Below are positions 1 through 64,000 of a stretch of DNA of 64,000 nucleotides, piece by piece (within the stretch, counting starts at the first letter, position 1; the number at the start of each line of letters is the position of its first letter). Location: the IMG/VR virus record IMGVR_UViG_3300021963_000038, positions 1-64,000 of that record; one strand, given 5' to 3'. The position numbers and the translations under genes are program-made. The notes under the pieces are model-generated. The model had not been told where the DNA came from, searched no databases, and saw only the letters and a list, made by a program, of their open reading frames with translations. The DNA is from a virus.

Positions 1-101
1 ATATACGGTGGTATAGGAACAATCACCTCAAACCTAGATGGTTTAGCTAATCCATCTTTTGCTTTAATGTTTGATAAAAATAGTTGTGGTGAAAAAGGCA
101 T
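1..101 (-). CDS. Partial (N-terminus only) gp54/gp19-like tail tube initiator
   Basis: Not in ORF track. Minus-strand ATG at 101-99 overlaps the gp2 stop (TAATG); reads MPFSPQLFLSNIKAKDGLAKPSRFEVIVPIPPY, resembling the GxAxPxxFEV start of tube-family proteins; runs off the window edge. Confidence 0.65.
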   Translation of the reverse strand, partial: MPFSPQLFLSNIKAKDGLAKPSRFEVIVPIPPY

Positions 102-679
102 TAGAATTTATTCCTAGAATCGTTGTATACTTTATTTGCTGTTGAACCTTTGAAATCTTGAAATGGCAATAGTGCAGCGATATCCCATTCATCTGCGGTA
201 ATTTCAAGAAATCTACTATCAACGTGTTTAAAAAGATATCTTTTCACACAAGGTTTTGCTTTAAAAGCTCTACCCACATTTTTTAATTTTGCCCAACTTA
301 ATCTCAATTTTGTTGTTTCATCATATTTCGAATTATTGGCAAAATCACTTAGGGCATCCAAAAGTTCGATGCGTTGCCTTGGGCTTATGTAATGCAAATT
401 TAACCCTAAAAAACCATCATGGTATCGTTCTATCGGTATAACCAATGGGAACCTGTCGTAATATGGCAACTCATCTTTCAATTTTGGGTCGTAGTAATAG
501 AAATACATACGACCGATTATAGTATTCGATTTAAGTCGTTCCTTGTCGTTTAGGACCGATTGGCGAGTTGGTTTCAAGTCTTGTATCTTAGACCTTAGCC
601 AATCTCTTGCGGCAGTAGTTCTGGGTTTATAACCCGATGCCGCAAGTTGTTCTTTTATTCGTTCTATTAAATATGCCAT
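101..679 (-). CDS. gp2: DNA end protector protein (T4 gp2-like)
   Basis: GRMYFYYYDPK..LPYYDRFPLV..GFLGLNLHY motifs; next to gp4. Confidence 0.9.
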   Translation of the reverse strand: MAYLIERIKEQLAASGYKPRTTAARDWLRSKIQDLKPTRQSVLNDKERLKSNTIIGRMYFYYYDPKLKDELPYYDRFPLVIPIERYHDGFLGLNLHYISPRQRIELLDALSDFANNSKYDETTKLRLSWAKLKNVGRAFKAKPCVKRYLFKHVDSRFLEITADEWDIAALLPFQDFKGSTANKVYNDSRNKF

Positions 680-683
680 TCTT

Positions 684-691
684 TATTTATG
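684..691 (-). promoter_or_regulatory. Late promoter variant (CATAAATA) for gp2
   Basis: One mismatch to T4 TATAAATA; 4 nt upstream of the gp2 ATG. Confidence 0.55.
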
Positions 692-763
692 TCAATAAAT
701 TAAACCTCATTATTACCTTAGAAACTTGAGGATTTCTTATAAGTATCGGTGTCCGCTTTGAAA

Positions 764-1210
764 TTAGATACCTAGCTCCTTCTCAGTCATCACCATGAAT
801 TTCCAACCATGTTCCTGACAGAAGATATCCGCAGCTTTCCATTTTTCTTGATTCACCACATAAGTCGCAGCCTCACGAATATATCGTTTGGTTTTCTTCT
901 TTTGAACGGGCATTTTAGTTTGTTCTAACGGTTTCACTTCAATAATATAAGTCATTACGGAACCGTCTTTTTGTTTGATTTTGGCAATAAAGTCTGGAAA
1001 ATAACGATGTATTCTGTTATCCAGAGGTGATTTATATGGTATAGGCAGTTCTTCAGATGCCCACCAAATAACGCTGGTGTGTTCATCCAGCCATTTCATA
1101 ACACGCAATTCCCATGTAGACCGATAGATGATGTTGTTGGCATCACCATTGTATTTCTTTGGATTTTTGGGTTGGAACCGACCCTTATAGGTTTTCTTAC
1201 CGAATGTCAT
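764..1210 (-). CDS. gp4: Head completion nuclease (T4 gp4-like, TnsA-type fold)
   Basis: YKGRFQPKNPKKY..IIYRSTWE..WASEE..IPY..HRYFPDF..IEVKP..NQEKWKAA motifs. Confidence 0.92.
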   Translation of the reverse strand: MTFGKKTYKGRFQPKNPKKYNGDANNIIYRSTWELRVMKWLDEHTSVIWWASEELPIPYKSPLDNRIHRYFPDFIAKIKQKDGSVMTYIIEVKPLEQTKMPVQKKKTKRYIREAATYVVNQEKWKAADIFCQEHGWKFMVMTEKELGI

Positions 1211-1217
1211 ATAAATA
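1210..1217 (+). promoter_or_regulatory. T4-type late promoter TATAAATA
   Basis: Exact consensus upstream of gp48 (RBS AGGA, ATG at 1244). Confidence 0.8.
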
Positions 1218-1243
1218 TCTAGTAAACTCTTTTAGGAATTTCA

Positions 1244-2476
1244 ATGGGACTTTTTAACCTTTTAGGTGGTGGTATCAGTTTTGGCACCGATGCTAGAACT
1301 GGCACTAGTGCTTTGGCTGATTCAAAATACAAAACTGGATTATTCAGATATCCAATTGATTTAGGTGCGGCCGACAAAGGTCATTATATACTTATAAACA
1401 TTAATGAACAAATTAATACATCGTTTCCAGGTACTAAAGTTGAGTCAGCTTTACCGTCCGTGTTGGCCAATAAACAATTAGTATCTAGTCAATTTGGTGG
1501 TTACGATACGGCCGCAGGATTAGCTAATGCATCAAAACTTGCACAGGCGGCAACCGATGCGTTACTTTCAACTTCTGTTGGACAAGTTGTCAAATCTGCT
1601 GTAAATTTTGTTGGTTCAATTGCACCAGAAGGAGTTAAAGATGTTACTGGTGCTGGTTTAGATGCAATTAAAGCGATTGCTTCTAACATAGATGAAAATA
1701 TTGGTGTACGAACAATTAGAAGAATCACAGATACGGTTGCTCTTTATATGCCAAGCACTTTAAATTTTTCATACAATCAGGGATATTCTCAGGTATCACC
1801 AGGTGGTAGTGCGGCACAAACTGGTCTTTCGATGTTAAATTCTGCTACTGAAACATATAGAAATAGTGGCAATAAAGCTGATGCGGCCGCAATCACAAAA
1901 AATCTATCTCCATTTTTGTTTAATTACTTAGCACAACAAGTTCCTGGTGGTGTTGGCCAAATTATGTTTACCGCTGGTAGTGGTGGTAAAGTTCAAAATC
2001 CGATGTTGGAAATTTTATATTCTTCACCAGAATTTAGAACATTTAGATTTGACTTTTTGATGTTTGCAAGGTCTGAAGTTGAAGCATTGGAAGTTCAAAA
2101 GATTATTGATTTACTCAGATTTCACCAAGCACCAGAATTGGTTAAAAATAGTGGTGGTTACTTTTTATATCCACCATCTGAATTTGATATTGCATTTTAC
2201 TATAATGGTTTGGTTAATCCAAACATACCAAAAATTTCAACTTGCGTTTTAACTAGTATTGAAACTGACTATGCACCAGGAGGTTTTGCTACTTATGAAG
2301 TTGAAGGTGAATCACTACCTCGAATGGGTAGAACAGGTATGCCTGTTGGTATCAGATTGAGTTTGTCATTTAAAGAAACAGAATACCTTGTTAAAGGTAG
2401 TCCTCTATTGCCTAATATTCGTGCTGGAACTAATACAACGCCTTTCCAAGGTGTTCCTTCTGGCGTAAAAATGTAA
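1244..2476 (+). CDS. gp48: Baseplate tail tube cap (gp48-like)
   Basis: YPIDL N-terminus, ALYMP, NPMLEILYSSPEFRTFRFDF, PPSEFDI, CVLTSIETDY, LSFKETE motifs; precedes gp53. Confidence 0.85.
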   Translation: MGLFNLLGGGISFGTDARTGTSALADSKYKTGLFRYPIDLGAADKGHYILININEQINTSFPGTKVESALPSVLANKQLVSSQFGGYDTAAGLANASKLAQAATDALLSTSVGQVVKSAVNFVGSIAPEGVKDVTGAGLDAIKAIASNIDENIGVRTIRRITDTVALYMPSTLNFSYNQGYSQVSPGGSAAQTGLSMLNSATETYRNSGNKADAAAITKNLSPFLFNYLAQQVPGGVGQIMFTAGSGGKVQNPMLEILYSSPEFRTFRFDFLMFARSEVEALEVQKIIDLLRFHQAPELVKNSGGYFLYPPSEFDIAFYYNGLVNPNIPKISTCVLTSIETDYAPGGFATYEVEGESLPRMGRTGMPVGIRLSLSFKETEYLVKGSPLLPNIRAGTNTTPFQGVPSGVKM

Positions 2477-2487
2477 TAGGAAAAATA

Positions 2488-3132
2488 ATGGCAAAATATT
2501 TTAGTAAATTTCCTAAAACTTATTATAGTTTAGAAAATACTCCTTATAGTTTAGATATTGTTACAAACATCATATCTAGATTTTCTATTGAACAATCGTT
2601 TAAAGATAATACATCAATTTATGAAAAATATAATGTGCAAGAAAATGATACACCAGAAATTATAGCATCAAAAATGTATGATTCACCAGAACGTCATTGG
2701 ATTGTTTTGATGATGAATGATATTGTTGATGCACAATATGATTGGCCTTTAGAATATAGAACATTAACAGCATTTATCAATGACAAATATACGGCAAATG
2801 CAAATACTTCTGCTGGTCAAACTGGATTAATGTGGTCACAACAGAACACTCATTCATATTATTCTGTTGAAAAACGAACATCAATAAGAACGGGTGATTA
2901 TTCCGAAAGTAAAGTTCGTGTTGATGCCAACACATATGCAAATGTTGTTACAACATCAACCAATAAAACACTTAGTGATGGTAACGAAATAAAAATTGAT
3001 ACATCTAAAGAAACAAAATCATATTATGATTATGAAATTGATGAGAATGAAAAGAAAAGACAAATTAAAATTTTGAAACCAGAATTTGCTTATTCACTTG
3101 AACAAGAATTAAAGAATGTTTTTAGCCAATGA
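2488..3132 (+). CDS. gp53: Baseplate wedge protein (gp53-like)
   Basis: YFSKFP start, LysM-like DTPEIIASKMY..HWIVLMMN, ENEKKRQIKILKP end. Confidence 0.88.
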   Translation: MAKYFSKFPKTYYSLENTPYSLDIVTNIISRFSIEQSFKDNTSIYEKYNVQENDTPEIIASKMYDSPERHWIVLMMNDIVDAQYDWPLEYRTLTAFINDKYTANANTSAGQTGLMWSQQNTHSYYSVEKRTSIRTGDYSESKVRVDANTYANVVTTSTNKTLSDGNEIKIDTSKETKSYYDYEIDENEKKRQIKILKPEFAYSLEQELKNVFSQ

Positions 3133-4457
3133 GTCTTAATTTATCTCAATCAACTCAATTTAAGATAAAGGACTTAACACTTATCACAAAATTGGGTAGT
3201 GTTAACATTACAGGCATTTATCAAGAAATAAACATATATGACAGTATGTTTATGCCTTGTGTTCGTGGTGATATTTTAATTCAAGATGCGATTGGTTTAT
3301 CGAACAAACTTCTATTTGATGGTAGTGAATATCTTTCAATGGAAATTTTAAAGGGTGAAGAATCTGGACCAACCACATTCAAAAAAACTTTTAGAATTTA
3401 TAAACAAAGTGAAAGAGAAAACGTAAATCAAAACTCTGAGCTTTATATTTTATATTTTGCCTCAGATGAATTGATATATTCAGAACAACAGAAACTTACT
3501 CAACCATTTACTGGTACATATAGTGATATTGTGAGTGTTGTTTTAAAAAAATATCTTGATGTTTCAAGTAATAAAATAAAACAAATAGAACAAACCAAAG
3601 GTGTGCATGAAGTAATTATTCCTGGTTTAACACCTTTTGACACAATGGATTGGTTAACAAAAAAAGCTATCAATTCAGAATCTTTGCCTAATTTTTTATT
3701 TTTTGAAAACAAGTATGGTTACAATTTCGTTTCATTATCTACATTGATTCAAACTCCACCAATAATGAATGTTAATTTTGAACCAAAAAATCTTGCTGAT
3801 TCTGGTGGACAAGAATTTTATGGTGCTCGTGAAGCTAAAGTGGTTAGTTCTACTGACTTAATTGAAAATATTAAAAATGGTGTTTATGCTGGTAAATTTA
3901 TCGGTATTGACCCACTAACAAGAAAAGTTAGTATCAACAGAATCGATTTTCAACAAACATATGGCAAAACAGAAGCTCACTTGAACAAATATCCAAATTT
4001 TACGGGTGCTGTTAATAGACAAGGTAAAGATTCTGCACAGATGTTTGATTCTAAAGTTTCATTGTATGCATTTCAATCTTTTCGTGGCGCAACACCTTGG
4101 GTAAAAACAAATGACCCAAAAACTGGAACAATCATTGATGATACTCACGCATATGTGTTTCAGAGAGCTCCTATATTTGCAAATTTGTTGCAGTCAACAA
4201 TACACTTAAATCTTCCAGGTAATTTTGGTTTAACTTCTGGTACTATAATTAATTTAAGTATGCCAGTTAAATCAACCAAACCGGATGCAGGTGAAGCTTT
4301 GGATGAAACTTTAAGTGGTAAATATATAGTTACTGCAACAAGACAAATGATTAAAGGTGATATGCATGAAACTATTATTGAAGTAGCAACAGATTCTACG
4401 AATAGACCTTTCTTTAAAAAATTAACGGGTGAGTTGTTAACAGCAACATTAATGTGA
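3129..4457 (+). CDS. Putative baseplate hub protein (gp27-like)
   Basis: Between gp53 and gp5; INIYDSMF..GDILIQD, FLFFEN..GYNFVSL, LSGKYIVTA motifs typical of hub proteins. Confidence 0.6.
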   Translation: MSLNLSQSTQFKIKDLTLITKLGSVNITGIYQEINIYDSMFMPCVRGDILIQDAIGLSNKLLFDGSEYLSMEILKGEESGPTTFKKTFRIYKQSERENVNQNSELYILYFASDELIYSEQQKLTQPFTGTYSDIVSVVLKKYLDVSSNKIKQIEQTKGVHEVIIPGLTPFDTMDWLTKKAINSESLPNFLFFENKYGYNFVSLSTLIQTPPIMNVNFEPKNLADSGGQEFYGAREAKVVSSTDLIENIKNGVYAGKFIGIDPLTRKVSINRIDFQQTYGKTEAHLNKYPNFTGAVNRQGKDSAQMFDSKVSLYAFQSFRGATPWVKTNDPKTGTIIDDTHAYVFQRAPIFANLLQSTIHLNLPGNFGLTSGTIINLSMPVKSTKPDAGEALDETLSGKYIVTATRQMIKGDMHETIIEVATDSTNRPFFKKLTGELLTATLM

Positions 4458-4753
4458 TGAATACTAATTTTGCAGGTAAAAATGGATTTATATGGTGGGT
4501 TGGTGTTGTAGAAAATCGTGTTGACCCAATGGCTGTTGGTCGATGCCAAGTTCGTATATTTGGGTGGCATAATGAGAATCCTACCATATTACCTACAGCA
4601 AATTTACCTTGGGCTCAAGCCTTAATACCACTTAACAATTCAAAGAATTTCTCTGCACCAAGAGTTGGTGATTGGGTTCTTGGATTTTTTATGGATGGTG
4701 AGCAAGCTCAAATTCCCGTTATGATGGGTGTTTTACCAGGACTAAAACCATGA
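4454..4753 (+). CDS. gp5: gp5 N-terminal OB-fold domain (stand-alone piece)
   Basis: WWVGVVENRVDP..GRCQVRIFGWH..LPWA..GDWVLGFFMDG..Q.PVMMG; stops (TGA) after 99 aa. Confidence 0.88.
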   Translation: MMNTNFAGKNGFIWWVGVVENRVDPMAVGRCQVRIFGWHNENPTILPTANLPWAQALIPLNNSKNFSAPRVGDWVLGFFMDGEQAQIPVMMGVLPGLKP

Positions 4754-4765
4754 GGAATAATTTAA

Positions 4766-5668
4766 ATGCCAGTTGAGACCTTTCCAGTAAATCGTGGAGG
4801 TGTAATTGTTGTTAATGGATTAGCAAAAGAAAATTCACCACCACAATGTGTTCGCACAGGTGATGCACCACAATCTGGAACTCCATCAAATACTCCAGGT
4901 ACTTGTTATGGTAGAGTTGAGGGTACAATCATCGATGCAACAAATAAAAAAAGAGCCCACGTTTGCGATTTCATTTCTGAAATGCAGAAGAATATTGCTT
5001 TGAAAAAATATACTAAAGCCATTGGTAGATTCATAAGAGAAGCCATTCAAAAAATAATGAAACTTTTGGGTTTAAGTGATAGAACAGGCAAATTTTCATA
5101 TATCATAAACAAACTGAAAGCATTTGCGGCTGAATTGAGAAGAATCAATAAAGAAATTATACAACCAATTATTGATTTTGAAAAATATGTTTTGGCTTAT
5201 ATCACAAAACTTCGTGCTCTTATACAATGGATTTTAAGTTTGCCTGCTGCTTTGTTGAAACTACTTGCTGATTGTTTAGCTAGATTATTAAAGTTGATTA
5301 AAAGTATTTTTAGTGATATAATATCAGAAGCAACAAAAGATTTAGGTGGTAAAGGTGAAAATGGATTTTCAGACTTGATTGCGGCTGCAAAAGATGCGGC
5401 TAAGGCGACTGGAGAAACGATAAGTAAGGTGACAGAGGCGGCTCTTTTAGCAGTTCAAATTCCAGTTGCGGCAACAGCTGGTATTTTAGTTCCTGTCAAT
5501 CAAGCCGAATTAGATGCAGCTAATAATACAATACAAAAATATACTTCTGAAAATCCTACTGCATCCGATTTAACAAATGCTGGACAAAATAAATTGGCAC
5601 AGTTTGGATTTCCAGATAAAACTGATTTGAATGAAAAACTTTTAACTATAACAAAACCGGCTTTATAA
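4766..5668 (+). CDS. Helical hypothetical protein between the gp5 pieces
   Basis: 300-aa ORF with RBS GAGGA; long amphipathic helices (LIQWILSLPAALLKLLADCLARLLKLIKSIF). Confidence 0.7.
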   Translation: MPVETFPVNRGGVIVVNGLAKENSPPQCVRTGDAPQSGTPSNTPGTCYGRVEGTIIDATNKKRAHVCDFISEMQKNIALKKYTKAIGRFIREAIQKIMKLLGLSDRTGKFSYIINKLKAFAAELRRINKEIIQPIIDFEKYVLAYITKLRALIQWILSLPAALLKLLADCLARLLKLIKSIFSDIISEATKDLGGKGENGFSDLIAAAKDAAKATGETISKVTEAALLAVQIPVAATAGILVPVNQAELDAANNTIQKYTSENPTASDLTNAGQNKLAQFGFPDKTDLNEKLLTITKPAL

Positions 5669-5669
5669 T

Positions 5670-6527
5670 ATGGCAACATTACCAGAATTAGGAAACGTAC
5701 CTGGAATTCCAAGTGATACGGGTTGGACAGAACCAGAATCAGCTGCGAACACATCATATCAACCTTTGTATCCTTATAATGATGCAAAGCAAACGGAAAG
5801 TGGTCATCTATTTGAAATGGATGACACACCCACCCGTGAACGAATTCGTTTGCAACACGGTAAAAGTTTAACCTTTATTGAAATGCACCCCAATGGTGAC
5901 CAAGTACATAAAGTATTTGGTGATGATTATGAGATTACAATTAAAAATAAAAATGTTTTAATTCAAGGTCGTTGTAGTGTGACCGTTATAGGTGATTGCA
6001 ATATGGAAGTTCGTGGTGATTATAATCTAGATGTTAAAGGTGATTATAATCTACAAGTTGCTGGTAGAATGAACACTCGAGCTAAAGGTGACATAAGTTT
6101 TTCTGGTGATGAAGATATTTCAATTACTGCAAATGAAAATTTTGGTGGTGCAATTAGAATGGCTGCTGCCGACCATTTGTATTTGGATTCACACCTTTAT
6201 GTTAAAGGTTCAATGACTTCTGATGGTATCGTTACTTGTGATAGTCTTACTGCCGGTAACGAATTAGGTGGTGGTGTTTTTGCCGGTAGTTTTGGTTTCG
6301 TTTCAATATCAGGAGGTTTATCTTTGGGTGTACCTGTAGCTGTTCCTGGTTCTGTTTATGCTGTAGGTTCGGGAACATTTGGTATATCTGTTTTTGCACC
6401 TTATATTTCTTCGTTGTATAGTTCAACGATTATTGGCGGCGCAATTTGGCAGTCTGATGTACTCAACTATGTTAAACGTCTGATACACAGACCATCAGGT
6501 ACTGGTGAAGCTAAAGTTTCAACTTAA
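5670..6527 (+). CDS. gp5: gp5 C-terminal spike (beta-helix) piece
   Basis: YPYN..TESGHLFEMDDTP..ERIRLQH..EMHPNG motif followed by VxGDxxxx beta-helix repeats. Confidence 0.85.
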   Translation: MATLPELGNVPGIPSDTGWTEPESAANTSYQPLYPYNDAKQTESGHLFEMDDTPTRERIRLQHGKSLTFIEMHPNGDQVHKVFGDDYEITIKNKNVLIQGRCSVTVIGDCNMEVRGDYNLDVKGDYNLQVAGRMNTRAKGDISFSGDEDISITANENFGGAIRMAAADHLYLDSHLYVKGSMTSDGIVTCDSLTAGNELGGGVFAGSFGFVSISGGLSLGVPVAVPGSVYAVGSGTFGISVFAPYISSLYSSTIIGGAIWQSDVLNYVKRLIHRPSGTGEAKVST

Positions 6528-6549
6528 TTTATTATGAAAAGGAAATAAA

Positions 6550-7356
6550 ATGGCAAGTGTATATGGAAGATTAGGATTCGATTTTGATGCTAACAATGTT
6601 GGCATGATGGCACTATCAAACAATGCAATAGAACATTTAAATACAGCTCCAAATTTTTTACCACACGAATGGCAAGTAACTGACCTTGCAAATAGTGATA
6701 CTGATGGATACTATAAAAATCCAACTGCAAACCTTTGTATATCATTGTATGAAAATGCAAATTCTATTTTTAAAACAACAATGAATATTGGTTTTCCTTT
6801 TGGTACTGCTAATACAAAACAAATCTTAGCTAATACTGCCAATAACTTTATGATATCTGTAAATGGATTTAAATCTCACACAGATAATCTTTCTGTAACC
6901 GCTGTTGAAGATGGTGGTGTGGACGCCAATCAATTTCCATACAGACAAAGTGCCATGGGTTTTGGTAAGTTTTTAATTTATTTGACCTTTCAGACCGATG
7001 GAGTTTCAAACGCTTCGGCTGCACTAGGTAGTTTTACCAGTTTGTTTGTGAACGACCAACTAGAATCAAATAATACCATTCTTTATAATGATTTCATTAC
7101 TTTGAATAATTCAATAACATCTGGTAATTCCAGTTTGTCTGGTGATGCGGTAAATTTAATCATTTCACATATTGAAACCGCAAATAATTTAATTAGTGTT
7201 AGAAAGAACCATGATGTTCAGTTTTTCCGTAACAGTAATGAAGTTATTAAAGACTTCGGAGTTGTGTCGGAATTCTCAAATATGGGAGAAGTTGACTACA
7301 ATATGGCCAATAATTATATTGGTTCCGACAAATTACTTTCCAGAATTAACCCATAA
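6550..7356 (+). CDS. Hypothetical baseplate-associated protein
   Basis: 268-aa ORF with RBS AAGGA between gp5 and gp25. Confidence 0.7.
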   Translation: MASVYGRLGFDFDANNVGMMALSNNAIEHLNTAPNFLPHEWQVTDLANSDTDGYYKNPTANLCISLYENANSIFKTTMNIGFPFGTANTKQILANTANNFMISVNGFKSHTDNLSVTAVEDGGVDANQFPYRQSAMGFGKFLIYLTFQTDGVSNASAALGSFTSLFVNDQLESNNTILYNDFITLNNSITSGNSSLSGDAVNLIISHIETANNLISVRKNHDVQFFRNSNEVIKDFGVVSEFSNMGEVDYNMANNYIGSDKLLSRINP

Positions 7357-7359
7357 ATA
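7352..7359 (+). promoter_or_regulatory. Late promoter variant CATAAATA
   Basis: 4 nt upstream of the gp25 ATG. Confidence 0.6.
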
Positions 7360-7363
7360 GAAT

Positions 7364-7768
7364 ATGGCAACCGTAACCACAGATATCGTTAGAGATTTTA
7401 AAGACCTGGATTTGAATTTTACCATTCATCCAGTTCGGAAAGACATTAATAGAGTCATCGGACCGATGGCTGTTGTCAATTCCATCAAAAATCTAATACT
7501 CACAAACTACTATGAGAGACCATTTCAACCAGATATCGGTTCAAATGTTCGTAGATTATTGTTTGAAAATCTTGATAATATTACGGCAACCACTTTAAAA
7601 AATGAAATAGAGCGGACTATTGTGAACTATGAGCCTAGAGCGGCTGTTAAAGATATAAATGTGACCGCCGATTTCGACAATAATGGGTTTAAAGTTTACT
7701 TGGAATTTTTCATTGTAAACCAGACACAACCCATTATAATTAATTTCCTTCTTGAACGGATTCGATAA
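7364..7768 (+). CDS. gp25: Baseplate wedge protein (gp25-like)
   Basis: DLDLNF..HPV..SIKNLILT..ERPFQP.IGS..LFE..YEPR motifs. Confidence 0.93.
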   Translation: MATVTTDIVRDFKDLDLNFTIHPVRKDINRVIGPMAVVNSIKNLILTNYYERPFQPDIGSNVRRLLFENLDNITATTLKNEIERTIVNYEPRAAVKDINVTADFDNNGFKVYLEFFIVNQTQPIIINFLLERIR

Positions 7769-9823
7769 ATGGCAAACGCACGTTTACAAATTTCTGACCT
7801 TGATTTTGACACAATCAAGAATAATTTAAAATCGTACCTACAACAACAATCTGAATTTACAGATTATGATTTTGAAGGTTCTAGTTTAAATATTCTGTTG
7901 GATATTCTGGCTTATAACACTCATTATAATGCTTACTACTTAAACATGGTTGCCAATGAGGCATTCATGGATACCGCTTTATTGCGTGATTCGGTTGTTT
8001 CTCATGCTAAGACTTTAAATTATGTTCCGTTTTCTTATTCTGCACCTAAAGCAATTATCAACATGACGGTAACGTCTTTAAACGATACACCAGGAACTTT
8101 AACACTTCCTAAAGGCTTTAGTTTTAGTTCAAATTTAATTGATAACATTTCATATAATTTTGTTACTCTTAAAGACACAACTGTAACTAAATCAAACACA
8201 TCATATTATTTTGAAAATTTAGAAATCTATGAAGGTAGATTGGTTGATTACGTTTATACATTTAATAGAAATTCAAATCCAAAATCAATTTTTACTTTAC
8301 CTGATTCTAATATTGACACAAATACATTGTATGTAACTGTAGCTGATGTGAGTGGAAATTCAGCAACACAAGTTTATAATAAAGTTACAGAAATTTTAGA
8401 TGTTGATTCCACATCATTAGTTTATTTTTTACAAGAATCTAAAAAAGGTAACTATGAAATATATTTTGGTGACGGTGTAATTGGCAAAGCTCTTACCGAT
8501 GGTTCTACTGTTACTGTTAGTTATCTTGTAACATCAGGTATACCAGCCAATTCTGTTGATGGATTTATTGCTGATTCTTCAGTTGGTGGATTTACCGATG
8601 TTACAATCGATGTTGTAGCAGCCGCCAGTGGTGGTGCGATTCGTGAATCTGTTGATTCAATCAAATATTCTGCGGCCGCACAATATGCTAATCAAAATAG
8701 ATTGGTGACACTTAAAGATTATGAAACATATATTCAATCGAAATATACCAGTATAGATTCATTATCTGTTTGGGGTGGTGAAGATGAACCCACACCTGTA
8801 TATGGTAAAGTTTTTATTGCACTAAAACCAAAAACAAATTTTTATATTTCAGAGTTAGAGAAAGCTCGTATTATTTCTGAAATTGTTGACCCAAAATCTA
8901 TCGTAACTGTTCAAGCAGAAATTCGTGACCCCGAATATTTGTATTTGTCTGTTGAATCTTCTGTGCAATATGACCCAAGAAAAACTGTTTTAACAGAAGA
9001 TGCAATTAAAACAAATATTAGAAATGCAATCATATCTTATCGTAATACATTCTTAAATAAATTTGGTGCAAGTTTTATTTTATCAAAACTTCAAGAGAGC
9101 ATTGATTCAACTGATATTAATTCTATATTAGGTTCAGAATCAACTGTTCGTGTTCAACGCCGTTTTGAACCTTTATTAAATCAATCGGCAAGTTATAACA
9201 TTTATTTTAATGTACCTTTACATCGTGGTACGATTACAAATAAATTAACATCGACCGAATTTAATGTATATGATAATACTGGTACATTAAGAACTGCACA
9301 GTTCGATGAATCACCACAGTCATATACAGGTATTTCTGAAATACAAGTTGTTGACCCAGGTTCTGGATATACAACTGCACCAACAGTTACAATTAATGGT
9401 GATGGTTCTAATGCAACAGCAGAAGCAACTATTGTAAATGGCCGTATTCAAAAAATTACAGTTACAAATCGTGGTATCGAATATACTAGAGCAACTGTAA
9501 CCATCTCCGGTGGTAATGGATTTGGTGCGGCCGCACTTGCTGTTGTTGATGCAAAAATTGGTACTTTAAGAACCATTTATTATGATTCATTGGCACAAAG
9601 ACAAATTATTAATGCTAATGCAGGTACAATTTACTATGATGATGGCCTTGTGGTTGTTAACGATATAAGATTTTTAGCTGTTAGTTCAACAGATAATTTG
9701 ATTCGCATGACAATTGAGGCTGAAAAAGGTATTATTCAATCAAAGAGAAATACTATTATCACAATTGATTCAACAGACCCAACAGCAATCGTTACCACAT
9801 TAACAAAAAATAATAAACAATAA
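7769..9823 (+). CDS. gp6: Baseplate wedge protein (gp6-like)
   Basis: LDFDTIKNNLKSYL..FTDYDFEGS..LLDILAYNTHY..NEAFMDTA; YFGDG; QNRLVT..DY. Confidence 0.95.
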   Translation: MANARLQISDLDFDTIKNNLKSYLQQQSEFTDYDFEGSSLNILLDILAYNTHYNAYYLNMVANEAFMDTALLRDSVVSHAKTLNYVPFSYSAPKAIINMTVTSLNDTPGTLTLPKGFSFSSNLIDNISYNFVTLKDTTVTKSNTSYYFENLEIYEGRLVDYVYTFNRNSNPKSIFTLPDSNIDTNTLYVTVADVSGNSATQVYNKVTEILDVDSTSLVYFLQESKKGNYEIYFGDGVIGKALTDGSTVTVSYLVTSGIPANSVDGFIADSSVGGFTDVTIDVVAAASGGAIRESVDSIKYSAAAQYANQNRLVTLKDYETYIQSKYTSIDSLSVWGGEDEPTPVYGKVFIALKPKTNFYISELEKARIISEIVDPKSIVTVQAEIRDPEYLYLSVESSVQYDPRKTVLTEDAIKTNIRNAIISYRNTFLNKFGASFILSKLQESIDSTDINSILGSESTVRVQRRFEPLLNQSASYNIYFNVPLHRGTITNKLTSTEFNVYDNTGTLRTAQFDESPQSYTGISEIQVVDPGSGYTTAPTVTINGDGSNATAEATIVNGRIQKITVTNRGIEYTRATVTISGGNGFGAAALAVVDAKIGTLRTIYYDSLAQRQIINANAGTIYYDDGLVVVNDIRFLAVSSTDNLIRMTIEAEKGIIQSKRNTIITIDSTDPTAIVTTLTKNNKQ

Positions 9824-12363
9824 TGTCTGAACAAAAAGTTTCATTACTGATTAATCGTCAGGTACCTGAATTTGTTCGGGACGATTACCCAACATTTGTG
9901 CATTTTTTGGAAGCTTATTATGAGTTTTTGGAAAATAAACAAACAGGCCAAAAAAATGACTTAATGAATAAGTCAAAAGACCTTCGATATCTTTCAGACG
10001 TTGATTACTCAATAGACCAATTTGAAGATAATTTTCTTAACACTTTTGCTGCTTTCTTACCTAAAGATGTTCAGGTAGATAAAGCCTTTTTAATTAAACA
10101 AATGTTGCCTTTGTATCTTGCAAAAGGTAACGAAAAATCTTTTAAACTTCTTTTTAAATTAATTTTTAATGAAGAAGTTGAAGTTATCAAACCAAAATCA
10201 AATGTTCTACGAACATCTGACGGTAAATGGTTAATTGAAAAAGCTTTTAGAATTTCTCAAGATGTGTATAGCACTTATACTGCAAATGGCAACACATCGT
10301 CTAGTGCTACTGCATCTGGTAATACTGTATTTAAAATGGCACAAATTGCAGCAAGTAATGAAATTGAAGTTTATGTGAACGATGTTAAACAAACTTCTGG
10401 TTACAATGTTCGCCGTGAATCAAAGAAAGTTATATTTAATACTGCACCTTCAGCCAATTCAACAATTAAAATATTATATAATGATTTTAATTATGCGTTA
10501 CTAGAAAATAGACAAATTATTGGTGCATCATCTGGTGCAACAGCTATCGTTGAGAGAGTTGCACAAAAAACAGTTAATGCCAAATCAGCATTTGAATTAT
10601 ATGTAAATGATAAAACACTTGTTGGCAATTTTGATAATGGTGAATATGCTACACTTAGTGTTATTGGTGACAACGATGAATTAATAAACATTCGTGTTTC
10701 TGGACTATCCACACTTGCCACAATTAATGTGATTGATGGTGGTGCAAGTTATAATGTTGGTGACCCTGTTATCATTACAGGTGGTGGTGAAACAGAAACA
10801 GCTGAAGCAATCGTTTCAGAAGTTTTTTCTGGATACATTAACCAAATTCGTGTTCTTGCTGGTGGTGCAGGTTTTAAAACAGGTTCAAATGTCAATCTTG
10901 TTGGTGCTACAGCAAATGCATCTCTTGTTCTTGCTATTGATGCGGTAGATGTTTCTGGTGCAAATAGTGCAAATACTTTTGTTGTCGATACAACAAGAAT
11001 TGCTAACTATGCTTCAATTAATATTAGTGATGCTAATTATGGGTTTCCTAACACTTCAATTTCAGAAAATGTTAATTCACGAATCATAGATGCTTTGGCA
11101 TTTTCAAATGTAACAAGTATTGGTCCAATTACTAATGTGGCAATTTTGTTTGCTAACGCAATTTTTGCATCTGTTCCAACACTTGATGCTGATTCTGCAC
11201 CTTTCATTAATGGTGCAACAGAAGAACAACACGTTCTTTATACTCGTTCTTTAGGACGAATTAATATCAATAACGGGGGTGATGGTTATAAAATTGGTGA
11301 CGAATTAATTTTCACAAATACGGGTAACATGAATTTTGGTTTTGGTGCTGCAGCGGCAATTACTAATGTATCTTCAACTGGTGCAATCACTAAAGTTGAA
11401 TTACAACCACCAAGAATTACGGGTACATCAAATGTTTATGGCAACACAAACGTAACTGTTACTGGAACAAACACATACTTTTTAGATGAGTTGCGTGTTG
11501 GTGATAGAATTATGATTAATAATGAATCACGATATATCAACACGATTACTTCAAACACATCACTTAATGTGAATGTCAATTTTAATTCTGCAACAACTGG
11601 TGGTGGAAAGAAAATTGGTTTGTACGGTTTGCTGCCTGTTGGTGGTGTGAATTATGAATCTACCAAGTTACCATTGATTACAGTTTCTTCTGTTAACGGT
11701 GCTAATGCCAATTTATCAGTCATTGCATTGATGGGTGATGGTGAAAATTTATTTGCAACGGCAGACCAGGATCCAGGTGCAATTTTAAAAATTAGGGTTG
11801 TAAATGCTGGTGCGGGATATCAAACACCTCCAACAATTAATTTGACACAAAAAGGTGATGGTACTGCAACCGCAAATTCATTGGTTGAACCAAGTTATGT
11901 TACTTTTCCTGGTCGTTGGACAACTTCAGACAGTATTCTTTCCGCATCAGAACGTGTAATTCAAGGTAGAGATTATTATGTTGATTATGCATATGTTTTA
12001 TCTTCAAAAGTTGAATTTTCAAAATTCAAAGAGTTGTTCAAAAATTTAATTCATCCAGCTGGTTTCAAACAATATGCTGATTTTAGAGTTGATGAAACAA
12101 TTCTGGCAAACAACATATCAACTCTCAGTTATTCAAGTAATGTCATTTCTGGATCCGTTAATGTTAACAGTAGCATATATGTAACTGGTACGAATACCTT
12201 ATTTAATGTTGCCAACACTAATAATGTTATTACGATTGGAACACAGATTGCGGTTAATTCTGAAATTCGAACAATCAGTAGTATTTTGAGTAATACCACA
12301 TTGAGAGTTTCTTCTGCGTTTACTCAGACCGCAAACAACCAAGAACTTATAATTATTGCATAA
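9823..12363 (+). CDS. gp7: Baseplate wedge protein (gp7-like)
   Basis: QVPEFV..YP.FV.FLEAYYEFLE start, KG.EKSFKLLF, and C-terminal YY..YAYV..K.LIHPAG; lies between gp6 and gp8. Confidence 0.72.
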   Translation: MSEQKVSLLINRQVPEFVRDDYPTFVHFLEAYYEFLENKQTGQKNDLMNKSKDLRYLSDVDYSIDQFEDNFLNTFAAFLPKDVQVDKAFLIKQMLPLYLAKGNEKSFKLLFKLIFNEEVEVIKPKSNVLRTSDGKWLIEKAFRISQDVYSTYTANGNTSSSATASGNTVFKMAQIAASNEIEVYVNDVKQTSGYNVRRESKKVIFNTAPSANSTIKILYNDFNYALLENRQIIGASSGATAIVERVAQKTVNAKSAFELYVNDKTLVGNFDNGEYATLSVIGDNDELINIRVSGLSTLATINVIDGGASYNVGDPVIITGGGETETAEAIVSEVFSGYINQIRVLAGGAGFKTGSNVNLVGATANASLVLAIDAVDVSGANSANTFVVDTTRIANYASINISDANYGFPNTSISENVNSRIIDALAFSNVTSIGPITNVAILFANAIFASVPTLDADSAPFINGATEEQHVLYTRSLGRININNGGDGYKIGDELIFTNTGNMNFGFGAAAAITNVSSTGAITKVELQPPRITGTSNVYGNTNVTVTGTNTYFLDELRVGDRIMINNESRYINTITSNTSLNVNVNFNSATTGGGKKIGLYGLLPVGGVNYESTKLPLITVSSVNGANANLSVIALMGDGENLFATADQDPGAILKIRVVNAGAGYQTPPTINLTQKGDGTATANSLVEPSYVTFPGRWTTSDSILSASERVIQGRDYYVDYAYVLSSKVEFSKFKELFKNLIHPAGFKQYADFRVDETILANNISTLSYSSNVISGSVNVNSSIYVTGTNTLFNVANTNNVITIGTQIAVNSEIRTISSILSNTTLRVSSAFTQTANNQELIIIA

Positions 12364-12366
12364 ATA
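12359..12366 (+). promoter_or_regulatory. Late promoter variant CATAAATA
   Basis: 10 nt upstream of the gp8 ATG. Confidence 0.6.
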
Positions 12367-12376
12367 AAGAATTACT

Positions 12377-13930
12377 ATGGCTACCTCATACACATCCAGA
12401 AAACTCTCGTTCAATAACGCAGAGCAATTTAAAGAATCTTTTGCCGAACCACAACCTACGGTTGGTTATTTGTTCATTGGCAATAATGTTCCCTATGCAA
12501 ACGAATTATCACCAAATTCAATTGTAGATTCTACATCCGATGAGAAAACGGTGTGGGATAATATGTTTGCGGCTAAAAAGATTACTGGTAATGATGTTGA
12601 ATTGGTTGTTCCACGAATCAATTGGTCTACCAATAAACGATATAAACAATTTGATGACAAAATCTCAACTAGTGATTTATTGACTGCCGATACTGGTTCT
12701 GGTGGTAATAGTCAACCAATGTATGTGTTGACAAGTCAAAGAAATGTATATAAGTGTTTATCAAATAATGCAAATGTCGTTTCCACAGTAGAACCTTCAG
12801 GTGACTACAATACTGCAAACGGTACAATTTTTACCGCAGATGGTTATGTTTGGAAGTATCTTTATAATGTTAAGGCTTCAAATAAGTTTTTAACATCCGC
12901 TTGGATACCAGCTCCAACTTCCACATCAAAATTAGATTATAATGTCAGTTCAACAAGTGTAGTTGAAGGTGAAATTACCACTATCATGGTTACAAATGGT
13001 GGTACAGGATATGCAAATCCAACAACTACTGCCACGGCATTTGGTACTGGAGTTACAACTCTAGCTTTAGGAAGTACCAATAATGTTGCAGCCAATATGT
13101 CTGTAAGTGGAACAGGTATTGCTGTCGGAACATTGGTTTCTACTGTTAATACAATATTGAATATCATTACAATTTCGTCTGCAACCACAGCAAATGGTGG
13201 TGGCACAGGTAATAACTATACATTTAGCACCAGAGTTTATATTCCAGGTGATGGTTCTGGTGCAGTAGCTACTGCAAACATCGTAAACAGTTCAATTTCT
13301 AAGGTTACGATTGATGTAACGGGCACTGGTTATTCATATGCTAATGCCATAATCTATGGTTCTGGTACTGGTGCAAACGCAAGGGTCGTTATACCACCAA
13401 AATCTGGCCATGGATTCAACCCAGCCAAAGAGTTGGATGGTTCAAATGTTATGGTTTCTGAGAGAATTGGTCAAGTTGATGCAACAGAAAATGGATTAAT
13501 TTCCACTTCAACTTCAATAAGACAGTATGGTTTACTGAGAGACCCGTATAAATATGGTGCAACCGCAGCTGTATCAACATCTAACGCAAATACTGTTATT
13601 TCTCAAACCGTTAATTTGACTTTGGTTGCTGGTTCTCCTTTTACTTTAAATGAATTTGTTTATCAAGGTGGTGCGGCAAATAACGCTTATTTTTATGGTT
13701 TTGTTAATTCACAATCATCAAATGAGGTTCGCCTAATTAAGGTAAGAGGTGATGTTTCGGTTGGTGGTACATTAATTGGTGCCACATCAGGTGTTACTAG
13801 AACGGTCGTTAAAAGATACGACCCCGAGTTCGAACCATATACGGGTGATATTGAGTATGTCGAAAATGTTACAAAGATTCAAAGAGCAGATGGTCAAGCC
13901 GAAAATATTAAATTTGTTATCAGATTTTAA
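12377..13930 (+). CDS. gp8: Baseplate wedge protein (gp8-like)
   Basis: WDNMFAAKKI..VPRINW..VYKCLSN..DGYVWKYLY..GHG..ELDG..R.DGQ.ENIK motifs. Confidence 0.88.
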   Translation: MATSYTSRKLSFNNAEQFKESFAEPQPTVGYLFIGNNVPYANELSPNSIVDSTSDEKTVWDNMFAAKKITGNDVELVVPRINWSTNKRYKQFDDKISTSDLLTADTGSGGNSQPMYVLTSQRNVYKCLSNNANVVSTVEPSGDYNTANGTIFTADGYVWKYLYNVKASNKFLTSAWIPAPTSTSKLDYNVSSTSVVEGEITTIMVTNGGTGYANPTTTATAFGTGVTTLALGSTNNVAANMSVSGTGIAVGTLVSTVNTILNIITISSATTANGGGTGNNYTFSTRVYIPGDGSGAVATANIVNSSISKVTIDVTGTGYSYANAIIYGSGTGANARVVIPPKSGHGFNPAKELDGSNVMVSERIGQVDATENGLISTSTSIRQYGLLRDPYKYGATAAVSTSNANTVISQTVNLTLVAGSPFTLNEFVYQGGAANNAYFYGFVNSQSSNEVRLIKVRGDVSVGGTLIGATSGVTRTVVKRYDPEFEPYTGDIEYVENVTKIQRADGQAENIKFVIRF

Positions 13931-13942
13931 GGAAATTATTTA

Positions 13943-16900
13943 ATGTCGTTAAATACTAATTTTAATGTCAATCCGTATTATGACGATTATGATGAAGATA
14001 AGAAATTTCTTCGTCTATTGTTCAAACCAGGTTATGCGGTTCAAGCTCGTGAATTGACACAAGCTCAAACACTTCTACAAAAACAAGTAGAGCGTTTTGG
14101 CCAACATATCTTTAAAAATGGCTCCGTTGTTTCGGGTGGTCAATTATTCATTCACGATACCACATATTTAAATGTAAGTACAGATTACGCCGGTACAGCT
14201 GTTAACATTAATAATTTTAATGGTAAAACAATCACCAATGTGGCAGGAACAAAAGTTGGTGAAGTGGTTGTTGTTTATGATACAAATACTGGCGTAACAC
14301 CAAATGAACCAAAAACAGTTTATGTAAAACAAATTTCAGGTGCACCATTTGCTGCTGGTGATACAATTACCACAGTTGAAAATAGTCCAGTTTTTGCCAA
14401 TGTCGCAACAGGTGGTGTTGGAACCGGACAAACATTTTCTGTAACTGATGGTGTTTATTTTTATGATGGATTTTTTCTTAAAAATAGTGAACAAACAATT
14501 GCAATTAGTAAATATAATACATCATCTAACGTAAGAGTTGGTTTTGAAATTACAGAATCTATTATTGAATCCACACAAGATACATCTTTGTTGGATCCAG
14601 CACAAGACGCTTCAAACTTCCAAGCTCCAGGTGCTGATAGATTTAAAATTGATTTAATTCTTTCTAGAAGAGCACTTGATTCTACTGATGACTCACAATT
14701 TATTGAATTGGCTCGAGTTGTAAATGGAACTTTATCTTATGCATTAATTTACCCACAGTATGCTGTTCTTGAAGATACTTTAGCCAGAAGAACATATGAT
14801 GAATCTGGTAACTATACTGTTCGACCATTTAAACTTGCATTAGAAACAAGTTCTGCTAATACAGCAAAAGCTAATGTTATTTTATCTCCAGGTAAAGCAT
14901 ATGTTTATGGTTATGAATATGAAACAATTTCACCAACAACAATTACATTTGATAAACCACGCACAACAGATTCAGTTTCAGATAAACGATTAACTGCTGA
15001 CTATGGTTACTATGTGTATTCAAATACACATTTTGGTTCTTTACCAATTAACAGTTTACAAACAGTAGATTTGCATTGTGTATCAAATAGTGTAATTAAT
15101 GTAACAACTTCTAGCACAATTACTAACACTAAGGTTGGTACAGCTCGTGTTAAATCTATTGCATTTGAAACATCTGCAAATACACAAAATTCTGCAACAT
15201 ATACCTATCGCACATATCTGTTTGATGTGAATGTTGGTTCAATCACTGGTGGTAATGTTGTTGTATTGGGAACAAATACTGGTTACGTTCAAATTGCAAA
15301 CAGTATAACTGGTTCACAAATATATTCTACAGCCAATAATGCATATACAGGTGCTAAATTTAGAATTCTGACCGGTCCTGGTGCTGGTGAAAAACCAAGA
15401 ACAATTACAAACTATAATGGTGCAACTCAGACAATTCAACTTTCTGAGCCTTTTGTTAACACACCAAATTCATTGTCTAATTGGTCTATTGATTTTGAAT
15501 TTAATGATGTTAAATCATTATCAGTAGTTAGTAGCACAACTCGTCTTGCTGCAGCTGATATTGATATTTCATCTAAAGACCCAGCTTCAACATATAACGA
15601 CACATTCATTTCAGATAGTAATCTTGAACCATTATTATTTAATCTTGGTCAAAATTATGTTGCACAAAATACAATTGCTAATTTTGATTATTCTTACAAG
15701 CGTTTGTATGAATCACAATCATTTTCATCTTCACAATCTCCAGCATTAACTGTTGGTACAGGTGAAACAATTTCAAGTGCAACAAGTTCTACCGCTAAAG
15801 CTGAGAATTATCAAATTGTTGTAACATCTTCTGGTACATCACCATATACTGTTGGTCAAATTATTCCTACCAATTTATTTACTGTTGATACAGGCACTCG
15901 TAAAATTACTGTTACTTCTGGTAACAACATGGTTGCAAATATTACTGCAACGATAGATGCAAGTAATCCTGGTTCAAAAGGAAAAACATATGTTGGTGCC
16001 AATTCAACAATTCAAACGTCTGGTGGCACCAGCATTTTTGCAAATAATGGAGTGATGCTCTATACTGCAAATGGCCAAGTTCATATTATGGCCAATACAG
16101 TTCTTAAAACTCCAGATTCCATTCAATCTTTATTTGTTCCTGATGTAATTGAATTGGTTTCTGTTTTAGATTTCAATGGAAATCAGATTACCACTTCTAA
16201 TGCATCTACTGCAACTAATGTTACAACACGTTACACATTAGATAGTGGTCAACGTGATTCGTTCTATGACCACTCATCTATTAGATTAAAAGCTGATGTA
16301 GCTGCACCTGTTGGTCCTTTAGTTGTTAAGTTTAATCGTTTTAGTTCATCTGGTGCAGGATTATTTACCGTAGATTCATATGTTGGATACAATTACGGAG
16401 CTATTCCTGTTTATACCTCTCAGGCAACAGGGCAAGTTTACCCACTAAGAGATTGCCTTGATTATAGACCAGTTAGGACAATACCGACAACATCAGTTAC
16501 AGCAAATACTGTCAGCTTCGATGTTGATTCAACCACGACTGGTCCTAAGATTCCAGAGAATGGTTCCGATGTGATTTTAGATTATCAATATTATCTACCA
16601 AGAACAGACAAGGTAATATTGAACAAAAATCGTACCTTTGAAGTTGTCCAAGGCAATCCTTCTTTGACGCCAATTGTGCCTCTTGATAAAGAAGGTGCAA
16701 TGACAATGTATATTCTCCGTGAACCGGCTTATGTTGCCAATACATCTGAAATTGAAGTTCAATACATTGATAACAGACGTTATACAATGCGTGATATTGC
16801 CAACATTGATAAACGTATTGGTAATTTAGAGTATTACACTTCACTTTCTTTGCTTGAACAAAATGCATTGAATAAACAAGATTTGACCATTTTGGATTCT

Positions 16901-19885
16901 ACAAACTTACCACGATTTAAGAATGGTATTGTTGTGGATTCATTTGATGGTACATCTGTTGCTGATGTAACAAATGCTGATTACTCTGTTTCTGTTGACC
17001 CTAAAAAGAAAGAAATCAGACCAACATTTAATATTACATCACATCTATTGACATTCGATTCAGCTAATTCATCTAATTATTTACAAGCTGGTCCAATCGT
17101 GATGCCAACAGCAACACATACTGTTTTTGTTGACCAAAATAAATCTTCAAAAGTATACAACATTAATCCATTTAATATTGTAAATTACATTGGTAAAATT
17201 CAGTTGGATCCACCATCAGATGTTTGGATTGATACTGATAAACAACCAGATGTTCTTGTAAATCTTGAAGGCGATAAAGACGCATGGGCTTTAATTACTC
17301 AAAACGCTTTCAGTTACGAATGGGGTAATTGGGAAACTTATTGGTCTGGCACATCAACATCTTCATCTGTCAATGGACATACTGGCGGCCGCCAAGCTGT
17401 TATTCAAACCACTACAACAACTGTTACTAATAAAGATACTCGTGCTGGTGTATTAACTCAAGTTTTTCCATCATCAATTACCGAATCATTAGGTGACCGT
17501 GTTATCGATGTATCAATTATCCCATATATGCGTGAACGTGGTATATTATTTACTTGTTCTGATTTTAAACCAACCACAGAACTTTATGGATTCTTTGATA
17601 ACATTAGTGTAAACAAATACATTGCTCGAGCAAATAAATTTATATTAAGTTCTAATAACTTAGGATATATCACACAATCTGGTAATCCAGAAGCTGTAAA
17701 TGTTACTAATACTACAACAAGCACAGTTAATGCAACAGCATTTGTTGTTCGCACATCAAATAAAGAAGCATTTATAGTTAATTTAAGTCCTTCAACATTG
17801 TTGAATTCTGCAACTATGAATTTAGTTGGACAAACAAGTGGCACATCAATTAAAATTGATGGTTATGAACACTACTCTGGATTTGTAAGTTCTGCTACAT
17901 CTAATACGATTGTATTGAGTGTAGATGTAACAAGTGCAAATAATACTGGTGATTATACTGGAAAAACAGTTTATATTGTATCTGGAACCGGTGCTGGTCA
18001 GTCTGCAACTGTTTCTTCTTATACAGATGGTACAAGAACATTAACAATCACTGGAACATGGGCAACTACACCAACTTCTAACTCTGTTTATTCGATTGGT
18101 AATTTAACAACAACAGCTGCAGGTGATGTTGCTGGTGTATTCAATATACCAAATGGAATATTCCGTATTGGTGAGAAAAACTTCCGATTGATTGATACTT
18201 CAAGTGGTGATATTGGTTCATCTTCTACAAATGGAGATGCTACATTTTTTGCACAAGGTATTTTACAAAAAACAGAAAACACAATTATTTCTGCAACTGT
18301 TCCAACAACTCAACGGGTTTCCGTTAAAGATAGTCGTGTTGTAACAACAACAGCTATCTCTCAACGTCAAATTGGTTGGTATGACCCATTAGCACAAACA
18401 TTCTTAGTGTCACCATCAAATTACCCACAAGGTATTTTCTTGTCTAAGGCTCGTTTCTGTTTCAAGTCAAAAGATTCAACTGTACCTATTACTTTACAAG
18501 TTCGTTCTGTTGTAAATGGATATCCTTCAACATCTTTAGTTTATCCATATTCAACAGTTACATTGACACCAGATAAAGTTAAAACAACAACTTCACCTGA
18601 TTTGGATGACGCAACAAAGTATACAGAATTTGTATTTGATTCTCCATTGTTCTTACAACCTGGTGAACATTGTTTTGTGTTGTTATCTAACTCTAACAAA
18701 TATGAAACTTATGCGGCTGAGATTGGAAAATTAGATACTGTATCTGCAAGACAGATTTCAGAACAACCATATCAAGGTTCATTGTTCTTATCACAAAACG
18801 GTTCTACATGGACCGCTGAGCAAAACTCAGACTTGATGTTTAGATTGTTTAGATATACATTTAGTACCGGTACAACTGAAGCACAATTCAATGTGGATTA
18901 TCCTTCTGCTAACACAGCATATGATTTAATGCATTTAATTGCAAATGGAATATCTGTTGAAAACACTTCAATTTCATATCAATTCAATTCTGAAAAGGCT
19001 ACTGGTGGTAAAACTGGACTATTACCATTTACACCATTAACTGATTACCCAATGACTGATGGTTATGGACGCCGTGTATTAACAACAACTGCTAACACAA
19101 CATTAACAGTTAAAGCTACAATGGCTACCAGCAATCCAGATATTGCACCATTTATTGATACTTCTCGTATGAGTATGATTGCGGTTGAAAACATCATTAA
19201 TGATTTACCACTAAGTAATTCTGGTATTATAATTACAAATGGTGGCACAGGTTACTCTACTAATGCCAATGCTGTTGTAACAATCAGCGGTGGTGGTGGC
19301 TCAGGTGCTACGGCAGCTGCTGTTGTAACTAATAATGTTATTACATCAGTATATTTAACAGCTGCTGGTTCTGGTTACGAAACATCACCAACAATCACAA
19401 TTACTGATGCAAACACTACACCTGGTACAGGTGCAACAATCACTTACAATGGTGAAGATAAGAAATCTGGTGGTAATTCAAATGTTCGTTATATTACCCG
19501 CAAGGTTAATTTAGCTGATGGATTTGATTCTGGTGATTTGCGTGTTTATGTGACCGCATATAAACCAGCACTCTCTGATATTCGTGTTTATTACAAAATG
19601 CTTTCTATTTCTGATGCTGATGCATTTGAAGATAAAAATTATCAGTTAATGACACAATTGAATAACACTAATTTTGTGTCAAACAATTATAACGATTATC
19701 GTGAAATTTCATATGCTCCAGGTGTAAATGGTTCAGCAAACAATTCTGTATCATACACTTCTGGTTCAACTGCATTTAGTAACTTTAGAACATTCGCAAT
19801 TAAGATTGTGATGACTGGAACGTCTACTGTTGATGTACCAAAAGTTCGTGATTTCCGTGCAATTGCATTGCCTGCTGGAACATAA
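13943..19885 (+). CDS. Large virion structural protein (VrlC/DUF4815-like)
   Basis: NVNPYYDDY..LFKPG.AVQARELTQ.Q, APGADR, LARRTYDESGNY, RYTMRDI, RFKNG..VD.F, DPLAQTF, VRDFRAIAL motifs. Confidence 0.85.
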   Translation: MSLNTNFNVNPYYDDYDEDKKFLRLLFKPGYAVQARELTQAQTLLQKQVERFGQHIFKNGSVVSGGQLFIHDTTYLNVSTDYAGTAVNINNFNGKTITNVAGTKVGEVVVVYDTNTGVTPNEPKTVYVKQISGAPFAAGDTITTVENSPVFANVATGGVGTGQTFSVTDGVYFYDGFFLKNSEQTIAISKYNTSSNVRVGFEITESIIESTQDTSLLDPAQDASNFQAPGADRFKIDLILSRRALDSTDDSQFIELARVVNGTLSYALIYPQYAVLEDTLARRTYDESGNYTVRPFKLALETSSANTAKANVILSPGKAYVYGYEYETISPTTITFDKPRTTDSVSDKRLTADYGYYVYSNTHFGSLPINSLQTVDLHCVSNSVINVTTSSTITNTKVGTARVKSIAFETSANTQNSATYTYRTYLFDVNVGSITGGNVVVLGTNTGYVQIANSITGSQIYSTANNAYTGAKFRILTGPGAGEKPRTITNYNGATQTIQLSEPFVNTPNSLSNWSIDFEFNDVKSLSVVSSTTRLAAADIDISSKDPASTYNDTFISDSNLEPLLFNLGQNYVAQNTIANFDYSYKRLYESQSFSSSQSPALTVGTGETISSATSSTAKAENYQIVVTSSGTSPYTVGQIIPTNLFTVDTGTRKITVTSGNNMVANITATIDASNPGSKGKTYVGANSTIQTSGGTSIFANNGVMLYTANGQVHIMANTVLKTPDSIQSLFVPDVIELVSVLDFNGNQITTSNASTATNVTTRYTLDSGQRDSFYDHSSIRLKADVAAPVGPLVVKFNRFSSSGAGLFTVDSYVGYNYGAIPVYTSQATGQVYPLRDCLDYRPVRTIPTTSVTANTVSFDVDSTTTGPKIPENGSDVILDYQYYLPRTDKVILNKNRTFEVVQGNPSLTPIVPLDKEGAMTMYILREPAYVANTSEIEVQYIDNRRYTMRDIANIDKRIGNLEYYTSLSLLEQNALNKQDLTILDSTNLPRFKNGIVVDSFDGTSVADVTNADYSVSVDPKKKEIRPTFNITSHLLTFDSANSSNYLQAGPIVMPTATHTVFVDQNKSSKVYNINPFNIVNYIGKIQLDPPSDVWIDTDKQPDVLVNLEGDKDAWALITQNAFSYEWGNWETYWSGTSTSSSVNGHTGGRQAVIQTTTTTVTNKDTRAGVLTQVFPSSITESLGDRVIDVSIIPYMRERGILFTCSDFKPTTELYGFFDNISVNKYIARANKFILSSNNLGYITQSGNPEAVNVTNTTTSTVNATAFVVRTSNKEAFIVNLSPSTLLNSATMNLVGQTSGTSIKIDGYEHYSGFVSSATSNTIVLSVDVTSANNTGDYTGKTVYIVSGTGAGQSATVSSYTDGTRTLTITGTWATTPTSNSVYSIGNLTTTAAGDVAGVFNIPNGIFRIGEKNFRLIDTSSGDIGSSSTNGDATFFAQGILQKTENTIISATVPTTQRVSVKDSRVVTTTAISQRQIGWYDPLAQTFLVSPSNYPQGIFLSKARFCFKSKDSTVPITLQVRSVVNGYPSTSLVYPYSTVTLTPDKVKTTTSPDLDDATKYTEFVFDSPLFLQPGEHCFVLLSNSNKYETYAAEIGKLDTVSARQISEQPYQGSLFLSQNGSTWTAEQNSDLMFRLFRYTFSTGTTEAQFNVDYPSANTAYDLMHLIANGISVENTSISYQFNSEKATGGKTGLLPFTPLTDYPMTDGYGRRVLTTTANTTLTVKATMATSNPDIAPFIDTSRMSMIAVENIINDLPLSNSGIIITNGGTGYSTNANAVVTISGGGGSGATAAAVVTNNVITSVYLTAAGSGYETSPTITITDANTTPGTGATITYNGEDKKSGGNSNVRYITRKVNLADGFDSGDLRVYVTAYKPALSDIRVYYKMLSISDADAFEDKNYQLMTQLNNTNFVSNNYNDYREISYAPGVNGSANNSVSYTSGSTAFSNFRTFAIKIVMTGTSTVDVPKVRDFRAIALPAGT

Positions 19886-19887
19886 TC

Positions 19888-20124
19888 ATGTATGCAAAAG
19901 TAAAAGAACATGATAATCTAGTTAGGGATATGAATTCTAAAGCTGTTCTAAATACAGATAAAGAAGGTTTGCAAGATTATCTTCGTAAGAGAGAGATTGC
20001 CAAAAAGCAAAAAGAAGAACAATCTGAAACTCAAAATCGATTGGCAAAAATAGAACAAGATATGTCAGAAATTAAAAATTTATTGCAAAACATAGCAAAC
20101 TCAAGGTTCAGAGATGGCAATTAA
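19888..20124 (+). CDS. Small coiled-coil hypothetical protein typically following VrlC
   Basis: KV..HDNLVRD..SKAVLN..EIKNLL. Confidence 0.75.
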   Translation: MYAKVKEHDNLVRDMNSKAVLNTDKEGLQDYLRKREIAKKQKEEQSETQNRLAKIEQDMSEIKNLLQNIANSRFRDGN

Positions 20125-20644
20125 TCAATTAACAACCGCTAATACGTTCCAACATTGGTTAACGGCCACTCAAGCTTTAATTTCAACTGCCAACACATTA
20201 ACTGATGGTAACGGTGCTGTATTTGTTGCCAATACAAAACTAGATGTTTCTGGTACTGGTTCTCAATTAAATGTCCGTAATAGTGCGGGCATTAATACTC
20301 TCTATGCAAATAACATTAATGTAAGTGGTAACATTTCAACTCTAAATGTTACTTCGAATGGATATTTTGGTGGTGACGTTCTTATCTCTGGAAACTTGAC
20401 TGTTTCTGGAAACATTACTTTAGATTCCATTGGTTTTGATGATATGATGGTCAACGGTTCTATAACCGTAGCCAACACACTATCTGTTACTGGAAATACA
20501 ACACTAAGTAATTCTACCACAAATTACGGCAATTTTGGAACCGCTAATGTTTCTTCTTTAGTGGGTAGTTCAAATACTGCAATATACACTAGAATCGAAA
20601 GTGCTGAGGCATCGGCTTTGGCCTTTTCTATTGCATTAGGTTAA
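20114..20644 (+). CDS. Fibre-like structural protein ending in ALAFSIALG
   Basis: N-terminal NTFQHWL..T motif and V/I.GN.. beta repeats. Confidence 0.7.
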   Translation: MAINQLTTANTFQHWLTATQALISTANTLTDGNGAVFVANTKLDVSGTGSQLNVRNSAGINTLYANNINVSGNISTLNVTSNGYFGGDVLISGNLTVSGNITLDSIGFDDMMVNGSITVANTLSVTGNTTLSNSTTNYGNFGTANVSSLVGSSNTAIYTRIESAEASALAFSIALG

Positions 20645-20652
20645 TATAAATA
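20645..20652 (+). promoter_or_regulatory. T4-type late promoter TATAAATA
   Basis: Exact consensus upstream of ORF 20680 (RBS AAGGA). Confidence 0.8.
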
Positions 20653-20679
20653 GTGAATTAATACTAAGGAATTTATTCA

Positions 20680-21006
20680 ATGGCAAACAATTTTAAAAAT
20701 TATTTTTTGAAAAACGCTAGCACTACTGCAGCTAATGCGTATGTTGGCCCAACAGCAACACAGTCCACAATTATTGGTATGACGATTGGTAACACAACTT
20801 CATCACCAATTAGTTGTAATGTAACTGTTGTTTCTGGTGGTACAACATATTTCATGCTACAAAATGCGACTATCTCTAATGGTGGCGCATTAGTACCAAT
20901 TGGTGGTGACCAAAAACTTGTTATGGAAGCTGGAGATTATATGCAAGTACAAACATCTGCAACAAATTCTGCTGATGTGATTGTATCGGTTTTGGAGATT
21001 ACATAA
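20680..21006 (+). CDS. ~110-aa beta-rich fibre adaptor-like protein
   Basis: MANNFKN..YV.P..STIIGMTIGN..VSVLEIT; distant paralog of the YKILGQ..GVEIT family. Confidence 0.7.
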   Translation: MANNFKNYFLKNASTTAANAYVGPTATQSTIIGMTIGNTTSSPISCNVTVVSGGTTYFMLQNATISNGGALVPIGGDQKLVMEAGDYMQVQTSATNSADVIVSVLEIT

Positions 21007-21007
21007 T

Positions 21008-21709
21008 ATGTCATACCTTGGCAACCAGCCTGGTGTAGGTTCTTTTATTGTTTCAACCGAAAGGTTCAACGGTACGGGTTCTTGCACACAATTTTCGTTA
21101 ACACAAACAGGCATTCAAGACCCAAATGCGATTGAGGTTCTTGTTAATAGTATTCAACAGGATCCAATAAATTCATATTCTGTTGCCAATGGTGTAATCA
21201 CATTTACTGAGGCACCTTCTTCTGGCGCAAATAACATTATTGTTACATATCGTGCAACAACGATAATTACATATAACAATTTACTGAATTCACAAATACC
21301 AGATGGTACAATTACTGCATCTAAGTTAGCTTCTGGTGTTTTACCTTCTGCTGCAGCTAATTCAGCGGCAACTTATGCTAACAGTTCTTTTGCAGTAGCC
21401 AACTCAGCGGCAAGTTATGCCAATGCGGCTTTCGGTCAAGCAAACAACGTCATCGGTGCCGCATCGTATGCAAACTCTGCTTTTGCAGCTGCTAATACTG
21501 GTGGTTCTGCTGCAGTTTATGCTAACGGTGCTTTTGCTCAAGCAAACACCGATGTTACTAATATAAACATTACTACTGGTACATACGGCAATTCAGCCTA
21601 TTATCCAATCATTACTGTTTCTGCAAATGGTAGAATTAATACAGTAACAACACAAGTGGTAACGGGTGTGGATGCTCATCCGTTTTTCTTTACAGCAATG
21701 GGGTCATAA
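21008..21709 (+). CDS. Fibre stalk protein, cassette 1
   Basis: Start moved from 20981 to the ATG at 21008 (MSYLGNQ, matching MSYIGNQ of ORF 27762); ANSAASYAN repeats; ends PFFFTAMGS. Confidence 0.75.
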   Translation: MSYLGNQPGVGSFIVSTERFNGTGSCTQFSLTQTGIQDPNAIEVLVNSIQQDPINSYSVANGVITFTEAPSSGANNIIVTYRATTIITYNNLLNSQIPDGTITASKLASGVLPSAAANSAATYANSSFAVANSAASYANAAFGQANNVIGAASYANSAFAAANTGGSAAVYANGAFAQANTDVTNINITTGTYGNSAYYPIITVSANGRINTVTTQVVTGVDAHPFFFTAMGS

Positions 21710-22056
21710 TGCCAACAGCATATAAAATTTTAGGTCAAACATTACCAACTGCAAACACACTAAGTAATGTGTATGTGGTTCCTGCAGCAACATCTGCAAT
21801 CATTAGCACAATTACTATTTGTAATCAAAGTTCAGCTAATGCTAACGTAGATATTATGATTAGACCAATCAATGAAACATTAGCAAACAAACATTATATG
21901 ATAAAAGGTGTTACGATTCCTAGAGCAGACACAATGATTTTGTCACCAGGTGTTACATTAAATGCATCGGTCATTGTTGCAGTAAATAATGCTGTTGTTT
22001 CAGGTGAAACTGCTGCTAACGTATCGTTCAACGTATTTGGAGTAGAGTTAACATAA
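21709..22056 (+). CDS. ~110-aa adaptor paralog A1
   Basis: YKILGQ..NVYVVPAATS..TICNQ..FGVELT. Confidence 0.75.
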   Translation: MPTAYKILGQTLPTANTLSNVYVVPAATSAIISTITICNQSSANANVDIMIRPINETLANKHYMIKGVTIPRADTMILSPGVTLNASVIVAVNNAVVSGETAANVSFNVFGVELT

Positions 22057-22397
22057 TGCCTAATACCTATAAAATTCTTGGTCAAGTAAACCCATCCGCA
22101 AATACACAAAGTAATGTGTATGTGGTTCCTGCTGCAACTTCGTCAGTAATTAATTCAGTTCAGATTGCAAATCAATCAGCATCAAATGCTTCATATAGTT
22201 TGATTGTGATGCCATCTGCTAACTTTGCAAGTCCAGCTTCTAATGGAATGTATTTTATTATTCGTGGTAGCACGATACCAGCATCAGACGCTGCGACACT
22301 TACTTTGAGTTTATCATTACCTGCTGGTGCAGTATTAGCCGCAAACACAAACTCAGCGAGTATCTCTTTTCAAGCGTTCGGTGTTGAAATCACCTAA
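22056..22397 (+). CDS. ~110-aa adaptor paralog A2
   Basis: YKILGQ..NVYVVPAATS..IANQ..FGVEIT. Confidence 0.75.
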   Translation: MPNTYKILGQVNPSANTQSNVYVVPAATSSVINSVQIANQSASNASYSLIVMPSANFASPASNGMYFIIRGSTIPASDAATLTLSLSLPAGAVLAANTNSASISFQAFGVEIT

Positions 22398-22413
22398 GTT
22401 TATCTGAGGTGAT

Positions 22414-23349
22414 ATGTCGATACTATTTCTAAAAACTTCTCCAACTGGTTCTTTTGTAAGACCTAGTGGATACGCATTTCCAACCGGAATCACTAATGCT
22501 GGAGATAATGATAATGGCCCAACATCTGTTGATTATCTTGTAATCGCTGGCGCTGGTGGTGCCGGCAGCGGTGTATATAATGCTGGTGGTGGCGGCGGTG
22601 GAGGTGCAGGTGGATTTTTAACTGGTACATCATTTGCAATTGCAAGAGGCACTTCTTATTCTATTACAGTAGGTGCAGGTGGCGCAGGTGGTCCTAATGT
22701 GGGAAGTTTATCTGGTTCTCCAGCTCCTGGAACACATGGTGCTAACGGATTTAATAGTGTATTTTCTTCATTGACTGCAATTGCTGGTGGTGGAGGTGGT
22801 TCAGGAAATCCTTCAGGACCAACAGCAACACCTGCAACACCGGGTGGTTATAACGGTGGTTCAGGTGGCGGCGGTGCAGTGGGTGGTTCTGGTGGACTTG
22901 GAACACCAGGTCAAGGAACTGATGGTGGTGCAGGACAAACACTTGGTGCTGGTGGTGGAGGTTCTGGTGGTGCAGGTGCTAGTAGAGGTGGAAATCCTGG
23001 TGGTAAAGGTGGCGCAGGATCAGGTACTGCATCGCCATACTCAGGTAGTCCAGTAACATATTCAACTGGTGGAAATGGCGGAGAAAACGTAGCAAGACCT
23101 CCAGGTGGTTCTGACGGTGGTGCAGGCCCAGCTAATACTGGCACTGGTGGTGACGCTGGCGGTCAAGGTGGTGGCCAAACAGGTTCAGGTGGTAACGGTG
23201 GCTCAGGTATTGTAATCATTCGTTATTCTGGTGCTCAAGCAGCTGCTGGTGGTAATTATTCTAATCCAGCTCCTGGTGCAACATCAATACATACTTTTAC
23301 TGGTGATGGAACTTTCCGTTCCAACTTAACGAATTATCTTATCAATTAA
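22414..23349 (+). CDS. Glycine-rich putative fibre tip/adhesin G1
   Basis: RPSGYAFPTG, VDYLVIAG, polyglycine runs, GGSGIVIIRY, IHTFTGDGTF. Confidence 0.75.
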   Translation: MSILFLKTSPTGSFVRPSGYAFPTGITNAGDNDNGPTSVDYLVIAGAGGAGSGVYNAGGGGGGGAGGFLTGTSFAIARGTSYSITVGAGGAGGPNVGSLSGSPAPGTHGANGFNSVFSSLTAIAGGGGGSGNPSGPTATPATPGGYNGGSGGGGAVGGSGGLGTPGQGTDGGAGQTLGAGGGGSGGAGASRGGNPGGKGGAGSGTASPYSGSPVTYSTGGNGGENVARPPGGSDGGAGPANTGTGGDAGGQGGGQTGSGGNGGSGIVIIRYSGAQAAAGGNYSNPAPGATSIHTFTGDGTFRSNLTNYLIN

Positions 23350-23351
23350 AA

Positions 23352-24275
23352 ATGTCAGCAATTAAATTTATAAAAGCAAATAAAGTTGGCAAATTAATTA
23401 GGCCGAGTGGATATAATTTTCCAACCGGTTTAGGTGGTTTTCCTGCTGATTTAACAATTGATTATCTTGTAGTTGCAGGTGGTGGTGGTGGCGGTGAAAA
23501 TTTGGGTGGCGGTGCTGGTGCTGGTGGTTTTTTAACTGCATCTGGTGCCACGATGACAACAGGAACATCTAGAACTGTTACAGTAGGTGGTGGTGGTTCA
23601 GGTGGTGGATATCCTGGTACACCTGCTGCTAATGGATCAAATTCAATATTCGGTCCAGCTATAGTTGCTATTGGTGGTGGCCGTGGTGGCGGTGGTTCTG
23701 TAACTCCATATGCAGACGGTGGTTCTGGTGGTGGCGCAAGACAACAAAATGGTTTTGGACTTGGAACTCCAGGTCAAGGAAATAATGGTGCTCAAATATC
23801 TCCACTTAATCCTGCTGTTGGTGGCGGAGGTGGCGGTGGGGCTGGCTCTGTTGGTAGTGGTGGAACACCAGGTCAAAATAGAGGAGGTGACGGTGGTTCT
23901 GGTTTAGCATCACCATTGAGTGGTACACCAGTAACATATGCTGGTGGCGGTGGCGGTGGCGGTTATCCTGTTACTGGCACACCAGCTGGTACGGGTGGAA
24001 ATTTTCAAGTATCATCTCCAGCAACTGCTCCAGGTGGTGGCGGTCCTGGTAATGGTGGTGGTGGTTCAACCAATACTGGCGGTGGTGCTGGAGGCGGCGG
24101 TGTTAATACTGGTGCTGCTGCTGGTGGTTCAGGAATTGTAATCATTCGCTATCTTGGAACTCAAGCAGCTGCAGGTGGAAATTATAGTTCAAGTGGTGGT
24201 TACTCTATACATACATTCAATGGTGATGGTACTTTTAGTGCTAACTCTGGCCCAACAACGTACATCGTAAATTAA
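23352..24275 (+). CDS. Glycine-rich putative fibre tip/adhesin G2
   Basis: Same motif framework as G1. Confidence 0.75.
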   Translation: MSAIKFIKANKVGKLIRPSGYNFPTGLGGFPADLTIDYLVVAGGGGGGENLGGGAGAGGFLTASGATMTTGTSRTVTVGGGGSGGGYPGTPAANGSNSIFGPAIVAIGGGRGGGGSVTPYADGGSGGGARQQNGFGLGTPGQGNNGAQISPLNPAVGGGGGGGAGSVGSGGTPGQNRGGDGGSGLASPLSGTPVTYAGGGGGGGYPVTGTPAGTGGNFQVSSPATAPGGGGPGNGGGGSTNTGGGAGGGGVNTGAAAGGSGIVIIRYLGTQAAAGGNYSSSGGYSIHTFNGDGTFSANSGPTTYIVN

Positions 24276-24283
24276 AGAACAAA

Positions 24284-25192
24284 ATGGGAATTGAATTTTT
24301 AAAAGCTTCTAAGAATTTTGCTCTTGTGAGACCAAGTGGATACACGTTTCCAACAGGACTAACTAGTGGTGGTAATTTATTGGTTGATTATCTTGTTGTC
24401 GCTGGTGGAGGTGGTGGTGGAAGAGATTTAGCTGCTGGAGCAAATCAAGCTGCCGGTGGTGGCGGTGCAGGTGGTTTCTTAACTGGTGCAGGGTTTTCTG
24501 TAACACAAGGAACATCTTATTCTATTACAGTAGGTGCTGGAGGTCCAGGTGGTGCTGCAAGCAGTAGCGGTAGTAATGGATCAAATTCAGTTTTTTCATC
24601 ATTAACAGCTGTTGGTGGTGGCGGCGGTCGTAATAACGGTGTAGGATTTTCTGGTGGTTCAGGTGGTGGAGGTTCAGCGTCAACTAATGCTGGTGGGCCA
24701 GGAACTCCAGGTCAAGGTAATGCTGGTGGTACTGCTGGTGGATTTCGCTCGGGTGGCGGCGGAGGTTCTGGTGCAGTAGGTCAAGACGGTCCTGCGGGGA
24801 CTCCATATCAAGGTGGCGCTGGTGGTAATGGTACTGCATCACCATATTCAGGTTCACCAGTAACATATGCTGGCGGCGGTGGTGGTGGGGGATACAATAC
24901 TCCTGTGCAAGCTCCTGGTGGATCGGGCGGTGGAGGTGCAGGTAGTGCTCAAACTGGAAATGCAGGTTCAGCTCCAAATAATACTGGAAGTGGAGGTGGT
25001 GGTTGTGGTAGTGATGCTTCTGGCGTTACTGGTTCTTCTGGTTCAGGTGGTTCAGGTGTTGTAATCATTCGTTATCTTGGTGCTCAAGCAGCTGCTGGTG
25101 GAAATTATTCATCATCAGGTGGATACTCTATACATAGATTCACCGGTGATTCAGCCTTTAGTGCTAACACAACGGGTTACATCATAGATTAA
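24284..25192 (+). CDS. Glycine-rich putative fibre tip/adhesin G3
   Basis: Same motif framework as G1. Confidence 0.75.
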   Translation: MGIEFLKASKNFALVRPSGYTFPTGLTSGGNLLVDYLVVAGGGGGGRDLAAGANQAAGGGGAGGFLTGAGFSVTQGTSYSITVGAGGPGGAASSSGSNGSNSVFSSLTAVGGGGGRNNGVGFSGGSGGGGSASTNAGGPGTPGQGNAGGTAGGFRSGGGGGSGAVGQDGPAGTPYQGGAGGNGTASPYSGSPVTYAGGGGGGGYNTPVQAPGGSGGGGAGSAQTGNAGSAPNNTGSGGGGCGSDASGVTGSSGSGGSGVVIIRYLGAQAAAGGNYSSSGGYSIHRFTGDSAFSANTTGYIID

Positions 25193-25225
25193 TAGGTAAA
25201 AAAAATAATATCACAATAAGAATAG

Positions 25226-25233
25226 CATAAATA
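25226..25233 (+). promoter_or_regulatory. Late promoter variant CATAAATA
   Basis: Intergenic, upstream of ORF 25270 with RBS GGAGG. Confidence 0.6.
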
Positions 25234-25269
25234 TAAGTATCATTTTATACTATTTTGGAGGTTAAAAAA

Positions 25270-25665
25270 ATGGCACATTTCGCAAAAATTAATAAAGCTA
25301 CAAACGAAGTTCTTCATGTATCCGTTGTTGATAACTGGAACTGCGTTGATGGCACAGGCAAAGAAGTAGAAGCAATAGGCATCACATACCTTGAAGGTGT
25401 TCATGGTGTGCATGATGATGTTTATTGGAAACAAACAAGTTACAACAATAACATTCGTAAAAATTATGCCGGTATTGGTATGACATACGATGCGGGTCGT
25501 GATGCTTTCATTGCACCTAAACCATATCCATCATGGGTATTAGTTGAAGAAACTTGCCAATGGAAAGCACCCGTTGATATGCCAGCTGATGCTGGCACAG
25601 GAAATCCACCTAAGATGTATCGTTGGGATGAAGCAACATTAAGTCATGTTGAAATGACAATTTAA
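25270..25665 (+). CDS. Conserved phage protein, putative fibre assembly factor
   Basis: ATG 25270 after GGAGG; MAHFAKI..WKQTSYN..RKNYAGIG..YD..RDAFIAPKPYPSW..CQWKAP family commonly found next to Gly-rich fibre genes. Confidence 0.7.
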   Translation: MAHFAKINKATNEVLHVSVVDNWNCVDGTGKEVEAIGITYLEGVHGVHDDVYWKQTSYNNNIRKNYAGIGMTYDAGRDAFIAPKPYPSWVLVEETCQWKAPVDMPADAGTGNPPKMYRWDEATLSHVEMTI

Positions 25666-25681
25666 TTATTAGGAGTATAAA

Positions 25682-26089
25682 ATGGATTTAAATAACGCAA
25701 GTGATGTGATGAAAAACTTTTCAGCTGAGAATGGAATGCCGGTAGGAATTGATACTGCAATTAAGGCTTTAAGACCTGGTTGCACTTTTGAAATTGCAAT
25801 GTCTGGTGGTGTTGTTACTTATCATAAGTGGTATCACCCTGATGGTTTATCAGCACCAACAAAAGCTGAGATTGATGAAGAAATTGTTTTCCAAGAAAAA
25901 TTGGCAAAACATTATCAGTATGCATACGATAGGTGCCGTCATTACCCTGATGGGTTTGAACAACTTGATATGTTGTGGCACGCTATCAATGAAGGTGTTG
26001 AATTGAAAAATTCAGAGTGGTTTAATACGATTAAAGAAGTTAAAGAAAAGTTTCCTAAATCTGAAGGCCCAGCACCAACAAAAGATTAA
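25682..26089 (+). CDS. Putative tail fibre assembly/XkdW-like protein
   Basis: ALRPG..PTKAEI.. and YP..EQLDMLWH..IKEVKEKFPK motifs; RBS AGGAG. Confidence 0.6.
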   Translation: MDLNNASDVMKNFSAENGMPVGIDTAIKALRPGCTFEIAMSGGVVTYHKWYHPDGLSAPTKAEIDEEIVFQEKLAKHYQYAYDRCRHYPDGFEQLDMLWHAINEGVELKNSEWFNTIKEVKEKFPKSEGPAPTKD

Positions 26090-26101
26090 TTAGAAAAATA
26101 G

Positions 26102-26109
26102 AATAAATA
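26102..26109 (+). promoter_or_regulatory. Late promoter variant AATAAATA
   Basis: 7 nt upstream of ATG 26117. Confidence 0.55.
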
Positions 26110-26116
26110 GACCACT

Positions 26117-26416
26117 ATGGCACTCAATAAAGTAAACGCAGATTCAATCGCAGACGGCACAGTTGTTGCTGCTGACATTGCAGACAATACAATTACCTTA
26201 GCAAAGTTGCAAAGTGGTCTGTTGCCTACTGCAATCGCAAATTCAGCAGCTGCATATGCTAACTCAGGATTTGCAGTTGCCAATTCATCAGCATCTTATG
26301 CTAACTCAGGTTTTGCAGTAGCTAACTCAGCGGCAAGTTATGCTAACTCAGGATTTTCAACCGCTAACACGGCAACAACTTCAATACCAAACATTTTCAT
26401 GTTATCAGGAATGTAA
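26117..26416 (+). CDS. Short fibre stalk protein, cassette 2
   Basis: IADGTV..IADNTIT.AKL repeats and three ANSAASYANSGFAV units; ends PNIFMLSGM. Confidence 0.75.
   Translation: MALNKVNADSIADGTVVAADIADNTITLAKLQSGLLPTAIANSAAAYANSGFAVANSSASYANSGFAVANSAASYANSGFSTANTATTSIPNIFMLSGM
26237..26368 (+). repeat. Coding tandem repeat, ~42-nt/14-aa unit (ANSAASYANSGFAV)
   Basis: Three units each containing TATGCTAACTCAGG. Confidence 0.85.
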
Positions 26417-26422
26417 AAACAT

Positions 26423-26761
26423 ATGGCACAAACATATAAACGATTAGGCGCAATCAACCCATCTGCAAATACGCAGACAAATGTGTATGTTGTGCCAGCA
26501 GCAACTTCAACAGTATTTTCATCAATTACAATTTGTAATCAAACAGCATCTAATGCTTCTTACAGTTTAGCTTTGATGAACAATTCAGAATTTAATGCTT
26601 CAGCACCAGCAGCAACATTTATTGTTCGTGGTGCAACTGTACCTGCCGCAGACACAATTGTTCTTACATTAGGTCTGACCGCTAATGCAGGTATGGTGCT
26701 TGCAGCAAATGCAAGTTCAGCATCAATTTCAATCGCAGCTTTTGGTTCAGAGATTACATAA
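26423..26761 (+). CDS. ~110-aa adaptor paralog A3
   Basis: YKRLGA..NVYVVPAATS..TICNQ..FGSEIT. Confidence 0.75.
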   Translation: MAQTYKRLGAINPSANTQTNVYVVPAATSTVFSSITICNQTASNASYSLALMNNSEFNASAPAATFIVRGATVPAADTIVLTLGLTANAGMVLAANASSASISIAAFGSEIT

Positions 26762-27741
26762 TGGCAGTTCGTTCAGCAAATTTATTAACTTTTACATCAG
26801 TCAATAAAAAAGGTGTTAGACCAGATGGTTATGCTTTTCCAGTTGGACTAACACAAACTGTTGCTGGCCAAGCTGCAGGACCAACTTCAGTAGATTATCT
26901 TGTAGTCGCTGGTGGTGGCGGTGGAGGTAGTCGATATGCTGGCGGCGGCGGTGCCGGTGGATTTTTAACTGGAACAGGATTTTCTATAACAACGGGAACA
27001 CCATACACCGTAACTGTTGGTGGTGGTGGACCAGGTAATGCTTATGTTAGTCCAGGTCAAGGTGGCGATGGAGGTAATTCAATATTTGGTCCATCTATAA
27101 CAGCCACTGGTGGCGGTGGTGGCGGCGGTGAAACTCCACCTTCAAGTGTGGGCACTGGTCGTGCTGGGGGTTCTGGTGGCGGTGCTAACTCGGGCGCAGG
27201 CGGATCAGGAACTCCAGGTCAAGGAAATAATGGCGGTTCAGCTTCATCTCCAGGTTTAGGATCTAATGCAACAGGCGGTGGTGGTGGCGGTGCCGGTGGA
27301 GCTGGTAGTTCTGGAGGAGCATATAGTTCTGGATATCCAGCAACGGGCACTGGCGGCCTTGGTACTGCATCACCTTATTCTGGTTCACCAGTAACATATG
27401 CTGGTGGCGGTGGTGCAGGAAATGGAACTGGTGGTGGTGTTTGTCTTGGTGGTCCAGGAACTCCAGGGGTAAGTGGTGGTAACGGATCCGGCGGTAGCGC
27501 AACTGGTGTTGCAGGAACTACTAACACGGGTGGTGGAGGTGGCGGTGGAAATTTTGATGGTAGTATAGGAAAAACTGGCGGTGCCGGCGGTTCTGGTATT
27601 GTAATCATTCGTTATACTGGTAGTCAAGGTGCTGCTGGTGGAAACTATTCATCATCTGGTGGTTATTCAATACATACATTCACTGGTAGTGGATCATTTA
27701 CATCCAATACATTCATAGCTGCCACTTATAACATCAATTAA
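26761..27741 (+). CDS. Glycine-rich putative fibre tip/adhesin G4
   Basis: RPDGYAFPVGL, VDYLVVAGGGGGG, GGSGIVIIRY, IHTFTG. Confidence 0.75.
   Translation: MAVRSANLLTFTSVNKKGVRPDGYAFPVGLTQTVAGQAAGPTSVDYLVVAGGGGGGSRYAGGGGAGGFLTGTGFSITTGTPYTVTVGGGGPGNAYVSPGQGGDGGNSIFGPSITATGGGGGGGETPPSSVGTGRAGGSGGGANSGAGGSGTPGQGNNGGSASSPGLGSNATGGGGGGAGGAGSSGGAYSSGYPATGTGGLGTASPYSGSPVTYAGGGGAGNGTGGGVCLGGPGTPGVSGGNGSGGSATGVAGTTNTGGGGGGGNFDGSIGKTGGAGGSGIVIIRYTGSQGAAGGNYSSSGGYSIHTFTGSGSFTSNTFIAATYNIN
26956..27035 (+). repeat. 80-bp exact dispersed repeat (copy 2 at 29223-29302)
   Basis: GGTGGATTTTTAACTGGAACAGG...GGTGGTGGACCAGG is identical in G4 and G5. Confidence 0.9.
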
Positions 27742-27746
27742 AACAG

Positions 27747-27754
27747 AATAAATA
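27747..27754 (+). promoter_or_regulatory. Late promoter variant AATAAATA
   Basis: 7 nt upstream of ATG 27762. Confidence 0.55.
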
Positions 27755-27761
27755 ATCAATT

Positions 27762-28697
27762 ATGTCATATATTGGAAATCAGGTAACATCAATACCGTTT
27801 ATCACAGATATCTTTTCTGGTACTGGCGCTCAAACGGCATTTACTCCACTAACAAGAGCTCCTGCTGGTACTGCATCAATTGCTGTTTTCATTGCTGGTG
27901 TATATCAACCGCCTTCTGCATACACATTAAATGGTGTTACTCTTACATTCAGTTCAGCACCAACAGCTGGCACAGGTAACATTGTTGTTCTACATCTAGG
28001 TAATGGTTCTGCTGTTCAAGTTCCATCGGACGGTTCAGTTACATTACTCAAACTATCTAACGATACTTACTCATATATCAATTCTGCATTTACTGCGGCT
28101 AATACTGGTGGCTCAGCAGCATCATATGCTAACTCAGGATTTGCGGTTGCTAACTCAGCGGCAAGTTATGCCAATGCAGCTTTTATCTCTGCAAATTTAA
28201 GTAATGGTATTGATACTACACAAAATACAAATATTACGAATGTTGGTACATATGCCAACTCAGCATTTGCTAAGGCAAACAATGCCACATCAAACGGTTC
28301 TTTTGCCGTAACAGGTTCAGGCTTAGCAGTTTCATTAACTGGTTCAGTAATAACTGGTTACAAAATTTTAGGTCAAATTGTAACAACGGCAAATTCAATT
28401 GCCAACGTATATGTTGTACCAGCTGCAACATCAGCTTCAATCGGTACAATCACAGTTTGTAATGGCACAGCAAACGATGTTCTATTAGATTTGATATCAA
28501 GACCATCTACTGAAGCTTTAGCTGCAAAACATTATATTGTTAAAGGCATCACACTGCCAGCTGCGGATACACTCATCATAGATAGTGGTGTATCATTAAA
28601 TACTGGTGCTATTTTAGCTGCCAACACAACTGGTGGCAATGCAGCCGCTTCTGCTGCAGGCATATCAGTTCACGCATATGGAGTTGAAATCGTATAA
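27762..28697 (+). CDS. Fibre stalk fused to an adaptor domain, cassette 3
   Basis: MSYIGNQ start, ANSAASYAN repeats, then GYKILGQ..VYVVPAATS..YGVEIV adaptor domain. Confidence 0.78.
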   Translation: MSYIGNQVTSIPFITDIFSGTGAQTAFTPLTRAPAGTASIAVFIAGVYQPPSAYTLNGVTLTFSSAPTAGTGNIVVLHLGNGSAVQVPSDGSVTLLKLSNDTYSYINSAFTAANTGGSAASYANSGFAVANSAASYANAAFISANLSNGIDTTQNTNITNVGTYANSAFAKANNATSNGSFAVTGSGLAVSLTGSVITGYKILGQIVTTANSIANVYVVPAATSASIGTITVCNGTANDVLLDLISRPSTEALAAKHYIVKGITLPAADTLIIDSGVSLNTGAILAANTTGGNAAASAAGISVHAYGVEIV

Positions 28698-29035
28698 TGG
28701 CAAACGCATATAAAATTTTAGGTCAATTAAATCCAACAGCTAATACACAAGGTAATGTGTATGTTGTGCCGGCAGCTTCAGCTGGAATTATTGAAACTAT
28801 TACAATCGCAAATCAATCAACAACTAATGCATCTTACAGTTTAATTGTGATGCCAGCTGCCAACTTTGCTTCACCAGCCGCAAACACATATTTCGTTGTT
28901 CGTGGTGGTTTAGCTCCTGCAAGTGATACTGCAATCATCGACCTTAACCTCAATTTGCCTGCTGGCACAGTCTTTGCTGCCAATGCAAGCACATCTTCTA
29001 TTTCCATATCGGCATTTGGCGTAGAAGTTTCTTAA
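28697..29035 (+). CDS. ~110-aa adaptor paralog A5
   Basis: YKILGQ..NVYVVPAA..IANQ..FGVEVS; closest to A2 (shared NASYSLIVMP.ANFASPA). Confidence 0.75.
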   Translation: MANAYKILGQLNPTANTQGNVYVVPAASAGIIETITIANQSTTNASYSLIVMPAANFASPAANTYFVVRGGLAPASDTAIIDLNLNLPAGTVFAANASTSSISISAFGVEVS

Positions 29036-29045
29036 AGGCATTAAA

Positions 29046-29957
29046 ATGGGCGTAAGATATTTTAATGCCAAACAAACAAATGGTAGACTACTCAGACCGC
29101 AGGGATATGCATTTCCTGTGGGATTAACTATACTTGTTGCGGCAGGTCCAACTTCAGTAGATTATCTTGTAGTCGCTGGAGGTGGTGGGGGAGGTAACGG
29201 TAATGGTGGTGGAGGCGGCGCTGGTGGATTTTTAACTGGAACAGGATTTTCTATAACAACGGGAACACCATACACCGTAACTGTTGGTGGTGGTGGACCA
29301 GGATCAGCGTCGACCTCCCAAAAAGCTTCGAATGGATCAAATTCTATATTTTCTAGTATAACTTCTGTTGGTGGCGGAGGTGGCGGATCAAATCAAAATA
29401 GAGCAGGATTAAATGGTGGTTCAGGCGGCGGCGCCGGTTCTGCTTCCGATAGTGTAAGTGCGAGTGGTGGTTCTGCTACTCCAAGTCAAGGAAATAATGG
29501 CGGTACAAACGGAACAGGTGCCGCTGCAGGTGGTGGTGGTGGAGCTGGCGGTTCTGGTGGAAACGCATCAGGAACCACTACTGGTAACGGTGGTTCAGGA
29601 ACAGCATCACCATATTCTGGTACACCAGTAACATATGCTGGTGGTGGTGGAGGTGGTGCTAGGAGTGATTTAAGTCAAACACCAGGTACAGGCGGTTCAG
29701 GTGTTGGAGGTGCCGGTGGTTATCCATCAGGAGGTAGTAATGGTTCACCAAATTCTGGTGGTGGAGCTGGAGGATCAGGTTTTGGTGCAAACTCTGGAGG
29801 AACTGGTGGTTCTGGTATTGTAATCATTCGATATGCAGGTGCTCAAACTGCAGCTGGTGGAAACTATTCTTATCCATCTCCTTTTGCATATTCTATACAT
29901 ACATTCACTGGTGATGGTACATTCACAAGTAATACTTTATTATACGCTGTCAACTAA
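29046..29957 (+). CDS. Glycine-rich putative fibre tip/adhesin G5
   Basis: RPQGYAFPVGL framework. Confidence 0.75.
   Translation: MGVRYFNAKQTNGRLLRPQGYAFPVGLTILVAAGPTSVDYLVVAGGGGGGNGNGGGGGAGGFLTGTGFSITTGTPYTVTVGGGGPGSASTSQKASNGSNSIFSSITSVGGGGGGSNQNRAGLNGGSGGGAGSASDSVSASGGSATPSQGNNGGTNGTGAAAGGGGGAGGSGGNASGTTTGNGGSGTASPYSGTPVTYAGGGGGGARSDLSQTPGTGGSGVGGAGGYPSGGSNGSPNSGGGAGGSGFGANSGGTGGSGIVIIRYAGAQTAAGGNYSYPSPFAYSIHTFTGDGTFTSNTLLYAVN
29827..29906 (+). repeat. 80-bp exact dispersed repeat (copy 2 at 30814-30893)
   Basis: TTCGATATGCAGGTGCTCAAACTGCAGC...TATACATACATTC is identical in G5 and G6. Confidence 0.9.
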
Positions 29958-29966
29958 AAAATAATT

Positions 29967-30941
29967 ATGGGTATAAAATATATCAACAAACCTGCGACTG
30001 GTTCTTATTTTTTAAGGCCGCAGGGATATTCATTCCCAACAGGATTAAATATAGCAGGAACACTATCTCTTGATTATCTTGTCGTTGGTGGTGGAGGTGG
30101 CGGTGGAAGTAGTGGAAGTGCAAATGGTGGTGGAGGTGGTGCAGGTGGTTTTAGAACAGGTTCAGGTTTTGTTGTGTTGGGTGGAACATCATATGCTGTT
30201 ACAGTAGGTGCCGGTGGTCCAGCAACATCAACTCCATCTTTTGTCAGAGGCAGTCAAGGGTCAAACACTACTTTCTCTACAATATCTTCTGCTGGTGGTG
30301 GCGGTGGTGGTTCATATGGTCCCACACTTGCAAATGGCCTTGATGGTGGTAGTGGGGGTGGTGCAGGCCAATCAAATGGAAATGCATACACAGGTGGTTC
30401 AGGTAATATTCCATCGACAAGTCCAAGTCAAGGAAATGCTGGTGGTAGTATGCCAGGTAATCCATCTCCTGGAAGAGGTGGTGCCGGCGGCGGTGGCGCA
30501 GGTGCTGGCGGTAATCCTCCAACTGGTTCTCCATTGCAACCTACTGGTGGTGCTGGTGGTGCTGGTAGTGCGTCACCTTTATCAGGTTCACCAGTAAATT
30601 ATGCTGGCGGTGGTTCTGGTGGCAGTCATAGTACAGGTGGAAGTGCCACTCCTGGAGGTCTTGGTGGTGGCGGCGCAGGAAGTTTTTCAAGTACAGTTGC
30701 TGGTGCTGGAACTCCTAACACCGGCGGTGGTGGCGGTGGTGCATCAGATGGAAATTCAGGGTCTTTCGTTGCATCATGGAATGGTGCAGGTGGTGGTTCT
30801 GGTATTGTAATTCTTCGATATGCAGGTGCTCAAACTGCAGCTGGTGGAAACTATTCTTATCCATCTCCTTTTGCATATTCTATACATACATTCCTTGGTG
30901 ATGGCACGTTTAGAGCAAACGGAACATATAGTGTTAATTAA
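29967..30941 (+). CDS. Glycine-rich putative fibre tip/adhesin G6
   Basis: RPQGYSFPTGL framework. Confidence 0.75.
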   Translation: MGIKYINKPATGSYFLRPQGYSFPTGLNIAGTLSLDYLVVGGGGGGGSSGSANGGGGGAGGFRTGSGFVVLGGTSYAVTVGAGGPATSTPSFVRGSQGSNTTFSTISSAGGGGGGSYGPTLANGLDGGSGGGAGQSNGNAYTGGSGNIPSTSPSQGNAGGSMPGNPSPGRGGAGGGGAGAGGNPPTGSPLQPTGGAGGAGSASPLSGSPVNYAGGGSGGSHSTGGSATPGGLGGGGAGSFSSTVAGAGTPNTGGGGGGASDGNSGSFVASWNGAGGGSGIVILRYAGAQTAAGGNYSYPSPFAYSIHTFLGDGTFRANGTYSVN

Positions 30942-30950
30942 GAGATAATT

Positions 30951-31904
30951 ATGGGCGCTTCATACACAGCAGGTAAAACAACAATAGGTGCGTTTCTTAG
31001 ACCGCAAGGATATGCATTTCCTGTGGGATTAACAACTGGTGTTCCTTTATCACTTTCAGTAGACTATCTTGTTGTAGCTGGTGGCGGAGGTGGAGGTAGA
31101 CAGCGTGGCGGTGGCGGCGGAGCAGGCGGTTTTAGAACAGGCACAGGATTTTCTATAACACAAGGAACGCCATACGCTGTAACTGTTGGTGGTGGTGGTC
31201 CAGGTTCAACAGTTACAACAGCGAGAGGCACAAACGGCAATGATTCCGTTTTTTCTACCATCACATCTACTGGTGGTGGCGGTGGCGGGTCATCAATTTC
31301 AACTGCATCTTCTGCTATTTTAAGTGGCGCAAGTGGCGGGTCTGGTGGGGGCAGTGCGGCTGATTCAGCGGCAGGAACAACATCCGGTTCTGGAGGCGCA
31401 GGAAATACTCCATCTACAAGCCCAAGCCAAGGTAGCAATGGAGGCGTTTGCAACCCCGCACCCGCCTATGGTGGAGGTGGAGGTGGCGGCGCAGGTGCTG
31501 TTGGAGGAAATGGCAGCGGCAGTCATCCAAGCTCGGTTGCTGGTACTGGTGGTAATGGTGTTGCATCACCATATTCTGGTTCACCAGTAACATATGCTGG
31601 TGGAGGCGGCGGCGGTCAACAAAACAATGGCCCATTTGCTGGAGGCACTGGAGGCGGAGGCGCTGGTACTGGTGGTGTAGGCGCTGGAGGAAATGCAACT
31701 CCAAATACAGGTGGTGGCGGTGGCGGTGATGGTAATGCTGGTGTTAATGGTGGTGCCGGCGGCTCAGGTATCGTAATCATTCGTTATACAGGTTCTCAAG
31801 CTGCTGGTGGTGGTAATTACTCCTCGTCTGGTGGATATTCTATACATACCTTTCTTGGTGATGGCACTTTTAGTGCTAATAACACAGGTTACTTTGTCAA
31901 CTAA
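30951..31904 (+). CDS. Glycine-rich putative fibre tip/adhesin G7
   Basis: RPQGYAFPVGL framework. Confidence 0.75.
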   Translation: MGASYTAGKTTIGAFLRPQGYAFPVGLTTGVPLSLSVDYLVVAGGGGGGRQRGGGGGAGGFRTGTGFSITQGTPYAVTVGGGGPGSTVTTARGTNGNDSVFSTITSTGGGGGGSSISTASSAILSGASGGSGGGSAADSAAGTTSGSGGAGNTPSTSPSQGSNGGVCNPAPAYGGGGGGGAGAVGGNGSGSHPSSVAGTGGNGVASPYSGSPVTYAGGGGGGQQNNGPFAGGTGGGGAGTGGVGAGGNATPNTGGGGGGDGNAGVNGGAGGSGIVIIRYTGSQAAGGGNYSSSGGYSIHTFLGDGTFSANNTGYFVN

Positions 31905-31923
31905 ACAATAATATATTCTAAAG

Positions 31924-31948
31924 AAACCCCACTAATGTGGGGTTTTTT
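31924..31948 (+). terminator. Rho-independent terminator after the Gly-rich cluster
   Basis: AAACCCCAC-TAAT-GTGGGGTTT hairpin plus T run. Confidence 0.85.
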
Positions 31949-31972
31949 ATTGGTAACATAGTAATCAATTGG

Positions 31973-31980
31973 ACTAAATA
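31973..31980 (+). promoter_or_regulatory. Late promoter variant ACTAAATA
   Basis: Between the terminator and ORF 32004 (RBS AAGGAG); same variant precedes gp18. Confidence 0.55.
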
Positions 31981-32003
31981 TACCGTAAATTTAAGGAGAT
32001 AAC

Positions 32004-32336
32004 GTGGCAGCATTCACAGAATTGTTAATTGAACAAGGTGCAACATTTTCAACCACAGTTAATGTAGAAGATACCGCTGGTGCTGCTATAAACTTATATG
32101 GTTATTCAGCATCTTCTCAAATGCGTAAATCTTATTACGCTACATCAAACACAATAATTACTTCAACCATTACAGGCAATGCTAATGGTGAAATTACTCT
32201 TTCTATGACAGCAGCTAATACTGCTAATTTGACACCTGGCCGGCAAGTTTTTGATTTGCTTATCACCTCACCATCTTCTGTAAAAACAAGAGTTGTTGAA
32301 GGAATTATTGTAATATCGCCAGGAGTTACGCAATAA
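32004..32336 (+). CDS. Conserved small virion structural protein
   Basis: GTG start; IEQGATF..NL.GY...SQMRKSY..GEITLS..L.PGR..D..KTRVVEG..V.PGVT family of T4-like phages. Confidence 0.75.
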   Translation: MAAFTELLIEQGATFSTTVNVEDTAGAAINLYGYSASSQMRKSYYATSNTIITSTITGNANGEITLSMTAANTANLTPGRQVFDLLITSPSSVKTRVVEGIIVISPGVTQ

Positions 32337-32584
32337 TGGCAGTCAATGCTAGAATAAATTCAAGTGGTACTATTGGCCAAGTAAAGTTAACTCAGCAAAC
32401 TCGGTCAACGATTGCTGCACAGAATTTTGCACCTAAACCAAACGTATCATTAACTGAGTTGAATGATATTAATGTTTCTGGTGTTCAAGATAAACAAGTC
32501 CTTCAATTTGATTCTGCAACAGGTAAGTTTGTAGCCAATACAGTTACCGCCACAGTAGTTTCAGTTAATGGTGGTAGTTTCTAA
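32336..32584 (+). CDS. Small fibre-associated protein ending in NGGSF
   Basis: L.ELND.NV..VLQFD..TGKF fibre motif. Confidence 0.7.
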   Translation: MAVNARINSSGTIGQVKLTQQTRSTIAAQNFAPKPNVSLTELNDINVSGVQDKQVLQFDSATGKFVANTVTATVVSVNGGSF

Positions 32585-32595
32585 TTGCCCTAAAA

Positions 32596-32603
32596 CATAA
32601 ATA
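32596..32603 (+). promoter_or_regulatory. Late promoter variant CATAAATA
   Basis: Intergenic, upstream of ORF 32650. Confidence 0.6.
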
Positions 32604-32649
32604 GACTATAAAACGGATAGAAGCCTTACAATTAAAAGGATATTATTAA

Positions 32650-34293
32650 ATGGCAAATACAGTAATTCAACTAAAGTGGTCTGACGTAACATCAGCACCA
32701 ACTAGCTTAAATGTCGGTGAGGCGGCATATTCAAATACCTCACATAAGTTATACATCGGTGATACTGCTGGTAATGTATTAACTATTGGTGGTAAGTATT
32801 TTACAGACCAACAAGGTCTAATATTTACAAAAACCAACGTAGCATTTGATACTGCCAATAGTGCGGCTTCATATGCTAACGCAGCCTTTACTGCGGCTAA
32901 TACTGGTGGTGCAGGTGCTGCATATGCAAATGCGGCTTTTGCAACTGCTAACTCAGCTGCATCTTATGGTAATTCTGGTTTTGCAGTTGCCAATAGTGCA
33001 GCTTCTTATGCCAACTCATCATTTATTTTAGCTAATGGTCATTCAGGAATTATTAATTCTGCTGCATCATATGCTAACTCTGGTTTTTCTGCTGCCAATA
33101 GTGCATCAACTTATGCAAATGCGGCTTTCTTACAGGCGAATACACCAAGTTATGTATCTAACTCAGCTGCATCATATGCTAACTCAGGATTTGCGGTAGC
33201 CAATTCTGGTTCATCTTATGCAAATAGTGCTTTCACTCGTGCTAATAATAGTATCAATGCAAACACAGGCGGTACAATTACTGCCGATTTGGTTATTACT
33301 GGTAACTTAACTGTTCAAGGTAATACAACATATGTTAATACTCAAACAATCACCACACAAGATTCGTTAATTCGTCTTGCTAATAACAATACTGTTGGTG
33401 ATACAGTTGATATTGGTATTTACGGTGCATATAATCCAGGTAGTGGTGTAAAATATACTGGTCTTGTTAGACAAGCTGGTGCGAATTATTTCTTATTCCA
33501 AAATATTACTACTGACCCAACAGCAAACGTATTAGCTCCTGGGTCATTAACTGCTGCTAACACAGGCACATTGACTGCCAATTTAACTTCATATGCCGTT
33601 TCTATTAATGGTGTTGATGTTGAAACAAATGAAAATAGAATTTTCACACAAGCAAATTCTGCATATGCAACAGCCAATAGTGCAGCCAATTATGCTAATT
33701 CCGCTTTCTTGGCTGCCAACACACCAAGTTATGTAGCAAACTCAGCTGCAAGTTATGCAAATAGTGGATTCGCAGTTGCAAATAGTTCTGCAAGTTATGC
33801 TAACTCTGCATTTGGTTTAGGCAACTCTGCATTTGCAGTTGCTAATAGTGCCGCTAGTTACGCAAATAGTGGATTTGCTGTTGCTAATAGTTCTGCTTCA
33901 TATGCTAATTCTGGATTTGCAGTTGCTAACTCGGCCGCATCTTATGCTAACTCTGGATTTGCTAAAGCAAATACGGACTTCACCAACATCAGTATTAGTG
34001 CTGCTGATTATGGTTCAGCTTCAGCAGTTGCCGCATTTAAAGTTGAAGCAAATGGTCGTATCAGTTCTGCTAACTCAACTACAATTGCAATCGCAGCTTC
34101 ACAAATTACTTCTGGTACATTAGGTGTTGCACGAGGCGGTACTGGTGCTGGTACATTTACAAACAATGGTGTTTTATTGGGTCAAGGTACTAGTGCGTTT
34201 AGTACAGCATCATCTTCAACTGAAGGTCATGTATTGACTATCAATGCTTCTGGTGTTCCGACATTCTCACATTTACAAGGTGGAACATTTTAA
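32650..34293 (+). CDS. Tail fibre protein with 14-aa repeats
   Basis: MANTVIQLK..P.SL..GE N-terminal domain, ANSAASYAN repeats, GNLTVQG domain, LGVARGGTG motif; ends QGGTF. Confidence 0.8.
   Translation: MANTVIQLKWSDVTSAPTSLNVGEAAYSNTSHKLYIGDTAGNVLTIGGKYFTDQQGLIFTKTNVAFDTANSAASYANAAFTAANTGGAGAAYANAAFATANSAASYGNSGFAVANSAASYANSSFILANGHSGIINSAASYANSGFSAANSASTYANAAFLQANTPSYVSNSAASYANSGFAVANSGSSYANSAFTRANNSINANTGGTITADLVITGNLTVQGNTTYVNTQTITTQDSLIRLANNNTVGDTVDIGIYGAYNPGSGVKYTGLVRQAGANYFLFQNITTDPTANVLAPGSLTAANTGTLTANLTSYAVSINGVDVETNENRIFTQANSAYATANSAANYANSAFLAANTPSYVANSAASYANSGFAVANSSASYANSAFGLGNSAFAVANSAASYANSGFAVANSSASYANSGFAVANSAASYANSGFAKANTDFTNISISAADYGSASAVAAFKVEANGRISSANSTTIAIAASQITSGTLGVARGGTGAGTFTNNGVLLGQGTSAFSTASSSTEGHVLTINASGVPTFSHLQGGTF
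33736..33972 (+). repeat. Coding tandem array of 14-aa ANS(A/S)ASYANSGFAV units
   Basis: About five to six consecutive units in the translation. Confidence 0.85.
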
Positions 34294-34314
34294 TTATTAT
34301 GAAAAGGAATCGTT

Positions 34315-34800
34315 ATGAGTGTAGAATTTTCAAATGTATATCAAGAGGTTCTGCTTGAAAACTTAGATGTAATACTCAAGCAGAATTTTCTATTTCAAGC
34401 AAAATTAAAAATGTTTGAAAGAGAAATTGGTTTTCGTGCAGAGATGCAGGCAAAAATTGATGAGCTTACAGTAAAACACCAAGAGGCTTTGGAACAAATT
34501 GGCCAAACACAACATTATAAGGTACAAGCGGAAAGTAATGATGCAATAGTTCAAGAGAAATCTAGAATTCAATCTGCTTTAAATGATACCATGCGAGAGC
34601 TTGGTGTAACAAAAAATTCATTGGAATCAAAAGAAAAAGAAGTAGAAGAAATGAAATCTCGTATTTCGGAACTAGAAAAATTAATTCCACCCGCACCTAA
34701 AGTTGTCAAAAAAGTTACTGTAAAGACTGAAGAAAAGCCTGTTGAAATTTCTGCTACTGAAACCGATAAAATAAAGGTTGAGGTTGGCGGTACATTTTAA
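34315..34800 (+). CDS. Coiled-coil hypothetical protein ending in VGGTF
   Basis: E/K-rich heptads; possible fibre chaperone (inference). Confidence 0.7.
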   Translation: MSVEFSNVYQEVLLENLDVILKQNFLFQAKLKMFEREIGFRAEMQAKIDELTVKHQEALEQIGQTQHYKVQAESNDAIVQEKSRIQSALNDTMRELGVTKNSLESKEKEVEEMKSRISELEKLIPPAPKVVKKVTVKTEEKPVEISATETDKIKVEVGGTF

Positions 34801-35732
34801 TGGCAAACACAGTAATACAACTTAAACATTCAACCTTAACAGGTAATGTTCCGCCATCGCTTGCTAATGGTGAAATTTCCATTAACAGTCGTGATGGAAA
34901 GTTTTTCTATTCCACTCCCGCCGGTGCAATCATCACTCATTATCCTTATTTGGGACCAGCAGGTCTCAATAAGGAAGTTCAATTTAATGATTCGGGAACT
35001 CTTGGTAGCAGTTCAGGTTTAACTTTTGATAAAGCAACCGGATTACTATCTTCCACTTTATTAAAATCAACACAATCTTCTGGTGATGAAGGTGGACAAA
35101 TTGATTTAGCTTTAGCTGCAACAAACCAATCACTAAGTGGTGCAGTTGCTATTGATATATTTCAAAATAAATTAAGAATTTTTGAAACTACTGGCACCAA
35201 TCGTGGTGTCTATATTGATATAGCGAATGGTGCGTCTGCTGGAGTAGGAACAAACTTATTAGCACCAAATTCATCTACTGATGGTTGGGCAAGAGGTCAA
35301 GCTAACGCATCTTTTGCAACTGCTAATAGTGCAGCTAGTTATGCCAATTCAGCTTTTGCACAAGCAAACTCAGCGTCAGGTGCTGCAGCTGCATCTTCAT
35401 ACGCAAATTCCGCATTTGCAAAAGCCAATACCGCTCAATCAACCGCATCTAGTGCCGCTAGTGCGGCCGCAGCTGCTCAATCTACTGCGGATGCAGCGTA
35501 TAACACCAATGATTTTGCTTCAATATATACGCCAAATAATTCTGTTACTGTTACGGCATCTGCTAGAAATGATACGTTCACAATCGTTGGTGAATCTGGT
35601 GTTGCAGTTTGGGGTAATTCTGGGACTAAAACAATCGCAATAGCTGGTACTCCAGGTGCTCAAGGATTGACTGTTGATTATGGGTTTGTTGCGGATCCTT
35701 TATATTATGCCATTGATTACGGAACACTATAA
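34800..35732 (+). CDS. Tail fibre protein
   Basis: MANTVIQLKHS..P.SL.NGE start (paralog of 32650), EVQFNDSG motif, repeats; ends IDYGTL. Confidence 0.78.
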   Translation: MANTVIQLKHSTLTGNVPPSLANGEISINSRDGKFFYSTPAGAIITHYPYLGPAGLNKEVQFNDSGTLGSSSGLTFDKATGLLSSTLLKSTQSSGDEGGQIDLALAATNQSLSGAVAIDIFQNKLRIFETTGTNRGVYIDIANGASAGVGTNLLAPNSSTDGWARGQANASFATANSAASYANSAFAQANSASGAAAASSYANSAFAKANTAQSTASSAASAAAAAQSTADAAYNTNDFASIYTPNNSVTVTASARNDTFTIVGESGVAVWGNSGTKTIAIAGTPGAQGLTVDYGFVADPLYYAIDYGTL

Positions 35733-35735
35733 ATA
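35728..35735 (+). promoter_or_regulatory. T4-type late promoter TATAAATA
   Basis: Exact consensus, 6 nt upstream of ATG 35742. Confidence 0.8.
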
Positions 35736-35741
35736 ACTATT

Positions 35742-37598
35742 ATGTCAACACAAGTTCAATTTAGACGGGGCAATACATCACAGACTAGCACATTCACTGG
35801 TGCTACGGCTGAGATTACTGTTGATACCGATAAGAAAACGATAGTTGTCCATGACGGAACAACTGTTGGTGGTTTTGCTTTAGCTAGAGAAAATTCAAGT
35901 AATACTGCTGGCTCATATGCCAACTCCGCATATGCAACTGCCAACTCTGCCGCTAGTTATGCTAATGCAGCTTTCGCTGTTGCTAATTCAGATACTTCAG
36001 CCGCAAATACTGGTGCTGCCTATGCCAATTCGGCATTTGCTGTATCAAATAGTGCCGCTAGTTATGCAAATAGTGGATTTGCCGTTGCTAACTCATCAGC
36101 AAGTTATGCCAATTCAGGATTCATAACTGCTAATAGTGCTGGTGTATATGCTAATAGTGCGTTTGCTGCGGCTAATGCAGCTACTGCTACCGATGCAACA
36201 CAAAATACTAATATTACAAATGCTGGTACATATGCTAATGCTGGTTTTGCAGTAGCCAATTCAGCATCATCATATGCAAATGCGGCCTTTTTGCAGGCAA
36301 ACACACCAAGCTATACTGCTAATTCAGCTGCTAGTTATGCTAATTCAGCATTTGGTATTGCAAATAATGCCTTTACTTCAAGTAATGGTGCAATTGTTTG
36401 GTCTACTGCCAACTCTGCAGCAAGTTATGCCAATTCAGGATTCATAACTGCTAATTCAGCTGCTAGTTATGCTAATGCAGCTTTTGCTTCAGCAAATTTA
36501 ATTAATGGTGTTGACTTAACACAAAATACCAACATTTCTTCTGCTGCTTCATATGCTAACTCTGCTTTCTTACAAGCAAATACTCCTAGTAATGTATCAA
36601 ATTCAGCCGCAAGTTATGCTAACTCTGCGTTCACTAGAGCTAATAATAGTATCAACGCAAATACTGGTGGCACAATTTCTGGTGATTTAAGTATTACTGG
36701 TAATTTAACTGTAACAGGTTTAACAACTTATACAAATACTACAACTGTATTGATTGCTGATAATATTATCACACTTAATGCAGCTATTAGTCAATCAGGT
36801 CAACCAGCAGTAAATGCTGGTATTGAAATTGACCGTGGCGCACAACCAAATTCTTCATTCTTATGGATTGAAACTTCAGGCAAATGGGCGGCAAACAATG
36901 GTAACAATACAATATTCATTGCAGCTGATTCAGCAGAATCATATGCTAATGCAGCTTTTGCTTCAGCAAATTTAATTAATGGTGTTGACTTAACACAAAA
37001 TACCAATATTACAAATGCAGGCACTTATGCTAACGCAGCTTTCTTACAAGCAAACACTCCATCATATGTTGCAAATAGTGCCGCTAGTTACGCCAATTCT
37101 GGATTTGCGGTAGCGAATAGTGGCAGTTCATATGCTAACTCGGCTTTCTTAGTTGCTAATAATGGTGTTGGTATTGATGTTACACAGAATACCAATATTA
37201 CAAACGCAGGCACTTATGCTAATTCGGGATTTGCTGTTGCTAATTCTGCTGCCATTTATGCTAATTCTGCTTTCTTATCAGCAAATACTCCTAGTAATGT
37301 AGCAAACTCTGCGGCTTTGTATGCTAACTCCGCTTTCGCAGCAGCAAACAATTCATCGTCTGCCGGTTCTTACGGTAACTCTGCATTTGCTGTTGCTAAT
37401 TCATCAGCATCTTATGCAAATAGTGCTTTTGCAAAAGCTAATACAGATTTTACAAATATTTCAATAACGGATGGCACATATGGTAATTCAACATATTATC
37501 CTGTTATTACTGTTTCTGCAAATGGTAGAGTTAATGTTGTAACAACTCAAGTAGTAACTGACCCAAGTGCTATCGCATTTGCCATTGCTTTAGGATAA
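35742..37598 (+). CDS. Tail fibre protein with Mtd-N-like N-terminus and many 14-aa repeats
   Basis: VQFRRG..FTGA.AEITVDTDK..VVHDG.T.GG; AGIEIDRG domain; ends AIAFAIALG. Confidence 0.8.
   Translation: MSTQVQFRRGNTSQTSTFTGATAEITVDTDKKTIVVHDGTTVGGFALARENSSNTAGSYANSAYATANSAASYANAAFAVANSDTSAANTGAAYANSAFAVSNSAASYANSGFAVANSSASYANSGFITANSAGVYANSAFAAANAATATDATQNTNITNAGTYANAGFAVANSASSYANAAFLQANTPSYTANSAASYANSAFGIANNAFTSSNGAIVWSTANSAASYANSGFITANSAASYANAAFASANLINGVDLTQNTNISSAASYANSAFLQANTPSNVSNSAASYANSAFTRANNSINANTGGTISGDLSITGNLTVTGLTTYTNTTTVLIADNIITLNAAISQSGQPAVNAGIEIDRGAQPNSSFLWIETSGKWAANNGNNTIFIAADSAESYANAAFASANLINGVDLTQNTNITNAGTYANAAFLQANTPSYVANSAASYANSGFAVANSGSSYANSAFLVANNGVGIDVTQNTNITNAGTYANSGFAVANSAAIYANSAFLSANTPSNVANSAALYANSAFAAANNSSSAGSYGNSAFAVANSSASYANSAFAKANTDFTNISITDGTYGNSTYYPVITVSANGRVNVVTTQVVTDPSAIAFAIALG
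36468..36532 (+). repeat. 65-bp exact direct repeat (copy 2 at 36942-37006)
   Basis: TATGCTAATGCAGCTTTTGCTTCAGCAAATTTAATTAATGGTGTTGACTTAACACAAAATACCAA occurs twice, 474 bp apart and in frame. Confidence 0.9.
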
Positions 37599-37601
37599 AA
37601 T

Positions 37602-38558
37602 ATGTCAAAACCAGCAACAAGAGCACAATTTAAAACTTACTGTTTGAGAGAACTTGGTTTTCCTGTTATCGAAATAAATGTCGATGATGACCAAGTGGAA
37701 GACCGTATTGATGAAGCACTATCATTTTGGAATGACTATCATTTTGATGGTCAACAAAAAATGTATATGAAACATCAAATTACGGCAGAAGATATTAACC
37801 GCCGTTGGATTTATTGTCCTGATGCCGTATCTTTTGTAACTGGTATATTTCCATTTGACCAATCAAACGCATCTATCAATATGTTTGATTTGCGTTATCA
37901 ATTGCGTTTGCATGACCTTTATGACTTCACATCGGTATCGTATGTGTCATATGAAATTACCATGCAACACATTCGTACATTAAATTTATTGTTCTCTGGT
38001 ACACCACAATTTAGATTTAATCGCCATCAAAATAAAGTATTTCTTGATATTGATTGGACAAGAGATGTTCTTATTGGTCAATATGTAATTGTTGAATGTT
38101 ATCGAAAACTTGTACCAGATACAGTAACAATATCTGGCAAAATTACATATACGGCCAATTCAAATACCATTACAGGTTATGGTACAACATTTGACCAAGA
38201 ACTCATGGAAAATGATTTCATTACTTTAAATGGTGTTGACACAATTCAAATTTCTACAATCAACTCACCAACATCAATTACTGTTCGTGGTCCATTTGCA
38301 AATAGTGCGGCAAATACAACTGCAACAATTGCTGGTAACTCTGATGTTTGGAATGATAGATATCTAAAAAAATATGGTACTGCATTAATTAAAAGACAAT
38401 GGGGAGCTAATCTCAAAAAGTTTGCTGGTATACAAATGCCAGGTGGTGTAACTTTAAATGGTCAACAAATATATGATGAAGCCATTGCTGAGATTAAGGA
38501 ACTAGAAGAAGAAATGTATGTGGTTAATGCCTTGCCAACTGAGATAATGATGGGTTGA
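37602..38558 (+). CDS. gp13: Neck protein gp13
   Basis: YCLRELG.PVIEINVDDDQVEDRIDEAL; KRQWG.NL.KF.GIQMPGGVTLNG. Confidence 0.93.
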   Translation: MSKPATRAQFKTYCLRELGFPVIEINVDDDQVEDRIDEALSFWNDYHFDGQQKMYMKHQITAEDINRRWIYCPDAVSFVTGIFPFDQSNASINMFDLRYQLRLHDLYDFTSVSYVSYEITMQHIRTLNLLFSGTPQFRFNRHQNKVFLDIDWTRDVLIGQYVIVECYRKLVPDTVTISGKITYTANSNTITGYGTTFDQELMENDFITLNGVDTIQISTINSPTSITVRGPFANSAANTTATIAGNSDVWNDRYLKKYGTALIKRQWGANLKKFAGIQMPGGVTLNGQQIYDEAIAEIKELEEEMYVVNALPTEIMMG

Positions 38559-38564
38559 TAATGA

Positions 38565-39455
38565 ATGGCAACGAACTTTTACTTTAATCCTTTTCCGATA
38601 AATCAAATTACCAGCGAGCAATTGCTGGTGGAAGACCTCGTCATCGAGGCTATGGGTATTTACGGCATGGATGTTTATTATATGCCAAGGTCATCTGGTG
38701 ATGAAGTAGATTTGCTTTATGGTGAAGATACACTGAAACAATATACATCAGCATACCCACTTGAAATGTATCTTGAAGATGTTACTGGTATGGAAGGTGA
38801 AGGCGATTTTATGTCCAAATTTGGACTTGAGATTCGTGATGAAGTAACTCTGTTAGTTTCTCGCCGTAGATTTTTATATACTGTAAATCAAAGTCGACCA
38901 AATGAAGGTGATTTGGTTTACATTCCAATGTTACAGAATTTCTTTGAGATTACTTTTGTTGAACACGAAAATAATCAAGCAATGTATTACACATTAGGCC
39001 GTGGTCGTGGCGGTAATGTTTATGTGTATGCATTGAAAATGAAACAATGGGTATTCTCTAATGAACTTGTTCTTACAGGTAACGCAGAGATTGATGGTCA
39101 AATTAGAGATGCATACCCAAGAACAAAACTTTCTTTGGCTGCTGGTGGTTCAGGAACATTTGTACCTGACGAAATAGTTTATCAAGGTGCGAATGTTGCA
39201 ACAGCAACAGCTACTGCAACTGTTCATAATTATGTTTCAGGTTCTCAACTATTCATATATCGCACCACAGGAACATTTGCCTCATCTACTCAGGTTAAAG
39301 GCAATACAAGTGGTGCAGTATGGAATGTTAGTGCCACTTCCGACACATCTACAATGGATAATGCATTTGAAGATGTTATTGATAATAATCGTATTGAAAC
39401 TGAAGCCGATGCTGTTATTGACTTCACAGAACATAACCCATTTGGTGAAGCATAA
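38565..39455 (+). CDS. gp14: Neck protein gp14
   Basis: EQ.LVEDL..E...YG.DVYYMPR; SKFGLEIRDE; RPNEGDLVY; DFTE.NPFG. Confidence 0.93.
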   Translation: MATNFYFNPFPINQITSEQLLVEDLVIEAMGIYGMDVYYMPRSSGDEVDLLYGEDTLKQYTSAYPLEMYLEDVTGMEGEGDFMSKFGLEIRDEVTLLVSRRRFLYTVNQSRPNEGDLVYIPMLQNFFEITFVEHENNQAMYYTLGRGRGGNVYVYALKMKQWVFSNELVLTGNAEIDGQIRDAYPRTKLSLAAGGSGTFVPDEIVYQGANVATATATATVHNYVSGSQLFIYRTTGTFASSTQVKGNTSGAVWNVSATSDTSTMDNAFEDVIDNNRIETEADAVIDFTEHNPFGEA

Positions 39456-40459
39456 TGTTAGGTAATGCACATTTCTATAATCGTACCATTCGCAAAATTG
39501 TTGTTGCGTTTGGTTCTATGTTTAATGATATTCTTTTGACTCGTTATTCAAAAGACGGACTTACTGCACATGAAATAACCAAAGTGCCATTAAACTATGG
39601 ACCAAAAGAAAAATATTTGGTGCGTATTAATTCTGACCCAACATTAACAAAATCAATAGCCACAACCGTACCTCGTATGAGTTTTAACTTAGACGGTATG
39701 GCATACGACACAACCAGAAAACAACAAACAACATTACAGAATTTTGGGTTTAGTTCAGGAACATTTAAAACTCAATATGTTCCTATTCCATACAATTTTG
39801 ATTTTAGTTTGTCAATCTATGTTCGCAACACAGAAGATGGTACACAAATCTTAGAACAGATATTGCCATTCTTCACACCAGATTTTACGGTCACCATGGA
39901 TTTTATTGCTGACATGGACCAAGTTTACGATATGCCTGTGCTTCTGAATTCAGTAACACCTGAAATTGATTATGAGGGTGAATTGATGAACACAAGATTG
40001 ATTATTTGGAATCTTTCATTTACCGCAAAAGCATACATTTGGCCGCCAGTTAAAACACCTTCTGCGGGCAAATTAATTACACAAGCTAATGTCAACATAT
40101 ATACCGATTCAACGAATCTTGATTCACAGAAAGTTTATGTTAACTTCAATACTGGAACTGGTGTATATACAACAGGTGAAAATATAACTGTTGAAACTCG
40201 TGGAGTTACAGGTAAAGTTTTATACTTTAGTAACACATCAACTGGTGTTCTTGTCTTAACAGATTTGAATAAGAAGATTCAAGCTAACGATAAAATAACT
40301 GGTGTTTATTCAAACTCAACATTTACTGTTACCCGTATTGATACTTCTCCAACAAAAGCTGTTGCAATCGTTGTAACGCCTAATCCGCCTACTGCCAACG
40401 GAAATGGTCCGTATGGTTTTGAAGAAACATTTACAGATTGGCCACAAACTTTAATATGA
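39455..40459 (+). CDS. gp15: Tail sheath stabilizer/terminator gp15
   Basis: FYNRTIRK.VVAFG.MFN; VPL.YGPKEK; PRMSF; QILEQILPFF.P. Confidence 0.93.
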   Translation: MLGNAHFYNRTIRKIVVAFGSMFNDILLTRYSKDGLTAHEITKVPLNYGPKEKYLVRINSDPTLTKSIATTVPRMSFNLDGMAYDTTRKQQTTLQNFGFSSGTFKTQYVPIPYNFDFSLSIYVRNTEDGTQILEQILPFFTPDFTVTMDFIADMDQVYDMPVLLNSVTPEIDYEGELMNTRLIIWNLSFTAKAYIWPPVKTPSAGKLITQANVNIYTDSTNLDSQKVYVNFNTGTGVYTTGENITVETRGVTGKVLYFSNTSTGVLVLTDLNKKIQANDKITGVYSNSTFTVTRIDTSPTKAVAIVVTPNPPTANGNGPYGFEETFTDWPQTLI

Positions 40460-40872
40460 GCAAGACAGATAAAAAATTATCAGAAATATTTGATGTTGAC
40501 CCAATTTCAAATGAAGTTGAGGTGGTAACACATACAGAAATTGTACCAATTCAATCTGAAGATGTAGTTGAAACAGATACCGATTATGCTCGTAAAAATA
40601 TCAGAAACTTAATTGATAAAGGTAATGTTGCAGTAGACAATCTGTTACAAGTTTCAAAAGAATCGGAACATCCAAGAGCATATGAAGTTGTTGCTGGTCT
40701 TATGAAAACAATGGCTGACTTAAATAAAGATTTGCTTGAACTACAAAAACGCAAAAAAGATTTGCAACCGCAACTAGATAGTGTATCTAATCGTGGAAGT
40801 ATTACAGTAGAGAAAGCAGTATTTGTTGGTTCAACGGCAGAATTACTTAAACAAATTAGAGATAATAAATAG
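40456..40872 (+). CDS. gp16: Terminase small subunit gp16
   Basis: DYARKN..SEHPRAYEV..VFVGSTAEL; start placed at ATG 40456 (ATGA overlap with the gp15 stop). Confidence 0.9.
   Translation: MSKTDKKLSEIFDVDPISNEVEVVTHTEIVPIQSEDVVETDTDYARKNIRNLIDKGNVAVDNLLQVSKESEHPRAYEVVAGLMKTMADLNKDLLELQKRKKDLQPQLDSVSNRGSITVEKAVFVGSTAELLKQIRDNK
40864..40871 (+). promoter_or_regulatory. Late promoter variant AATAAATA upstream of dps
   Basis: 7 nt upstream of ATG 40879. Confidence 0.5.
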
Positions 40873-40878
40873 GTTACT

Positions 40879-41316
40879 ATGGAAACATTAATTCAACAAC
40901 TAAAAGTAATTTTAGGTACAAACTTTGCGTTGTATCTAAAGAGTCATAACTATCATTGGAATATTGAAGGTTCAAATTTTCCACAATATCATTTATTTCT
41001 TGATGGTTTTTATAATGATGTTTGGGCTCAAACAGATGATATCGCTGAACATATTCGCCGTTTAGATGTTTATGCACCTGGTTCTATGCAAAGATTTTTA
41101 GAATTGTCAGATATTGAAGAAGCAGTTGATTCTATTCCATCTGCAATTATTATGATGCAACATTTAAAAGAAGATAATGACCGTTTTATTGTTCACATTC
41201 GTGCAGGTATTGTTGCAGCTAATCAAGCAGATGAACCAGCTATTTCTAATTTTTTACAAGACCTTCTTGGTGCTCATCAGAAAAAAGCGTGGATGTTGCG
41301 TAGTATTATAAAATAA
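40879..41316 (+). CDS. dps: Dps-family mini-ferritin
   Basis: K.HNYHWNIEG.NF..YH..LD..Y.......D.IAE.I; H.KKAWML C-terminus. Confidence 0.9.
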   Translation: METLIQQLKVILGTNFALYLKSHNYHWNIEGSNFPQYHLFLDGFYNDVWAQTDDIAEHIRRLDVYAPGSMQRFLELSDIEEAVDSIPSAIIMMQHLKEDNDRFIVHIRAGIVAANQADEPAISNFLQDLLGAHQKKAWMLRSIIK

Positions 41317-41322
41317 TATAAG

Positions 41323-43005
41323 ATGAATAATCATGGGTATTTGGGAAATAGTTCATTAAAAAGAACTGAGGTTCAACTTTCATACACAGAAGAACAAGTT
41401 TTAGAACTTGCCAAATGTGCGGAAGACCCTACCTATTTCATTGATAACTACTGTTACATAGTAACACTAGACCACGGTTTACAACCTTTTAAATTATACG
41501 ATTGCCAAAAAGAAAAGATAAAAGTTATACATGATAATCGAAAAGTTATTATTATGGAAGGCCGTCAACAAGGTAAAACTTCCACATCTGCCGCCTACAT
41601 TCTTTGGTACACATTATTTCAAGATTCAAAAACTGTCGCAATTCTTGCCAATAAGGCAACTACAGCTCGTGAAATTATTTCACGATATCAATTGATGTAT
41701 GAAAATCTTCCTTTGTGGATGCAACAAGGTATTAAAACTTGGAACAAAGGTGATGTGGAATTAGAAAACGGTTCAATCGTTTTTACTGCTGCAACAACTG
41801 GTGCAGGTATTCGTGGTAAATCTGTAAACTTATTGTATATTGATGAAGCCGCAATTATTCCTAATACGATTGCAGAAGCGTTTTTTACTGCTGTCTATCC
41901 TGTTATTTCTGCTGGTCAAACAACTAAGATTCTTATCACATCCACTCCACTAGGTTACAATCACTTTTGGAAGTTTTGGAATGATGCAATGAATAAAAAC
42001 AATGACTTTGTGCCATTGTTTATTCCATACAACAGAATTCCAGGTCGTGATGAGAAGTGGGCACTAGAACAGAAACGCCAACTTGGTGAGTTGAAATACA
42101 ACCAAGAGGTTCTGTGTAAGTTCCTTGGTTCATCTTTGACTTTGATTGATGCTGCAACGATTGAGTATATGTCAACATTACCGACTGTATACTCTAAAGA
42201 TGGTTTAGATTTGTATGAGTATCCAGTCAAAGCCGAAAGAGATGATGAAGAAGTTTTGGTCAAGAAACCACACACTTATGTTATCGTTGCAGATACGGCT
42301 CAAGGTGTTGGCGGAGACTATTCAGCTTTTGTAATTATTGATATCGCAGAAGTACCCTATAAGTTAGTGGGTAAATACAGAGATAATAAGATTGCACCTA
42401 TGCTATATCCTTCGGTTATACATAAGGTAGCGAAAGATTTTAACAATGCATATGTTTTACTTGAGGTTAACACAAGTGAACAGGTTGCATATATTTTACA
42501 ATCAGAATTGGAATATGAAAATATTCTATATGTCACCAAAACTGGTAAAGGTCAGAAAGTAACTGGTGGTTTTGGTGGTGCGGGTAGAACAAGTTTTGGC
42601 GTTGTTACTGACAAAAGAGTAAAACGCATTGGTTGTTTTACGTTTAAATCATTAATTGAAGAAAAGAAATTACTGATTCCTGATGCCGATGTGATATCGG
42701 AACTATCGACTTTTATTGAATATCGTGGTTCATATCAAGCGGATGATGGTTATCACGATGATTTGGTGATGCCTTTAGTCTTGTTTAGTTGGTTGACAAC
42801 TAATCCTTACTTCAAAGACTTAAACGATGTTAATATTCGTGAGGCAATGTATCAAGAGAGAATTAAACAAATAGAAGAAGATGTTATACCCTTTGGTTTT
42901 TTGAGTGATGGCCAAGATATGGAATATGAGGTGGATAGCGGAGATGCTTGGACAAAAGAAGATTCCAAGCCTTTACCACCAGGTTACTTATCTTCAAGTT
43001 TGTAA
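41323..43005 (+). CDS. gp17: Terminase large subunit gp17
   Basis: Walker A GRQQGKT, Walker B LLYIDEAA, ITSTP.G, DYSAF, HDDLVM nuclease motif. Confidence 0.97.
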   Translation: MNNHGYLGNSSLKRTEVQLSYTEEQVLELAKCAEDPTYFIDNYCYIVTLDHGLQPFKLYDCQKEKIKVIHDNRKVIIMEGRQQGKTSTSAAYILWYTLFQDSKTVAILANKATTAREIISRYQLMYENLPLWMQQGIKTWNKGDVELENGSIVFTAATTGAGIRGKSVNLLYIDEAAIIPNTIAEAFFTAVYPVISAGQTTKILITSTPLGYNHFWKFWNDAMNKNNDFVPLFIPYNRIPGRDEKWALEQKRQLGELKYNQEVLCKFLGSSLTLIDAATIEYMSTLPTVYSKDGLDLYEYPVKAERDDEEVLVKKPHTYVIVADTAQGVGGDYSAFVIIDIAEVPYKLVGKYRDNKIAPMLYPSVIHKVAKDFNNAYVLLEVNTSEQVAYILQSELEYENILYVTKTGKGQKVTGGFGGAGRTSFGVVTDKRVKRIGCFTFKSLIEEKKLLIPDADVISELSTFIEYRGSYQADDGYHDDLVMPLVLFSWLTTNPYFKDLNDVNIREAMYQERIKQIEEDVIPFGFLSDGQDMEYEVDSGDAWTKEDSKPLPPGYLSSSL

Positions 43006-43008
43006 AAA

Positions 43009-43016
43009 ACTAAATA
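43009..43016 (+). promoter_or_regulatory. Late promoter variant ACTAAATA
   Basis: Intergenic, upstream of gp18 (RBS AAGGAG). Confidence 0.6.
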
Positions 43017-43056
43017 GTGTATAAAGAAAAATTGACCCATAACTAAGGAGAAATCC

Positions 43057-44961
43057 ATGGCATTTCAGCTATCACCTGGGGTAAATGTATCAGAAATTGA
43101 CCTGACTACAATCGTACCCTCAGTCGCTACTTCAATTGGCGGCATCGCTGGAAATTTTAACTGGGGTCCAGTTAGTGAAGTTGTTACCGTATCAGACGAG
43201 GTTCGCCTTGCCTCTGCATTTGGTAAACCTGACAATACAAATTATGAATACTGGTTCTCAGCAGCAAATTTCTTAGCTTATTCAAATAACCTAAAAGTTG
43301 TTCGTGCCGCAAACACGACTTCCACTCTTAACGCTACAGCCAATGGCTCTGGTGTTTTGATTAAAAACTCTGACGATTATATTGCTAATCGTGAAACTGC
43401 ATCTAATACTACTTACGGACCTTTTGGTGCTCGTTGTGCTGGTGCTTTAGGTAACAGTTTGCGTATTTCAATTTGCCCATCAGCACAAGCATATTCTGCC
43501 AACTTAACTGTTACAGATACTCTAAGATGTAATGCTGTTACAAGTGGTGACACCACAATCAATGTTAATGGTAATGCTAATGCTGCCGCTAACATTTTTG
43601 CTGGAGATTTAATCTCTGTTGATGGTGGAACAACATATATTCGTGTTGCCTCTGTTAACGCAACTGCAATTATTACTGCAACTGCACCAGGTACTGTCAA
43701 TGTTGGTACAGCAATTCTCCGTAGATGGCAATATGCTGACCAGTTTGGTGTTGCACCAGGCACATCATCATATACTTCTGGTTTAGGTGGTTCTGGTGAT
43801 GAAATGCACGTTATTGTTGTTGACGAAGATGGTCAATTCTCAAATGGTGTTGCTAATACAGTTCTTGAAAAATATGCGTTTGTATCTAAAGCATCTGATG
43901 CACAGAACAATGATGGTTCTTCAAACTACTATAAGACAATTATCAATAACCAATCAAGATATGTTTGGTGGTTAACACATCAACCAGGTGGTTCTAATTG
44001 GGGAACAACTGCTGTTTCTAAAACATTTACCAACATTAATACACCATTTTCTGCATCAATGAGTGCGGGTGCTGATGGTACAATTGGTAACTCAGAAATT
44101 ATTACTGCATACGGATTCTTTGCAAATGCCGATGTTGTGGATGTTTCATTGTTAATTTCTGGTCCAGGTAATGCAACTGTTGCAGCTGACTTAATTTCTA
44201 AAGTAGAAAGTCGTAAAGATACTGTTCTGTTTTTATCACCAACAAAATCTTCTGTTGTAAACAATGCTGGTTCTGAAGCAACATCTATTCTTTCATTCCG
44301 TTCAGGATTGACAAGTTCTTCATATGCATTTATGGATTCTGGTTACAAATATCAATACGACCGCTATAACGATGTGTACCGTTGGGTACCGTTGAATGGT
44401 GATATTGCTGGTATTTGTGCTCGTACAGACCAAGAACGTGACCCATGGTTCTCTCCAGGTGGTTTAAATCGTGGTATCGTTAAGAATTCAATTAAACTAG
44501 CATACAACCCAACTAAAGCAGAACGTGATAACTTGTATGTACAAGGTGTTAATCCTGTTGTTACATTTGCTGGTGAAGGTACAATTCTATTTGGTGACAA
44601 AACATTGTTAAGCAAACCATCTGTGTTTGACCGTGTCAATGTTCGCCGTCTATTCATTGTACTTGAAAAGACGATTGCTCGTGCTGCTCGTAGTTCATTG
44701 TTTGAATTTAACGACCAGTTTACTCGTGCTCAATTCGTTAACTTAGTTGAACCATTCTTGCGTGATGTTCAAGGTCGCCGTGGTCTAACTGATTACCGTG
44801 TTGTTTGCGATGAGTCTAACAACACAGCCAATGTAATTGATGCTAACCAATTTGTTGGTGACATTTACATTAAACCAGCCCGTTCAGTCAACTTCATTCA
44901 ACTTAACTTTGTGGCAGTTCGCACAGGCGTTACATTTGAAGAAATTGTTGGTCGGTTCTAA
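43057..44961 (+). CDS. gp18: Tail sheath protein gp18
   Basis: LSPGV..SEIDLT; WGP; PWFSPGG.NRG; FDRVNVRRLF; IKPARSVNFI.LNF. Confidence 0.97.
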   Translation: MAFQLSPGVNVSEIDLTTIVPSVATSIGGIAGNFNWGPVSEVVTVSDEVRLASAFGKPDNTNYEYWFSAANFLAYSNNLKVVRAANTTSTLNATANGSGVLIKNSDDYIANRETASNTTYGPFGARCAGALGNSLRISICPSAQAYSANLTVTDTLRCNAVTSGDTTINVNGNANAAANIFAGDLISVDGGTTYIRVASVNATAIITATAPGTVNVGTAILRRWQYADQFGVAPGTSSYTSGLGGSGDEMHVIVVDEDGQFSNGVANTVLEKYAFVSKASDAQNNDGSSNYYKTIINNQSRYVWWLTHQPGGSNWGTTAVSKTFTNINTPFSASMSAGADGTIGNSEIITAYGFFANADVVDVSLLISGPGNATVAADLISKVESRKDTVLFLSPTKSSVVNNAGSEATSILSFRSGLTSSSYAFMDSGYKYQYDRYNDVYRWVPLNGDIAGICARTDQERDPWFSPGGLNRGIVKNSIKLAYNPTKAERDNLYVQGVNPVVTFAGEGTILFGDKTLLSKPSVFDRVNVRRLFIVLEKTIARAARSSLFEFNDQFTRAQFVNLVEPFLRDVQGRRGLTDYRVVCDESNNTANVIDANQFVGDIYIKPARSVNFIQLNFVAVRTGVTFEEIVGRF

Positions 44962-44967
44962 TAAATA
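44960..44967 (+). promoter_or_regulatory. Late promoter variant AATAAATA
   Basis: Upstream of gp19 (RBS AGGAG). Confidence 0.55.
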
Positions 44968-44985
44968 GAGAGATAGGAGAAAAAA

Positions 44986-45531
44986 ATGGCATTTAATGTA
45001 AACGAATTCCGCTCTCAGATGGTAGGAGACGGTGCTCGCCCAAATTTATTTGAGGTGAGTATGCCGTTTCCTGGCTTTTCACAGCCTGGAGATGCACAGA
45101 GAAAATTAACTTTCATGTGTAAAACGGCTCAACTACCCGGTTCAACCATTGGTGTTGTACCTGTTCAATACTTTGGCCGTGAATTAAAATTTGCGGGTAA
45201 TAGAACATTCACAGATTGGACAATTACAGTTATCAATGATGAAGATTTTGTGATTCGCAATGCTTTCGAGCGTTGGATGAATGGCATCAATAGTCATAGT
45301 CTTAATATTCGTAACCCATTAGCATCAGCACCAGGTGGTTACACCGTTGATGCAGATGTAACTCAATTTGGCAAACAAGGTGATACACTAAAGAAATATC
45401 GTTTTCTTGGTTTATTTCCTCAAGATATTGCACCAATTGATGTTGATTGGGGTTCTAACGATACTATTGAAGAATTCACCATCACGCTTTCCTACCAATG
45501 GTGGGAAGCAACAGCAGACCAAGTGGCTTGA
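44986..45531 (+). CDS. gp19: Tail tube protein gp19
   Basis: GARPNLFEV; CK.AQLPGS; GR..KFAG.RTF.DWTIT; IEEF.I.L.YQWW. Confidence 0.96.
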   Translation: MAFNVNEFRSQMVGDGARPNLFEVSMPFPGFSQPGDAQRKLTFMCKTAQLPGSTIGVVPVQYFGRELKFAGNRTFTDWTITVINDEDFVIRNAFERWMNGINSHSLNIRNPLASAPGGYTVDADVTQFGKQGDTLKKYRFLGLFPQDIAPIDVDWGSNDTIEEFTITLSYQWWEATADQVA

Positions 45532-45533
45532 TG

Positions 45534-45561
45534 AAAGGGGGGTCCTACGACCTCCCTTTTT
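45534..45561 (+). terminator. Rho-independent terminator after gp19
   Basis: AAAGGGGGGTC-CTAC-GACCTCCCTTT hairpin plus T run. Confidence 0.8.
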
Positions 45562-45583
45562 ACTTTTTTAGGATGAATTTTTA

Positions 45584-47218
45584 ATGGCAATAAAACTATT
45601 CGGTTTCACACTCGGTAAAAAGGACATTGTTCAGGTTGAAAAACCTGAGCAAGCTTCTTTTGCGCTTCCGACAGAAGCAATCGATGATGGTGCAGTCACC
45701 ATCACTCAAAATGCTCATTACGGTACCTATGTTGACTTAGATGGTGCTGTTCGTAATGAGATTGAACTTATTACCCGTTATCGTGAAATGTCAAATCACC
45801 CTGAGTGTGATATGGCAATTGATGAAATTGTTAATGAAGCAATTAGTCATACAGAAAAAGGTGAAGTTTTAAAAATTGTTTTAGACAATTTAAAACAACC
45901 TGAAACAATTAAGAAAAAAATTATTGAAGAATTCAACAACATTCAAAAGATGTTGAACTTCAGTAATCTTGCCGATGATTTATTCAAGCGTTGGTACATT
46001 GATGGTCGTATCTATTATCATGTCATCGTCAATGAAAAAGACCCAAAACAAGGCATTCAAGAATTACGATATATTGACCCACGCAAGATTCGTAAAGTGC
46101 GTGAGGTTCAAAAAGAACGTGACCCAAAAACTGGTGCCAACATTATTAAATCGTTGGCTGAATACTATGTTTACAATGACCGTGGTACAACGACACAAAC
46201 ATTTAGTGCAAACGTAACACAAGGTTTGCGTATTGCACCTGAAGCAATCATTAATGTAAACTCAGGTTTGATGGATGCAAAGAATGTGTTCGTCATTTCT
46301 TATCTACACAAAGCAATTAAGGCACTTAATCAATTACGAATGATTGAAGATGCGGTAGTTATCTATCGTATATCAAGAGCACCTGAACGCCGCATATTCT
46401 ATATTGATGTTGGTAATTTACCAAAAGGTAAAGCTGAACAATATATCCGTTCTATTATGATTCAGTATCGTAACAAATTAGTTTATGATGCAAGCACTGG
46501 CGAGATTAGAGATGAGCGTAAACATATGTCTATGCTTGAAGATTTCTGGTTACCACGGCGTGAAGGTGGTAAAGGTACAGAGATTACTACACTACCAGGC
46601 GGACAAAACCTTGGTGAAATGGAAGATGTGAAATACTTCCAAAAGAAATTATTAAATGCATTAAATGTACCTGTATCTCGTTTAGAACCAAATGATGGTG
46701 GAGTTATGGGTCTTGGTCGCACAACTGAAGTTACCCGTGATGAAGTTAAGTTTGCTAAGTTTGTTAACAGACTTCGTAATAAGTTTTCACAGATTTTTGA
46801 CCATGCATTGAGAATTCAACTTGTACTAAAAGGTGTTTGTACCAGTGAAGAATGGGAAGAATTCAGAGAAGAAATCTATTATGATTTCATCAAAGATAAT
46901 AACTTTACCGAAATGCGTGATGCAGAATTGCTCCGTGAAAGAGTAAATACAGCAACAATGTTAGACCCATTCATTGGTCGTTATTATTCAGCAGCATGGG
47001 TTCGTAAGAATGTGTTGCAAATGACTGATGAAGAAATTGAACAAATGGAAAAAGAAATTGAAGAAGAAGGTCCAGTTGTACAACCAGGTGATGAACAAGC
47101 ACAACAAGGGCAAGTTCCACCAGAAGATAATACCATGGAAAGAACACCTTCTGAATCTGCAACACCAGAATTAGATGCAGAGGTAGAGAAGTCTGCACTT
47201 AATATAAATAGGAAATAA
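45584..47218 (+). CDS. gp20: Portal protein gp20
   Basis: WYIDGR.YYH; LRYIDPRKI; YRISRAPERRIFYIDVGNLPK; EDFWLPRREGGKGTEI.TLPGG. Confidence 0.97.
   Translation: MAIKLFGFTLGKKDIVQVEKPEQASFALPTEAIDDGAVTITQNAHYGTYVDLDGAVRNEIELITRYREMSNHPECDMAIDEIVNEAISHTEKGEVLKIVLDNLKQPETIKKKIIEEFNNIQKMLNFSNLADDLFKRWYIDGRIYYHVIVNEKDPKQGIQELRYIDPRKIRKVREVQKERDPKTGANIIKSLAEYYVYNDRGTTTQTFSANVTQGLRIAPEAIINVNSGLMDAKNVFVISYLHKAIKALNQLRMIEDAVVIYRISRAPERRIFYIDVGNLPKGKAEQYIRSIMIQYRNKLVYDASTGEIRDERKHMSMLEDFWLPRREGGKGTEITTLPGGQNLGEMEDVKYFQKKLLNALNVPVSRLEPNDGGVMGLGRTTEVTRDEVKFAKFVNRLRNKFSQIFDHALRIQLVLKGVCTSEEWEEFREEIYYDFIKDNNFTEMRDAELLRERVNTATMLDPFIGRYYSAAWVRKNVLQMTDEEIEQMEKEIEEEGPVVQPGDEQAQQGQVPPEDNTMERTPSESATPELDAEVEKSALNINRK
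47203..47210 (+). promoter_or_regulatory. T4-type late promoter TATAAATA
   Basis: Exact consensus, 7 nt upstream of ATG 47218. Confidence 0.75.
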
Positions 47219-47400
47219 TGGAGAACAATATGACAAGTTTTATTGACCAGATTGCAACAGGCGATGCGCTTGGTGCAAAAAACACCATGTCTGATATGTT
47301 ATCAGCCAAGGCTTTTGAAGCATTAGATGCTCGTAAACAAGAATTAGCTGCATCACTATTTGGTGGTGAGAAAAAAGAAGAAGAAACTTCAGAACAATAA
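47218..47400 (+). CDS. Small prohead core protein (gp67 position)
   Basis: 60 aa, acidic C-terminus, directly after the portal gene. Confidence 0.6.
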   Translation: MENNMTSFIDQIATGDALGAKNTMSDMLSAKAFEALDARKQELAASLFGGEKKEEETSEQ

Positions 47401-48506
47401 TGAAATCTCTACAAGACTTTAAGACTCTTTTAGAAGAAGAAAAATCAGACTATTCTAAGTTTGATGTTTTGGTTCGTGCTGGTCTTGCCAATAAGGCACA
47501 GATGCAACGTATTCACAAAATCTTAGATAAGATGGGTGAAGAAAAACCAACATTCAACAATGCAGATAGAATGATTATTCAAAATTTGTTTAACAAGATG
47601 GTAGATGTTATTACCAATAACAAACAGATTTATCAAAAGACTCGACAAGTTGTTAGAGAAAATATTGAAGAAGAAATTGAAGAACCAATTATTCTTCAAG
47701 AAGATAAAGACCCACCATTAGTGTTGGTTATAAAGCGTAAAGCAATTCGTATGTATCCAGATGGTACAAGAATTGCTTTATATTATAATGAACGATTACA
47801 AAAATATTTTTCCGTACCTTACCAATATGGTTCAGGTATGGATGCACCAATACAATCTGAAGAAGTTGAACAGATTGATGAACTATCTTCAAATTTATTA
47901 GACCGTTACAAAGAAAAAGCAAAAAAATCTTCTGATAGTTTAGCTTCTCAAGGTAAATATAAACAAGCTAATGATAGAACATTAAATGTTATGAAAGCAA
48001 CGGGTAAGCAGATTGAAAAAACTACTGCTAATATCCGTAAACATTTAAACAAAGAAGAAGTTGAATTAGAAGAAGCTTCTAACGATCCTTGGAAAGATAA
48101 ACATTTTGGTCCAACTAAAATAATCAAACAAAAATATCATGTTAAGACTGATACTAAGTCATATAATGTTAAAGCAGATAATGAAGACCATGCACACAAA
48201 CTGGTAACTAATCATGCTCCTGGTTCTAAGATTGTTTCTATTGAGCATAAAGGTCGCATAATGGAAGAAACAATAGATGAAGCGGTAATGGACACACTAC
48301 ATAAGATAGTAGATAATAAATCGGCACAGTCTGTTAAGTTTGCATCTGGTCATACTCGTAAGGTAGACCACTTTACTGCATCTGCAATCACTCAAGTGCA
48401 TAAAGCATTGAATGATGAGAACAAGAAAAAATTTGCTGATATGGTTCATAAATCACCAGAACATTTTATGAAAGCATCTGATTTTGCTTTCAAACGTGCA
48501 AAATGA
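47400..48506 (+). CDS. Putative internal head/prohead core protein
   Basis: K/E-rich; modules separated by (I/L)xE motifs (ILQE, QIDE, VELEE, TIDE). Confidence 0.6.
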   Translation: MKSLQDFKTLLEEEKSDYSKFDVLVRAGLANKAQMQRIHKILDKMGEEKPTFNNADRMIIQNLFNKMVDVITNNKQIYQKTRQVVRENIEEEIEEPIILQEDKDPPLVLVIKRKAIRMYPDGTRIALYYNERLQKYFSVPYQYGSGMDAPIQSEEVEQIDELSSNLLDRYKEKAKKSSDSLASQGKYKQANDRTLNVMKATGKQIEKTTANIRKHLNKEEVELEEASNDPWKDKHFGPTKIIKQKYHVKTDTKSYNVKADNEDHAHKLVTNHAPGSKIVSIEHKGRIMEETIDEAVMDTLHKIVDNKSAQSVKFASGHTRKVDHFTASAITQVHKALNDENKKKFADMVHKSPEHFMKASDFAFKRAK

Positions 48507-48937
48507 AATTTGTAGAACTTATTGCAGAGAATAAACTAACAGAAGCCAAAGCATTTATATTTGAGCGTCTTGAGCAAATGATTGCTGCAAGATTAGAGGC
48601 AGAAAAAGTTGCCATAGTAAATGATACATATGAATGGGTTGAAGAAGAATTAGATGAAGCAAATGTGATGAGAATGGGTAGAATCACTAAGATTCGCCGT
48701 AGAATTAGAAGAAATGCAAAAGGTAGAATAGTTGTTCAAAAGAATGTACGAAAGTCTGCCATTAAAGGATATAAGTTGGCTGGTAACCGAGTTGTTCGTA
48801 TACCAACCATACAGAGATTACAGAAATCTAGAAAACTTAAGCGGTACTGGAAAACAAAAGGAAAAGCAAAGTTGCGTAGAACATTAATGAAGCGCAGCAT
48901 TTCTTTGAAGCGCCGCAAATCAATGGGAATAAGATAA
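48503..48937 (+). CDS. Prohead core protein (gp68-like)
   Basis: Acidic N-half ending LDE, then a highly basic C-half (RRRIRR..RKSMG). Confidence 0.65.
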   Translation: MKFVELIAENKLTEAKAFIFERLEQMIAARLEAEKVAIVNDTYEWVEEELDEANVMRMGRITKIRRRIRRNAKGRIVVQKNVRKSAIKGYKLAGNRVVRIPTIQRLQKSRKLKRYWKTKGKAKLRRTLMKRSISLKRRKSMGIR

Positions 48938-48938
48938 C

Positions 48939-49301
48939 ATGGCATACGAAATTATAAACACTACAAGAGGCAGCTCGATTGTTCGAGTTGTGGATGCTAG
49001 CACAGCCAATCTTGCACTCACTCAATTCAGAGGTAATCCAACAACTGAAACAGTTAGTGGCCTTACTATTCGTAAATTGAATTGGTCAACTAATGGTAGT
49101 ATTGAAGTAACTCGTGATGGTGCTCAATTATTTAAATTATCAGGTTCAGGTGAGATGCGCCTTGATGATTACGGTGGCGCAGTTGCTAATACAGCATCGG
49201 GCAATCTTTCAGTCCAAATTTTTACTGGTGGATGTATTGTTATGGAAGTTTCAAAAACAGCTACATATAATGTAGACCCATATACAGGACAATCCGTATG
49301 A
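48939..49301 (+). CDS. Hypothetical head-associated protein
   Basis: 120-aa ORF immediately before gp21. Confidence 0.7.
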   Translation: MAYEIINTTRGSSIVRVVDASTANLALTQFRGNPTTETVSGLTIRKLNWSTNGSIEVTRDGAQLFKLSGSGEMRLDDYGGAVANTASGNLSVQIFTGGCIVMEVSKTATYNVDPYTGQSV

Positions 49302-49948
49302 AACTAATTAGAGAAAACATTGAAGAAGTAAAATTCTTAACTGAAGCCACAGAAAATGGCAAAAAGAACTTGTATATTACAGGTCCTTTTCTCGTATATG
49401 ATAAGCCAAATAAAAATAATCGTATGTACACCAAAGACATTCTAAGTAATGAAGTTAAAAGGTACAACGAAGAATATGTAAAAACTAACCGTGCGCTTGG
49501 AGAACTTGGACATCCAGACACACCATCTATTAACCTTGAAAGAGTTTCACATAAGATTGTCGAATTAACAGACAACGGGGAAGCGTTCATTGGTAAGGCG
49601 TTGATTCTTGATACACCATATGGTCAAATTGTTAAAAACTTTATGGATTCTGGTGTAAACCTTGGAGTATCTTCTCGTGGTATGGGTTCATTACAACCAA
49701 CCAAAGAAGGTTACAACATTGTTCAAGATGATTTTCGTTTAGCTACAGCTGCTGATATCGTTGCGGATCCATCTGCACCAGGAGCTTTCGTTAACGGTAT
49801 CATGGAGAATAAAGAATGGTTGTTTGTCGAAGGTCGTTTTGTTGAAGTTGATATAGATAACGCAAAAAGACAAATTAGACAAGCATCACGAAAAGATATT
49901 GAACAGGTTGCCCTCAACTTGTTTGAAAATTTCATCAGAAAACTTTAA
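49298..49948 (+). CDS. gp21: Prohead protease gp21
   Basis: N.N.R.Y; ALGELGHP; VSH; LGVSSRGMGS; DIVADPSAP.AFV. Confidence 0.96.
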   Translation: MKLIRENIEEVKFLTEATENGKKNLYITGPFLVYDKPNKNNRMYTKDILSNEVKRYNEEYVKTNRALGELGHPDTPSINLERVSHKIVELTDNGEAFIGKALILDTPYGQIVKNFMDSGVNLGVSSRGMGSLQPTKEGYNIVQDDFRLATAADIVADPSAPGAFVNGIMENKEWLFVEGRFVEVDIDNAKRQIRQASRKDIEQVALNLFENFIRKL

Positions 49949-49951
49949 TTT

Positions 49952-49959
49952 TATAAATA
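49952..49959 (+). promoter_or_regulatory. T4-type late promoter TATAAATA
   Basis: Exact consensus upstream of gp22 (RBS AAGGAG). Confidence 0.82.
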
Positions 49960-49981
49960 AGAAATCATAAGGAGATTCCTA

Positions 49982-51049
49982 ATGGCATCAAACAAACTAT
50001 TTGAGGCAGCCGCAGACATTCTTGCAGGAAGCAAGAAATCAGCATCAGCTATGCCTCCAGAAAAACTTCCAGGTCAAGTCGTTGACGCTGGTGGTCCAAC
50101 ACCACAGAATTATAAGAATGATGATAATTCTGCGAAAATTAATCCATCAGATGGTGCACCAGGTAATGCTCAAGCACCAACAACAAAGCCTTCAGACGCT
50201 TCTCCTGACAAGCAAGAAATGCTTGGCAAGGGCAAGACGACTATGAAAGAAGAAGAAATTGTTGAAATGCACGATGATGCAGCAGAAGATAAAGCAATGA
50301 TGAAGAAAATGAAAATGAAAGAAAAAATGAAAGAGGACATTGATGCTCTCTTTGCAGATGATTCTACCATTTCAGAAGAATTTAAAGGCAAAGTTGCCAC
50401 AATTTTTGAAGCTCGTGTTTCTGACCGAGTTGCACAAATTGAAGAAGAAACAGAAACACGTTACGCTGGTATGCTCGAAGAAGCTGTTGAATCAATTAAA
50501 AATGATTTGACAGAAAAAGTTGATGACTACCTATCGTATGTTGTTGAACAATGGATGGATGACAACCAAATTGCTATTGAATCTGGTTTGCGTTCTGAAA
50601 TTACAGAAGAATTTATTTCAGGTTTGCGTAACCTGTTTGCAGAACATTACATTGATGTTCCTGCTGAAAAAGTCGACCTTGTTGGTGAGTTAGCTGGTAA
50701 AGTTGAAGAACTTGAAGCTTCTCTCAATGAAGAAATCGAGCGTGGTATTCAAACTAAAAAAGCTTTAGTAGAAGCCCGCAAAAATGAAATCACTCATGTT
50801 GTTTGCGAAGGTCTCACAGCAACTCAAGTTGAAAAAATCAAATCACTCGCAGAGAGTGTTGAATTCTCCACAGAGGACGAATACAAAGAAAAACTTGAAA
50901 CAATTCGTGAGAACTATTTCCCATCTGGTACCAAGCGTGCTGATGAAAAACAGTTACATGAGGAATTAGGCGATGCAGAAGATAAAAAGGTGTCATCTGA
51001 CCCATTTGTCAATGCAGTCGCAAACGCAATTTCTAAAACAAAACTCTAA
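49982..51049 (+). CDS. gp22: Prohead scaffold gp22
   Basis: SEEFK.K..TIFEA; VDDYL.YVVE.WM..N; LF.EHYIDVP; KL.TIRENYF. Confidence 0.92.
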   Translation: MASNKLFEAAADILAGSKKSASAMPPEKLPGQVVDAGGPTPQNYKNDDNSAKINPSDGAPGNAQAPTTKPSDASPDKQEMLGKGKTTMKEEEIVEMHDDAAEDKAMMKKMKMKEKMKEDIDALFADDSTISEEFKGKVATIFEARVSDRVAQIEEETETRYAGMLEEAVESIKNDLTEKVDDYLSYVVEQWMDDNQIAIESGLRSEITEEFISGLRNLFAEHYIDVPAEKVDLVGELAGKVEELEASLNEEIERGIQTKKALVEARKNEITHVVCEGLTATQVEKIKSLAESVEFSTEDEYKEKLETIRENYFPSGTKRADEKQLHEELGDAEDKKVSSDPFVNAVANAISKTKL

Positions 51050-51066
51050 AAATTAGGAGATAGTAT

Positions 51067-52413
51067 ATGTATTTGTCCGAACAACTACAAAAGAAATGGG
51101 AAGGCGTTCTGGATCATCCAGATATGCCAGCTATTAAAGACCCATACCGTAAGGCTGTTACAGCCGTTATTCTTGAAAACCAAGCTGTTGAGATGGGTAA
51201 AGCCGCTCAATACCTTAACGAAGCCGGTTCACCAACAAACTTTGCTGGTACAGGCGGTTATGGTGGTAGTGCAGCTGCTGCAGGTCCAGTTGCCGGTTTT
51301 GACCCAATCTTAATCAGTTTGGTTCGCCGTTCACTACCTAACTTGATTGCATATGACATTGCTGGCGTTCAGCCAATGACAGGACCTACAGGTCTTATCT
51401 TTGCAATGCGTACACGTTATTCATCACAAGGCGGTACAGAAGCTTTCTACAACGAAGCAAACACTGGTTTCGCAGGCGCAAACGGTGGTGGCGCACAAGT
51501 TGCATTGTCAGTTCCAACTGATACTGCTGCTAACAACACATTTGCTGGTAACGCTGCTGCAATCGCTGCAATGACAACTGGTTCTGCTGAAGCTTTGGGT
51601 GATGGCGCTTCTGGCAACACATTCCAAGAAATGGCATTCTCTATTGAGAAAGTTACTGTTACTGCAAAGACTCGTGCTTTGAAGGCAGAATACTCAATGG
51701 AACTTGCACAAGACTTGAAAGCAGTTCACGGTCTAGATGCAGAAACAGAATTAGCAAACATTCTCTCAACAGAGATTCTTGCTGAAATCAACCGTGAAGT
51801 TATCCGTACAATCTACGGCGTTGCTAAACTAGGTTGCCAAGCAGGTACAACTACTCGTGGTACTTTCGACCTTGACACAGACTCTAACGGTCGTTGGATG
51901 GTTGAAAAGATTAAAGGTCTTGCGTTCCAAATTGAACGTGAAGCTAATACCATCGCTAAGACAACCCGTCGTGGTAAAGGTAATATCATCATCGTTTCTT
52001 CAGATGTTGCATCTGCATTTGCGATGGCTGGTATCCTTGATTACAACTCAGCATTACAAGGTCAAGTTAACTTAACAGTTGACGACACTGGTAACACATT
52101 TGCTGGTACAATGTTCGGTCGTATCAAAGTTTATATCGACCCATATGCACAAACATCTTCAACCAACGAATTCGCTGTTGTTGGTTACAAAGGTACTAAT
52201 GCATATGACGCAGGTATTTTCTACTGCCCATATGTACCATTACAAATGGTTCGTGCCGTTGACACAGGTACCTTCCAGCCAAAGATTGGTTTCAAGACTC
52301 GTTATGGTCTAGTTGCCAACCCATTCGCTGAAGGCACTACACAAGGTCTTGGCGCATTGAATGTACAAGCAAACAACTACTATCGTAGCTTCCGTATTGC
52401 TAACATCATGTAA
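51067..52413 (+). CDS. gp23: Major capsid protein gp23
   Basis: LISLVRR..PNLIAYD..GVQPMTGPTGLIFAMR; RALKAEYS.ELAQDLKAVHGLDAE.EL; FYCPYVPL; FQPKIGFKTRYG. Confidence 0.98.
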   Translation: MYLSEQLQKKWEGVLDHPDMPAIKDPYRKAVTAVILENQAVEMGKAAQYLNEAGSPTNFAGTGGYGGSAAAAGPVAGFDPILISLVRRSLPNLIAYDIAGVQPMTGPTGLIFAMRTRYSSQGGTEAFYNEANTGFAGANGGGAQVALSVPTDTAANNTFAGNAAAIAAMTTGSAEALGDGASGNTFQEMAFSIEKVTVTAKTRALKAEYSMELAQDLKAVHGLDAETELANILSTEILAEINREVIRTIYGVAKLGCQAGTTTRGTFDLDTDSNGRWMVEKIKGLAFQIEREANTIAKTTRRGKGNIIIVSSDVASAFAMAGILDYNSALQGQVNLTVDDTGNTFAGTMFGRIKVYIDPYAQTSSTNEFAVVGYKGTNAYDAGIFYCPYVPLQMVRAVDTGTFQPKIGFKTRYGLVANPFAEGTTQGLGALNVQANNYYRSFRIANIM

Positions 52414-52438
52414 TTGAAACTCCGTTAAGAGAGTTATT

Positions 52439-52468
52439 AAAAGACCACCTTCGGGTGGTCTTTTTTTT
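52439..52468 (+). terminator. Rho-independent terminator with C(UUCG)G tetraloop after gp23
   Basis: AAAAGACCACC-TTCG-GGTGGTCTTTTTTTT. Confidence 0.93.
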
Positions 52469-52470
52469 CG

Positions 52471-52478
52471 CCTAAATA
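52471..52478 (+). promoter_or_regulatory. Late promoter variant CCTAAATA for gp3
   Basis: Directly after the terminator, 7 nt upstream of ATG 52486. Confidence 0.55.
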
Positions 52479-52485
52479 ATCCATT

Positions 52486-53031
52486 ATGAGCGCACTCAAT
52501 AGAAACCCTAAAAATCCAAATTACTTACATCCTAATAAGTTTCAATTAAACTTTTCTAGGTTGCCAAACATACAGTATTTTTGTCAGACTGTAACTGTTC
52601 CTGGTATTTCTTTATCTGAGATTCCACAAAATACTCCTTTTGTAGACTTGTATAAACCAGGTGAAAAAGCAATTTACGATTTGTTGAATGTTACTTTTTT
52701 GGTTGATGAAGCTTTAAAGTCTTGGTTAGAAGTACACGATTGGATTCGTGGTATGACTTTTCCTACTGACTTTAAAGAATACCAGAATTTAGGTTTACTA
52801 AGTAAAACTGCCGGCATAAGACAATCTGTGGGATTGGCACCACAATATTCTGATGCAACACTTACCATTTTATCATCGGCAAATAATCCAACATTTACAT
52901 TTAAATTTTATGATGTATTCCCAACATCATTATCTACCTTTGTCATGTCCACTACTGATAGTCCAGACACGGCAATTACAGCTGATGCAACTTTCAGATA
53001 TTCCTATTTTGATGTTGACAAAGTAAATTAA
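52486..53031 (+). CDS. gp3: Tail completion/tube terminator gp3
   Basis: N.L.P..F...P...YFCQ.V.VPGI; LNV.FLVDE.L..W.E.HDW; SDATL.ILSS.N; FP.SLS. Confidence 0.9.
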   Translation: MSALNRNPKNPNYLHPNKFQLNFSRLPNIQYFCQTVTVPGISLSEIPQNTPFVDLYKPGEKAIYDLLNVTFLVDEALKSWLEVHDWIRGMTFPTDFKEYQNLGLLSKTAGIRQSVGLAPQYSDATLTILSSANNPTFTFKFYDVFPTSLSTFVMSTTDSPDTAITADATFRYSYFDVDKVN

Positions 53032-53043
53032 TTCTGTTATACT
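53015..53043 (+). promoter_or_regulatory. Sigma70-type promoter for uvsY-uvsW
   Basis: TTGACA (53015-20), 17-bp spacer, extended -10 TGtTATACT (53038-43). Confidence 0.85.
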
Positions 53044-53062
53044 CCGTTAAGGAGGATTTGGC

Positions 53063-53497
53063 ATGACTAAACTTGATGAATTATTGAATATGTGGGCAAC
53101 CGATTCTGTTATTGATAGAACAGAACCAGGCAAAGCACTAATTAACATACCACAACTACACAGTAAGTATTTGAATATACTTTCACGGCATCGCTTGCTC
53201 GCAAAAGAAGCCGACTTTAAATATAGTAGGATGAAAAAGATTAAATGGGAATATTATACAGGTAAACTGGATGATGACCAACTTAAACACCACGGTTGGG
53301 AACCATTTCCATTTGTATTGAAATCCGAGATTAATACATACTTTGACAGTGATGAAGATTTGAACAGACTAACTGCACAAAAAATGATGCATGAAGAAAT
53401 TGTTGAAGTCTGTCAAAGCATACTCAAAGAATTGAACTCACGCACATTCCAATTGCGTGATTTTATAGCATGGGAAAGATTCATTCAAGGTGTTTGA
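53063..53497 (+). CDS. uvsY: Recombination mediator UvsY
   Basis: W..DS.ID; IP.LHSKYL; KWEYYTGK; R.FQLRD.I.W..F. Confidence 0.9.
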   Translation: MTKLDELLNMWATDSVIDRTEPGKALINIPQLHSKYLNILSRHRLLAKEADFKYSRMKKIKWEYYTGKLDDDQLKHHGWEPFPFVLKSEINTYFDSDEDLNRLTAQKMMHEEIVEVCQSILKELNSRTFQLRDFIAWERFIQGV

Positions 53498-54953
53498 TAT
53501 AAGACTAGAGAAAGTTAATGAGGCATACATTCGTGTTACTTGCGAAAGAAATATATCTCAAGAACTTTCAGATTACTTCACATTTTATGTACCAGGTTAT
53601 CAATTCACACCTGCATATAAATCACGATATTGGGATGGTAAGATAAGGTTATTAGACCTAAGAACCATGCTAATATATCGTGGTCTAATTGCATACATTG
53701 AAAAGTTTTGTGAAGAAAGAAAATACACTCTTGACATTGATATAGAACTTAGAACAACTAAGATTTTCTCACTAGTTGAAGCTAAAGAATTTGTAGAGTC
53801 ATTAAATCTACCACATGAAATCAGAGAGTATCAATTAAATTCTTTTGTTCATTCTATACGAAACAAAAGGTTGATGTTGTTATCTCCAACGGCATCAGGT
53901 AAATCTCTCATATTATATTGTATCATTCGTTATTTGCAAATAGAGAATAAAAAAGGTTTGTTAATTGTTCCAACCACTTCTTTGGTTGAACAAATGTACA
54001 AAGACTTTGCAGATTATGGTTATGATTCAGAACAATATTGCCATCGACAATATTCTGGTAAAGAAAAAGTAACAAATAAATTTCTTACAATTACCACTTG
54101 GCAATCAATTTATAAAAACCCACCAGAATACTTCGAACAATTTGATTTTGTTGTCGGTGATGAGGCACATCAATTTAAAGCCAAATCACTTGCAACAATT
54201 ATGTCTGGTTGCACTAATGCAGGATATCGCATTGGGTGTACAGGTACACTTGATGGTACACAAACACATCGTTTGGTTTTAGAAGGTTTGTTTGGTCCTG
54301 TTTATCAAGCAACGACAACCAAAGAATTGATGGACAATAAACATCTTGCAGAGTTTAAAATTAAGTGTCTGATATTAAAGTATCCTGATACCGTATGTAA
54401 ACAATCTAGAGATTGGGACTACAATACGGAAGTGGATTACATCGTACTAAATAAAGCAAGAAATGAGTTTATTAAAAATCTTGTTTTATCACTTGAAGGT
54501 AATACTCTGATACTGTTTCAATTTGTAGAAAAACACGGTAAAGATTTACATTCATTGATAAAAGAACATACAAAAAATCGTCATGTGTTTTTTGTATACG
54601 GAGGAACTGATGTTGAGGTTCGTGAATCGATTCGTGCGATTACTGAAAAAGAAAGTGATGCTATCATTGTTGCTTCATATGGTACTTTCTCTACTGGCGT
54701 TAATATTCGCAATCTCCACAATATTGTATTTGCCTCACCTAGCAAGTCAAGAATACGCAATCTTCAATCAATAGGTAGAGGACTCAGAATTGGTGATAAC
54801 AAACAAGAAGCAACATTATTTGATATCGCAGATGATTTTAGAATAGGCAAACATACCAATTACACCTTGAAACATTTTGTTGAACGTGTTAAAATATACG
54901 ATGAAGAAAAGTTCAGTTACAAGTTTTATAACATAGACCTCAAAAATGGATAA
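53490..54953 (+). CDS. uvsW: SF2 helicase UvsW
   Basis: WDGKIRL; SPTASGKS; DEAH; GTFSTGVNI.NLH; LQSIGRGLR. Confidence 0.96.
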   Translation: MFDIRLEKVNEAYIRVTCERNISQELSDYFTFYVPGYQFTPAYKSRYWDGKIRLLDLRTMLIYRGLIAYIEKFCEERKYTLDIDIELRTTKIFSLVEAKEFVESLNLPHEIREYQLNSFVHSIRNKRLMLLSPTASGKSLILYCIIRYLQIENKKGLLIVPTTSLVEQMYKDFADYGYDSEQYCHRQYSGKEKVTNKFLTITTWQSIYKNPPEYFEQFDFVVGDEAHQFKAKSLATIMSGCTNAGYRIGCTGTLDGTQTHRLVLEGLFGPVYQATTTKELMDNKHLAEFKIKCLILKYPDTVCKQSRDWDYNTEVDYIVLNKARNEFIKNLVLSLEGNTLILFQFVEKHGKDLHSLIKEHTKNRHVFFVYGGTDVEVRESIRAITEKESDAIIVASYGTFSTGVNIRNLHNIVFASPSKSRIRNLQSIGRGLRIGDNKQEATLFDIADDFRIGKHTNYTLKHFVERVKIYDEEKFSYKFYNIDLKNG

Positions 54954-55374
54954 CGTAAACGTAAAAATTATAAGATTACAATCGGGTGAGGACATAATTG
55001 GAAATTACAATGAAGATGAAGAATCAGGCATTGTTCATGTCAACAGGCCTATGAGTTTGTTTTTTAAACGACTGCCTACAGGTAAATCTGTTATGATGAT
55101 GGGACCTTGGTTACCAGTTGAATTGATACAAAGTAACTCCGCCTGTTTGTATGTACAAGATATCTTAACTGTTATTTCACCGAAACAAGCATTAGTTAAT
55201 TATTATAATGATGCTGCCAATCAGGCAGAACTCCTGTTGAGTGACCAAGATGAAGAAATTGAGCAATCACTTCAGAGGTCTATGAATGGTGAGGAGGAGG
55301 AAGAAGATGAAGATGATGATGGTTTTGATATATCGGAGATAATGGCAACATCTAAAGGTAGAACTATACATTGA
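54946..55374 (+). CDS. Conserved hypothetical protein (Sm-like N-terminus, acidic tail)
   Basis: IIRLQSGEDIIG..PW motif; usual position between uvsW and gp55. Confidence 0.65.
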   Translation: MDNVNVKIIRLQSGEDIIGNYNEDEESGIVHVNRPMSLFFKRLPTGKSVMMMGPWLPVELIQSNSACLYVQDILTVISPKQALVNYYNDAANQAELLLSDQDEEIEQSLQRSMNGEEEEEDEDDDGFDISEIMATSKGRTIH

Positions 55375-55388
55375 AACGGAACACCGCT

Positions 55389-55417
55389 ATGATAACACTG
55401 TCAAGTTTTACTGTCAA
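55389..55417 (-). promoter_or_regulatory. Antisense sigma70-type promoter
   Basis: Minus-strand TTGACA (55417-12), 17 bp, TGtTATCAT (55394-89); points back into ORF 54946 and uvsW. Confidence 0.6.
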
Positions 55418-55448
55418 GCGTTATCTAAGGTAAATATAAAAATATACC

Positions 55449-55477
55449 TTGCTTATTTGAGGTGACTATGATAGAAT
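55449..55477 (+). promoter_or_regulatory. Sigma70-type promoter for gp55
   Basis: TTGCTT (55449-54), 17 bp, TGaTAGAAT (55472-77); ATG is only 9 nt further. Confidence 0.75.
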
Positions 55478-55486
55478 GGAAATATT

Positions 55487-56041
55487 ATGACAAAAAAACA
55501 TTATGTAAACAATGCTGACTTTCTTACAGCACTTATAGACTATCGTGCTAGATGCGATATTGCCAAGACGGAAGGTAAGGAAGACCCTAGAATACCAGAC
55601 TATATTGGTGAATGCTTTCTAAAGATTGCAGAACACCTATCAAGGAAGCCAAACTTCATCTCATATTCTTTCCGAGATGAAATGATTGCTGACGGCATAG
55701 AAAACTGTCTGATGTATTTCCGAAACTTTGACCCAGCAAAGTCAAAGAACCCATTCGCATACTTCACCCAAATTATTTACTTTGCCTTTCTCCGTAGGAT
55801 TATGAAAGAGAAAAAACAATTGTATGTTAAGTACAAGGCAACACAACAATTCGGTATTTTAGATGAAGGTGAAATGTATGAAGATACAGACGGCAATATG
55901 AAACAGTTTGAACTGTATGATAACATTGCTGAGTTTATTGAAACCTTTGAAGAAAACCGAGAAAAGAAAAAGAAGATTAAGGTAAAAGGACTAGAAAAGT
56001 TTATTGAACCATCTGATTTAGAAATACCCAAAGAACTATGA
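55487..56041 (+). CDS. gp55: Late transcription sigma factor gp55
   Basis: HYVNN..F; YIGECFLKIA..LS.KPNF..Y; EMI.DGIENC; NPFAYFTQI.YFAFLRRI.KEK. Confidence 0.96.
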   Translation: MTKKHYVNNADFLTALIDYRARCDIAKTEGKEDPRIPDYIGECFLKIAEHLSRKPNFISYSFRDEMIADGIENCLMYFRNFDPAKSKNPFAYFTQIIYFAFLRRIMKEKKQLYVKYKATQQFGILDEGEMYEDTDGNMKQFELYDNIAEFIETFEENREKKKKIKVKGLEKFIEPSDLEIPKEL

Positions 56042-57105
56042 AATTGATTATTTTAGGTGACACTCATTTTGGTATGAGAGGTGATTCTTTAGAGTTTCAC
56101 AATTATTACAAACGATTCTATCAAGAAGTATTGTTCCCATATGTTGTAAAGAATAACATCACAACTATCTTTCAGATGGGTGATTTGTTTGACCGCAGAA
56201 AGTTTATTAATTTTAATACACTATATCTCTCAAGACAATATTTCTTCAATACAATAAAAGAACTTGGTATTCAATTTCATACCATACTTGGTAACCACGA
56301 CATTTATTATAAGAATGTTCTTGAGGTTAATTCATCACAGATGTTACTTAAAGATTATGATAACATTATTGTTTATGATGAACCGAACAAAGTGGTGTTT
56401 GATGGTGTTGATGTTGATGTGATACCTTGGATTTGTGCCGACAATGAAATGGAGATTAAAAAGTTTATTGAAAACTCCACTTCACAAATTTGTTTTGGGC
56501 ACTTTGAAATTGCTGGGTTCGAAATGGACAAAGGCAATGTATGCCATGAAGGGCTTGACAAAAGCATATTAAAGAGATATGATATAGTGTTGAGTGGCCA
56601 CTTTCACCATAAATCTTCTGATGGCCAAATTACCTATGTTGGTACGCCAGGTGAAATGACATGGACTGACTACAATGACCCAAGAGGTTTTCATGTGTTT
56701 GATACCGAAACTAGAGAGATGGAGTTTATACAGAATCCATATCGTATGTTTCATAAAATATCATATGATGACACCGTATCTGACTTTGAATTTTGGAAAT
56801 CGTTTGATTACAATGCACTGAAAGAAACATATGTAAAGGTGATTGTTGTTAACAAACAAAACCCATATCTATTTGATAATGTGATTGATAACTTGTATAA
56901 GGCAGGTGTGTCAGATATATCAATCGTTGAAGATTTTACCGACAACTCGGTTGAAAACGATGATGAATTGGTCAATCAGGCAGAAGATACAATGACAATT
57001 CTTGGAAAGTATATTGATAATTTAACACTCAATGTTGATAATGATAAACTGAAAGCTTTGATGAGAGAAGTCTATGTCGAAGCATTGACAACTGAAACTG
57101 AATGA
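56038..57105 (+). CDS. gp47: Recombination endonuclease gp47 (Mre11/SbcD-like)
   Basis: GDTHFG; GDLFDRRK; GNHD; GHFE; SGHFH metallophosphoesterase motifs. Confidence 0.95.
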   Translation: MKLIILGDTHFGMRGDSLEFHNYYKRFYQEVLFPYVVKNNITTIFQMGDLFDRRKFINFNTLYLSRQYFFNTIKELGIQFHTILGNHDIYYKNVLEVNSSQMLLKDYDNIIVYDEPNKVVFDGVDVDVIPWICADNEMEIKKFIENSTSQICFGHFEIAGFEMDKGNVCHEGLDKSILKRYDIVLSGHFHHKSSDGQITYVGTPGEMTWTDYNDPRGFHVFDTETREMEFIQNPYRMFHKISYDDTVSDFEFWKSFDYNALKETYVKVIVVNKQNPYLFDNVIDNLYKAGVSDISIVEDFTDNSVENDDELVNQAEDTMTILGKYIDNLTLNVDNDKLKALMREVYVEALTTETE

Positions 57106-58814
57106 TATTATTTCGTAAGATTAAATGGAAAAACTTTCTTTCAACAGGTAACTACTTTACTGAAATTGAGTTTGATACATCACCCAATACATTAGTTGTA
57201 GGTGAGAATGGTGCAGGCAAATCAACTATGTTGGATGCTCTGTGTTTTGTTTTGTTCAGTAAACCATTCCGTTCTGTAAATAAACCTCAACTACTCAACT
57301 CAATCAATGGCAAAGATTGTGTGGTTGAGGTCGAGTTTAATGTTGGTAATAAAGCCTATCGAATCATTCGTGGTATTAAACCAAACATATTTGAAATCTA
57401 TTGTGATGGTGAACTAGTCAATCAAGATGCTGCTGTGCGTGATTACCAGGAGTATTTGGAAAAGTTTGTTTTAAAATTAAACTATAAATCATTTACTCAA
57501 ATTGTTATTTTAGGTAGTGCATCGTTCACTCCGTTCATGCAGTTATCTGCCGCTGATAGACGGTCTATCATTGAAGAATTATTGGACATTCAGATATTCT
57601 CTGCAATGAATAATATCATCAAAGAAAAAATGTCTGTCAATAAAGAAACAATGGCAACCAGAAAACATGAGATTGAACTCACTCAGCAAAAACATGATAT
57701 GCATAAAAAACATATCGAAGAACTGAAACAAAACAACGATGATAAAGTTAGAGAATATGAGAAAGAGATTGCCAACAATCAAGTTATCATAGAAGAACTT
57801 ACTGCAAATAGTGATTTATTTCTTACAAGAGTTGGTGAGTATACCAAAGAAGTTTCTGATAAACTTGATACAGAGGCAAGACTTAAAACTATTACCAAAC
57901 TTGAATCACAAATAGAAAGCAATCTGTCGAAGTACCGAAAAGATATTAACTTCTTCCAAGATAATGATAATTGTCCTACTTGTAGACAAACTATTCAATT
58001 AGATTTTAAAGAGAAAGAAGTTGCGGCACTACACACCAAAAAAACTGAGTGTGAACACGGCTTGAAAAAGTTGGAAAGTAAACTGATACAGGAACAAACT
58101 AAACTGAATCTCATCAATGAGAAACAGAAACAAATTCAACAATTACAAATTAAGATTGCTACCAATAATACTTCTATTACTGAAACACAGAAGTACATTA
58201 AGAAATTGGAAAAGCAAATTAAAGAGTTAACGGAGAATAAATCATCAACAGAGAAAGAATCGAAACAGCTAAAAGAATTAGAGGATTGTCTGTTGAAACT
58301 ACAAGTAGAGTTAAAGCAATTAATAGAAGAAAAAACATATTACGAAGTTGCCTCTGGTTTGTTGAAAGATACAGGTATCAAGACCAAGATTATTAAACAA
58401 TATTTACCAATCATCAATAAGTTGGTGAACAAATACTTGGCATCATTTGACTTTTTTGTTAACTTTAACCTAGATGAATCATTCAAAGAAACAATTAAAT
58501 CTAGGCACCGTGATGAGTTTACATATGCCAGTTTTTCTGAAGGTGAGAAACAGAAGATTGATTTGGCACTTTTATTTAGTTGGCGTGCCGTTGCCAAATT
58601 GAAGAACTCTGCCAACACCAATCTGTTAATACTTGATGAGGTGTTTGATTCTAGTTTAGATGCCAACGGCACAGAATATTTGATGACTATACTTCAGATG
58701 CTTGAAGGCACTAATGTGTTTGTAATATCTCACAAAGGAGATATTCTACAAGATAAGTTCCGTAATGTCATTAAGTTTGAAAAGGTAAAAAACTTTAGTA
58801 GGATTATGAAATGA
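57102..58814 (+). CDS. gp46: Recombination ATPase gp46 (Rad50/SbcC-like)
   Basis: GENGAGKST Walker A; CPTC zinc hook; FSEGEK signature; LILDEVFD; ISHK. Confidence 0.96.
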   Translation: MILFRKIKWKNFLSTGNYFTEIEFDTSPNTLVVGENGAGKSTMLDALCFVLFSKPFRSVNKPQLLNSINGKDCVVEVEFNVGNKAYRIIRGIKPNIFEIYCDGELVNQDAAVRDYQEYLEKFVLKLNYKSFTQIVILGSASFTPFMQLSAADRRSIIEELLDIQIFSAMNNIIKEKMSVNKETMATRKHEIELTQQKHDMHKKHIEELKQNNDDKVREYEKEIANNQVIIEELTANSDLFLTRVGEYTKEVSDKLDTEARLKTITKLESQIESNLSKYRKDINFFQDNDNCPTCRQTIQLDFKEKEVAALHTKKTECEHGLKKLESKLIQEQTKLNLINEKQKQIQQLQIKIATNNTSITETQKYIKKLEKQIKELTENKSSTEKESKQLKELEDCLLKLQVELKQLIEEKTYYEVASGLLKDTGIKTKIIKQYLPIINKLVNKYLASFDFFVNFNLDESFKETIKSRHRDEFTYASFSEGEKQKIDLALLFSWRAVAKLKNSANTNLLILDEVFDSSLDANGTEYLMTILQMLEGTNVFVISHKGDILQDKFRNVIKFEKVKNFSRIMK

Positions 58815-59578
58815 ACTTTCAAGAATATCTATCACACTACAAACAGGTAATCGATAAAGAAGTCGAGGGATGGTTTTATCCCAAAGATATCATTATCACA
58901 TACGGCATACTGAAAGAGTTACAAAGACCTAAAGGTGATGTGTGTGAGATTGGTGTCGCATATGGTAAAAGTGCCATTATGATTTCACAATTCAAAGATG
59001 ATAGCAATTTTTATTTGTATGATATCTTTAGTGAAGAAGCCAGACTTGTTGCTGAAAATAACATATCAAAGTTTGGTAACAATTTGAATTTGAATTGGCG
59101 GTTACAAGATACAACACAATTAAAATATGATGATGTTGTTTTTAAAGATGATTTGAGATTTCTCCACATCGATGGTTGCCATGAACATTCTGCCGTATTG
59201 AGTGATTTAATATTGTTCAGTAGTAAGATGAGAGATGATGGTGTTATTGCGATTGATGATTTTCAAGACCAAGAATATCCAGGTGTTAATAGTGCAGCAT
59301 TTCAATTTTCATTGTCGAATGGTAATTATAAAAATTGGAGAGTATTTGCCATAGGTGACAACAAAGCATATATGTGCCAAAAGAAATACGCTGAACTATA
59401 CCAAAAATCTTTAGTTGACTATATTGTTAAGGCAAAAGAAAGATATAATGTGCCGTTTGAAATGCACTTGGGTTTGCGTGAAGTGTTAGACATGAATGTT
59501 CTTATGTGTGATTCTAGAACTTCATGGGATCCAAATGTCATTAAAGAATCTTTATTTGATAAACCAATTATAGGGTGA
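58811..59578 (+). CDS. Class I SAM-dependent methyltransferase (Methyltransf_24-like)
   Basis: CEIGVAYGKS motif I; YLYD; FLHIDGCH; GVIAIDD..YPGV. Confidence 0.8.
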   Translation: MNFQEYLSHYKQVIDKEVEGWFYPKDIIITYGILKELQRPKGDVCEIGVAYGKSAIMISQFKDDSNFYLYDIFSEEARLVAENNISKFGNNLNLNWRLQDTTQLKYDDVVFKDDLRFLHIDGCHEHSAVLSDLILFSSKMRDDGVIAIDDFQDQEYPGVNSAAFQFSLSNGNYKNWRVFAIGDNKAYMCQKKYAELYQKSLVDYIVKAKERYNVPFEMHLGLREVLDMNVLMCDSRTSWDPNVIKESLFDKPIIG

Positions 59579-59581
59579 TTT

Positions 59582-59773
59582 ATGGGTGATTTTAAAAAAT
59601 TACATGAGTTTACCGATGGTCGAAATCGAACTGGTCAGGTATTCTATACAGGCAAAGATAACTACATGGTCTTGCTTTTTGAAGCGGACTTAGATTATAA
59701 TGAGATGAGAATCTTCACTAATGAAGAAGAATCTAAAAAATGTGCAATGAATTGGGTACCAATATATGAGTGA
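59582..59773 (+). CDS. Small hypothetical protein
   Basis: 63 aa; fills the gap between neighbours; RBS-like AGGGTG. Confidence 0.6.
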   Translation: MGDFKKLHEFTDGRNRTGQVFYTGKDNYMVLLFEADLDYNEMRIFTNEEESKKCAMNWVPIYE

Positions 59774-60356
59774 AATTTTAACCATCAATACAGAAGCGGG
59801 TCTATTCAAAGAAGAAACGATTGAACCGTTGCCGTTATATAATGAACATCACCCGATGTTACAACAACCTATTCCAGAATATGACTTGAGAACTCTACCT
59901 AATCCTGTTATGACTAAATTAGTCAAACGATTAAAGATGACGATGAAGATGTATAGTGGTTTGGGACTATCAGCAAATCAATGTGGTGTATTCGAAAGAG
60001 TATTTGTGATTGGCAATGAAGATATGATTATTCCGTGTATTAATCCCAAAGTAATCAGAGTATCTGAAAAGACAGACAAAAACAACGAAGGGTGTTTATC
60101 GTTTCCTGGTTTGTTTTTGAAAATTGAAAGACCCATATCTGTTGATGTGGAATTTCATAATGAAAACGGCAAGTTGGTTAATACAACATTTGAAGGTCTT
60201 ACTGCAAGATGTTTTCTGCATGAATTAGACCACATGAATGGTATTCGTATGATTGAACACACAAAGCCATTAGCACTACAAATGGCAAGACAAAAACAAC
60301 AGAAGTTAATTAAAAAAGTGAAAAGAACTCAGAAAAATAATGGCATACTCATTTGA
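59766..60356 (+). CDS. def: Peptide deformylase
   Basis: All three PDF motifs: GLGLSANQ, EGCLS, HELDH. Confidence 0.93.
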   Translation: MSEILTINTEAGLFKEETIEPLPLYNEHHPMLQQPIPEYDLRTLPNPVMTKLVKRLKMTMKMYSGLGLSANQCGVFERVFVIGNEDMIIPCINPKVIRVSEKTDKNNEGCLSFPGLFLKIERPISVDVEFHNENGKLVNTTFEGLTARCFLHELDHMNGIRMIEHTKPLALQMARQKQQKLIKKVKRTQKNNGILI

Positions 60357-61677
60357 CCCAAAAGATGATGTAGAAGAACAATGGCGTAAATGGCAAGAAG
60401 CCAATCCGCCAGATTCTTTTATGGATATTAATGAAGATGAGTTGCGTGAGCAAACCATCAAAGACCTTACCTATGTGTCGGCTATGGATGTCCGTGAATA
60501 TACACTATATCAGAAATGGTGTGAAATCAAAGACAAGTATCCCACATTTGTGAACAATACATTATTCGGTGAAGAAGTACAATTGGTTGACCCAAAACAA
60601 CAAGTGTTGGTAGATGAAGTTAAGAATAACATTTGGTTGCCTGAAAGTCCTGATGACTATTTGAATCTTGAACCTGTATTGATTTACACCGATGATTCTG
60701 GTTCTGTATCACGCAAAGGTGTTGATGGTACAGTTGTTGAAGATAAAATTAAACGTAGTGATTTACCTGAAAGATGGAACACGGCACGAAACTTTATCTC
60801 GACAATGAAGAACAATAGTAACATTGGTCGCAATCTTAACTTTCTTGTTGCAGACAATAAGACAGGTAAGTATCTTGGTGTTATTTGTATATCATCAGAC
60901 TTTCTTGATTTAACACCAAGAGATAATGCGATTGGTTGGCCTCGTGAGTTAAAGACACAAGGTGGTATGATTAATCATACTGCAATTGGTTCTACAATTG
61001 TTCCGTTTCAACCACTTGGTTACAACTATGTTGGTGGTAAGTTACTTGCATTGCTTTGCCTATCAGATGAAGTGCAAAGATTGTGGAAGAAACAGTATGG
61101 TGATACCTTGATTGGTGTAACAACAACATCATTGTATGGTAAAACTAAAGCAGGTGGTCTATCACAATATGATAACCTTGACCATTGGAATCCTATGGGC
61201 TTCTCCTCTGGTTCTGTATCGTTTGAACCAAATAGAGATACACGTTATAAAATTCGTGAATGGTTGAAAGCAAATCATACCCGTAAATATTTCGAATGGT
61301 ATGTTGCAAAGAAAGCAAGTGGTCAACCACATAAACGTGACCATAAGAATCGTTCTTTAAATTTCACTTACTCTAAGATGAGTATACCAAAAGAATTGAT
61401 TAAGGCAGAACATCATCGTGGCATTTATTTCAGTCCACTATACAACAACTCGTTTGAGTTCTTGCGTGGTGATATCAAAGAAACAGAATTGGTTAAATCG
61501 TTTGATACCAGTTATGAATCTTTGACAAAGATATGGAAAGAAAAACACGCTAAAGGTCGTATCGGTTTTCTAAAGAAGAAAGACAAGGTATCAACCGAAA
61601 CTTTGTTCTATGATGATTTGATATATCTTACATGGGAAGAAACAAAGGCAAAGTATCTTGGCCAAGTCGGCAGATAA
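60340..61677 (+). CDS. DUF4338/DruA-like protein (putative GNAT/Mom-like transferase)
   Basis: GRNLNFLV.D..TGKYLGVI..RD..IGW..P..P.GYN..GGKLLA....S.EV...W...YG..L..VTTTSLYG..SQY..L; no other Druantia genes in the window. Confidence 0.7.
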   Translation: MAYSFDPKDDVEEQWRKWQEANPPDSFMDINEDELREQTIKDLTYVSAMDVREYTLYQKWCEIKDKYPTFVNNTLFGEEVQLVDPKQQVLVDEVKNNIWLPESPDDYLNLEPVLIYTDDSGSVSRKGVDGTVVEDKIKRSDLPERWNTARNFISTMKNNSNIGRNLNFLVADNKTGKYLGVICISSDFLDLTPRDNAIGWPRELKTQGGMINHTAIGSTIVPFQPLGYNYVGGKLLALLCLSDEVQRLWKKQYGDTLIGVTTTSLYGKTKAGGLSQYDNLDHWNPMGFSSGSVSFEPNRDTRYKIREWLKANHTRKYFEWYVAKKASGQPHKRDHKNRSLNFTYSKMSIPKELIKAEHHRGIYFSPLYNNSFEFLRGDIKETELVKSFDTSYESLTKIWKEKHAKGRIGFLKKKDKVSTETLFYDDLIYLTWEETKAKYLGQVGR

Positions 61678-61689
61678 TAAAAATAGTGC

Positions 61690-61718
61690 TTGCTTTTGTG
61701 AAAAAAGTCCTATATAAT
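61690..61718 (+). promoter_or_regulatory. Sigma70-type promoter driving the tRNA-like RNA
   Basis: TTGCTT (61690-95), 17 bp, TATAAT (61713-18); no plus-strand ORF in the track before the terminator at 61840. Confidence 0.85.
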
Positions 61719-61738
61719 TATAACATAGTAAAAAATAT

Positions 61739-61807
61739 GCGGTGGGTTGGATAACAAATTGAGGTACCCCCTTAATCAACTTTGTGAAACTCAAAGACAC
61801 CGCTCCA
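61739..61807 (+). tRNA. Non-canonical tRNA-Gly-like RNA, anticodon ACC, encoded CCA
   Basis: Acceptor GCGGTG/CACCGC + T discriminator + CCA; mini D-arm TTG-GATAA-CAA; anticodon arm TTGAG-GTACCCC-CTTAA; 4-nt variable loop; T-arm CTTTG-TGAAACT-CAAAG. Confidence 0.75.
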
Positions 61808-61839
61808 TCTTTCATTAAATCTCCAGTTCAATGAAACCT

Positions 61840-61875
61840 AAAACCCCTATTGCCCAAAGGTGATAGGGGTTTTTT
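61840..61875 (+). terminator. Rho-independent terminator after the tRNA-like RNA
   Basis: AAAACCCCTATTGCC-CAAA-GGTGATAGGGGTTTTTT. Confidence 0.88.
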
Positions 61876-61903
61876 CATTATTGCCACACAGAATTGGATT
61901 TTG

Positions 61904-61912
61904 TGTTATAAT
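61904..61912 (+). promoter_or_regulatory. Extended -10 promoter for ORF 61936
   Basis: TGtTATAAT; TTGCCA at 61881 is 20 bp away, so the -35 element is uncertain. Confidence 0.55.
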
Positions 61913-61935
61913 GACAACTTCAATAGGAGATTTTC

Positions 61936-62124
61936 ATGTGTAATGACAATGACTATTCGCATACCCTACTAGAACAGGAAGAAGAACATTTTTATTCCTG
62001 TGTTGCCGATGTTGTGGATGCCTTCAAAATTCATGGTACCGAAAACATCATGCGGGAAGTAAGTAAAAATACTTACATAAATCAAGAGCTTAGAGTGTTG
62101 TTTTCTGGCAACAAGACGGCTTGA
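61936..62124 (+). CDS. Small hypothetical early protein
   Basis: 62 aa with strong RBS AGGAG. Confidence 0.65.
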   Translation: MCNDNDYSHTLLEQEEEHFYSCVADVVDAFKIHGTENIMREVSKNTYINQELRVLFSGNKTA

Positions 62125-62149
62125 CATTTCAGACTACCTGTGTTACAAT
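62121..62149 (+). promoter_or_regulatory. Sigma70-type early promoter
   Basis: TTGACA (62121-26), 17 bp, TGtTACAAT (62144-49). Confidence 0.85.
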
Positions 62150-62178
62150 GGTCGTATTAAAAGTTAAATAGGTAAACT

Positions 62179-64000
62179 ATGCAAGATTATAGTGTCGAAT
62201 CAAAATCACAATTAGCGAAGTTGCTCGCTACTGAAAACCTGACTATTCAACACCAAAAAATCAGAACCGCAAAATTCGATACAGCGAATCGTGTTCTGTA
62301 TTGTCCAATTTGGGATAATATGACTGGTGATTTGTATGACCTTTTGTTAGGTCACGAAGTTGGTCATGCTTTATATACACCTAAAGATGGATGGCATGAT
62401 GCTGTTTGTGATAAAGGTGAAAATTACAAACGATTCCTTAATGTGATTGAAGATGCTCGCATTGAGAAAAAAGTCAAACGCAAATATCCAGGTATTCGTA
62501 AATCATTTATTAATGGTTATGCTAACCTTTTAGAACGTGATTTTTTCGGCATCAAAAATAAAAATGTAAATGATTTGGCATTTATCGACCGCTTGAACCT
62601 TTATACAAAAGGCGGTACAATGTTGGGTATTGCCTTTGATGAAAAAGAAAAAACATTGCTTGCTAAAGTTGAAGCAGTTGAAACATGGACTGATGTTTTA
62701 AATGTTTGTTCTGAAATTTTTGATTACTCAAAAGATGAACAATCGAAAAAACAAATCTTTTCACCATATGATGATTTTGAAGATTACGAAGATAATTATG
62801 GTGATGATGAAGAAATTGATGATGATTATGATGTTGAAGATTCTGATGAAGAATCAGATGATGAAAAACAAAATGTAAATTCGTCTGATGGTGATGCTGA
62901 AGAAACCGATGAAGAATTGGATGAAAAACAAAATGTCTTAAATCGTGAAAAGAATTCTAAAGCATTGGGTGAAGAAAGTGAAAAATTCGAACCCGATTGT
63001 GTTACTGATGAAGCATTTAGGCAGAATGAAGATAAATTACTTTCAGAAAAATGCCGTGATTTCCGTTACATGAATGTGCCTAAGTTGGTGAATCCCAAAT
63101 CTGTGTATACAGGTTACAAACGTGTTCACGAATTAATGGAAAAACATTTCAAAGAATACAATCCAGTAACTTATACGGATGGTACAGTTGATAAATTGGT
63201 GAAAGAATTCAAATCTCAAAATGAAAGATACATTTCATTATTGGCAAAAGAATTCGAAATGAAGAAGGCTGCAAAATCTTACTCTAAGGCCAAAATCTCC
63301 GATACTGGTGATATTGATATCAATAAACTTTACAAGTATCAAGTTGAAGATAATATCTTCCGTAAAATGACGGTTCTACCAAAAGGTAAATCTCACGGTT
63401 TGGTTTTGTTACTTGATAAATCTGGTTCGATGCGTGATAACATGAGTGGTTCTATCGAACAGATTTTGGTTCTAACCGCATTTTGCCGTAAAGTAAATAT
63501 TCCTTTTACTGTTTACGCTTTTAGTGATTATGACCATGCTCGCCGTATGGATGTAAGTGATGATGTTTTTGATAAAGAAAAAAATGTTGCGGCTTTCAGT
63601 AGAAATTCTGGTGAGATGGAACTAGGAGATGTTTATTTGCGTGAGTATTTGAATTCTACAATGAAAACTTCCGAGTATAATCGTTGTGTTAAGAATATGA
63701 TTTTGCTTGCCAATGCATACAATGTTTCATATAATACTCGCACACATTTTTCAATTCCACCATCAGAAGGTCTTGGTATGACTCCTCTGATTCAATCAAT
63801 CTTTGCAATTCAACCTGCAATCAGTAAATTCAAAGTGAAAAATAATCTTGACATTGTGAATTTAATTGTTGTGCATGATGGTGATGCCGATAGTTGTGGT
63901 TATCATTTGTATTATGATACTCAAAAAGAAAAAATGTCATGGAGTGGTTGGTCCCATGAGCGTGAAAATGTTTTCATTGCTGATAACAGTATTAAGTTTC
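62179..64000 (+). CDS. Partial CobT-like protein (HExxH metallopeptidase-like domain, acidic linker, vWA domain)
   Basis: Not in ORF track because it runs off the end. MQDYSVESKSQLAKLLATENL..LLGHEVGHALYTP..NVIEDARIE; D/E-rich linker; HGLVLLLDKSGSM MIDAS motif; VVHDGD. Confidence 0.85.
   Translation, partial: MQDYSVESKSQLAKLLATENLTIQHQKIRTAKFDTANRVLYCPIWDNMTGDLYDLLLGHEVGHALYTPKDGWHDAVCDKGENYKRFLNVIEDARIEKKVKRKYPGIRKSFINGYANLLERDFFGIKNKNVNDLAFIDRLNLYTKGGTMLGIAFDEKEKTLLAKVEAVETWTDVLNVCSEIFDYSKDEQSKKQIFSPYDDFEDYEDNYGDDEEIDDDYDVEDSDEESDDEKQNVNSSDGDAEETDEELDEKQNVLNREKNSKALGEESEKFEPDCVTDEAFRQNEDKLLSEKCRDFRYMNVPKLVNPKSVYTGYKRVHELMEKHFKEYNPVTYTDGTVDKLVKEFKSQNERYISLLAKEFEMKKAAKSYSKAKISDTGDIDINKLYKYQVEDNIFRKMTVLPKGKSHGLVLLLDKSGSMRDNMSGSIEQILVLTAFCRKVNIPFTVYAFSDYDHARRMDVSDDVFDKEKNVAAFSRNSGEMELGDVYLREYLNSTMKTSEYNRCVKNMILLANAYNVSYNTRTHFSIPPSEGLGMTPLIQSIFAIQPAISKFKVKNNLDIVNLIVVHDGDADSCGYHLYYDTQKEKMSWSGWSHERENVFIADNSIKF

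Follow-up and report, generated by a model that had tools for sequence, protein, structure and literature searches.

The window, i.e. the whole stretch of 64,000 nt that was analysed, belongs to a T4-like phage from water. In the region considered here, a gene of the DruA/DUF4338 family is followed on the same strand by a small RNA element, flanked by a promoter-like sequence and by a terminator. The features are the following:

60340..61677, + strand: gene of the DruA/DUF4338 family coding for a predicted GNAT of 445 aa (Pfam, PADLOC, AF2 model, VIA-align)
61690..61718, + strand: sigma-70-like promoter, with TTGCTT at 61690-61695, a 17-nt spacer and TATAAT at 61713-61718 (read from sequence)
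61739..61807, + strand: 69-nt reduced tRNA-Gly-like RNA (fold, model R1, covariation, invariant columns)
61810..61836, + strand: small hairpin located past the encoded CCA, ahead of the terminator (fold, sequences)
61840..61879, + strand: intrinsic terminator made of a 15-bp stem (61840-61873) and, after it, a T run (terminator listing)

The observation on which the initial annotation was built is confirmed: the TTGCTT-17-TATAAT promoter, the 69-nt RNA ending in CCA and the terminator are all read as had been claimed. The distance of "13 bp" between gene and unit is about right, the stop codon being 12 nt from the -35 hexamer.

The 445-aa ORF matches the Pfam DruA family (PF14236) over residues 157-377, with an E-value of 1.3e-19 and a score of 70.9 bits (curated gathering cut-off, 27), and is thus a member of it, as originally described; it is also matched by the PADLOC model DruA1 (E 5.7e-17), and a search of NCBIfam assigned it to no family. 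The DUF4338/DruA family includes 879 cluster representatives, and two DruA-like paralogues are found per genome; the paralogue of the 445-aa protein has 371 aa. Single distant proteins, P0008 and P0033, when used to search for related loci, retrieved 1 and 0 loci, respectively. In Druantia type I systems, DruA lies beside DruB, DruC, DruD and DruE; no match to these partners was found by PADLOC among the 34 window ORFs of at least 250 aa, in agreement with the absence of Druantia genes noted earlier, and the remaining matches were only generic ATPase/helicase ones, at the gp46-like ORF and at the helicase ORF. Within this set, the window does not qualify as a Druantia type I locus.

The protein is laid out as an N-terminal region of about 100 aa, not assigned to any family, and a GNAT core (residues ~107-390), which includes a helical insertion (~299-346). 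Residues 1-105, when compared to the ESM Atlas, matched only an unnamed viral cluster (0.75). An AF2 model of the protein, with a pLDDT of 93.0, was used for structural comparisons. By VIA-align, the Mom protein of phage Mu (8bv8) ranks first both with the protein model (Z 9.7, 183 residues aligned) and with the domain model (Z 10.4, 168 residues). These are the longest alignments, other GNATs being aligned over about 140-150 residues; in both searches, the Z values of ordinary acetyl-CoA GNATs, such as AAC(6')-Ib, SpeG and others, fall within 1 of that of Mom. A Z of at least 8 is reached by 86 chains, and the top rows of both Foldseek and VIA-align are all GNATs, with Z between 8 and 10.4 over ~140-183 residues; with the domain model, FemA (Z 9.2) ranks 9 and TacT3 (Z 8.4) ranks 47. 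The fold search proposed in the initial annotation thus puts GNATs on top, but Foldseek matches in the PDB are weak, with E-values of 0.03 or higher and none at E <=0.001. Matches in BFVD include a Mom protein, at rank 10. By its predicted core fold, the product of ORF 60340-61677 belongs to the GNAT superfamily, as had been suggested, and DUF4338 is termed a GNAT domain by Aravind's group in a passage of PMC10853773.

The relationship to Mom, also put forward from the start, stands at the level of structure, Mom being the best solved match, but not at the level of sequence: comparison by hhalign of a 62-sequence profile with Mu Mom gave a probability of 1.5%, i.e. no sequence-level relation, and the same profile found 0 matches against all PDB sequences at E up to 10. 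Neither sequence nor profile comparison places the protein within the Mom family, and the likeness is nominal. In the model, the helices at 299-346 lie between late strands; they may correspond in place to the helical (HTH-like) insertion required for Mom activity, as judged from secondary-structure order and aligned ranges, in a comparison where Mom is tied in Z with ordinary GNATs. Six residues (Q224, P225, G227, G232, G233 and K234) are nearly invariant and placed after the model strand 214-222. The acyl-CoA pyrophosphate-binding loop of GNATs has the form Q/R-x-x-G-x-G/A, and on the basis of the model secondary structure the QPxG...GGK stretch may occupy the place where the CoA pyrophosphate is bound in these enzymes.

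The RNA element begins (G1) 61 nt past the stop codon of the DruA-like gene and can be folded as a small cloverleaf, in which the acceptor, GCGGUG(G)/(A)CACCGC, is followed by a discriminator U and an encoded CCA, the D-like arm is a 3-bp hairpin and a 5-bp T-like stem carries a UGAAACU loop. The "anticodon" helix is 7 bp long, with a UACCC loop; a 7-nt reading, GUACCCC, provides an ACC "anticodon". The z-score of the cloverleaf fold, calculated on 61735-61880, is -3.83, a value equalled by none of 200 shuffles. ARAGORN found 0 tRNAs in the window and, with relaxed and mitochondrial settings, nothing at the RNA element; Rfam, searched over 61600-62000 with E-values as high as 10 allowed, yielded no tRNA and only sub-threshold chance rows. 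By either test (ARAGORN or Rfam RF00005) the element falls outside canonical tRNAs, and therefore "tRNA-like" is the right term, rather than "tRNA".

The -35 hexamer, TTGCTT, agrees with the consensus at 3 of 6 positions only, which is why the promoter is absent from the promoter-scan listing. In many relatives TTGACA-17-TATAAT is found at the same place, and a -10-like hexamer lies 1-20 nt before G1 in 53 of 68 loci. A hairpin with a T run, resembling a terminator, was found within 110 nt past the RNA in 39 of the 65 loci where enough sequence is available. As for the hairpin at 61810..61836, its loop motif, AAAUCUCCAGUUCA, is found again in locus L017 and, in altered form, in L035. In a separate observation, a 151-nt assembled contig from run X1, an RNA library, spans 61727-61877 with 8 differences, starting 9 nt after the -10 and ending in the T run of the terminator; contigs of 151 nt are frequent in that data set, and neither ends nor strand nor transcription can be read from a contig.

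An element of the form GCGG..CCGCTCCA directly follows the gene in 68 of the 76 related loci with a readable gene end. Of the other eight, four are on contigs that break off within 115 nt of the stop codon, and in four the element is absent within 330 nt. The 68 elements correspond to 34 distinct sequences, all of which share G1 C2 G3 G4, two loop Cs and CCGCUCCA, as the interior drifts. The drift preserves pairing: 94.9% of cells are paired, compared to 73.9% in shuffles, with 0 of 500 shuffles reaching the observed level, and double changes are seen at 16 of the 22 pairs of the cloverleaf; in slid controls, 35-51% are paired. All 68 loci have a T at -1.

A covariance-model search, suggested in the initial annotation, was performed with a model, R1, built from 10 long-class sequences. 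R1 matches the window RNA with 48.9 bits (E 3.7e-9) as the sole match in the 135.9-kb record, and in 514 kb of sequence it gives a single match per locus and none elsewhere. With E-values of up to 1 accepted, R1 misses a short class (L008, L012, L023, L038 and L039 types) and the pelagiphage forms, both of which were found by a pattern search. For the short class, where the MAFFT alignment places the loop in inconsistent registers, compensatory changes were read by hand and no model was built. Altogether the family of mini RNAs ranges in size between 63 and 70 nt, with a D loop of 3-5 nt; the loop of the short class is CCCA or UCCCAA (4-6 nt). The base at the wobble position is A, U or C across the family, and the CC following it is fixed.

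The determinants of bacterial tRNA-Gly, as given in the available part of PMC10464925, are G1:C72, C2:G71, C35, C36, U73 and a purine 4/pyrimidine 69 pair. The whole set is found in the element, the loop Cs being numbered 35 and 36 by analogy, and it is conserved along with compensatory changes, which bears out the glycine character attributed to the RNA at first. In phage records, genuine tRNA-Gly genes are picked up by this same end pattern. The mini RNAs of L265, L268, L281 and L304 are matched by neither ARAGORN nor Rfam, and their canonical neighbours score 46-69 bits. A 74-nt form in phage HTVC008M is reported by ARAGORN as tRNA-Gly(ACC), scores 49.5 bits in Rfam and has a canonical UUACCAA loop. 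In relatives, a canonical tRNA-Gly (UCC or GCC) adjoins the mini RNA, which is therefore redundant for decoding. That the RNA family is real, glycine-specific by its identity elements and redundant for decoding is well supported. Its members, which ARAGORN and Rfam miss, are abundant among T4-like phages of lakes and of the sea, and no prior description was found in the literature searched. In one GenBank record the mini RNA is overlain by a CDS for a 'hypothetical protein'.

The association of gene and RNA is close in the clade of the window: of its 59 distinct members, 57 have the RNA immediately 3' to the gene. In 15 loci the stop codon of the DruA-like gene and the RNA are separated by 2-6 nt only; there is therefore no room for a separate promoter, and the RNA is probably co-transcribed with the gene. 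A wider view is provided by an unbiased pattern scan, which yielded 49 genuine mini RNAs: 17 immediately follow the C-terminus of a DruA-like protein and about 25 lie within tRNA clusters, usually next to a canonical tRNA-Gly. All five larger records carrying a non-adjacent mini RNA also carry the GNAT gene. In the sister clade the mini RNA is located 7-9.6 kb downstream, in the phage tRNA cluster and often by a canonical tRNA-Gly(UCC), in 20 of the 27 loci with the full 10 kb downstream; in the pelagiphages HTVC008M and Mosig, the 74-nt form lies 3.9 kb and 6.5 kb away, respectively. The self-contained, dedicated unit described initially is thus a property of the window's clade, but not of the sister clade. 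Similarly, the presence of a neighbouring RNA at homologous genes holds for the 68 of 76 related loci but not for the cyanophage homologues: S-PRM1, S-CAM9, S-SM2, S-SSM7 and the marine virus AG-345-O18 have DruA-like genes and no mini-RNA match, and in S-SCSM2R, also with a DruA-like gene, the sole match is a canonical tRNA-Gly. The mini RNA is therefore dispensable for the enzyme family.

In a tree built from 161 proteins, the state of adjacency changes only 3 times, so that it is essentially one evolutionary event. Many independent origins were considered and rejected, 3 changes being opposed to 42-45 in the five runs listed out of 200 shuffles. As adjacency has arisen in a lineage with strong synteny, it may reflect inherited gene order.

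The reading that we tentatively prefer, with a confidence that stays somewhat below even, is that a glycine-charged, non-decoding tRNA paralogue gives its glycine to a Mom-like GNAT, probably for transfer onto DNA; the interpretation given in the initial annotation is, to this extent, partly supported. An early-type promoter of its own would drive transcription of the RNA, which in some relatives would instead form the 3' end of the GNAT mRNA or be transcribed with the tRNA cluster. RNase P would then trim it, U being constant at -1 and the CCA encoded. Charging with glycine by the host GlyRS is proposed because G1:C72, C2:G71, G3:C70, G4:C69, U73 and the anticodon CC are all kept. According to PMC10464925, GlyRS depends on the complete L shape and its arms, so that the stunted RNA may be poorly charged. 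The stunted D arm, the altered T loop and an anticodon helix either too long or too short, often with a loop of other than 7 nt, would exclude the RNA from ribosomal decoding, and the glycyl-RNA would be reserved, as acyl donor, for the DruA/DUF4338 GNAT encoded next to it. The enzyme would then, as Mom does, move the glycyl group to a nucleobase of the phage dsDNA, as an anti-restriction mark. Either of the two DruA-like paralogues of each genome, or neither, might be the user of the RNA. A broader version, in which mini tRNA-Gly is non-translating and serves solely as glycine carrier for DruA-family GNATs that aminoacylate dsDNA bases, with Druantia type I DruA also acting as a tRNA-dependent DNA marker, appears rather doubtful.

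Among the other explanations, it seems fairly unlikely that the mini RNA is functional but unrelated to the GNAT, being a decoy, sponge or regulator derived from a duplicate of tRNA-Gly and brought near the gene by historical accident. Such an RNA could, for instance, absorb a factor attacking tRNA-Gly or Gly-tRNAGly (TacT-type GNAT toxins, anticodon nucleases) or titrate GlyRS; TacT is cited in a passage of PMC13219725 as acting on Gly-tRNAGly. The frequent location of scanned mini RNAs in tRNA clusters, mostly by canonical tRNA-Gly, the single origin of adjacency to the DruA-like gene, and the retention of identity elements and not of decoding features would all fit. No candidate host factor was identified, however, and the RNAs set 2-6 nt past the GNAT stop (15 loci) are probably on the same transcript as the gene. 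True charging is also a better fit to the unvarying discriminator, to G1-G4 and to the encoding of CCA, although a decoy could need them too.

Transfer from a charged RNA has also to be weighed against an ordinary acyl-CoA chemistry, the DruA-like protein acting on a protein, a small molecule or a nucleic acid, next to an unrelated RNA. We consider this unlikely: Mom is on top in both structural searches with the longest alignment, and mini RNA and gene are together in nearly the whole clade (57/59). What keeps it in play is that AAC(6')-Ib, SpeG and other acetyl-CoA GNATs are so near to Mom in Z, that the nearly invariant QPxG...GGK stretch lies at a putative CoA pyrophosphate site, as judged from the motif and from our reading of the model, and that cyanophage homologues occur in genomes devoid of the mini RNA.

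That the RNA should be a tRNA-Gly which, though unusual, still decodes and supplements host translation as other phage tRNAs do is quite improbable. A canonical tRNA-Gly adjoins the mini RNA in many relatives, the wobble base varies freely, the loops of the short class are reduced to 4-6 nt and the D loop to 3-5 nt, and ARAGORN and Rfam refuse mini RNAs, yet accept their neighbours. The 74-nt form of HTVC008M, with its tRNA-Gly(ACC) call and canonical loop, would be compatible with decoding, as would the many mini RNAs within tRNA clusters and the long helix of 8-9 bp, which could replace stacked D and anticodon stems.

Finally, a mere RNase P or processing signal, or a decaying tRNA pseudogene, might account for a shortened element at an mRNA 3' end (15 loci) but is very improbable, as four helices kept by compensatory changes over at least 34 distinct sequences are unexpected for a pseudogene and a processing signal has no need for an invariant loop CC, a discriminator U or an encoded CCA.

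Transfer of glycine from the mini RNA to DNA, if true, would be of interest in several respects. Hypermodification of DNA that depends on tRNA is a recent finding, established for Mu Mom, which borrows tRNA-Gly from the host; here, a phage would bring a stripped-down donor RNA of its own, the first virus-encoded non-decoding aminoacyl carrier and about the smallest RNA still charged by a bacterial GlyRS. Gene and RNA together may be seen as a private DNA-disguise kit. DUF4338/DruA would obtain a testable biochemical function and, were the same true of DruA from Druantia type I, Druantia defence would obtain a self/non-self mark. Should the proposed link with the GNAT prove false, the RNA family would still deserve attention, abundant as it is and overlooked by tRNA finders.

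Known systems share some features with the pair described here. TacT and its relatives are GNATs binding the aminoacylated CCA end of tRNA-Gly, but in their case the tRNA is the victim and not the donor; moreover, TacT toxins are small proteins with antitoxin partners, and no such partner is seen at the window gene. The tRNA gene cluster of phage T4 includes small stable RNAs that are not tRNAs; they are found among T4-type tRNA genes, like the mini RNA of the sister clade, but are longer and are not known to resemble glycine tRNAs.

DruA of Druantia type I (PF14236) belongs to the same HMM family as the 445-aa protein. The window gene differs in being phage-encoded, in lacking DruB-E among the ORFs evaluated, in its location within a replication/recombination block and in its phage-specific N-terminus. 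Proteins of Synechococcus phages structurally similar to DruA are mentioned in a section of the Phold preprint (10.1101/2025.08.05.668817). No mechanism for DruA was found in the literature searched.

Staphylococcus aureus, according to the available text of PMC7826273, has non-proteogenic tRNAGly beside the decoding ones, with a proposed diversion from translation to FemXAB. In both cases glycine tRNA paralogues are found, and FemXAB, whose Fem fold is related to GNATs, is a transferase that depends on tRNA; the staphylococcal tRNAs, however, are full-size and recognised by tRNA finders, whereas RNAs of the window type are 63-70 nt long, negative with ARAGORN and Rfam, and phage-encoded.

The nearest parallel is Mom of phage Mu, which modifies dA in dsDNA by using Gly-tRNAGly, as reported in the portion consulted of Silva et al. 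(Nat Commun 2026, PMC13219725), where R111, S124, D149 and R151 are given as catalytic residues; the use of Gly-tRNAGly by Mom, put forward in the initial annotation, is therefore correct. Mom is likewise a phage enzyme of GNAT fold, and the best solved structural match to the 445-aa protein; the late helical insertion of the latter may correspond in position to the HTH-like one of Mom, as judged from the order of secondary structures and from aligned ranges, and a glycyl-tRNA donor is proposed, by analogy, for the window protein too. The two proteins have no sequence similarity and differ in size, 241 aa for Mom against 445 aa, with an extra N-terminal region, here. Mom draws on host isoacceptors, whereas the phage of the window would supply its own reduced donor.

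The window belongs to a 135.9-kb record of a T4-like phage, about 82% complete according to CheckV, whose nearest named relatives are the Pelagibacter myophages HTVC008M and Mosig (Kyanoviridae). The features surrounding its DruA-like gene are:

56038-58814, + strand: gp47/gp46-like SbcCD genes
58811-59578, + strand: 255-aa ORF with a weak match to a methyltransferase PHROG
59766-60356, + strand: peptide deformylase (phrog_2890, E 6e-39)
60340-61677, + strand: DruA-like ORF, 445 aa
3' of the ORF: promoter, TTGCTT-17-TATAAT
61739-61807, + strand: 69-nt tRNA-Gly-like RNA (mini RNA)
61810-61836: small hairpin, 3' of the CCA end and ahead of the terminator
61840-61873: strong terminator
further downstream, + strand: 62-aa ORF, then a large 'peptidase' starting at 62179

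The last 17 nt of the deformylase gene are shared with the beginning of the DruA-like ORF, and both are therefore probably translated from one mRNA. The loop motif AAAUCUCCAGUUCA of the small hairpin, which might act as a 3'-trailer processing element, recurs in the related IMG/VR locus L017 and, in altered version, in L035. A 151-nt contig assembled from RNA library run X1 spans 61727-61877 with 8 differences, extending from 9 nt past the -10 hexamer to the T run of the terminator. Depth is 0.41 in the promoter bin directly upstream (61663-61725); since contigs show neither ends nor transcription, this is no more than a hint. Beyond the window, 14 canonical tRNA genes are clustered at positions 133176-135897, reaching the record end (Leu x2, Glu, Lys, Tyr, Asp, Asn, Val, Ser, Ile, Trp, Pro, Ala, Arg); tRNA-Gly is not among these 14 and may exist past the end of the incomplete record.

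Related loci were collected from IMG/VR, where 365 stretches matched, 362 of them with an encoded relative. The best 80 were retained and combined with 2 pelagiphage loci, and the gene end was readable in 76 of the resulting 82. An element of the form GCGG-N40-75-CCGCTCCA follows the stop codon in 68 of these 76. In four of the eight others the contig ends less than 115 nt past the stop; in L079, L080, Mosig and HTVC008M the element is absent within 330 nt of it. The 68 copies correspond to 34 distinct sequences of 63-69 nt, with a mean column identity of 66%, in which the only invariant parts are G1 C2 G3 G4, the 3' CCGCTCCA, two Cs in the loop of the middle hairpin and three further positions dispersed along the RNA.

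The acceptor helix of the mini RNA comprises 5-8 pairs. The D-arm position is taken by a 3-bp hairpin, missing in the L062 type, with 3-5 nt in its loop, and next comes a middle helix of 5-9 bp, whose capping loop always contains CC (UACCC, CACCC, UUCCC, GUCCA, CCCA). A short linker leads to a T-side stem of 4-5 bp with a 7-nt loop (UGCGAAU, UGAAACU, UUUAACU, AGCAAAG), and the 3' end reads N, U and an encoded CCA. The invariant parts agree with the bacterial GlyRS determinants listed in the available text of PMC10464925 (G1:C72, C2:G71, C35, C36, U73, purine 4, pyrimidine 69). The end pattern also finds genuine tRNA-Gly genes in phage records. The base 5' of G1 is T in all 68 loci, and U at this site is preferred by bacterial RNase P. 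As a tRNA, however, the mini RNA goes unrecognised: ARAGORN reported none in the window, nor any at relaxed thresholds, and Rfam, searched up to E 10, gave no tRNA row for the element. Its tRNA model scored the canonical neighbours in relatives at 46-69 bits and left the mini RNAs beside them unmatched.

When each RNA was folded alone with five acceptor pairs imposed, an acceptor helix enclosing three hairpins was obtained for 22 of the 34 distinct sequences and for HTVC008M, i.e. 23 of 35. A covariance model built on 10 sequences matched 49 of 73 sources, once each and always directly 3' of the gene, and detected nothing further on either strand of the 514,060 bases searched; the window's whole record gave a single match. 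In the alignment of 25 distinct rows derived from this model, which is fitted to the model and hence biased toward the structure, 94.9% of cells pair versus 73.9% in shuffles, and both sides change in 16 of 22 pairs. None of 500 shuffles attained any covariation measure, and sliding the partner by 1-3 columns lowered pairing to 35-51%; the single-sequence folds are independent of this alignment. The reduced tRNA paralogues of aquatic T4-like phages, with glycine identity and a CCA end, securely form a conserved family, of which literature searches returned no prior description.

A second sampling of 160 further loci, with flanks up to 10 kb, was obtained by using the HTVC008M and L079 proteins as queries. 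In the L079-like sister clade, 62-68% identical to the window protein, the gene has no RNA directly 3'; an element of the mini RNA family, 67-70 nt long and ARAGORN-negative, is found on the same strand 7-9.6 kb downstream, in 20 of 27 loci with the full 10 kb. In 8 cases among the 80 loci of this set, a canonical 74-nt tRNA-Gly(UCC) lies no more than 200 nt past the element. The first 90 nt past the stop in L079 and L080 contain TTGACA-17-TATGAT and then, directly, a short hairpin and T run, an arrangement that looks like the promoter-terminator frame with the RNA taken out. The pelagiphages carry a 74-nt form, 3.9 kb downstream of the gene in HTVC008M and 6.5 kb in Mosig, with a canonical UUACCAA loop but an unusual D arm and T loop:

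Mosig MT647606.1, 7779-7852, - strand: 74-nt tRNA-Gly(ACC)-like gene, no tRNA or RNA annotation in GenBank
HTVC008M KC465899.1, 91140-91213, + strand: 74-nt tRNA-Gly(ACC)-like gene, no tRNA or RNA annotation in GenBank

The HTVC008M form is recognised as a tRNA by both ARAGORN and Rfam; that of Mosig is unmatched by Rfam at E up to 1 and is overlain by a 'hypothetical protein' CDS (Mosig_000011, 7774-7869).

An unbiased scan of IMG/VR with the pattern GCGGTG, 47-54 nt, CACCGCTCCA returned at least 120 stretches. Among the 80 matches listed, 31 have GC-rich surroundings and resemble chance matches, and 49 lie in AT-rich phage context; 17 of these 49 are directly 3' of a DruA-like C-terminus, and about 25 stand among canonical tRNA genes, mostly touching tRNA-Gly(UCC or GCC). 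Of the larger records in which the mini RNA is not adjacent, 5 of 5 encode the DruA-like protein. Three loci (L144, 4567-4708; L162, 1877-2015; L163, 5716-5854) carry a tandem pair of different mini RNAs directly 3' of the gene, one with a CCCC-type loop and the other with a GUCCA-type or similar loop.

The gap between stop codon and RNA is 2-6 nt in 15 of the 68 loci, leaving no space for an own promoter and implying probable co-transcription of gene and mini RNA; in the other 53 it measures 19-72 nt and includes a -10-like hexamer. A tree of 161 distinct DruA-like proteins was built by the quick method FastTree, after collapsing identical proteins and leaving out 7 with too short downstream sequence. 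The state 'RNA within 150 nt' changes 3 times on it, versus 42-45 times when shuffled (five runs printed of 200), and one clade with support 98 contains all 57 adjacent rows plus two exceptions, L160 and L143. Gain and loss of adjacency are indistinguishable because the tree is midpoint-rooted. The self-contained unit proposed in the initial annotation therefore holds for the window's own group and not for the sister clade, and the co-occurrence that this annotation proposed as a check, although found, amounts to one retained adjacency plus genome-level co-occurrence in a single lineage, without independent replication, which makes the linkage suggestive.

The assignment of the ORF to DruA/DUF4338 was confirmed by Pfam (70.9 bits versus a cut-off of 27), PADLOC DruA1 and phrog_19197; NCBIfam holds no family for it. 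The Druantia partners DruB-E are indeed unmatched among the 34 window ORFs of at least 250 aa. Searching 1.84 billion cluster representatives by phmmer retrieved 879 relatives (E up to 0.001). Among phages, 31 records carry homologues (25 Synechococcus-phage, 3 Pelagibacter-phage, 2 marine viruses, 1 cyanophage), and one cyanophage record names its copy 'methylcarbamoylase mom'. A second paralogue, roughly 370 aa long, is encoded in each genome of the window's group and was present in 5 of 5 other records checked:

83910-85025 of the window's record, outside the window: second DruA-like paralogue, 371 aa, 40% identity over residues 143-282

The Synechococcus myophage form is of this second type; it lies in the replication block just 3' of the gp44 clamp-loader gene (5/5 records inspected), with gp62 directly 3' of it in S-SM2, S-SSM7 and S-SCSM2R.

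The AlphaFold2 model of the ORF (62-sequence alignment; mean pLDDT 93.0, pTM 0.90) matched PDB structures only weakly in Foldseek, with no E below 0.03; GNAT-type acyltransferases made up almost all of the rows, and Mu Mom (8bv8) stood ninth. Re-scoring by VIA-align, in which rows up to 1 Z apart count as tied, placed Mom at the top (Z 9.7, rmsd 4.2, 183 aligned) and SpeG next (Z 8.8). Residues 100-445, modelled alone (pLDDT 90.7) and aligned to 48,161 PDB representatives without Foldseek, again ranked Mom first (Z 10.4, rmsd 3.8, 168/202 residues), followed by AAC(6')-Ib (9.9), FemA (9.2, rank 9) and TacT3 (8.4, rank 47). The comparison with predicted viral structures was led by uncharacterised proteins of giant viruses and phages; a Mom from a Salmonella phage came at rank 10 (E 2.4e-3). 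The first 100 or so residues are modelled as helices and a beta hairpin, and a search with residues 1-105 in ESM Atlas retrieved only an unnamed viral cluster at 0.75; helices 299-346 would fall between late strands, in the place of the HTH-like insertion that Mom activity requires according to the accessible part of PMC13219725. Given the tie rule, the predicted GNAT fold is secure, while the 'Mom-like' label of the initial annotation is nominal, best in name and with the longest aligned stretch in the models; hhalign against Mu Mom gave a probability of 1.5%, i.e. no sequence-level relation, and the ORF profile had 0 matches in a PDB sequence search. The fold assignment agrees with the classification of DUF4338 as a GNAT domain in the available text of PMC10853773, and DruA-like folds in six Synechococcus phages appear in the accessible portion of the Phold preprint (10.1101/2025.08.05.668817). 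A literature search found no DruA mechanism.

The reading tentatively preferred is that the mini RNA serves the GNAT as donor: it would be charged with glycine, kept out of translation and fed to the adjoining enzyme, DNA being the acceptor in perhaps two thirds of this expectation. A decoy or regulator unrelated to the GNAT, compatible with the copies lying among tRNA genes and set against the tightly spaced loci, is rather unlikely. Somewhat less likely still is an ordinary CoA-dependent GNAT with the RNA as unrelated neighbour; the acetyltransferase-type ties speak for it, the top rank of Mom with the longest aligned stretch and the adjacency kept in 57 of 59 clade members against. An odd decoder tRNA, in favour of which the HTVC008M form recognised by ARAGORN and Rfam speaks, is improbable: canonical phage tRNA-Gly occurs alongside the mini RNA, which is for this reason securely dispensable for decoding. 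A processing signal or pseudogene, suggested by the reduced form, is very improbable beside the covariation.

The donor reading finds its parallel in Mom. Mom does use Gly-tRNA as donor, as the initial annotation had correctly stated: glycine carried by Gly-tRNAGly is placed on N6 of adenine in dsDNA, the adduct rearranging to 6-NcmdA; all three E. coli isoacceptors are active and Gly-tRNAAla is inactive (PMC13219725, available text). An older comparative paper had assumed an acyl-CoA donor for Mom (PMC7824862, available text). The nominally nearest solved structure to the modelled GNAT beside the mini RNA is that of the one enzyme known to place tRNA-borne glycine on DNA.

What the first reader, a model, noticed from the sequence alone, without database searches (positions are those of the whole stretch)
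61739..61807. Shrunken tRNA-Gly(ACC) with hallmarks of a non-proteinogenic tRNA
Seen: bacterial GlyRS identity elements are kept (G1-C72, C2-G71, G3-C70, U73, C35/C36, CCA, U33). Translation-related features are broken: T-loop GUGAAACU instead of GUUCRA; 3-bp D-arm with a short loop and no U8; G7.A66 mismatch; pyrimidine at 37; possible G32-C38 pair; A-U-rich T-stem (U50-A64, U51-A63), which should weaken EF-Tu binding. Established: staphylococcal wall-synthesis tRNA-Gly species show similar T-loop, position-37 and EF-Tu-evading changes, and tRNA-Gly(ACC) is essentially absent from bacteria. Alternative inferences: it decodes the GGT codons that dominate the seven Gly-rich fibre genes, or it is a decoy for host anticodon nucleases or tRNA-sensing defences. 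Standard tRNA scanners may miss it.
Basis: partly seen in the sequence, partly recalled or inferred. Interest (0 to 1): 0.82.

Follow-up and report, generated by a model that had tools for sequence, protein, structure and literature searches.

The report
Shrunken phage glycine-tRNA look-alike
This 69-base gene belongs to a large, unannotated family of miniature glycine-tRNA look-alikes in freshwater T4-like phages that keep the marks needed for loading with glycine but not those of a normal codon reader, so it probably carries glycine for something other than protein synthesis.

Summary
Window 61739-61807(+) folds as a cloverleaf that ARAGORN and Rfam miss. It is a conserved RNA. A model built from relatives finds it at 45-76 bits in 105 further phage loci. 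On 89 distinct sequences, 84.8% of cells pair against 65.1% when shuffled, and 17 of 22 pairs change on both sides.

The invariant bases are G1-C72 to G4-C69, U73, CCA, CC in the anticodon-like loop and the T-loop core. That is the bacterial GlyRS identity set. The loop is only 4-5 nt, U33 is often lost, position 37 is often C, and the wobble base drifts A/U/C without any shift in codon usage.

A caution for the "private donor of the DruA-type GNAT" reading. When loci are fetched through the RNA rather than the gene, only 33 of 119 have that gene directly upstream. 38 of 119 sit beside a canonical tRNA-Gly. The neighbouring protein has a GNAT fold. Phage Mu Mom is its top structural match, but statistically tied with ordinary acetyltransferases and without sequence homology.

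Charging and function are untested. The scan has noted this family before, in at least 28 other genomes.

The parts
61690..61718 (+). Putative sigma70-type promoter: TTGCTT (61690-61695), 17-nt spacer, TATAAT (61713-61718). This would give a leader of about 14 nt before G61739.
   Evidence: Read from the sequence. The consensus scan did not list it, because the -35 hexamer matches only 3 of 6 positions. Relatives have TTGACA/TATAAT-type boxes at the same place, seen by eye.
61739..61807 (+). 69-nt shrunken tRNA-Gly-like RNA (whole element)
   Evidence: Cloverleaf as minimum-energy fold. Model R1 scores it 71.1 bits, the only match in the 135.9-kb record at E<=1. Covariation across the family.
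61739..61745 (+). Acceptor stem 5' strand, GCGGUGG. It pairs with 61797-61803 (ACACCGC). The first four pairs are invariant; G7.A66 is a mismatch here.
   Evidence: GC/CG/GC/GC in 89 of 89 distinct sequences. Pairs 5 and 6 covary. Pair 7 is unpaired in 53 of 89.
61746..61755 (+). Miniature D arm: 3-bp stem (61746-61748 with 61753-61755) and 4-nt loop GGAU. It has no U8 and no G18G19.
   Evidence: All 3 pairs change on both sides and 97% of cells are paired. The third pair occurs as AU, UA, GC and CG.
61758..61776 (+). Anticodon-like arm: 7-bp stem (61758-61764 with 61770-61776) and 5-nt loop UACCC (61765-61769). Read as an anticodon it is ACC, flanked by U33 and C37, with a G32-C38 closing pair.
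   Evidence: The CC is invariant or nearly so. In the first 34 distinct sequences the closing pairs are UA 20, GC 6, AU 6 and CG 2.
61780..61796 (+). T arm: 5-bp stem CUUUG/CAAAG and 7-nt loop UGAAACU. The closing G-C pair and the fifth loop base (A) are invariant in the first 34 sequences.
   Evidence: 4 of 5 pairs change on both sides.
61804..61807 (+). Discriminator U73 and encoded CCA
   Evidence: Invariant in the 34 aligned sequences.
61840..61873 (+). Intrinsic terminator closing the small transcription unit
   Evidence: 15 pairs, 6 of them G-C, followed by a T run.
60340..61677 (+). Upstream 445-aa gene of the DruA/DUF4338 family with a GNAT-fold core. It is context and a candidate partner; it is not shown to be part of the element.
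   Evidence: Pfam PF14236, E 1.3e-19. AlphaFold2 model, mean pLDDT 93.1. GNAT fold over residues about 105-390.

Best explanation
The element is a phage gene for a miniature paralogue of tRNA-Gly.

Expression (inferred). It is transcribed from its own promoter, or in some relatives together with the gene or tRNA in front of it. It is then trimmed like a tRNA to a 63-69-nt molecule ending in UCCA.

Shape (shown by covariation). It keeps a normal acceptor/T minihelix. The other limb is rebuilt: a 3-bp D stem plus an 8-9-bp anticodon-like stem that presents two cytosines at its tip.

Conservation (shown). The only invariant bases are G1-C72, C2-G71, G3-C70, G4-C69, U73, CCA, the two Cs and the T-loop core.

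Inference from that pattern. These bases are what bacterial GlyRS reads. The marks of a codon reader (7-nt loop, U33, purine 37, D/T-loop elbow) are not kept. So the most likely working is that host GlyRS loads it with glycine, it is a poor partner for EF-Tu and the ribosome, and it holds activated glycine outside the translation pool for a non-ribosomal glycyl transfer.

Candidate user (speculative). The only one I can name is the phage's GNAT-fold DruA-family protein, encoded directly upstream here. It could act as Mu Mom does with Gly-tRNAGly.
For: Real, conserved structure:
- 68 of 80 loci fetched through the upstream gene carry the element, as 34 distinct sequences. Nearly every one folds as a cloverleaf by itself.
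- Model R1 finds it at 44.6-75.8 bits and nowhere else in those loci.
- On 89 distinct sequences, 84.8% of cells pair against 65.1% shuffled (0 of 500 shuffles reach it). The covariation score is 0.454 against 0.133. 17 of 22 pairs change on both sides. Slid controls give 35-54% pairing (the first set is).

Glycine identity:
- The invariant columns are G1, C2, G3, G4, C31, G46, A51, C54, C62-C65, U66 and CCA, with C30 nearly invariant.
- The published determinants are G1C72, C2G71, C35, C36 and U73, plus purine-4/pyrimidine-69. D, T and V loop sequences had no significant effect on charging (PMC10464925, passages read).

Not a decoder:
- Among 187 loci the loop types are UACCC 57, UUCCC 32, CCCA 31, GUCCA 19 and CACCC 17, plus 15 minor types. 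The loop is 4-5 nt, position 33 is U, G, C or absent, and position 37 is C or A.
- Closing pairs are always Watson-Crick and covary.
- Gly codon usage is the same whichever 'anticodon' is present.
- A complete relative (G001) has canonical tRNA-Gly(UCC) and (GCC) as well.
- 38 of 119 loci have a canonical tRNA-Gly within 30 nt.

Precedents:
- Staphylococcal NP tRNA-Gly have altered D/T loops, a UGC T-loop triplet and weak EF-Tu and ribosome binding, and donate glycine to Fem transferases (PMC7826273, passages read).
- Mu Mom transfers glycine from Gly-tRNAGly to DNA adenine and reads the tRNA-Gly 3' end (PMC13219725, abstract and sections read).

Candidate partner:
- The upstream protein has a GNAT fold. 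Mom (8bv8_B) ranks first: Z 9.5, rmsd 3.9, 168 residues aligned.
- In one subclade the RNA starts 2-8 nt after that gene's stop codon with no promoter in between.
- All 7 RNA-bearing records examined also encode the gene: G000 and G001 adjacent, G004-G008 elsewhere.
- No Pfam Mom or FemAB family member is present in 5 of them.
Against: - No RNA, charging, EF-Tu or ribosome data exist.
- The link to the DruA-type gene is weaker than a gene-first sample suggests. In 119 loci fetched by an RNA pattern, 33 have the gene directly upstream, 16 have it elsewhere in the locus, 66 show none in the locus, and 4 have under 300 nt upstream.
- Other neighbours are an HExxH protein, GroES, rubrerythrin, Hsp20 and tRNA arrays.
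- The gene also occurs without the RNA nearby: in L083-L088 (L083-L087 whole contigs), in Pelagibacter phages Mosig and HTVC008M, and in many cyanophages (their RNA content was not tested).
- Mom's top structural rank is tied with SpeG and other acetyltransferases at Z 9.0-9.2.
- Foldseek gives nothing at E<=0.001.
- Profile-profile comparison with the Mom family gives probability 0.1%.
- The conserved QPFG..N..GGKL stretch could, in my unaided reading, still be a CoA-binding motif.
- Each loop type differs from a canonical 7-nt loop by only one lesion (C37, or G33, or one missing base).
- Some phages carry two mini copies with different 'anticodons'.
- GGT-rich, glycine-rich fibre genes create real demand for tRNA-Gly. 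Residual decoding is therefore not excluded.
Confidence: 0.4

Rival explanations
1. Decoy or sponge. The RNA mimics the acceptor end of tRNA-Gly, charged or not. It would soak up host defence toxins or other factors that read that stem, sparing the decoding tRNA-Gly pool.
For: - tRNA-Gly is a favoured target of acceptor-stem-reading toxins. The toxSAS FaRel2 uses G1-C72, C2-G71, G4-C69 and Pu5-Py68. The GNAT toxins AtaT2 and TacT take Gly-tRNAGly. Phages are known to answer tRNA-targeting defences with their own tRNAs (PMC11559606, passages read).
- G1-C72 to G4-C69 plus UCCA are invariant in the family.
- The RNA has its own strong promoter and is often the first gene of a tRNA array.
- A non-decoding body would make high expression harmless.
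Against: - A decoy for acceptor-stem readers does not need the two conserved Cs at the far tip, nor a preserved limb length. Both point to GlyRS. They would fit only a decoy that must be charged.
- Pair 5-68 is U-A in 71 of 89 sequences, not Pu5-Py68.
- No such toxin is known for the unidentified host.
- Stoichiometric decoys are costly.
Confidence: 0.2
2. It is still a decoding tRNA-Gly. On this reading it is an unusually compact isoacceptor that supplies glycine for the GGT-rich, glycine-rich fibre genes, or that replaces a host tRNA-Gly disabled during infection.
For: - GGT is 67% of Gly codons, and seven ORFs at 22414-31901 are 32-35% glycine.
- No canonical tRNA-Gly is seen in the held part of this genome. 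The tRNA cluster is cut by the record end.
- If the closing pair opens, the loop is 7 nt with U33, ACC and one lesion (C37).
- Some phages have two mini copies with different anticodon-like triplets.
- The marine relatives' 74-nt version has a canonical UUACCAA loop.
Against: - U33 is G, C or missing in 67 of the 187 loci (GUCCA 19, CACCC 17, CCCA 31). Position 37 is C in most of the rest.
- Closing pairs are Watson-Crick and covary.
- There is no G18G19 or T-psi-C elbow.
- Loci with CCC use GGG for only 2.1% of Gly codons.
- Canonical tRNA-Gly genes sit beside it or in the same genome.
- Staphylococcal tRNA-Gly with milder D/T changes do not bind programmed ribosomes (PMC7826273, passages read).
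Confidence: 0.17
3. An uncharged structural or processing RNA. It would be a tRNA-shaped RNase P/3'-end processing signal, a stabiliser that punctuates early transcripts, or a regulator that binds a tRNA-binding protein.
For: - In one subclade it directly abuts the upstream stop codon.
- It often heads tRNA arrays.
- T4 is recalled to encode stable RNAs of unknown function in its tRNA region. This is recall, not checked here.
Against: - A mere processing signal would not need an invariant U73, CCA and two Cs in the distal loop, nor a limb of preserved length.
- The element has its own promoter and terminator here.
Confidence: 0.1
4. A decaying tRNA-Gly pseudogene or a chance cloverleaf.
For: The single-sequence fold is only modestly better than shuffles (z -1.81). 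It often lies next to a canonical tRNA-Gly, as a duplicate would.
Against: - There are 89 distinct sequences with compensatory changes in 17 of 22 pairs and invariant functional positions.
- There is one copy per genome at 52-63 bits in five large relatives.
- The pattern hits at least 120 viral stretches, against 9 stretches (all R1 <=23 bits, none called by ARAGORN) in one genome each of 185,579 prokaryote species.
Confidence: 0.02

Closest known systems
Non-proteogenic tRNA-Gly isoacceptors NP1-NP3 of Staphylococcus aureus / S. epidermidis (PMC7826273, passages read)
   Same: - An extra tRNA-Gly paralogue encoded beside normal ones.
- GlyRS identity is kept.
[quoted passage not shown] Many relatives of this element also have UGC.
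- The proposed role is to keep a glycine pool away from EF-Tu and the ribosome.
   Different: - The staphylococcal tRNAs are full-size, with normal arms and a UCC anticodon.
- They belong to a lineage reported only in staphylococci and serve FmhB/FemA/FemB.
- This RNA is 63-69 nt, with a 3-bp D stem, an 8-9-bp anticodon-like stem and a 4-5-nt loop.
- It is found in phages only, and no FemAB family gene is present in 5 genomes that carry it.
Phage Mu Mom with Gly-tRNAGly (Pfam PF25680; PDB 8bv8; PMC13219725, abstract and sections 10, 13, 14 read in part)
   Same: - A phage GNAT-fold enzyme that takes glycine from charged tRNA-Gly and reads the tRNA's 3' end.
- Mom is the top structural match of the neighbouring protein (Z 9.5).
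   Different: - Mom uses host tRNA-Gly, all three isoacceptors, and no private RNA is described. The paper has no mention of 'tRNA-like', 'DruA' or 'DUF4338'.
- The neighbouring protein is not a Pfam Mom member.
- Profile comparison gives probability 0.1%.
- The structural score is tied with ordinary acetyltransferases.
Canonical phage-encoded tRNA-Gly(UCC/GCC) in the same phage group
   Same: - The same first four acceptor pairs, U73 and encoded CCA.
- Same strand and same arrays, often 3-8 nt apart. This suggests origin by duplication.
   Different: - Canonical copies are 73-77 nt, are called by ARAGORN, and have normal D and T loops and a 7-nt UUUCCAA-type loop.
- They score only 24-42 bits with the family model, against 45-76 for the mini form.
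74-nt tRNA-Gly(ACC)-like genes of Pelagibacter phages HTVC008M and Mosig
   Same: - The closest cultured relatives, with the upstream protein at 55-60% identity.
- GCGG/CCGC-UCCA ends, ACC at the tip, and non-canonical D and T loops (AGCGUUA, GGCAGUA).
   Different: - They are full length with a canonical UUACCAA loop. ARAGORN calls HTVC008M's but not Mosig's.
- They lie 4-6 kb from the DruA-type gene. In HTVC008M the position is between cobS and the S21 gene.
- They score only 23-25 bits with the family model.
Aminoacylatable tRNA-like structures of plant RNA viruses, the tmRNA tRNA-like domain and bacterial YrlA Y RNAs (recalled; only search listings seen)
   Same: tRNA mimicry used outside ordinary decoding.
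   Different: - Those are domains of larger RNAs with different architectures and identities (Val, His, Tyr, Ala, or none).
- This is a free-standing, cloverleaf, CCA-ending molecule of Gly identity in dsDNA phages.

Membership tests
Canonical elongator tRNA (Rfam RF00005; decoding tRNA-Gly) | Recognised by tRNA covariance or heuristic models | tested here: not met
   ARAGORN finds 0 genes in the window and of 119 related elements. RF00005 gives no match at E<=10.
Canonical elongator tRNA (Rfam RF00005; decoding tRNA-Gly) | Cloverleaf with 7-bp acceptor, 5-bp T stem and 7-nt T loop, discriminator and CCA | tested here: met
   Covariation, sequence. The seventh acceptor pair is often unpaired (53 of 89).
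Canonical elongator tRNA (Rfam RF00005; decoding tRNA-Gly) | 7-nt anticodon loop with U33 and purine 37 | tested here: not met
   The window has a 5-nt loop UACCC closed by G-C, with C at position 37. Across the family the loops are 4-5 nt, position 33 is U, G, C or absent, and position 37 is C or A.
Canonical elongator tRNA (Rfam RF00005; decoding tRNA-Gly) | D loop with G18G19 pairing to T-loop psi55-C56 (the elbow) | tested here: not met
   The D arm is a 3-bp stem with a 3-5-nt loop. T loops are UGAAACU, UGCGAAU, AGCAAAG, UUUAACU and others.
Substrate of bacterial alpha2beta2 GlyRS (tRNA-Gly identity) | G1-C72, C2-G71, C35, C36, U73, and purine-4/pyrimidine-69 (PMC10464925) | tested here: met
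   All are present and invariant, or nearly so, in the alignments. This is a match at sequence level only.
Substrate of bacterial alpha2beta2 GlyRS (tRNA-Gly identity) | Actual glycylation, and an L-shape accepted by the enzyme | not testable with these tools
   This needs a charging assay. [quoted passage not shown]
Staphylococcal non-proteogenic tRNA-Gly (NP1-3) | Membership of the staphylococcal NP lineage and use by Fem transferases | tested here: not met
   The element occurs in phage contigs only. The genome contigs pattern scan gave 9 chance-level hits. Pfam FemAB is found in 0 of 5 RNA-bearing genomes. It may work like an NP tRNA, but it is not a member.
Staphylococcal non-proteogenic tRNA-Gly (NP1-3) | Weak EF-Tu.GTP and ribosome binding | not testable with these tools
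   The T stem here is C-G, U-A, U-A, U-A, G-C. No validated energy model was available to me.
Mom-type Gly-tRNA-dependent DNA modification system | A Mom-family (PF25680) enzyme | tested here: not met
   Pfam at E<=10 finds only DruA. PF25680 is found in 0 of 5 genomes. hhalign against 111 Mom-family sequences gives probability 0.1%.
Mom-type Gly-tRNA-dependent DNA modification system | GNAT fold closest to Mom | tested here: inconclusive
   Mom 8bv8_B ranks first: Z 9.5, rmsd 3.9, 168 residues aligned. SpeG and others follow at Z 9.0-9.2, which counts as tied. Foldseek E-values are all >=0.05.
Mom-type Gly-tRNA-dependent DNA modification system | Glycyl transfer from tRNA to DNA adenine (6-NcmdA in virion DNA) | not testable with these tools
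   This needs an enzyme assay or nucleoside LC-MS.
Druantia type I (DruA as a defence component) | DruA family domain | tested here: met
   PF14236, E 1.3e-19, 70.9 bits against a cut-off of 27.
Druantia type I (DruA as a defence component) | Partner genes druB-druE nearby | not tested
   I ran no defence-system scan. The neighbours seen are a peptide deformylase, a methyltransferase, a 62-aa ORF and a large unassigned ORF.

The most novel reading that the evidence does not exclude
Aquatic T4-like phages encode a private, non-decoding glycyl carrier. Host GlyRS would charge this miniature tRNA. A phage GNAT of the DruA family, rather than the ribosome, would consume it to glycylate DNA or another target. 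That would make it the first virus-encoded 'non-proteinogenic tRNA'. It would also imply that DruA of the Druantia defence system is an aminoacyl-tRNA-dependent transferase.
Probability: 0.25. Interest if true: 0.9.

Novelty: new variant of a known kind. Interest (0 to 1): 0.72.

Why it matters
If the RNA is charged but not used for decoding, it would show that viruses, like staphylococci, split the glycyl-tRNA pool with a dedicated carrier. It would also point to an unknown glycine-consuming reaction in very abundant freshwater phages.

It is a concrete, testable lead for the unknown chemistry of the DruA/DUF4338 family, which includes a component of the Druantia defence system.

On the practical side, hundreds of these genes are invisible to ARAGORN and to the Rfam tRNA model. 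Phage tRNA censuses therefore miss them.

The family also offers a natural experiment on the minimum a bacterial GlyRS needs: a 63-nt cloverleaf with a 3-bp D stem.

Tried and rejected
RNA evidence:
- One freshwater metatranscriptome held a tenth of the sampled words.
- When 4 runs (Logan contigs) were laid on 60300-62700, nothing covered 61677-62162. This says nothing either way.

Wider context through distant DruA homologues:
- The search for related loci with P0007 and P0033 found nothing in viral contigs.

Sequence link between the DruA-type protein and Mom:
- Protein comparison failed internally.
- hhalign gave probability 1.1% against Mu Mom alone and 0.1% against a 111-sequence Mom alignment.
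- An HMM of alignment A3 against PDB sequences gave only two irrelevant hits, at E 0.3 and 0.86.
- Pfam at E<=10 gave only DruA.
- PHROGs places the two proteins in different families.

Known RNA families: none matched. The best was rliE at E 0.019 and 26.6 bits against a gathering score of 90, driven by the terminator.

Cultured phages:
- blastn of the 69-mer and of a 67-nt relative against 50,697 GenBank phage records gave no match at E<=0.01. Sensitivity is low for such short queries.
- blastn of 61300-62300 matched only part of the DruA-type gene in the Pelagibacter phages.

Prokaryote genomes: the pattern scan gave 9 stretches, all <=23 bits with R1 and none called by ARAGORN. I read these as chance.

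Contigs L083-L087 (7-29 kb) gave no R1 match. They are 4-16% complete, so this shows little.

Pfam Mom and FemAB were absent from 5 RNA-bearing records.

A reading I dropped: that the RNA is tightly and generally linked to the DruA-type gene. That impression came from fetching loci through the gene (68 of 80). It did not survive the RNA-first sample (33 of 119).

Literature:
- Searches found no description of this RNA.
- No paper held both 'DruA' and 'GNAT'.
- Supplements were not opened and may hold tRNA tables, for example for the pelagimyophage genomes of PMC7029224.
Full report
WHAT IS THERE

Window 61739-61807(+) reads GCGGUGG-GUUGGAUAAC-AA-AUUGAGG-UACCC-CCUUAAU-CAA-CUUUG-UGAAACU-CAAAG-ACACCGC-U-CCA. 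RNAfold returns the cloverleaf as its minimum-energy structure at -18.5 kcal/mol. The fold alone is weak evidence: z = -1.81, and 12 of 200 shuffles fold as well.

- A perfect TATAAT at 61713-61718 lies 17 nt after TTGCTT.
- A 15-pair terminator lies at 61840-61873.
- The unit is therefore self-contained. It sits between the stop codon of a 445-aa gene (60340-61677) and a 62-aa ORF with its own promoter.

Every tRNA finder misses it:
- ARAGORN finds 0 genes in the window.
- Rfam finds 0 matches at gathering score, and no tRNA match at E<=10 on 61600-61950.
- RF00005 over the whole 135.9-kb virus record finds 14 canonical tRNAs at 133.1-135.9 kb, but not this element. ARAGORN types them as Leu x2, Glu, Lys, Tyr, Asp, Asn, Val, Ser, Ile, Trp, Pro, Ala and Arg.
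- None of the 14 is tRNA-Gly. The record ends right after the last of them, so the cluster may be cut.

IT IS A CONSERVED, COVARYING RNA

The upstream protein has 362 relatives in IMG/VR, and 80 loci were kept (73-100% identity).
- 68 loci carry a GCGG...CCGCUCCA element of 63-69 nt at the same place, as 34 distinct sequences.
- 6 loci end too early to judge. L014 and L054 hold its 5' part.
- 6 loci (L083-L088) lack it.
- Inner sequence is highly diverged, yet nearly every copy folds into the same cloverleaf on its own.

RNAalifold on a plain MAFFT alignment already finds compensatory changes in 11 of 16 predicted pairs.

A covariance model (R1) finds the element at 44.6-75.8 bits. It finds nothing else in 562 kb, not even the phage's own canonical tRNAs, at E<=1.

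On a broader set of 109 matches (89 distinct sequences), one search gives:
- 84.8% of cells form standard pairs, against 65.1% in shuffles (0 of 500 shuffles reach it).
- The covariation score is 0.454 against 0.133 (0 of 500).
- 17 of 22 pairs change on both sides.
- Sliding the partners gives 35-54% pairing.
- The 3-bp D stem is 97% paired, and its third pair occurs as AU, UA, GC and CG.

This alignment was fitted to the model, which favours the structure. The unfitted results point the same way.

WHAT IS CONSERVED AND WHAT IS NOT

Invariant columns in the 34-sequence alignment are G1, C2, G3, G4, C31, G46, A51, C54, C62-C65, U66 and CCA. C30 is nearly invariant. In tRNA terms these are:
- the first four acceptor pairs,
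- U73 and CCA,
- two cytosines in the distal loop,
- the pair that closes the T loop, and the T loop's fifth base.

The published determinants for bacterial alpha2beta2 GlyRS are G1C72, C2G71, C35, C36 and U73, with a purine-4/pyrimidine-69 preference. The sequences of the D, T and V loops matter little (PMC10464925, passages read).

By contrast, the marks of a codon reader are not kept:
- The distal stem pairs right up to a 4-5-nt loop.
- Over 187 loci the loop is UACCC 57, UUCCC 32, CCCA 31, GUCCA 19 or CACCC 17, plus 15 minor types totalling 31.
- Position 33 is U, G, C or missing. Position 37 is C or A. The wobble position is A, U or C.
- The closing pair is always Watson-Crick and covaries: UA 20, GC 6, AU 6, CG 2 in the first 34 sequences.
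- There is no G18G19, and no T-psi-C.

The D stem has shrunk to 3 bp while the distal stem has grown to 8-9 bp. The length of that limb, and so the distance from the CC to the CCA end, is roughly preserved. This last point is my inference from the stem lengths.

WHERE THE FAMILY LIVES

The same pattern over one genome for each of 185,579 prokaryote species gave 9 stretches. All score <=23 bits with R1 and none is called by ARAGORN, so I read them as chance.

Among the 119 new loci:
- 33 have the DruA-type gene directly upstream, with a gap of 22-64 nt.
- 16 have it elsewhere in the locus.
- 66 show none in the locus.
- 4 have under 300 nt upstream.

Other recurrent neighbours are a 197-aa HExxH protein, a GroES-like gene, rubrerythrin, Hsp20 and a carbamoyltransferase-like gene.

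The commonest RNA neighbour is a canonical tRNA-Gly:
- 38 of 119 loci have one within 30 nt on the same strand: 36 UCC and 2 GCC, 24 downstream and 14 upstream.
- 3 loci have tRNA-Met there instead.
- ARAGORN of the 119 mini elements.

Several phages have two mini copies 3 nt apart with different loops: UCCCC + GUCCA, or UACCC + GUCCA.

In five large relatives where the RNA is not next to the DruA-type gene:
- all five still encode the gene (67-74% identity), 10-17 kb away, plus a second paralogue at 36-41%;
- each has exactly one high-scoring mini RNA (52-63 bits), plus two or three 74-78-nt matches at 24-40 bits, as canonical tRNA-Gly scored in G001; these were not typed.

The complete relative G001 has the mini RNA next to the gene and also canonical tRNA-Gly(UCC) and (GCC).

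The closest cultured phages are Pelagibacter phages Mosig and HTVC008M, with 60% and 55% protein identity.
- Neither has a mini RNA beside the gene.
- Both carry a 74-nt tRNA-Gly(ACC)-like gene 4-6 kb downstream. It has a canonical UUACCAA loop but odd D and T loops.
- In HTVC008M it lies between cobS and the S21 gene, and the record's feature table has no RNA feature there.

AGAINST SIMPLE CODON SUPPLY

GGT is 67% of Gly codons in 45 ORFs of 150 aa or more, and seven ORFs at 22414-31901 are 32-35% glycine.

But Gly codon usage in the flanking ORFs is the same whichever triplet the mini RNA carries. GGT is 60-67% and GGG 2-3% throughout. The 37 loci with CCC use GGG for only 2.1% of Gly codons. 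That ORF set is crude and the loci are not independent.

THE NEIGHBOURING PROTEIN

- It is a DruA/DUF4338 family member: PF14236, E 1.3e-19.
- It has 879 relatives at E<=0.001 among the representative proteins.
- In the ESM Atlas, its nearest clusters are 98-100% viral.
- An AlphaFold2 model built on 71 sequences has mean pLDDT 93.1.
- Residues about 105-390 form a GNAT fold.
- VIA-align over 48,161 chains ranks Mu Mom (8bv8_B) first: Z 9.5, rmsd 3.9, 168 residues aligned. Generic GNATs score Z 8.0-8.8 and FemA 7.9.
- In the second look, SpeG acetyltransferases reach Z 9.0-9.2.
- Foldseek gives only E 0.05-0.16.
- No sequence method links the family to Mom.

So 'GNAT fold' is established and 'Mom-like' is not.

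The idea remains attractive. Mom transfers glycine from Gly-tRNAGly to N6 of adenine in dsDNA, accepts all three tRNA-Gly isoacceptors, and rejects Gly-tRNAAla (PMC13219725; abstract, section 10 and passages read). In one subclade the mini RNA also begins 2-8 nt after the DruA-type stop codon, with no promoter between. No Pfam Mom or FemAB member is present in five RNA-bearing genomes.

READING

Shown:
- a widespread, virus-restricted, structurally conserved tRNA-Gly paralogue;
- constrained positions that coincide with GlyRS identity elements;
- variable positions that include everything specific to decoding.

Inferred:
- It is processed like a tRNA, charged with glycine, and kept out of translation. 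This follows the analogy with staphylococcal NP tRNA-Gly, which have altered D/T regions, a UGC T-loop triplet, weak EF-Tu binding and no binding to programmed ribosomes (PMC7826273, passages read).

Speculative:
- The consumer is the DruA-type GNAT.

The main rival is a decoy for toxins that read the tRNA-Gly acceptor stem. FaRel2 uses G1-C72, C2-G71, G4-C69 and Pu5-Py68, and AtaT2/TacT take Gly-tRNAGly (PMC11559606, passages read). Residual decoding is not excluded. Each loop type is one lesion away from a canonical loop, and the phage has heavy glycine demand.

NOVELTY AND EARLIER NOTES

- Rfam 15 has no such family.
- Six literature searches found no description of it. Supplements were closed.
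- This scan has met the family before: 35 notes in at least 28 genomes, most concluding 'private glycine donor for a DruA/Mom-type enzyme'.
- My results agree on the RNA. They temper the linkage claim, because much of the apparent linkage is an artefact of fetching loci through the gene.

Noticed in passing
L093 1501-1574 (HTVC008M 91140-91213, +); L092 1501-1574 (Mosig 7779-7852, -): Both cultured Pelagibacter myophages carry a 74-nt tRNA-Gly(ACC)-like gene. It has a canonical UUACCAA loop but non-canonical D and T loops. ARAGORN calls HTVC008M's and misses Mosig's. In HTVC008M it lies between cobS and the S21 gene, and the record's feature table lists no RNA feature there.
   Followed up: partly
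L125 4377-4516; also L120, L136, L142, L166, L163: Some relatives have two mini tRNA-Gly-like genes in tandem, 3 nt apart, with different distal loops: UCCCC + GUCCA, or UACCC + GUCCA. L163 has a second copy with a different acceptor start.
   Followed up: partly
window 22414-31901 (+): Seven consecutive ORFs of 302-326 aa are 32-35% glycine, which suggests collagen-like fibre genes. GGT is 60% of their Gly codons.
   Followed up: partly
L090 4197-4331 and L091 3617-3752: The intergenic stretch before the large 'peptidase' gene in Mosig and HTVC008M shares a motif, seen by eye: agaaca.. ..ctgtgcga..tgacgca.cagc. It may be another small conserved RNA or a regulatory site.
   Followed up: no
G004-G008 (for example G004 55485-55898): Each large relative encodes a second, more distant DruA-family paralogue (36-41% identity, 368-383-aa frames) besides the main one.
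   Followed up: no
window 61936-62124 (+): A 62-aa ORF lies just downstream with its own TGnTATAAT-type promoter. Its N-terminal motif, DYSHTLLEQEE, recurs in many related loci (by eye). It has no Pfam match.
   Followed up: no
L131 and L144 (upstream of the RNA or tRNA array): In 3 loci the nearest upstream ORF is a 457-aa protein that I guessed, from its sequence alone, to be Ro60/TROVE-vWA-like. I did not test this. Bacterial Ro60 partners with tRNA-like Y RNAs (recalled).
   Followed up: no
Hit H29 (Synechococcus phage S-SCSM2R, 134003-134341): One GenBank record annotates its partial homologue of the DruA-type protein as 'methylcarbamoylase mom'. So at least one annotation pipeline links these families, though my profile comparison did not.
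   Followed up: no
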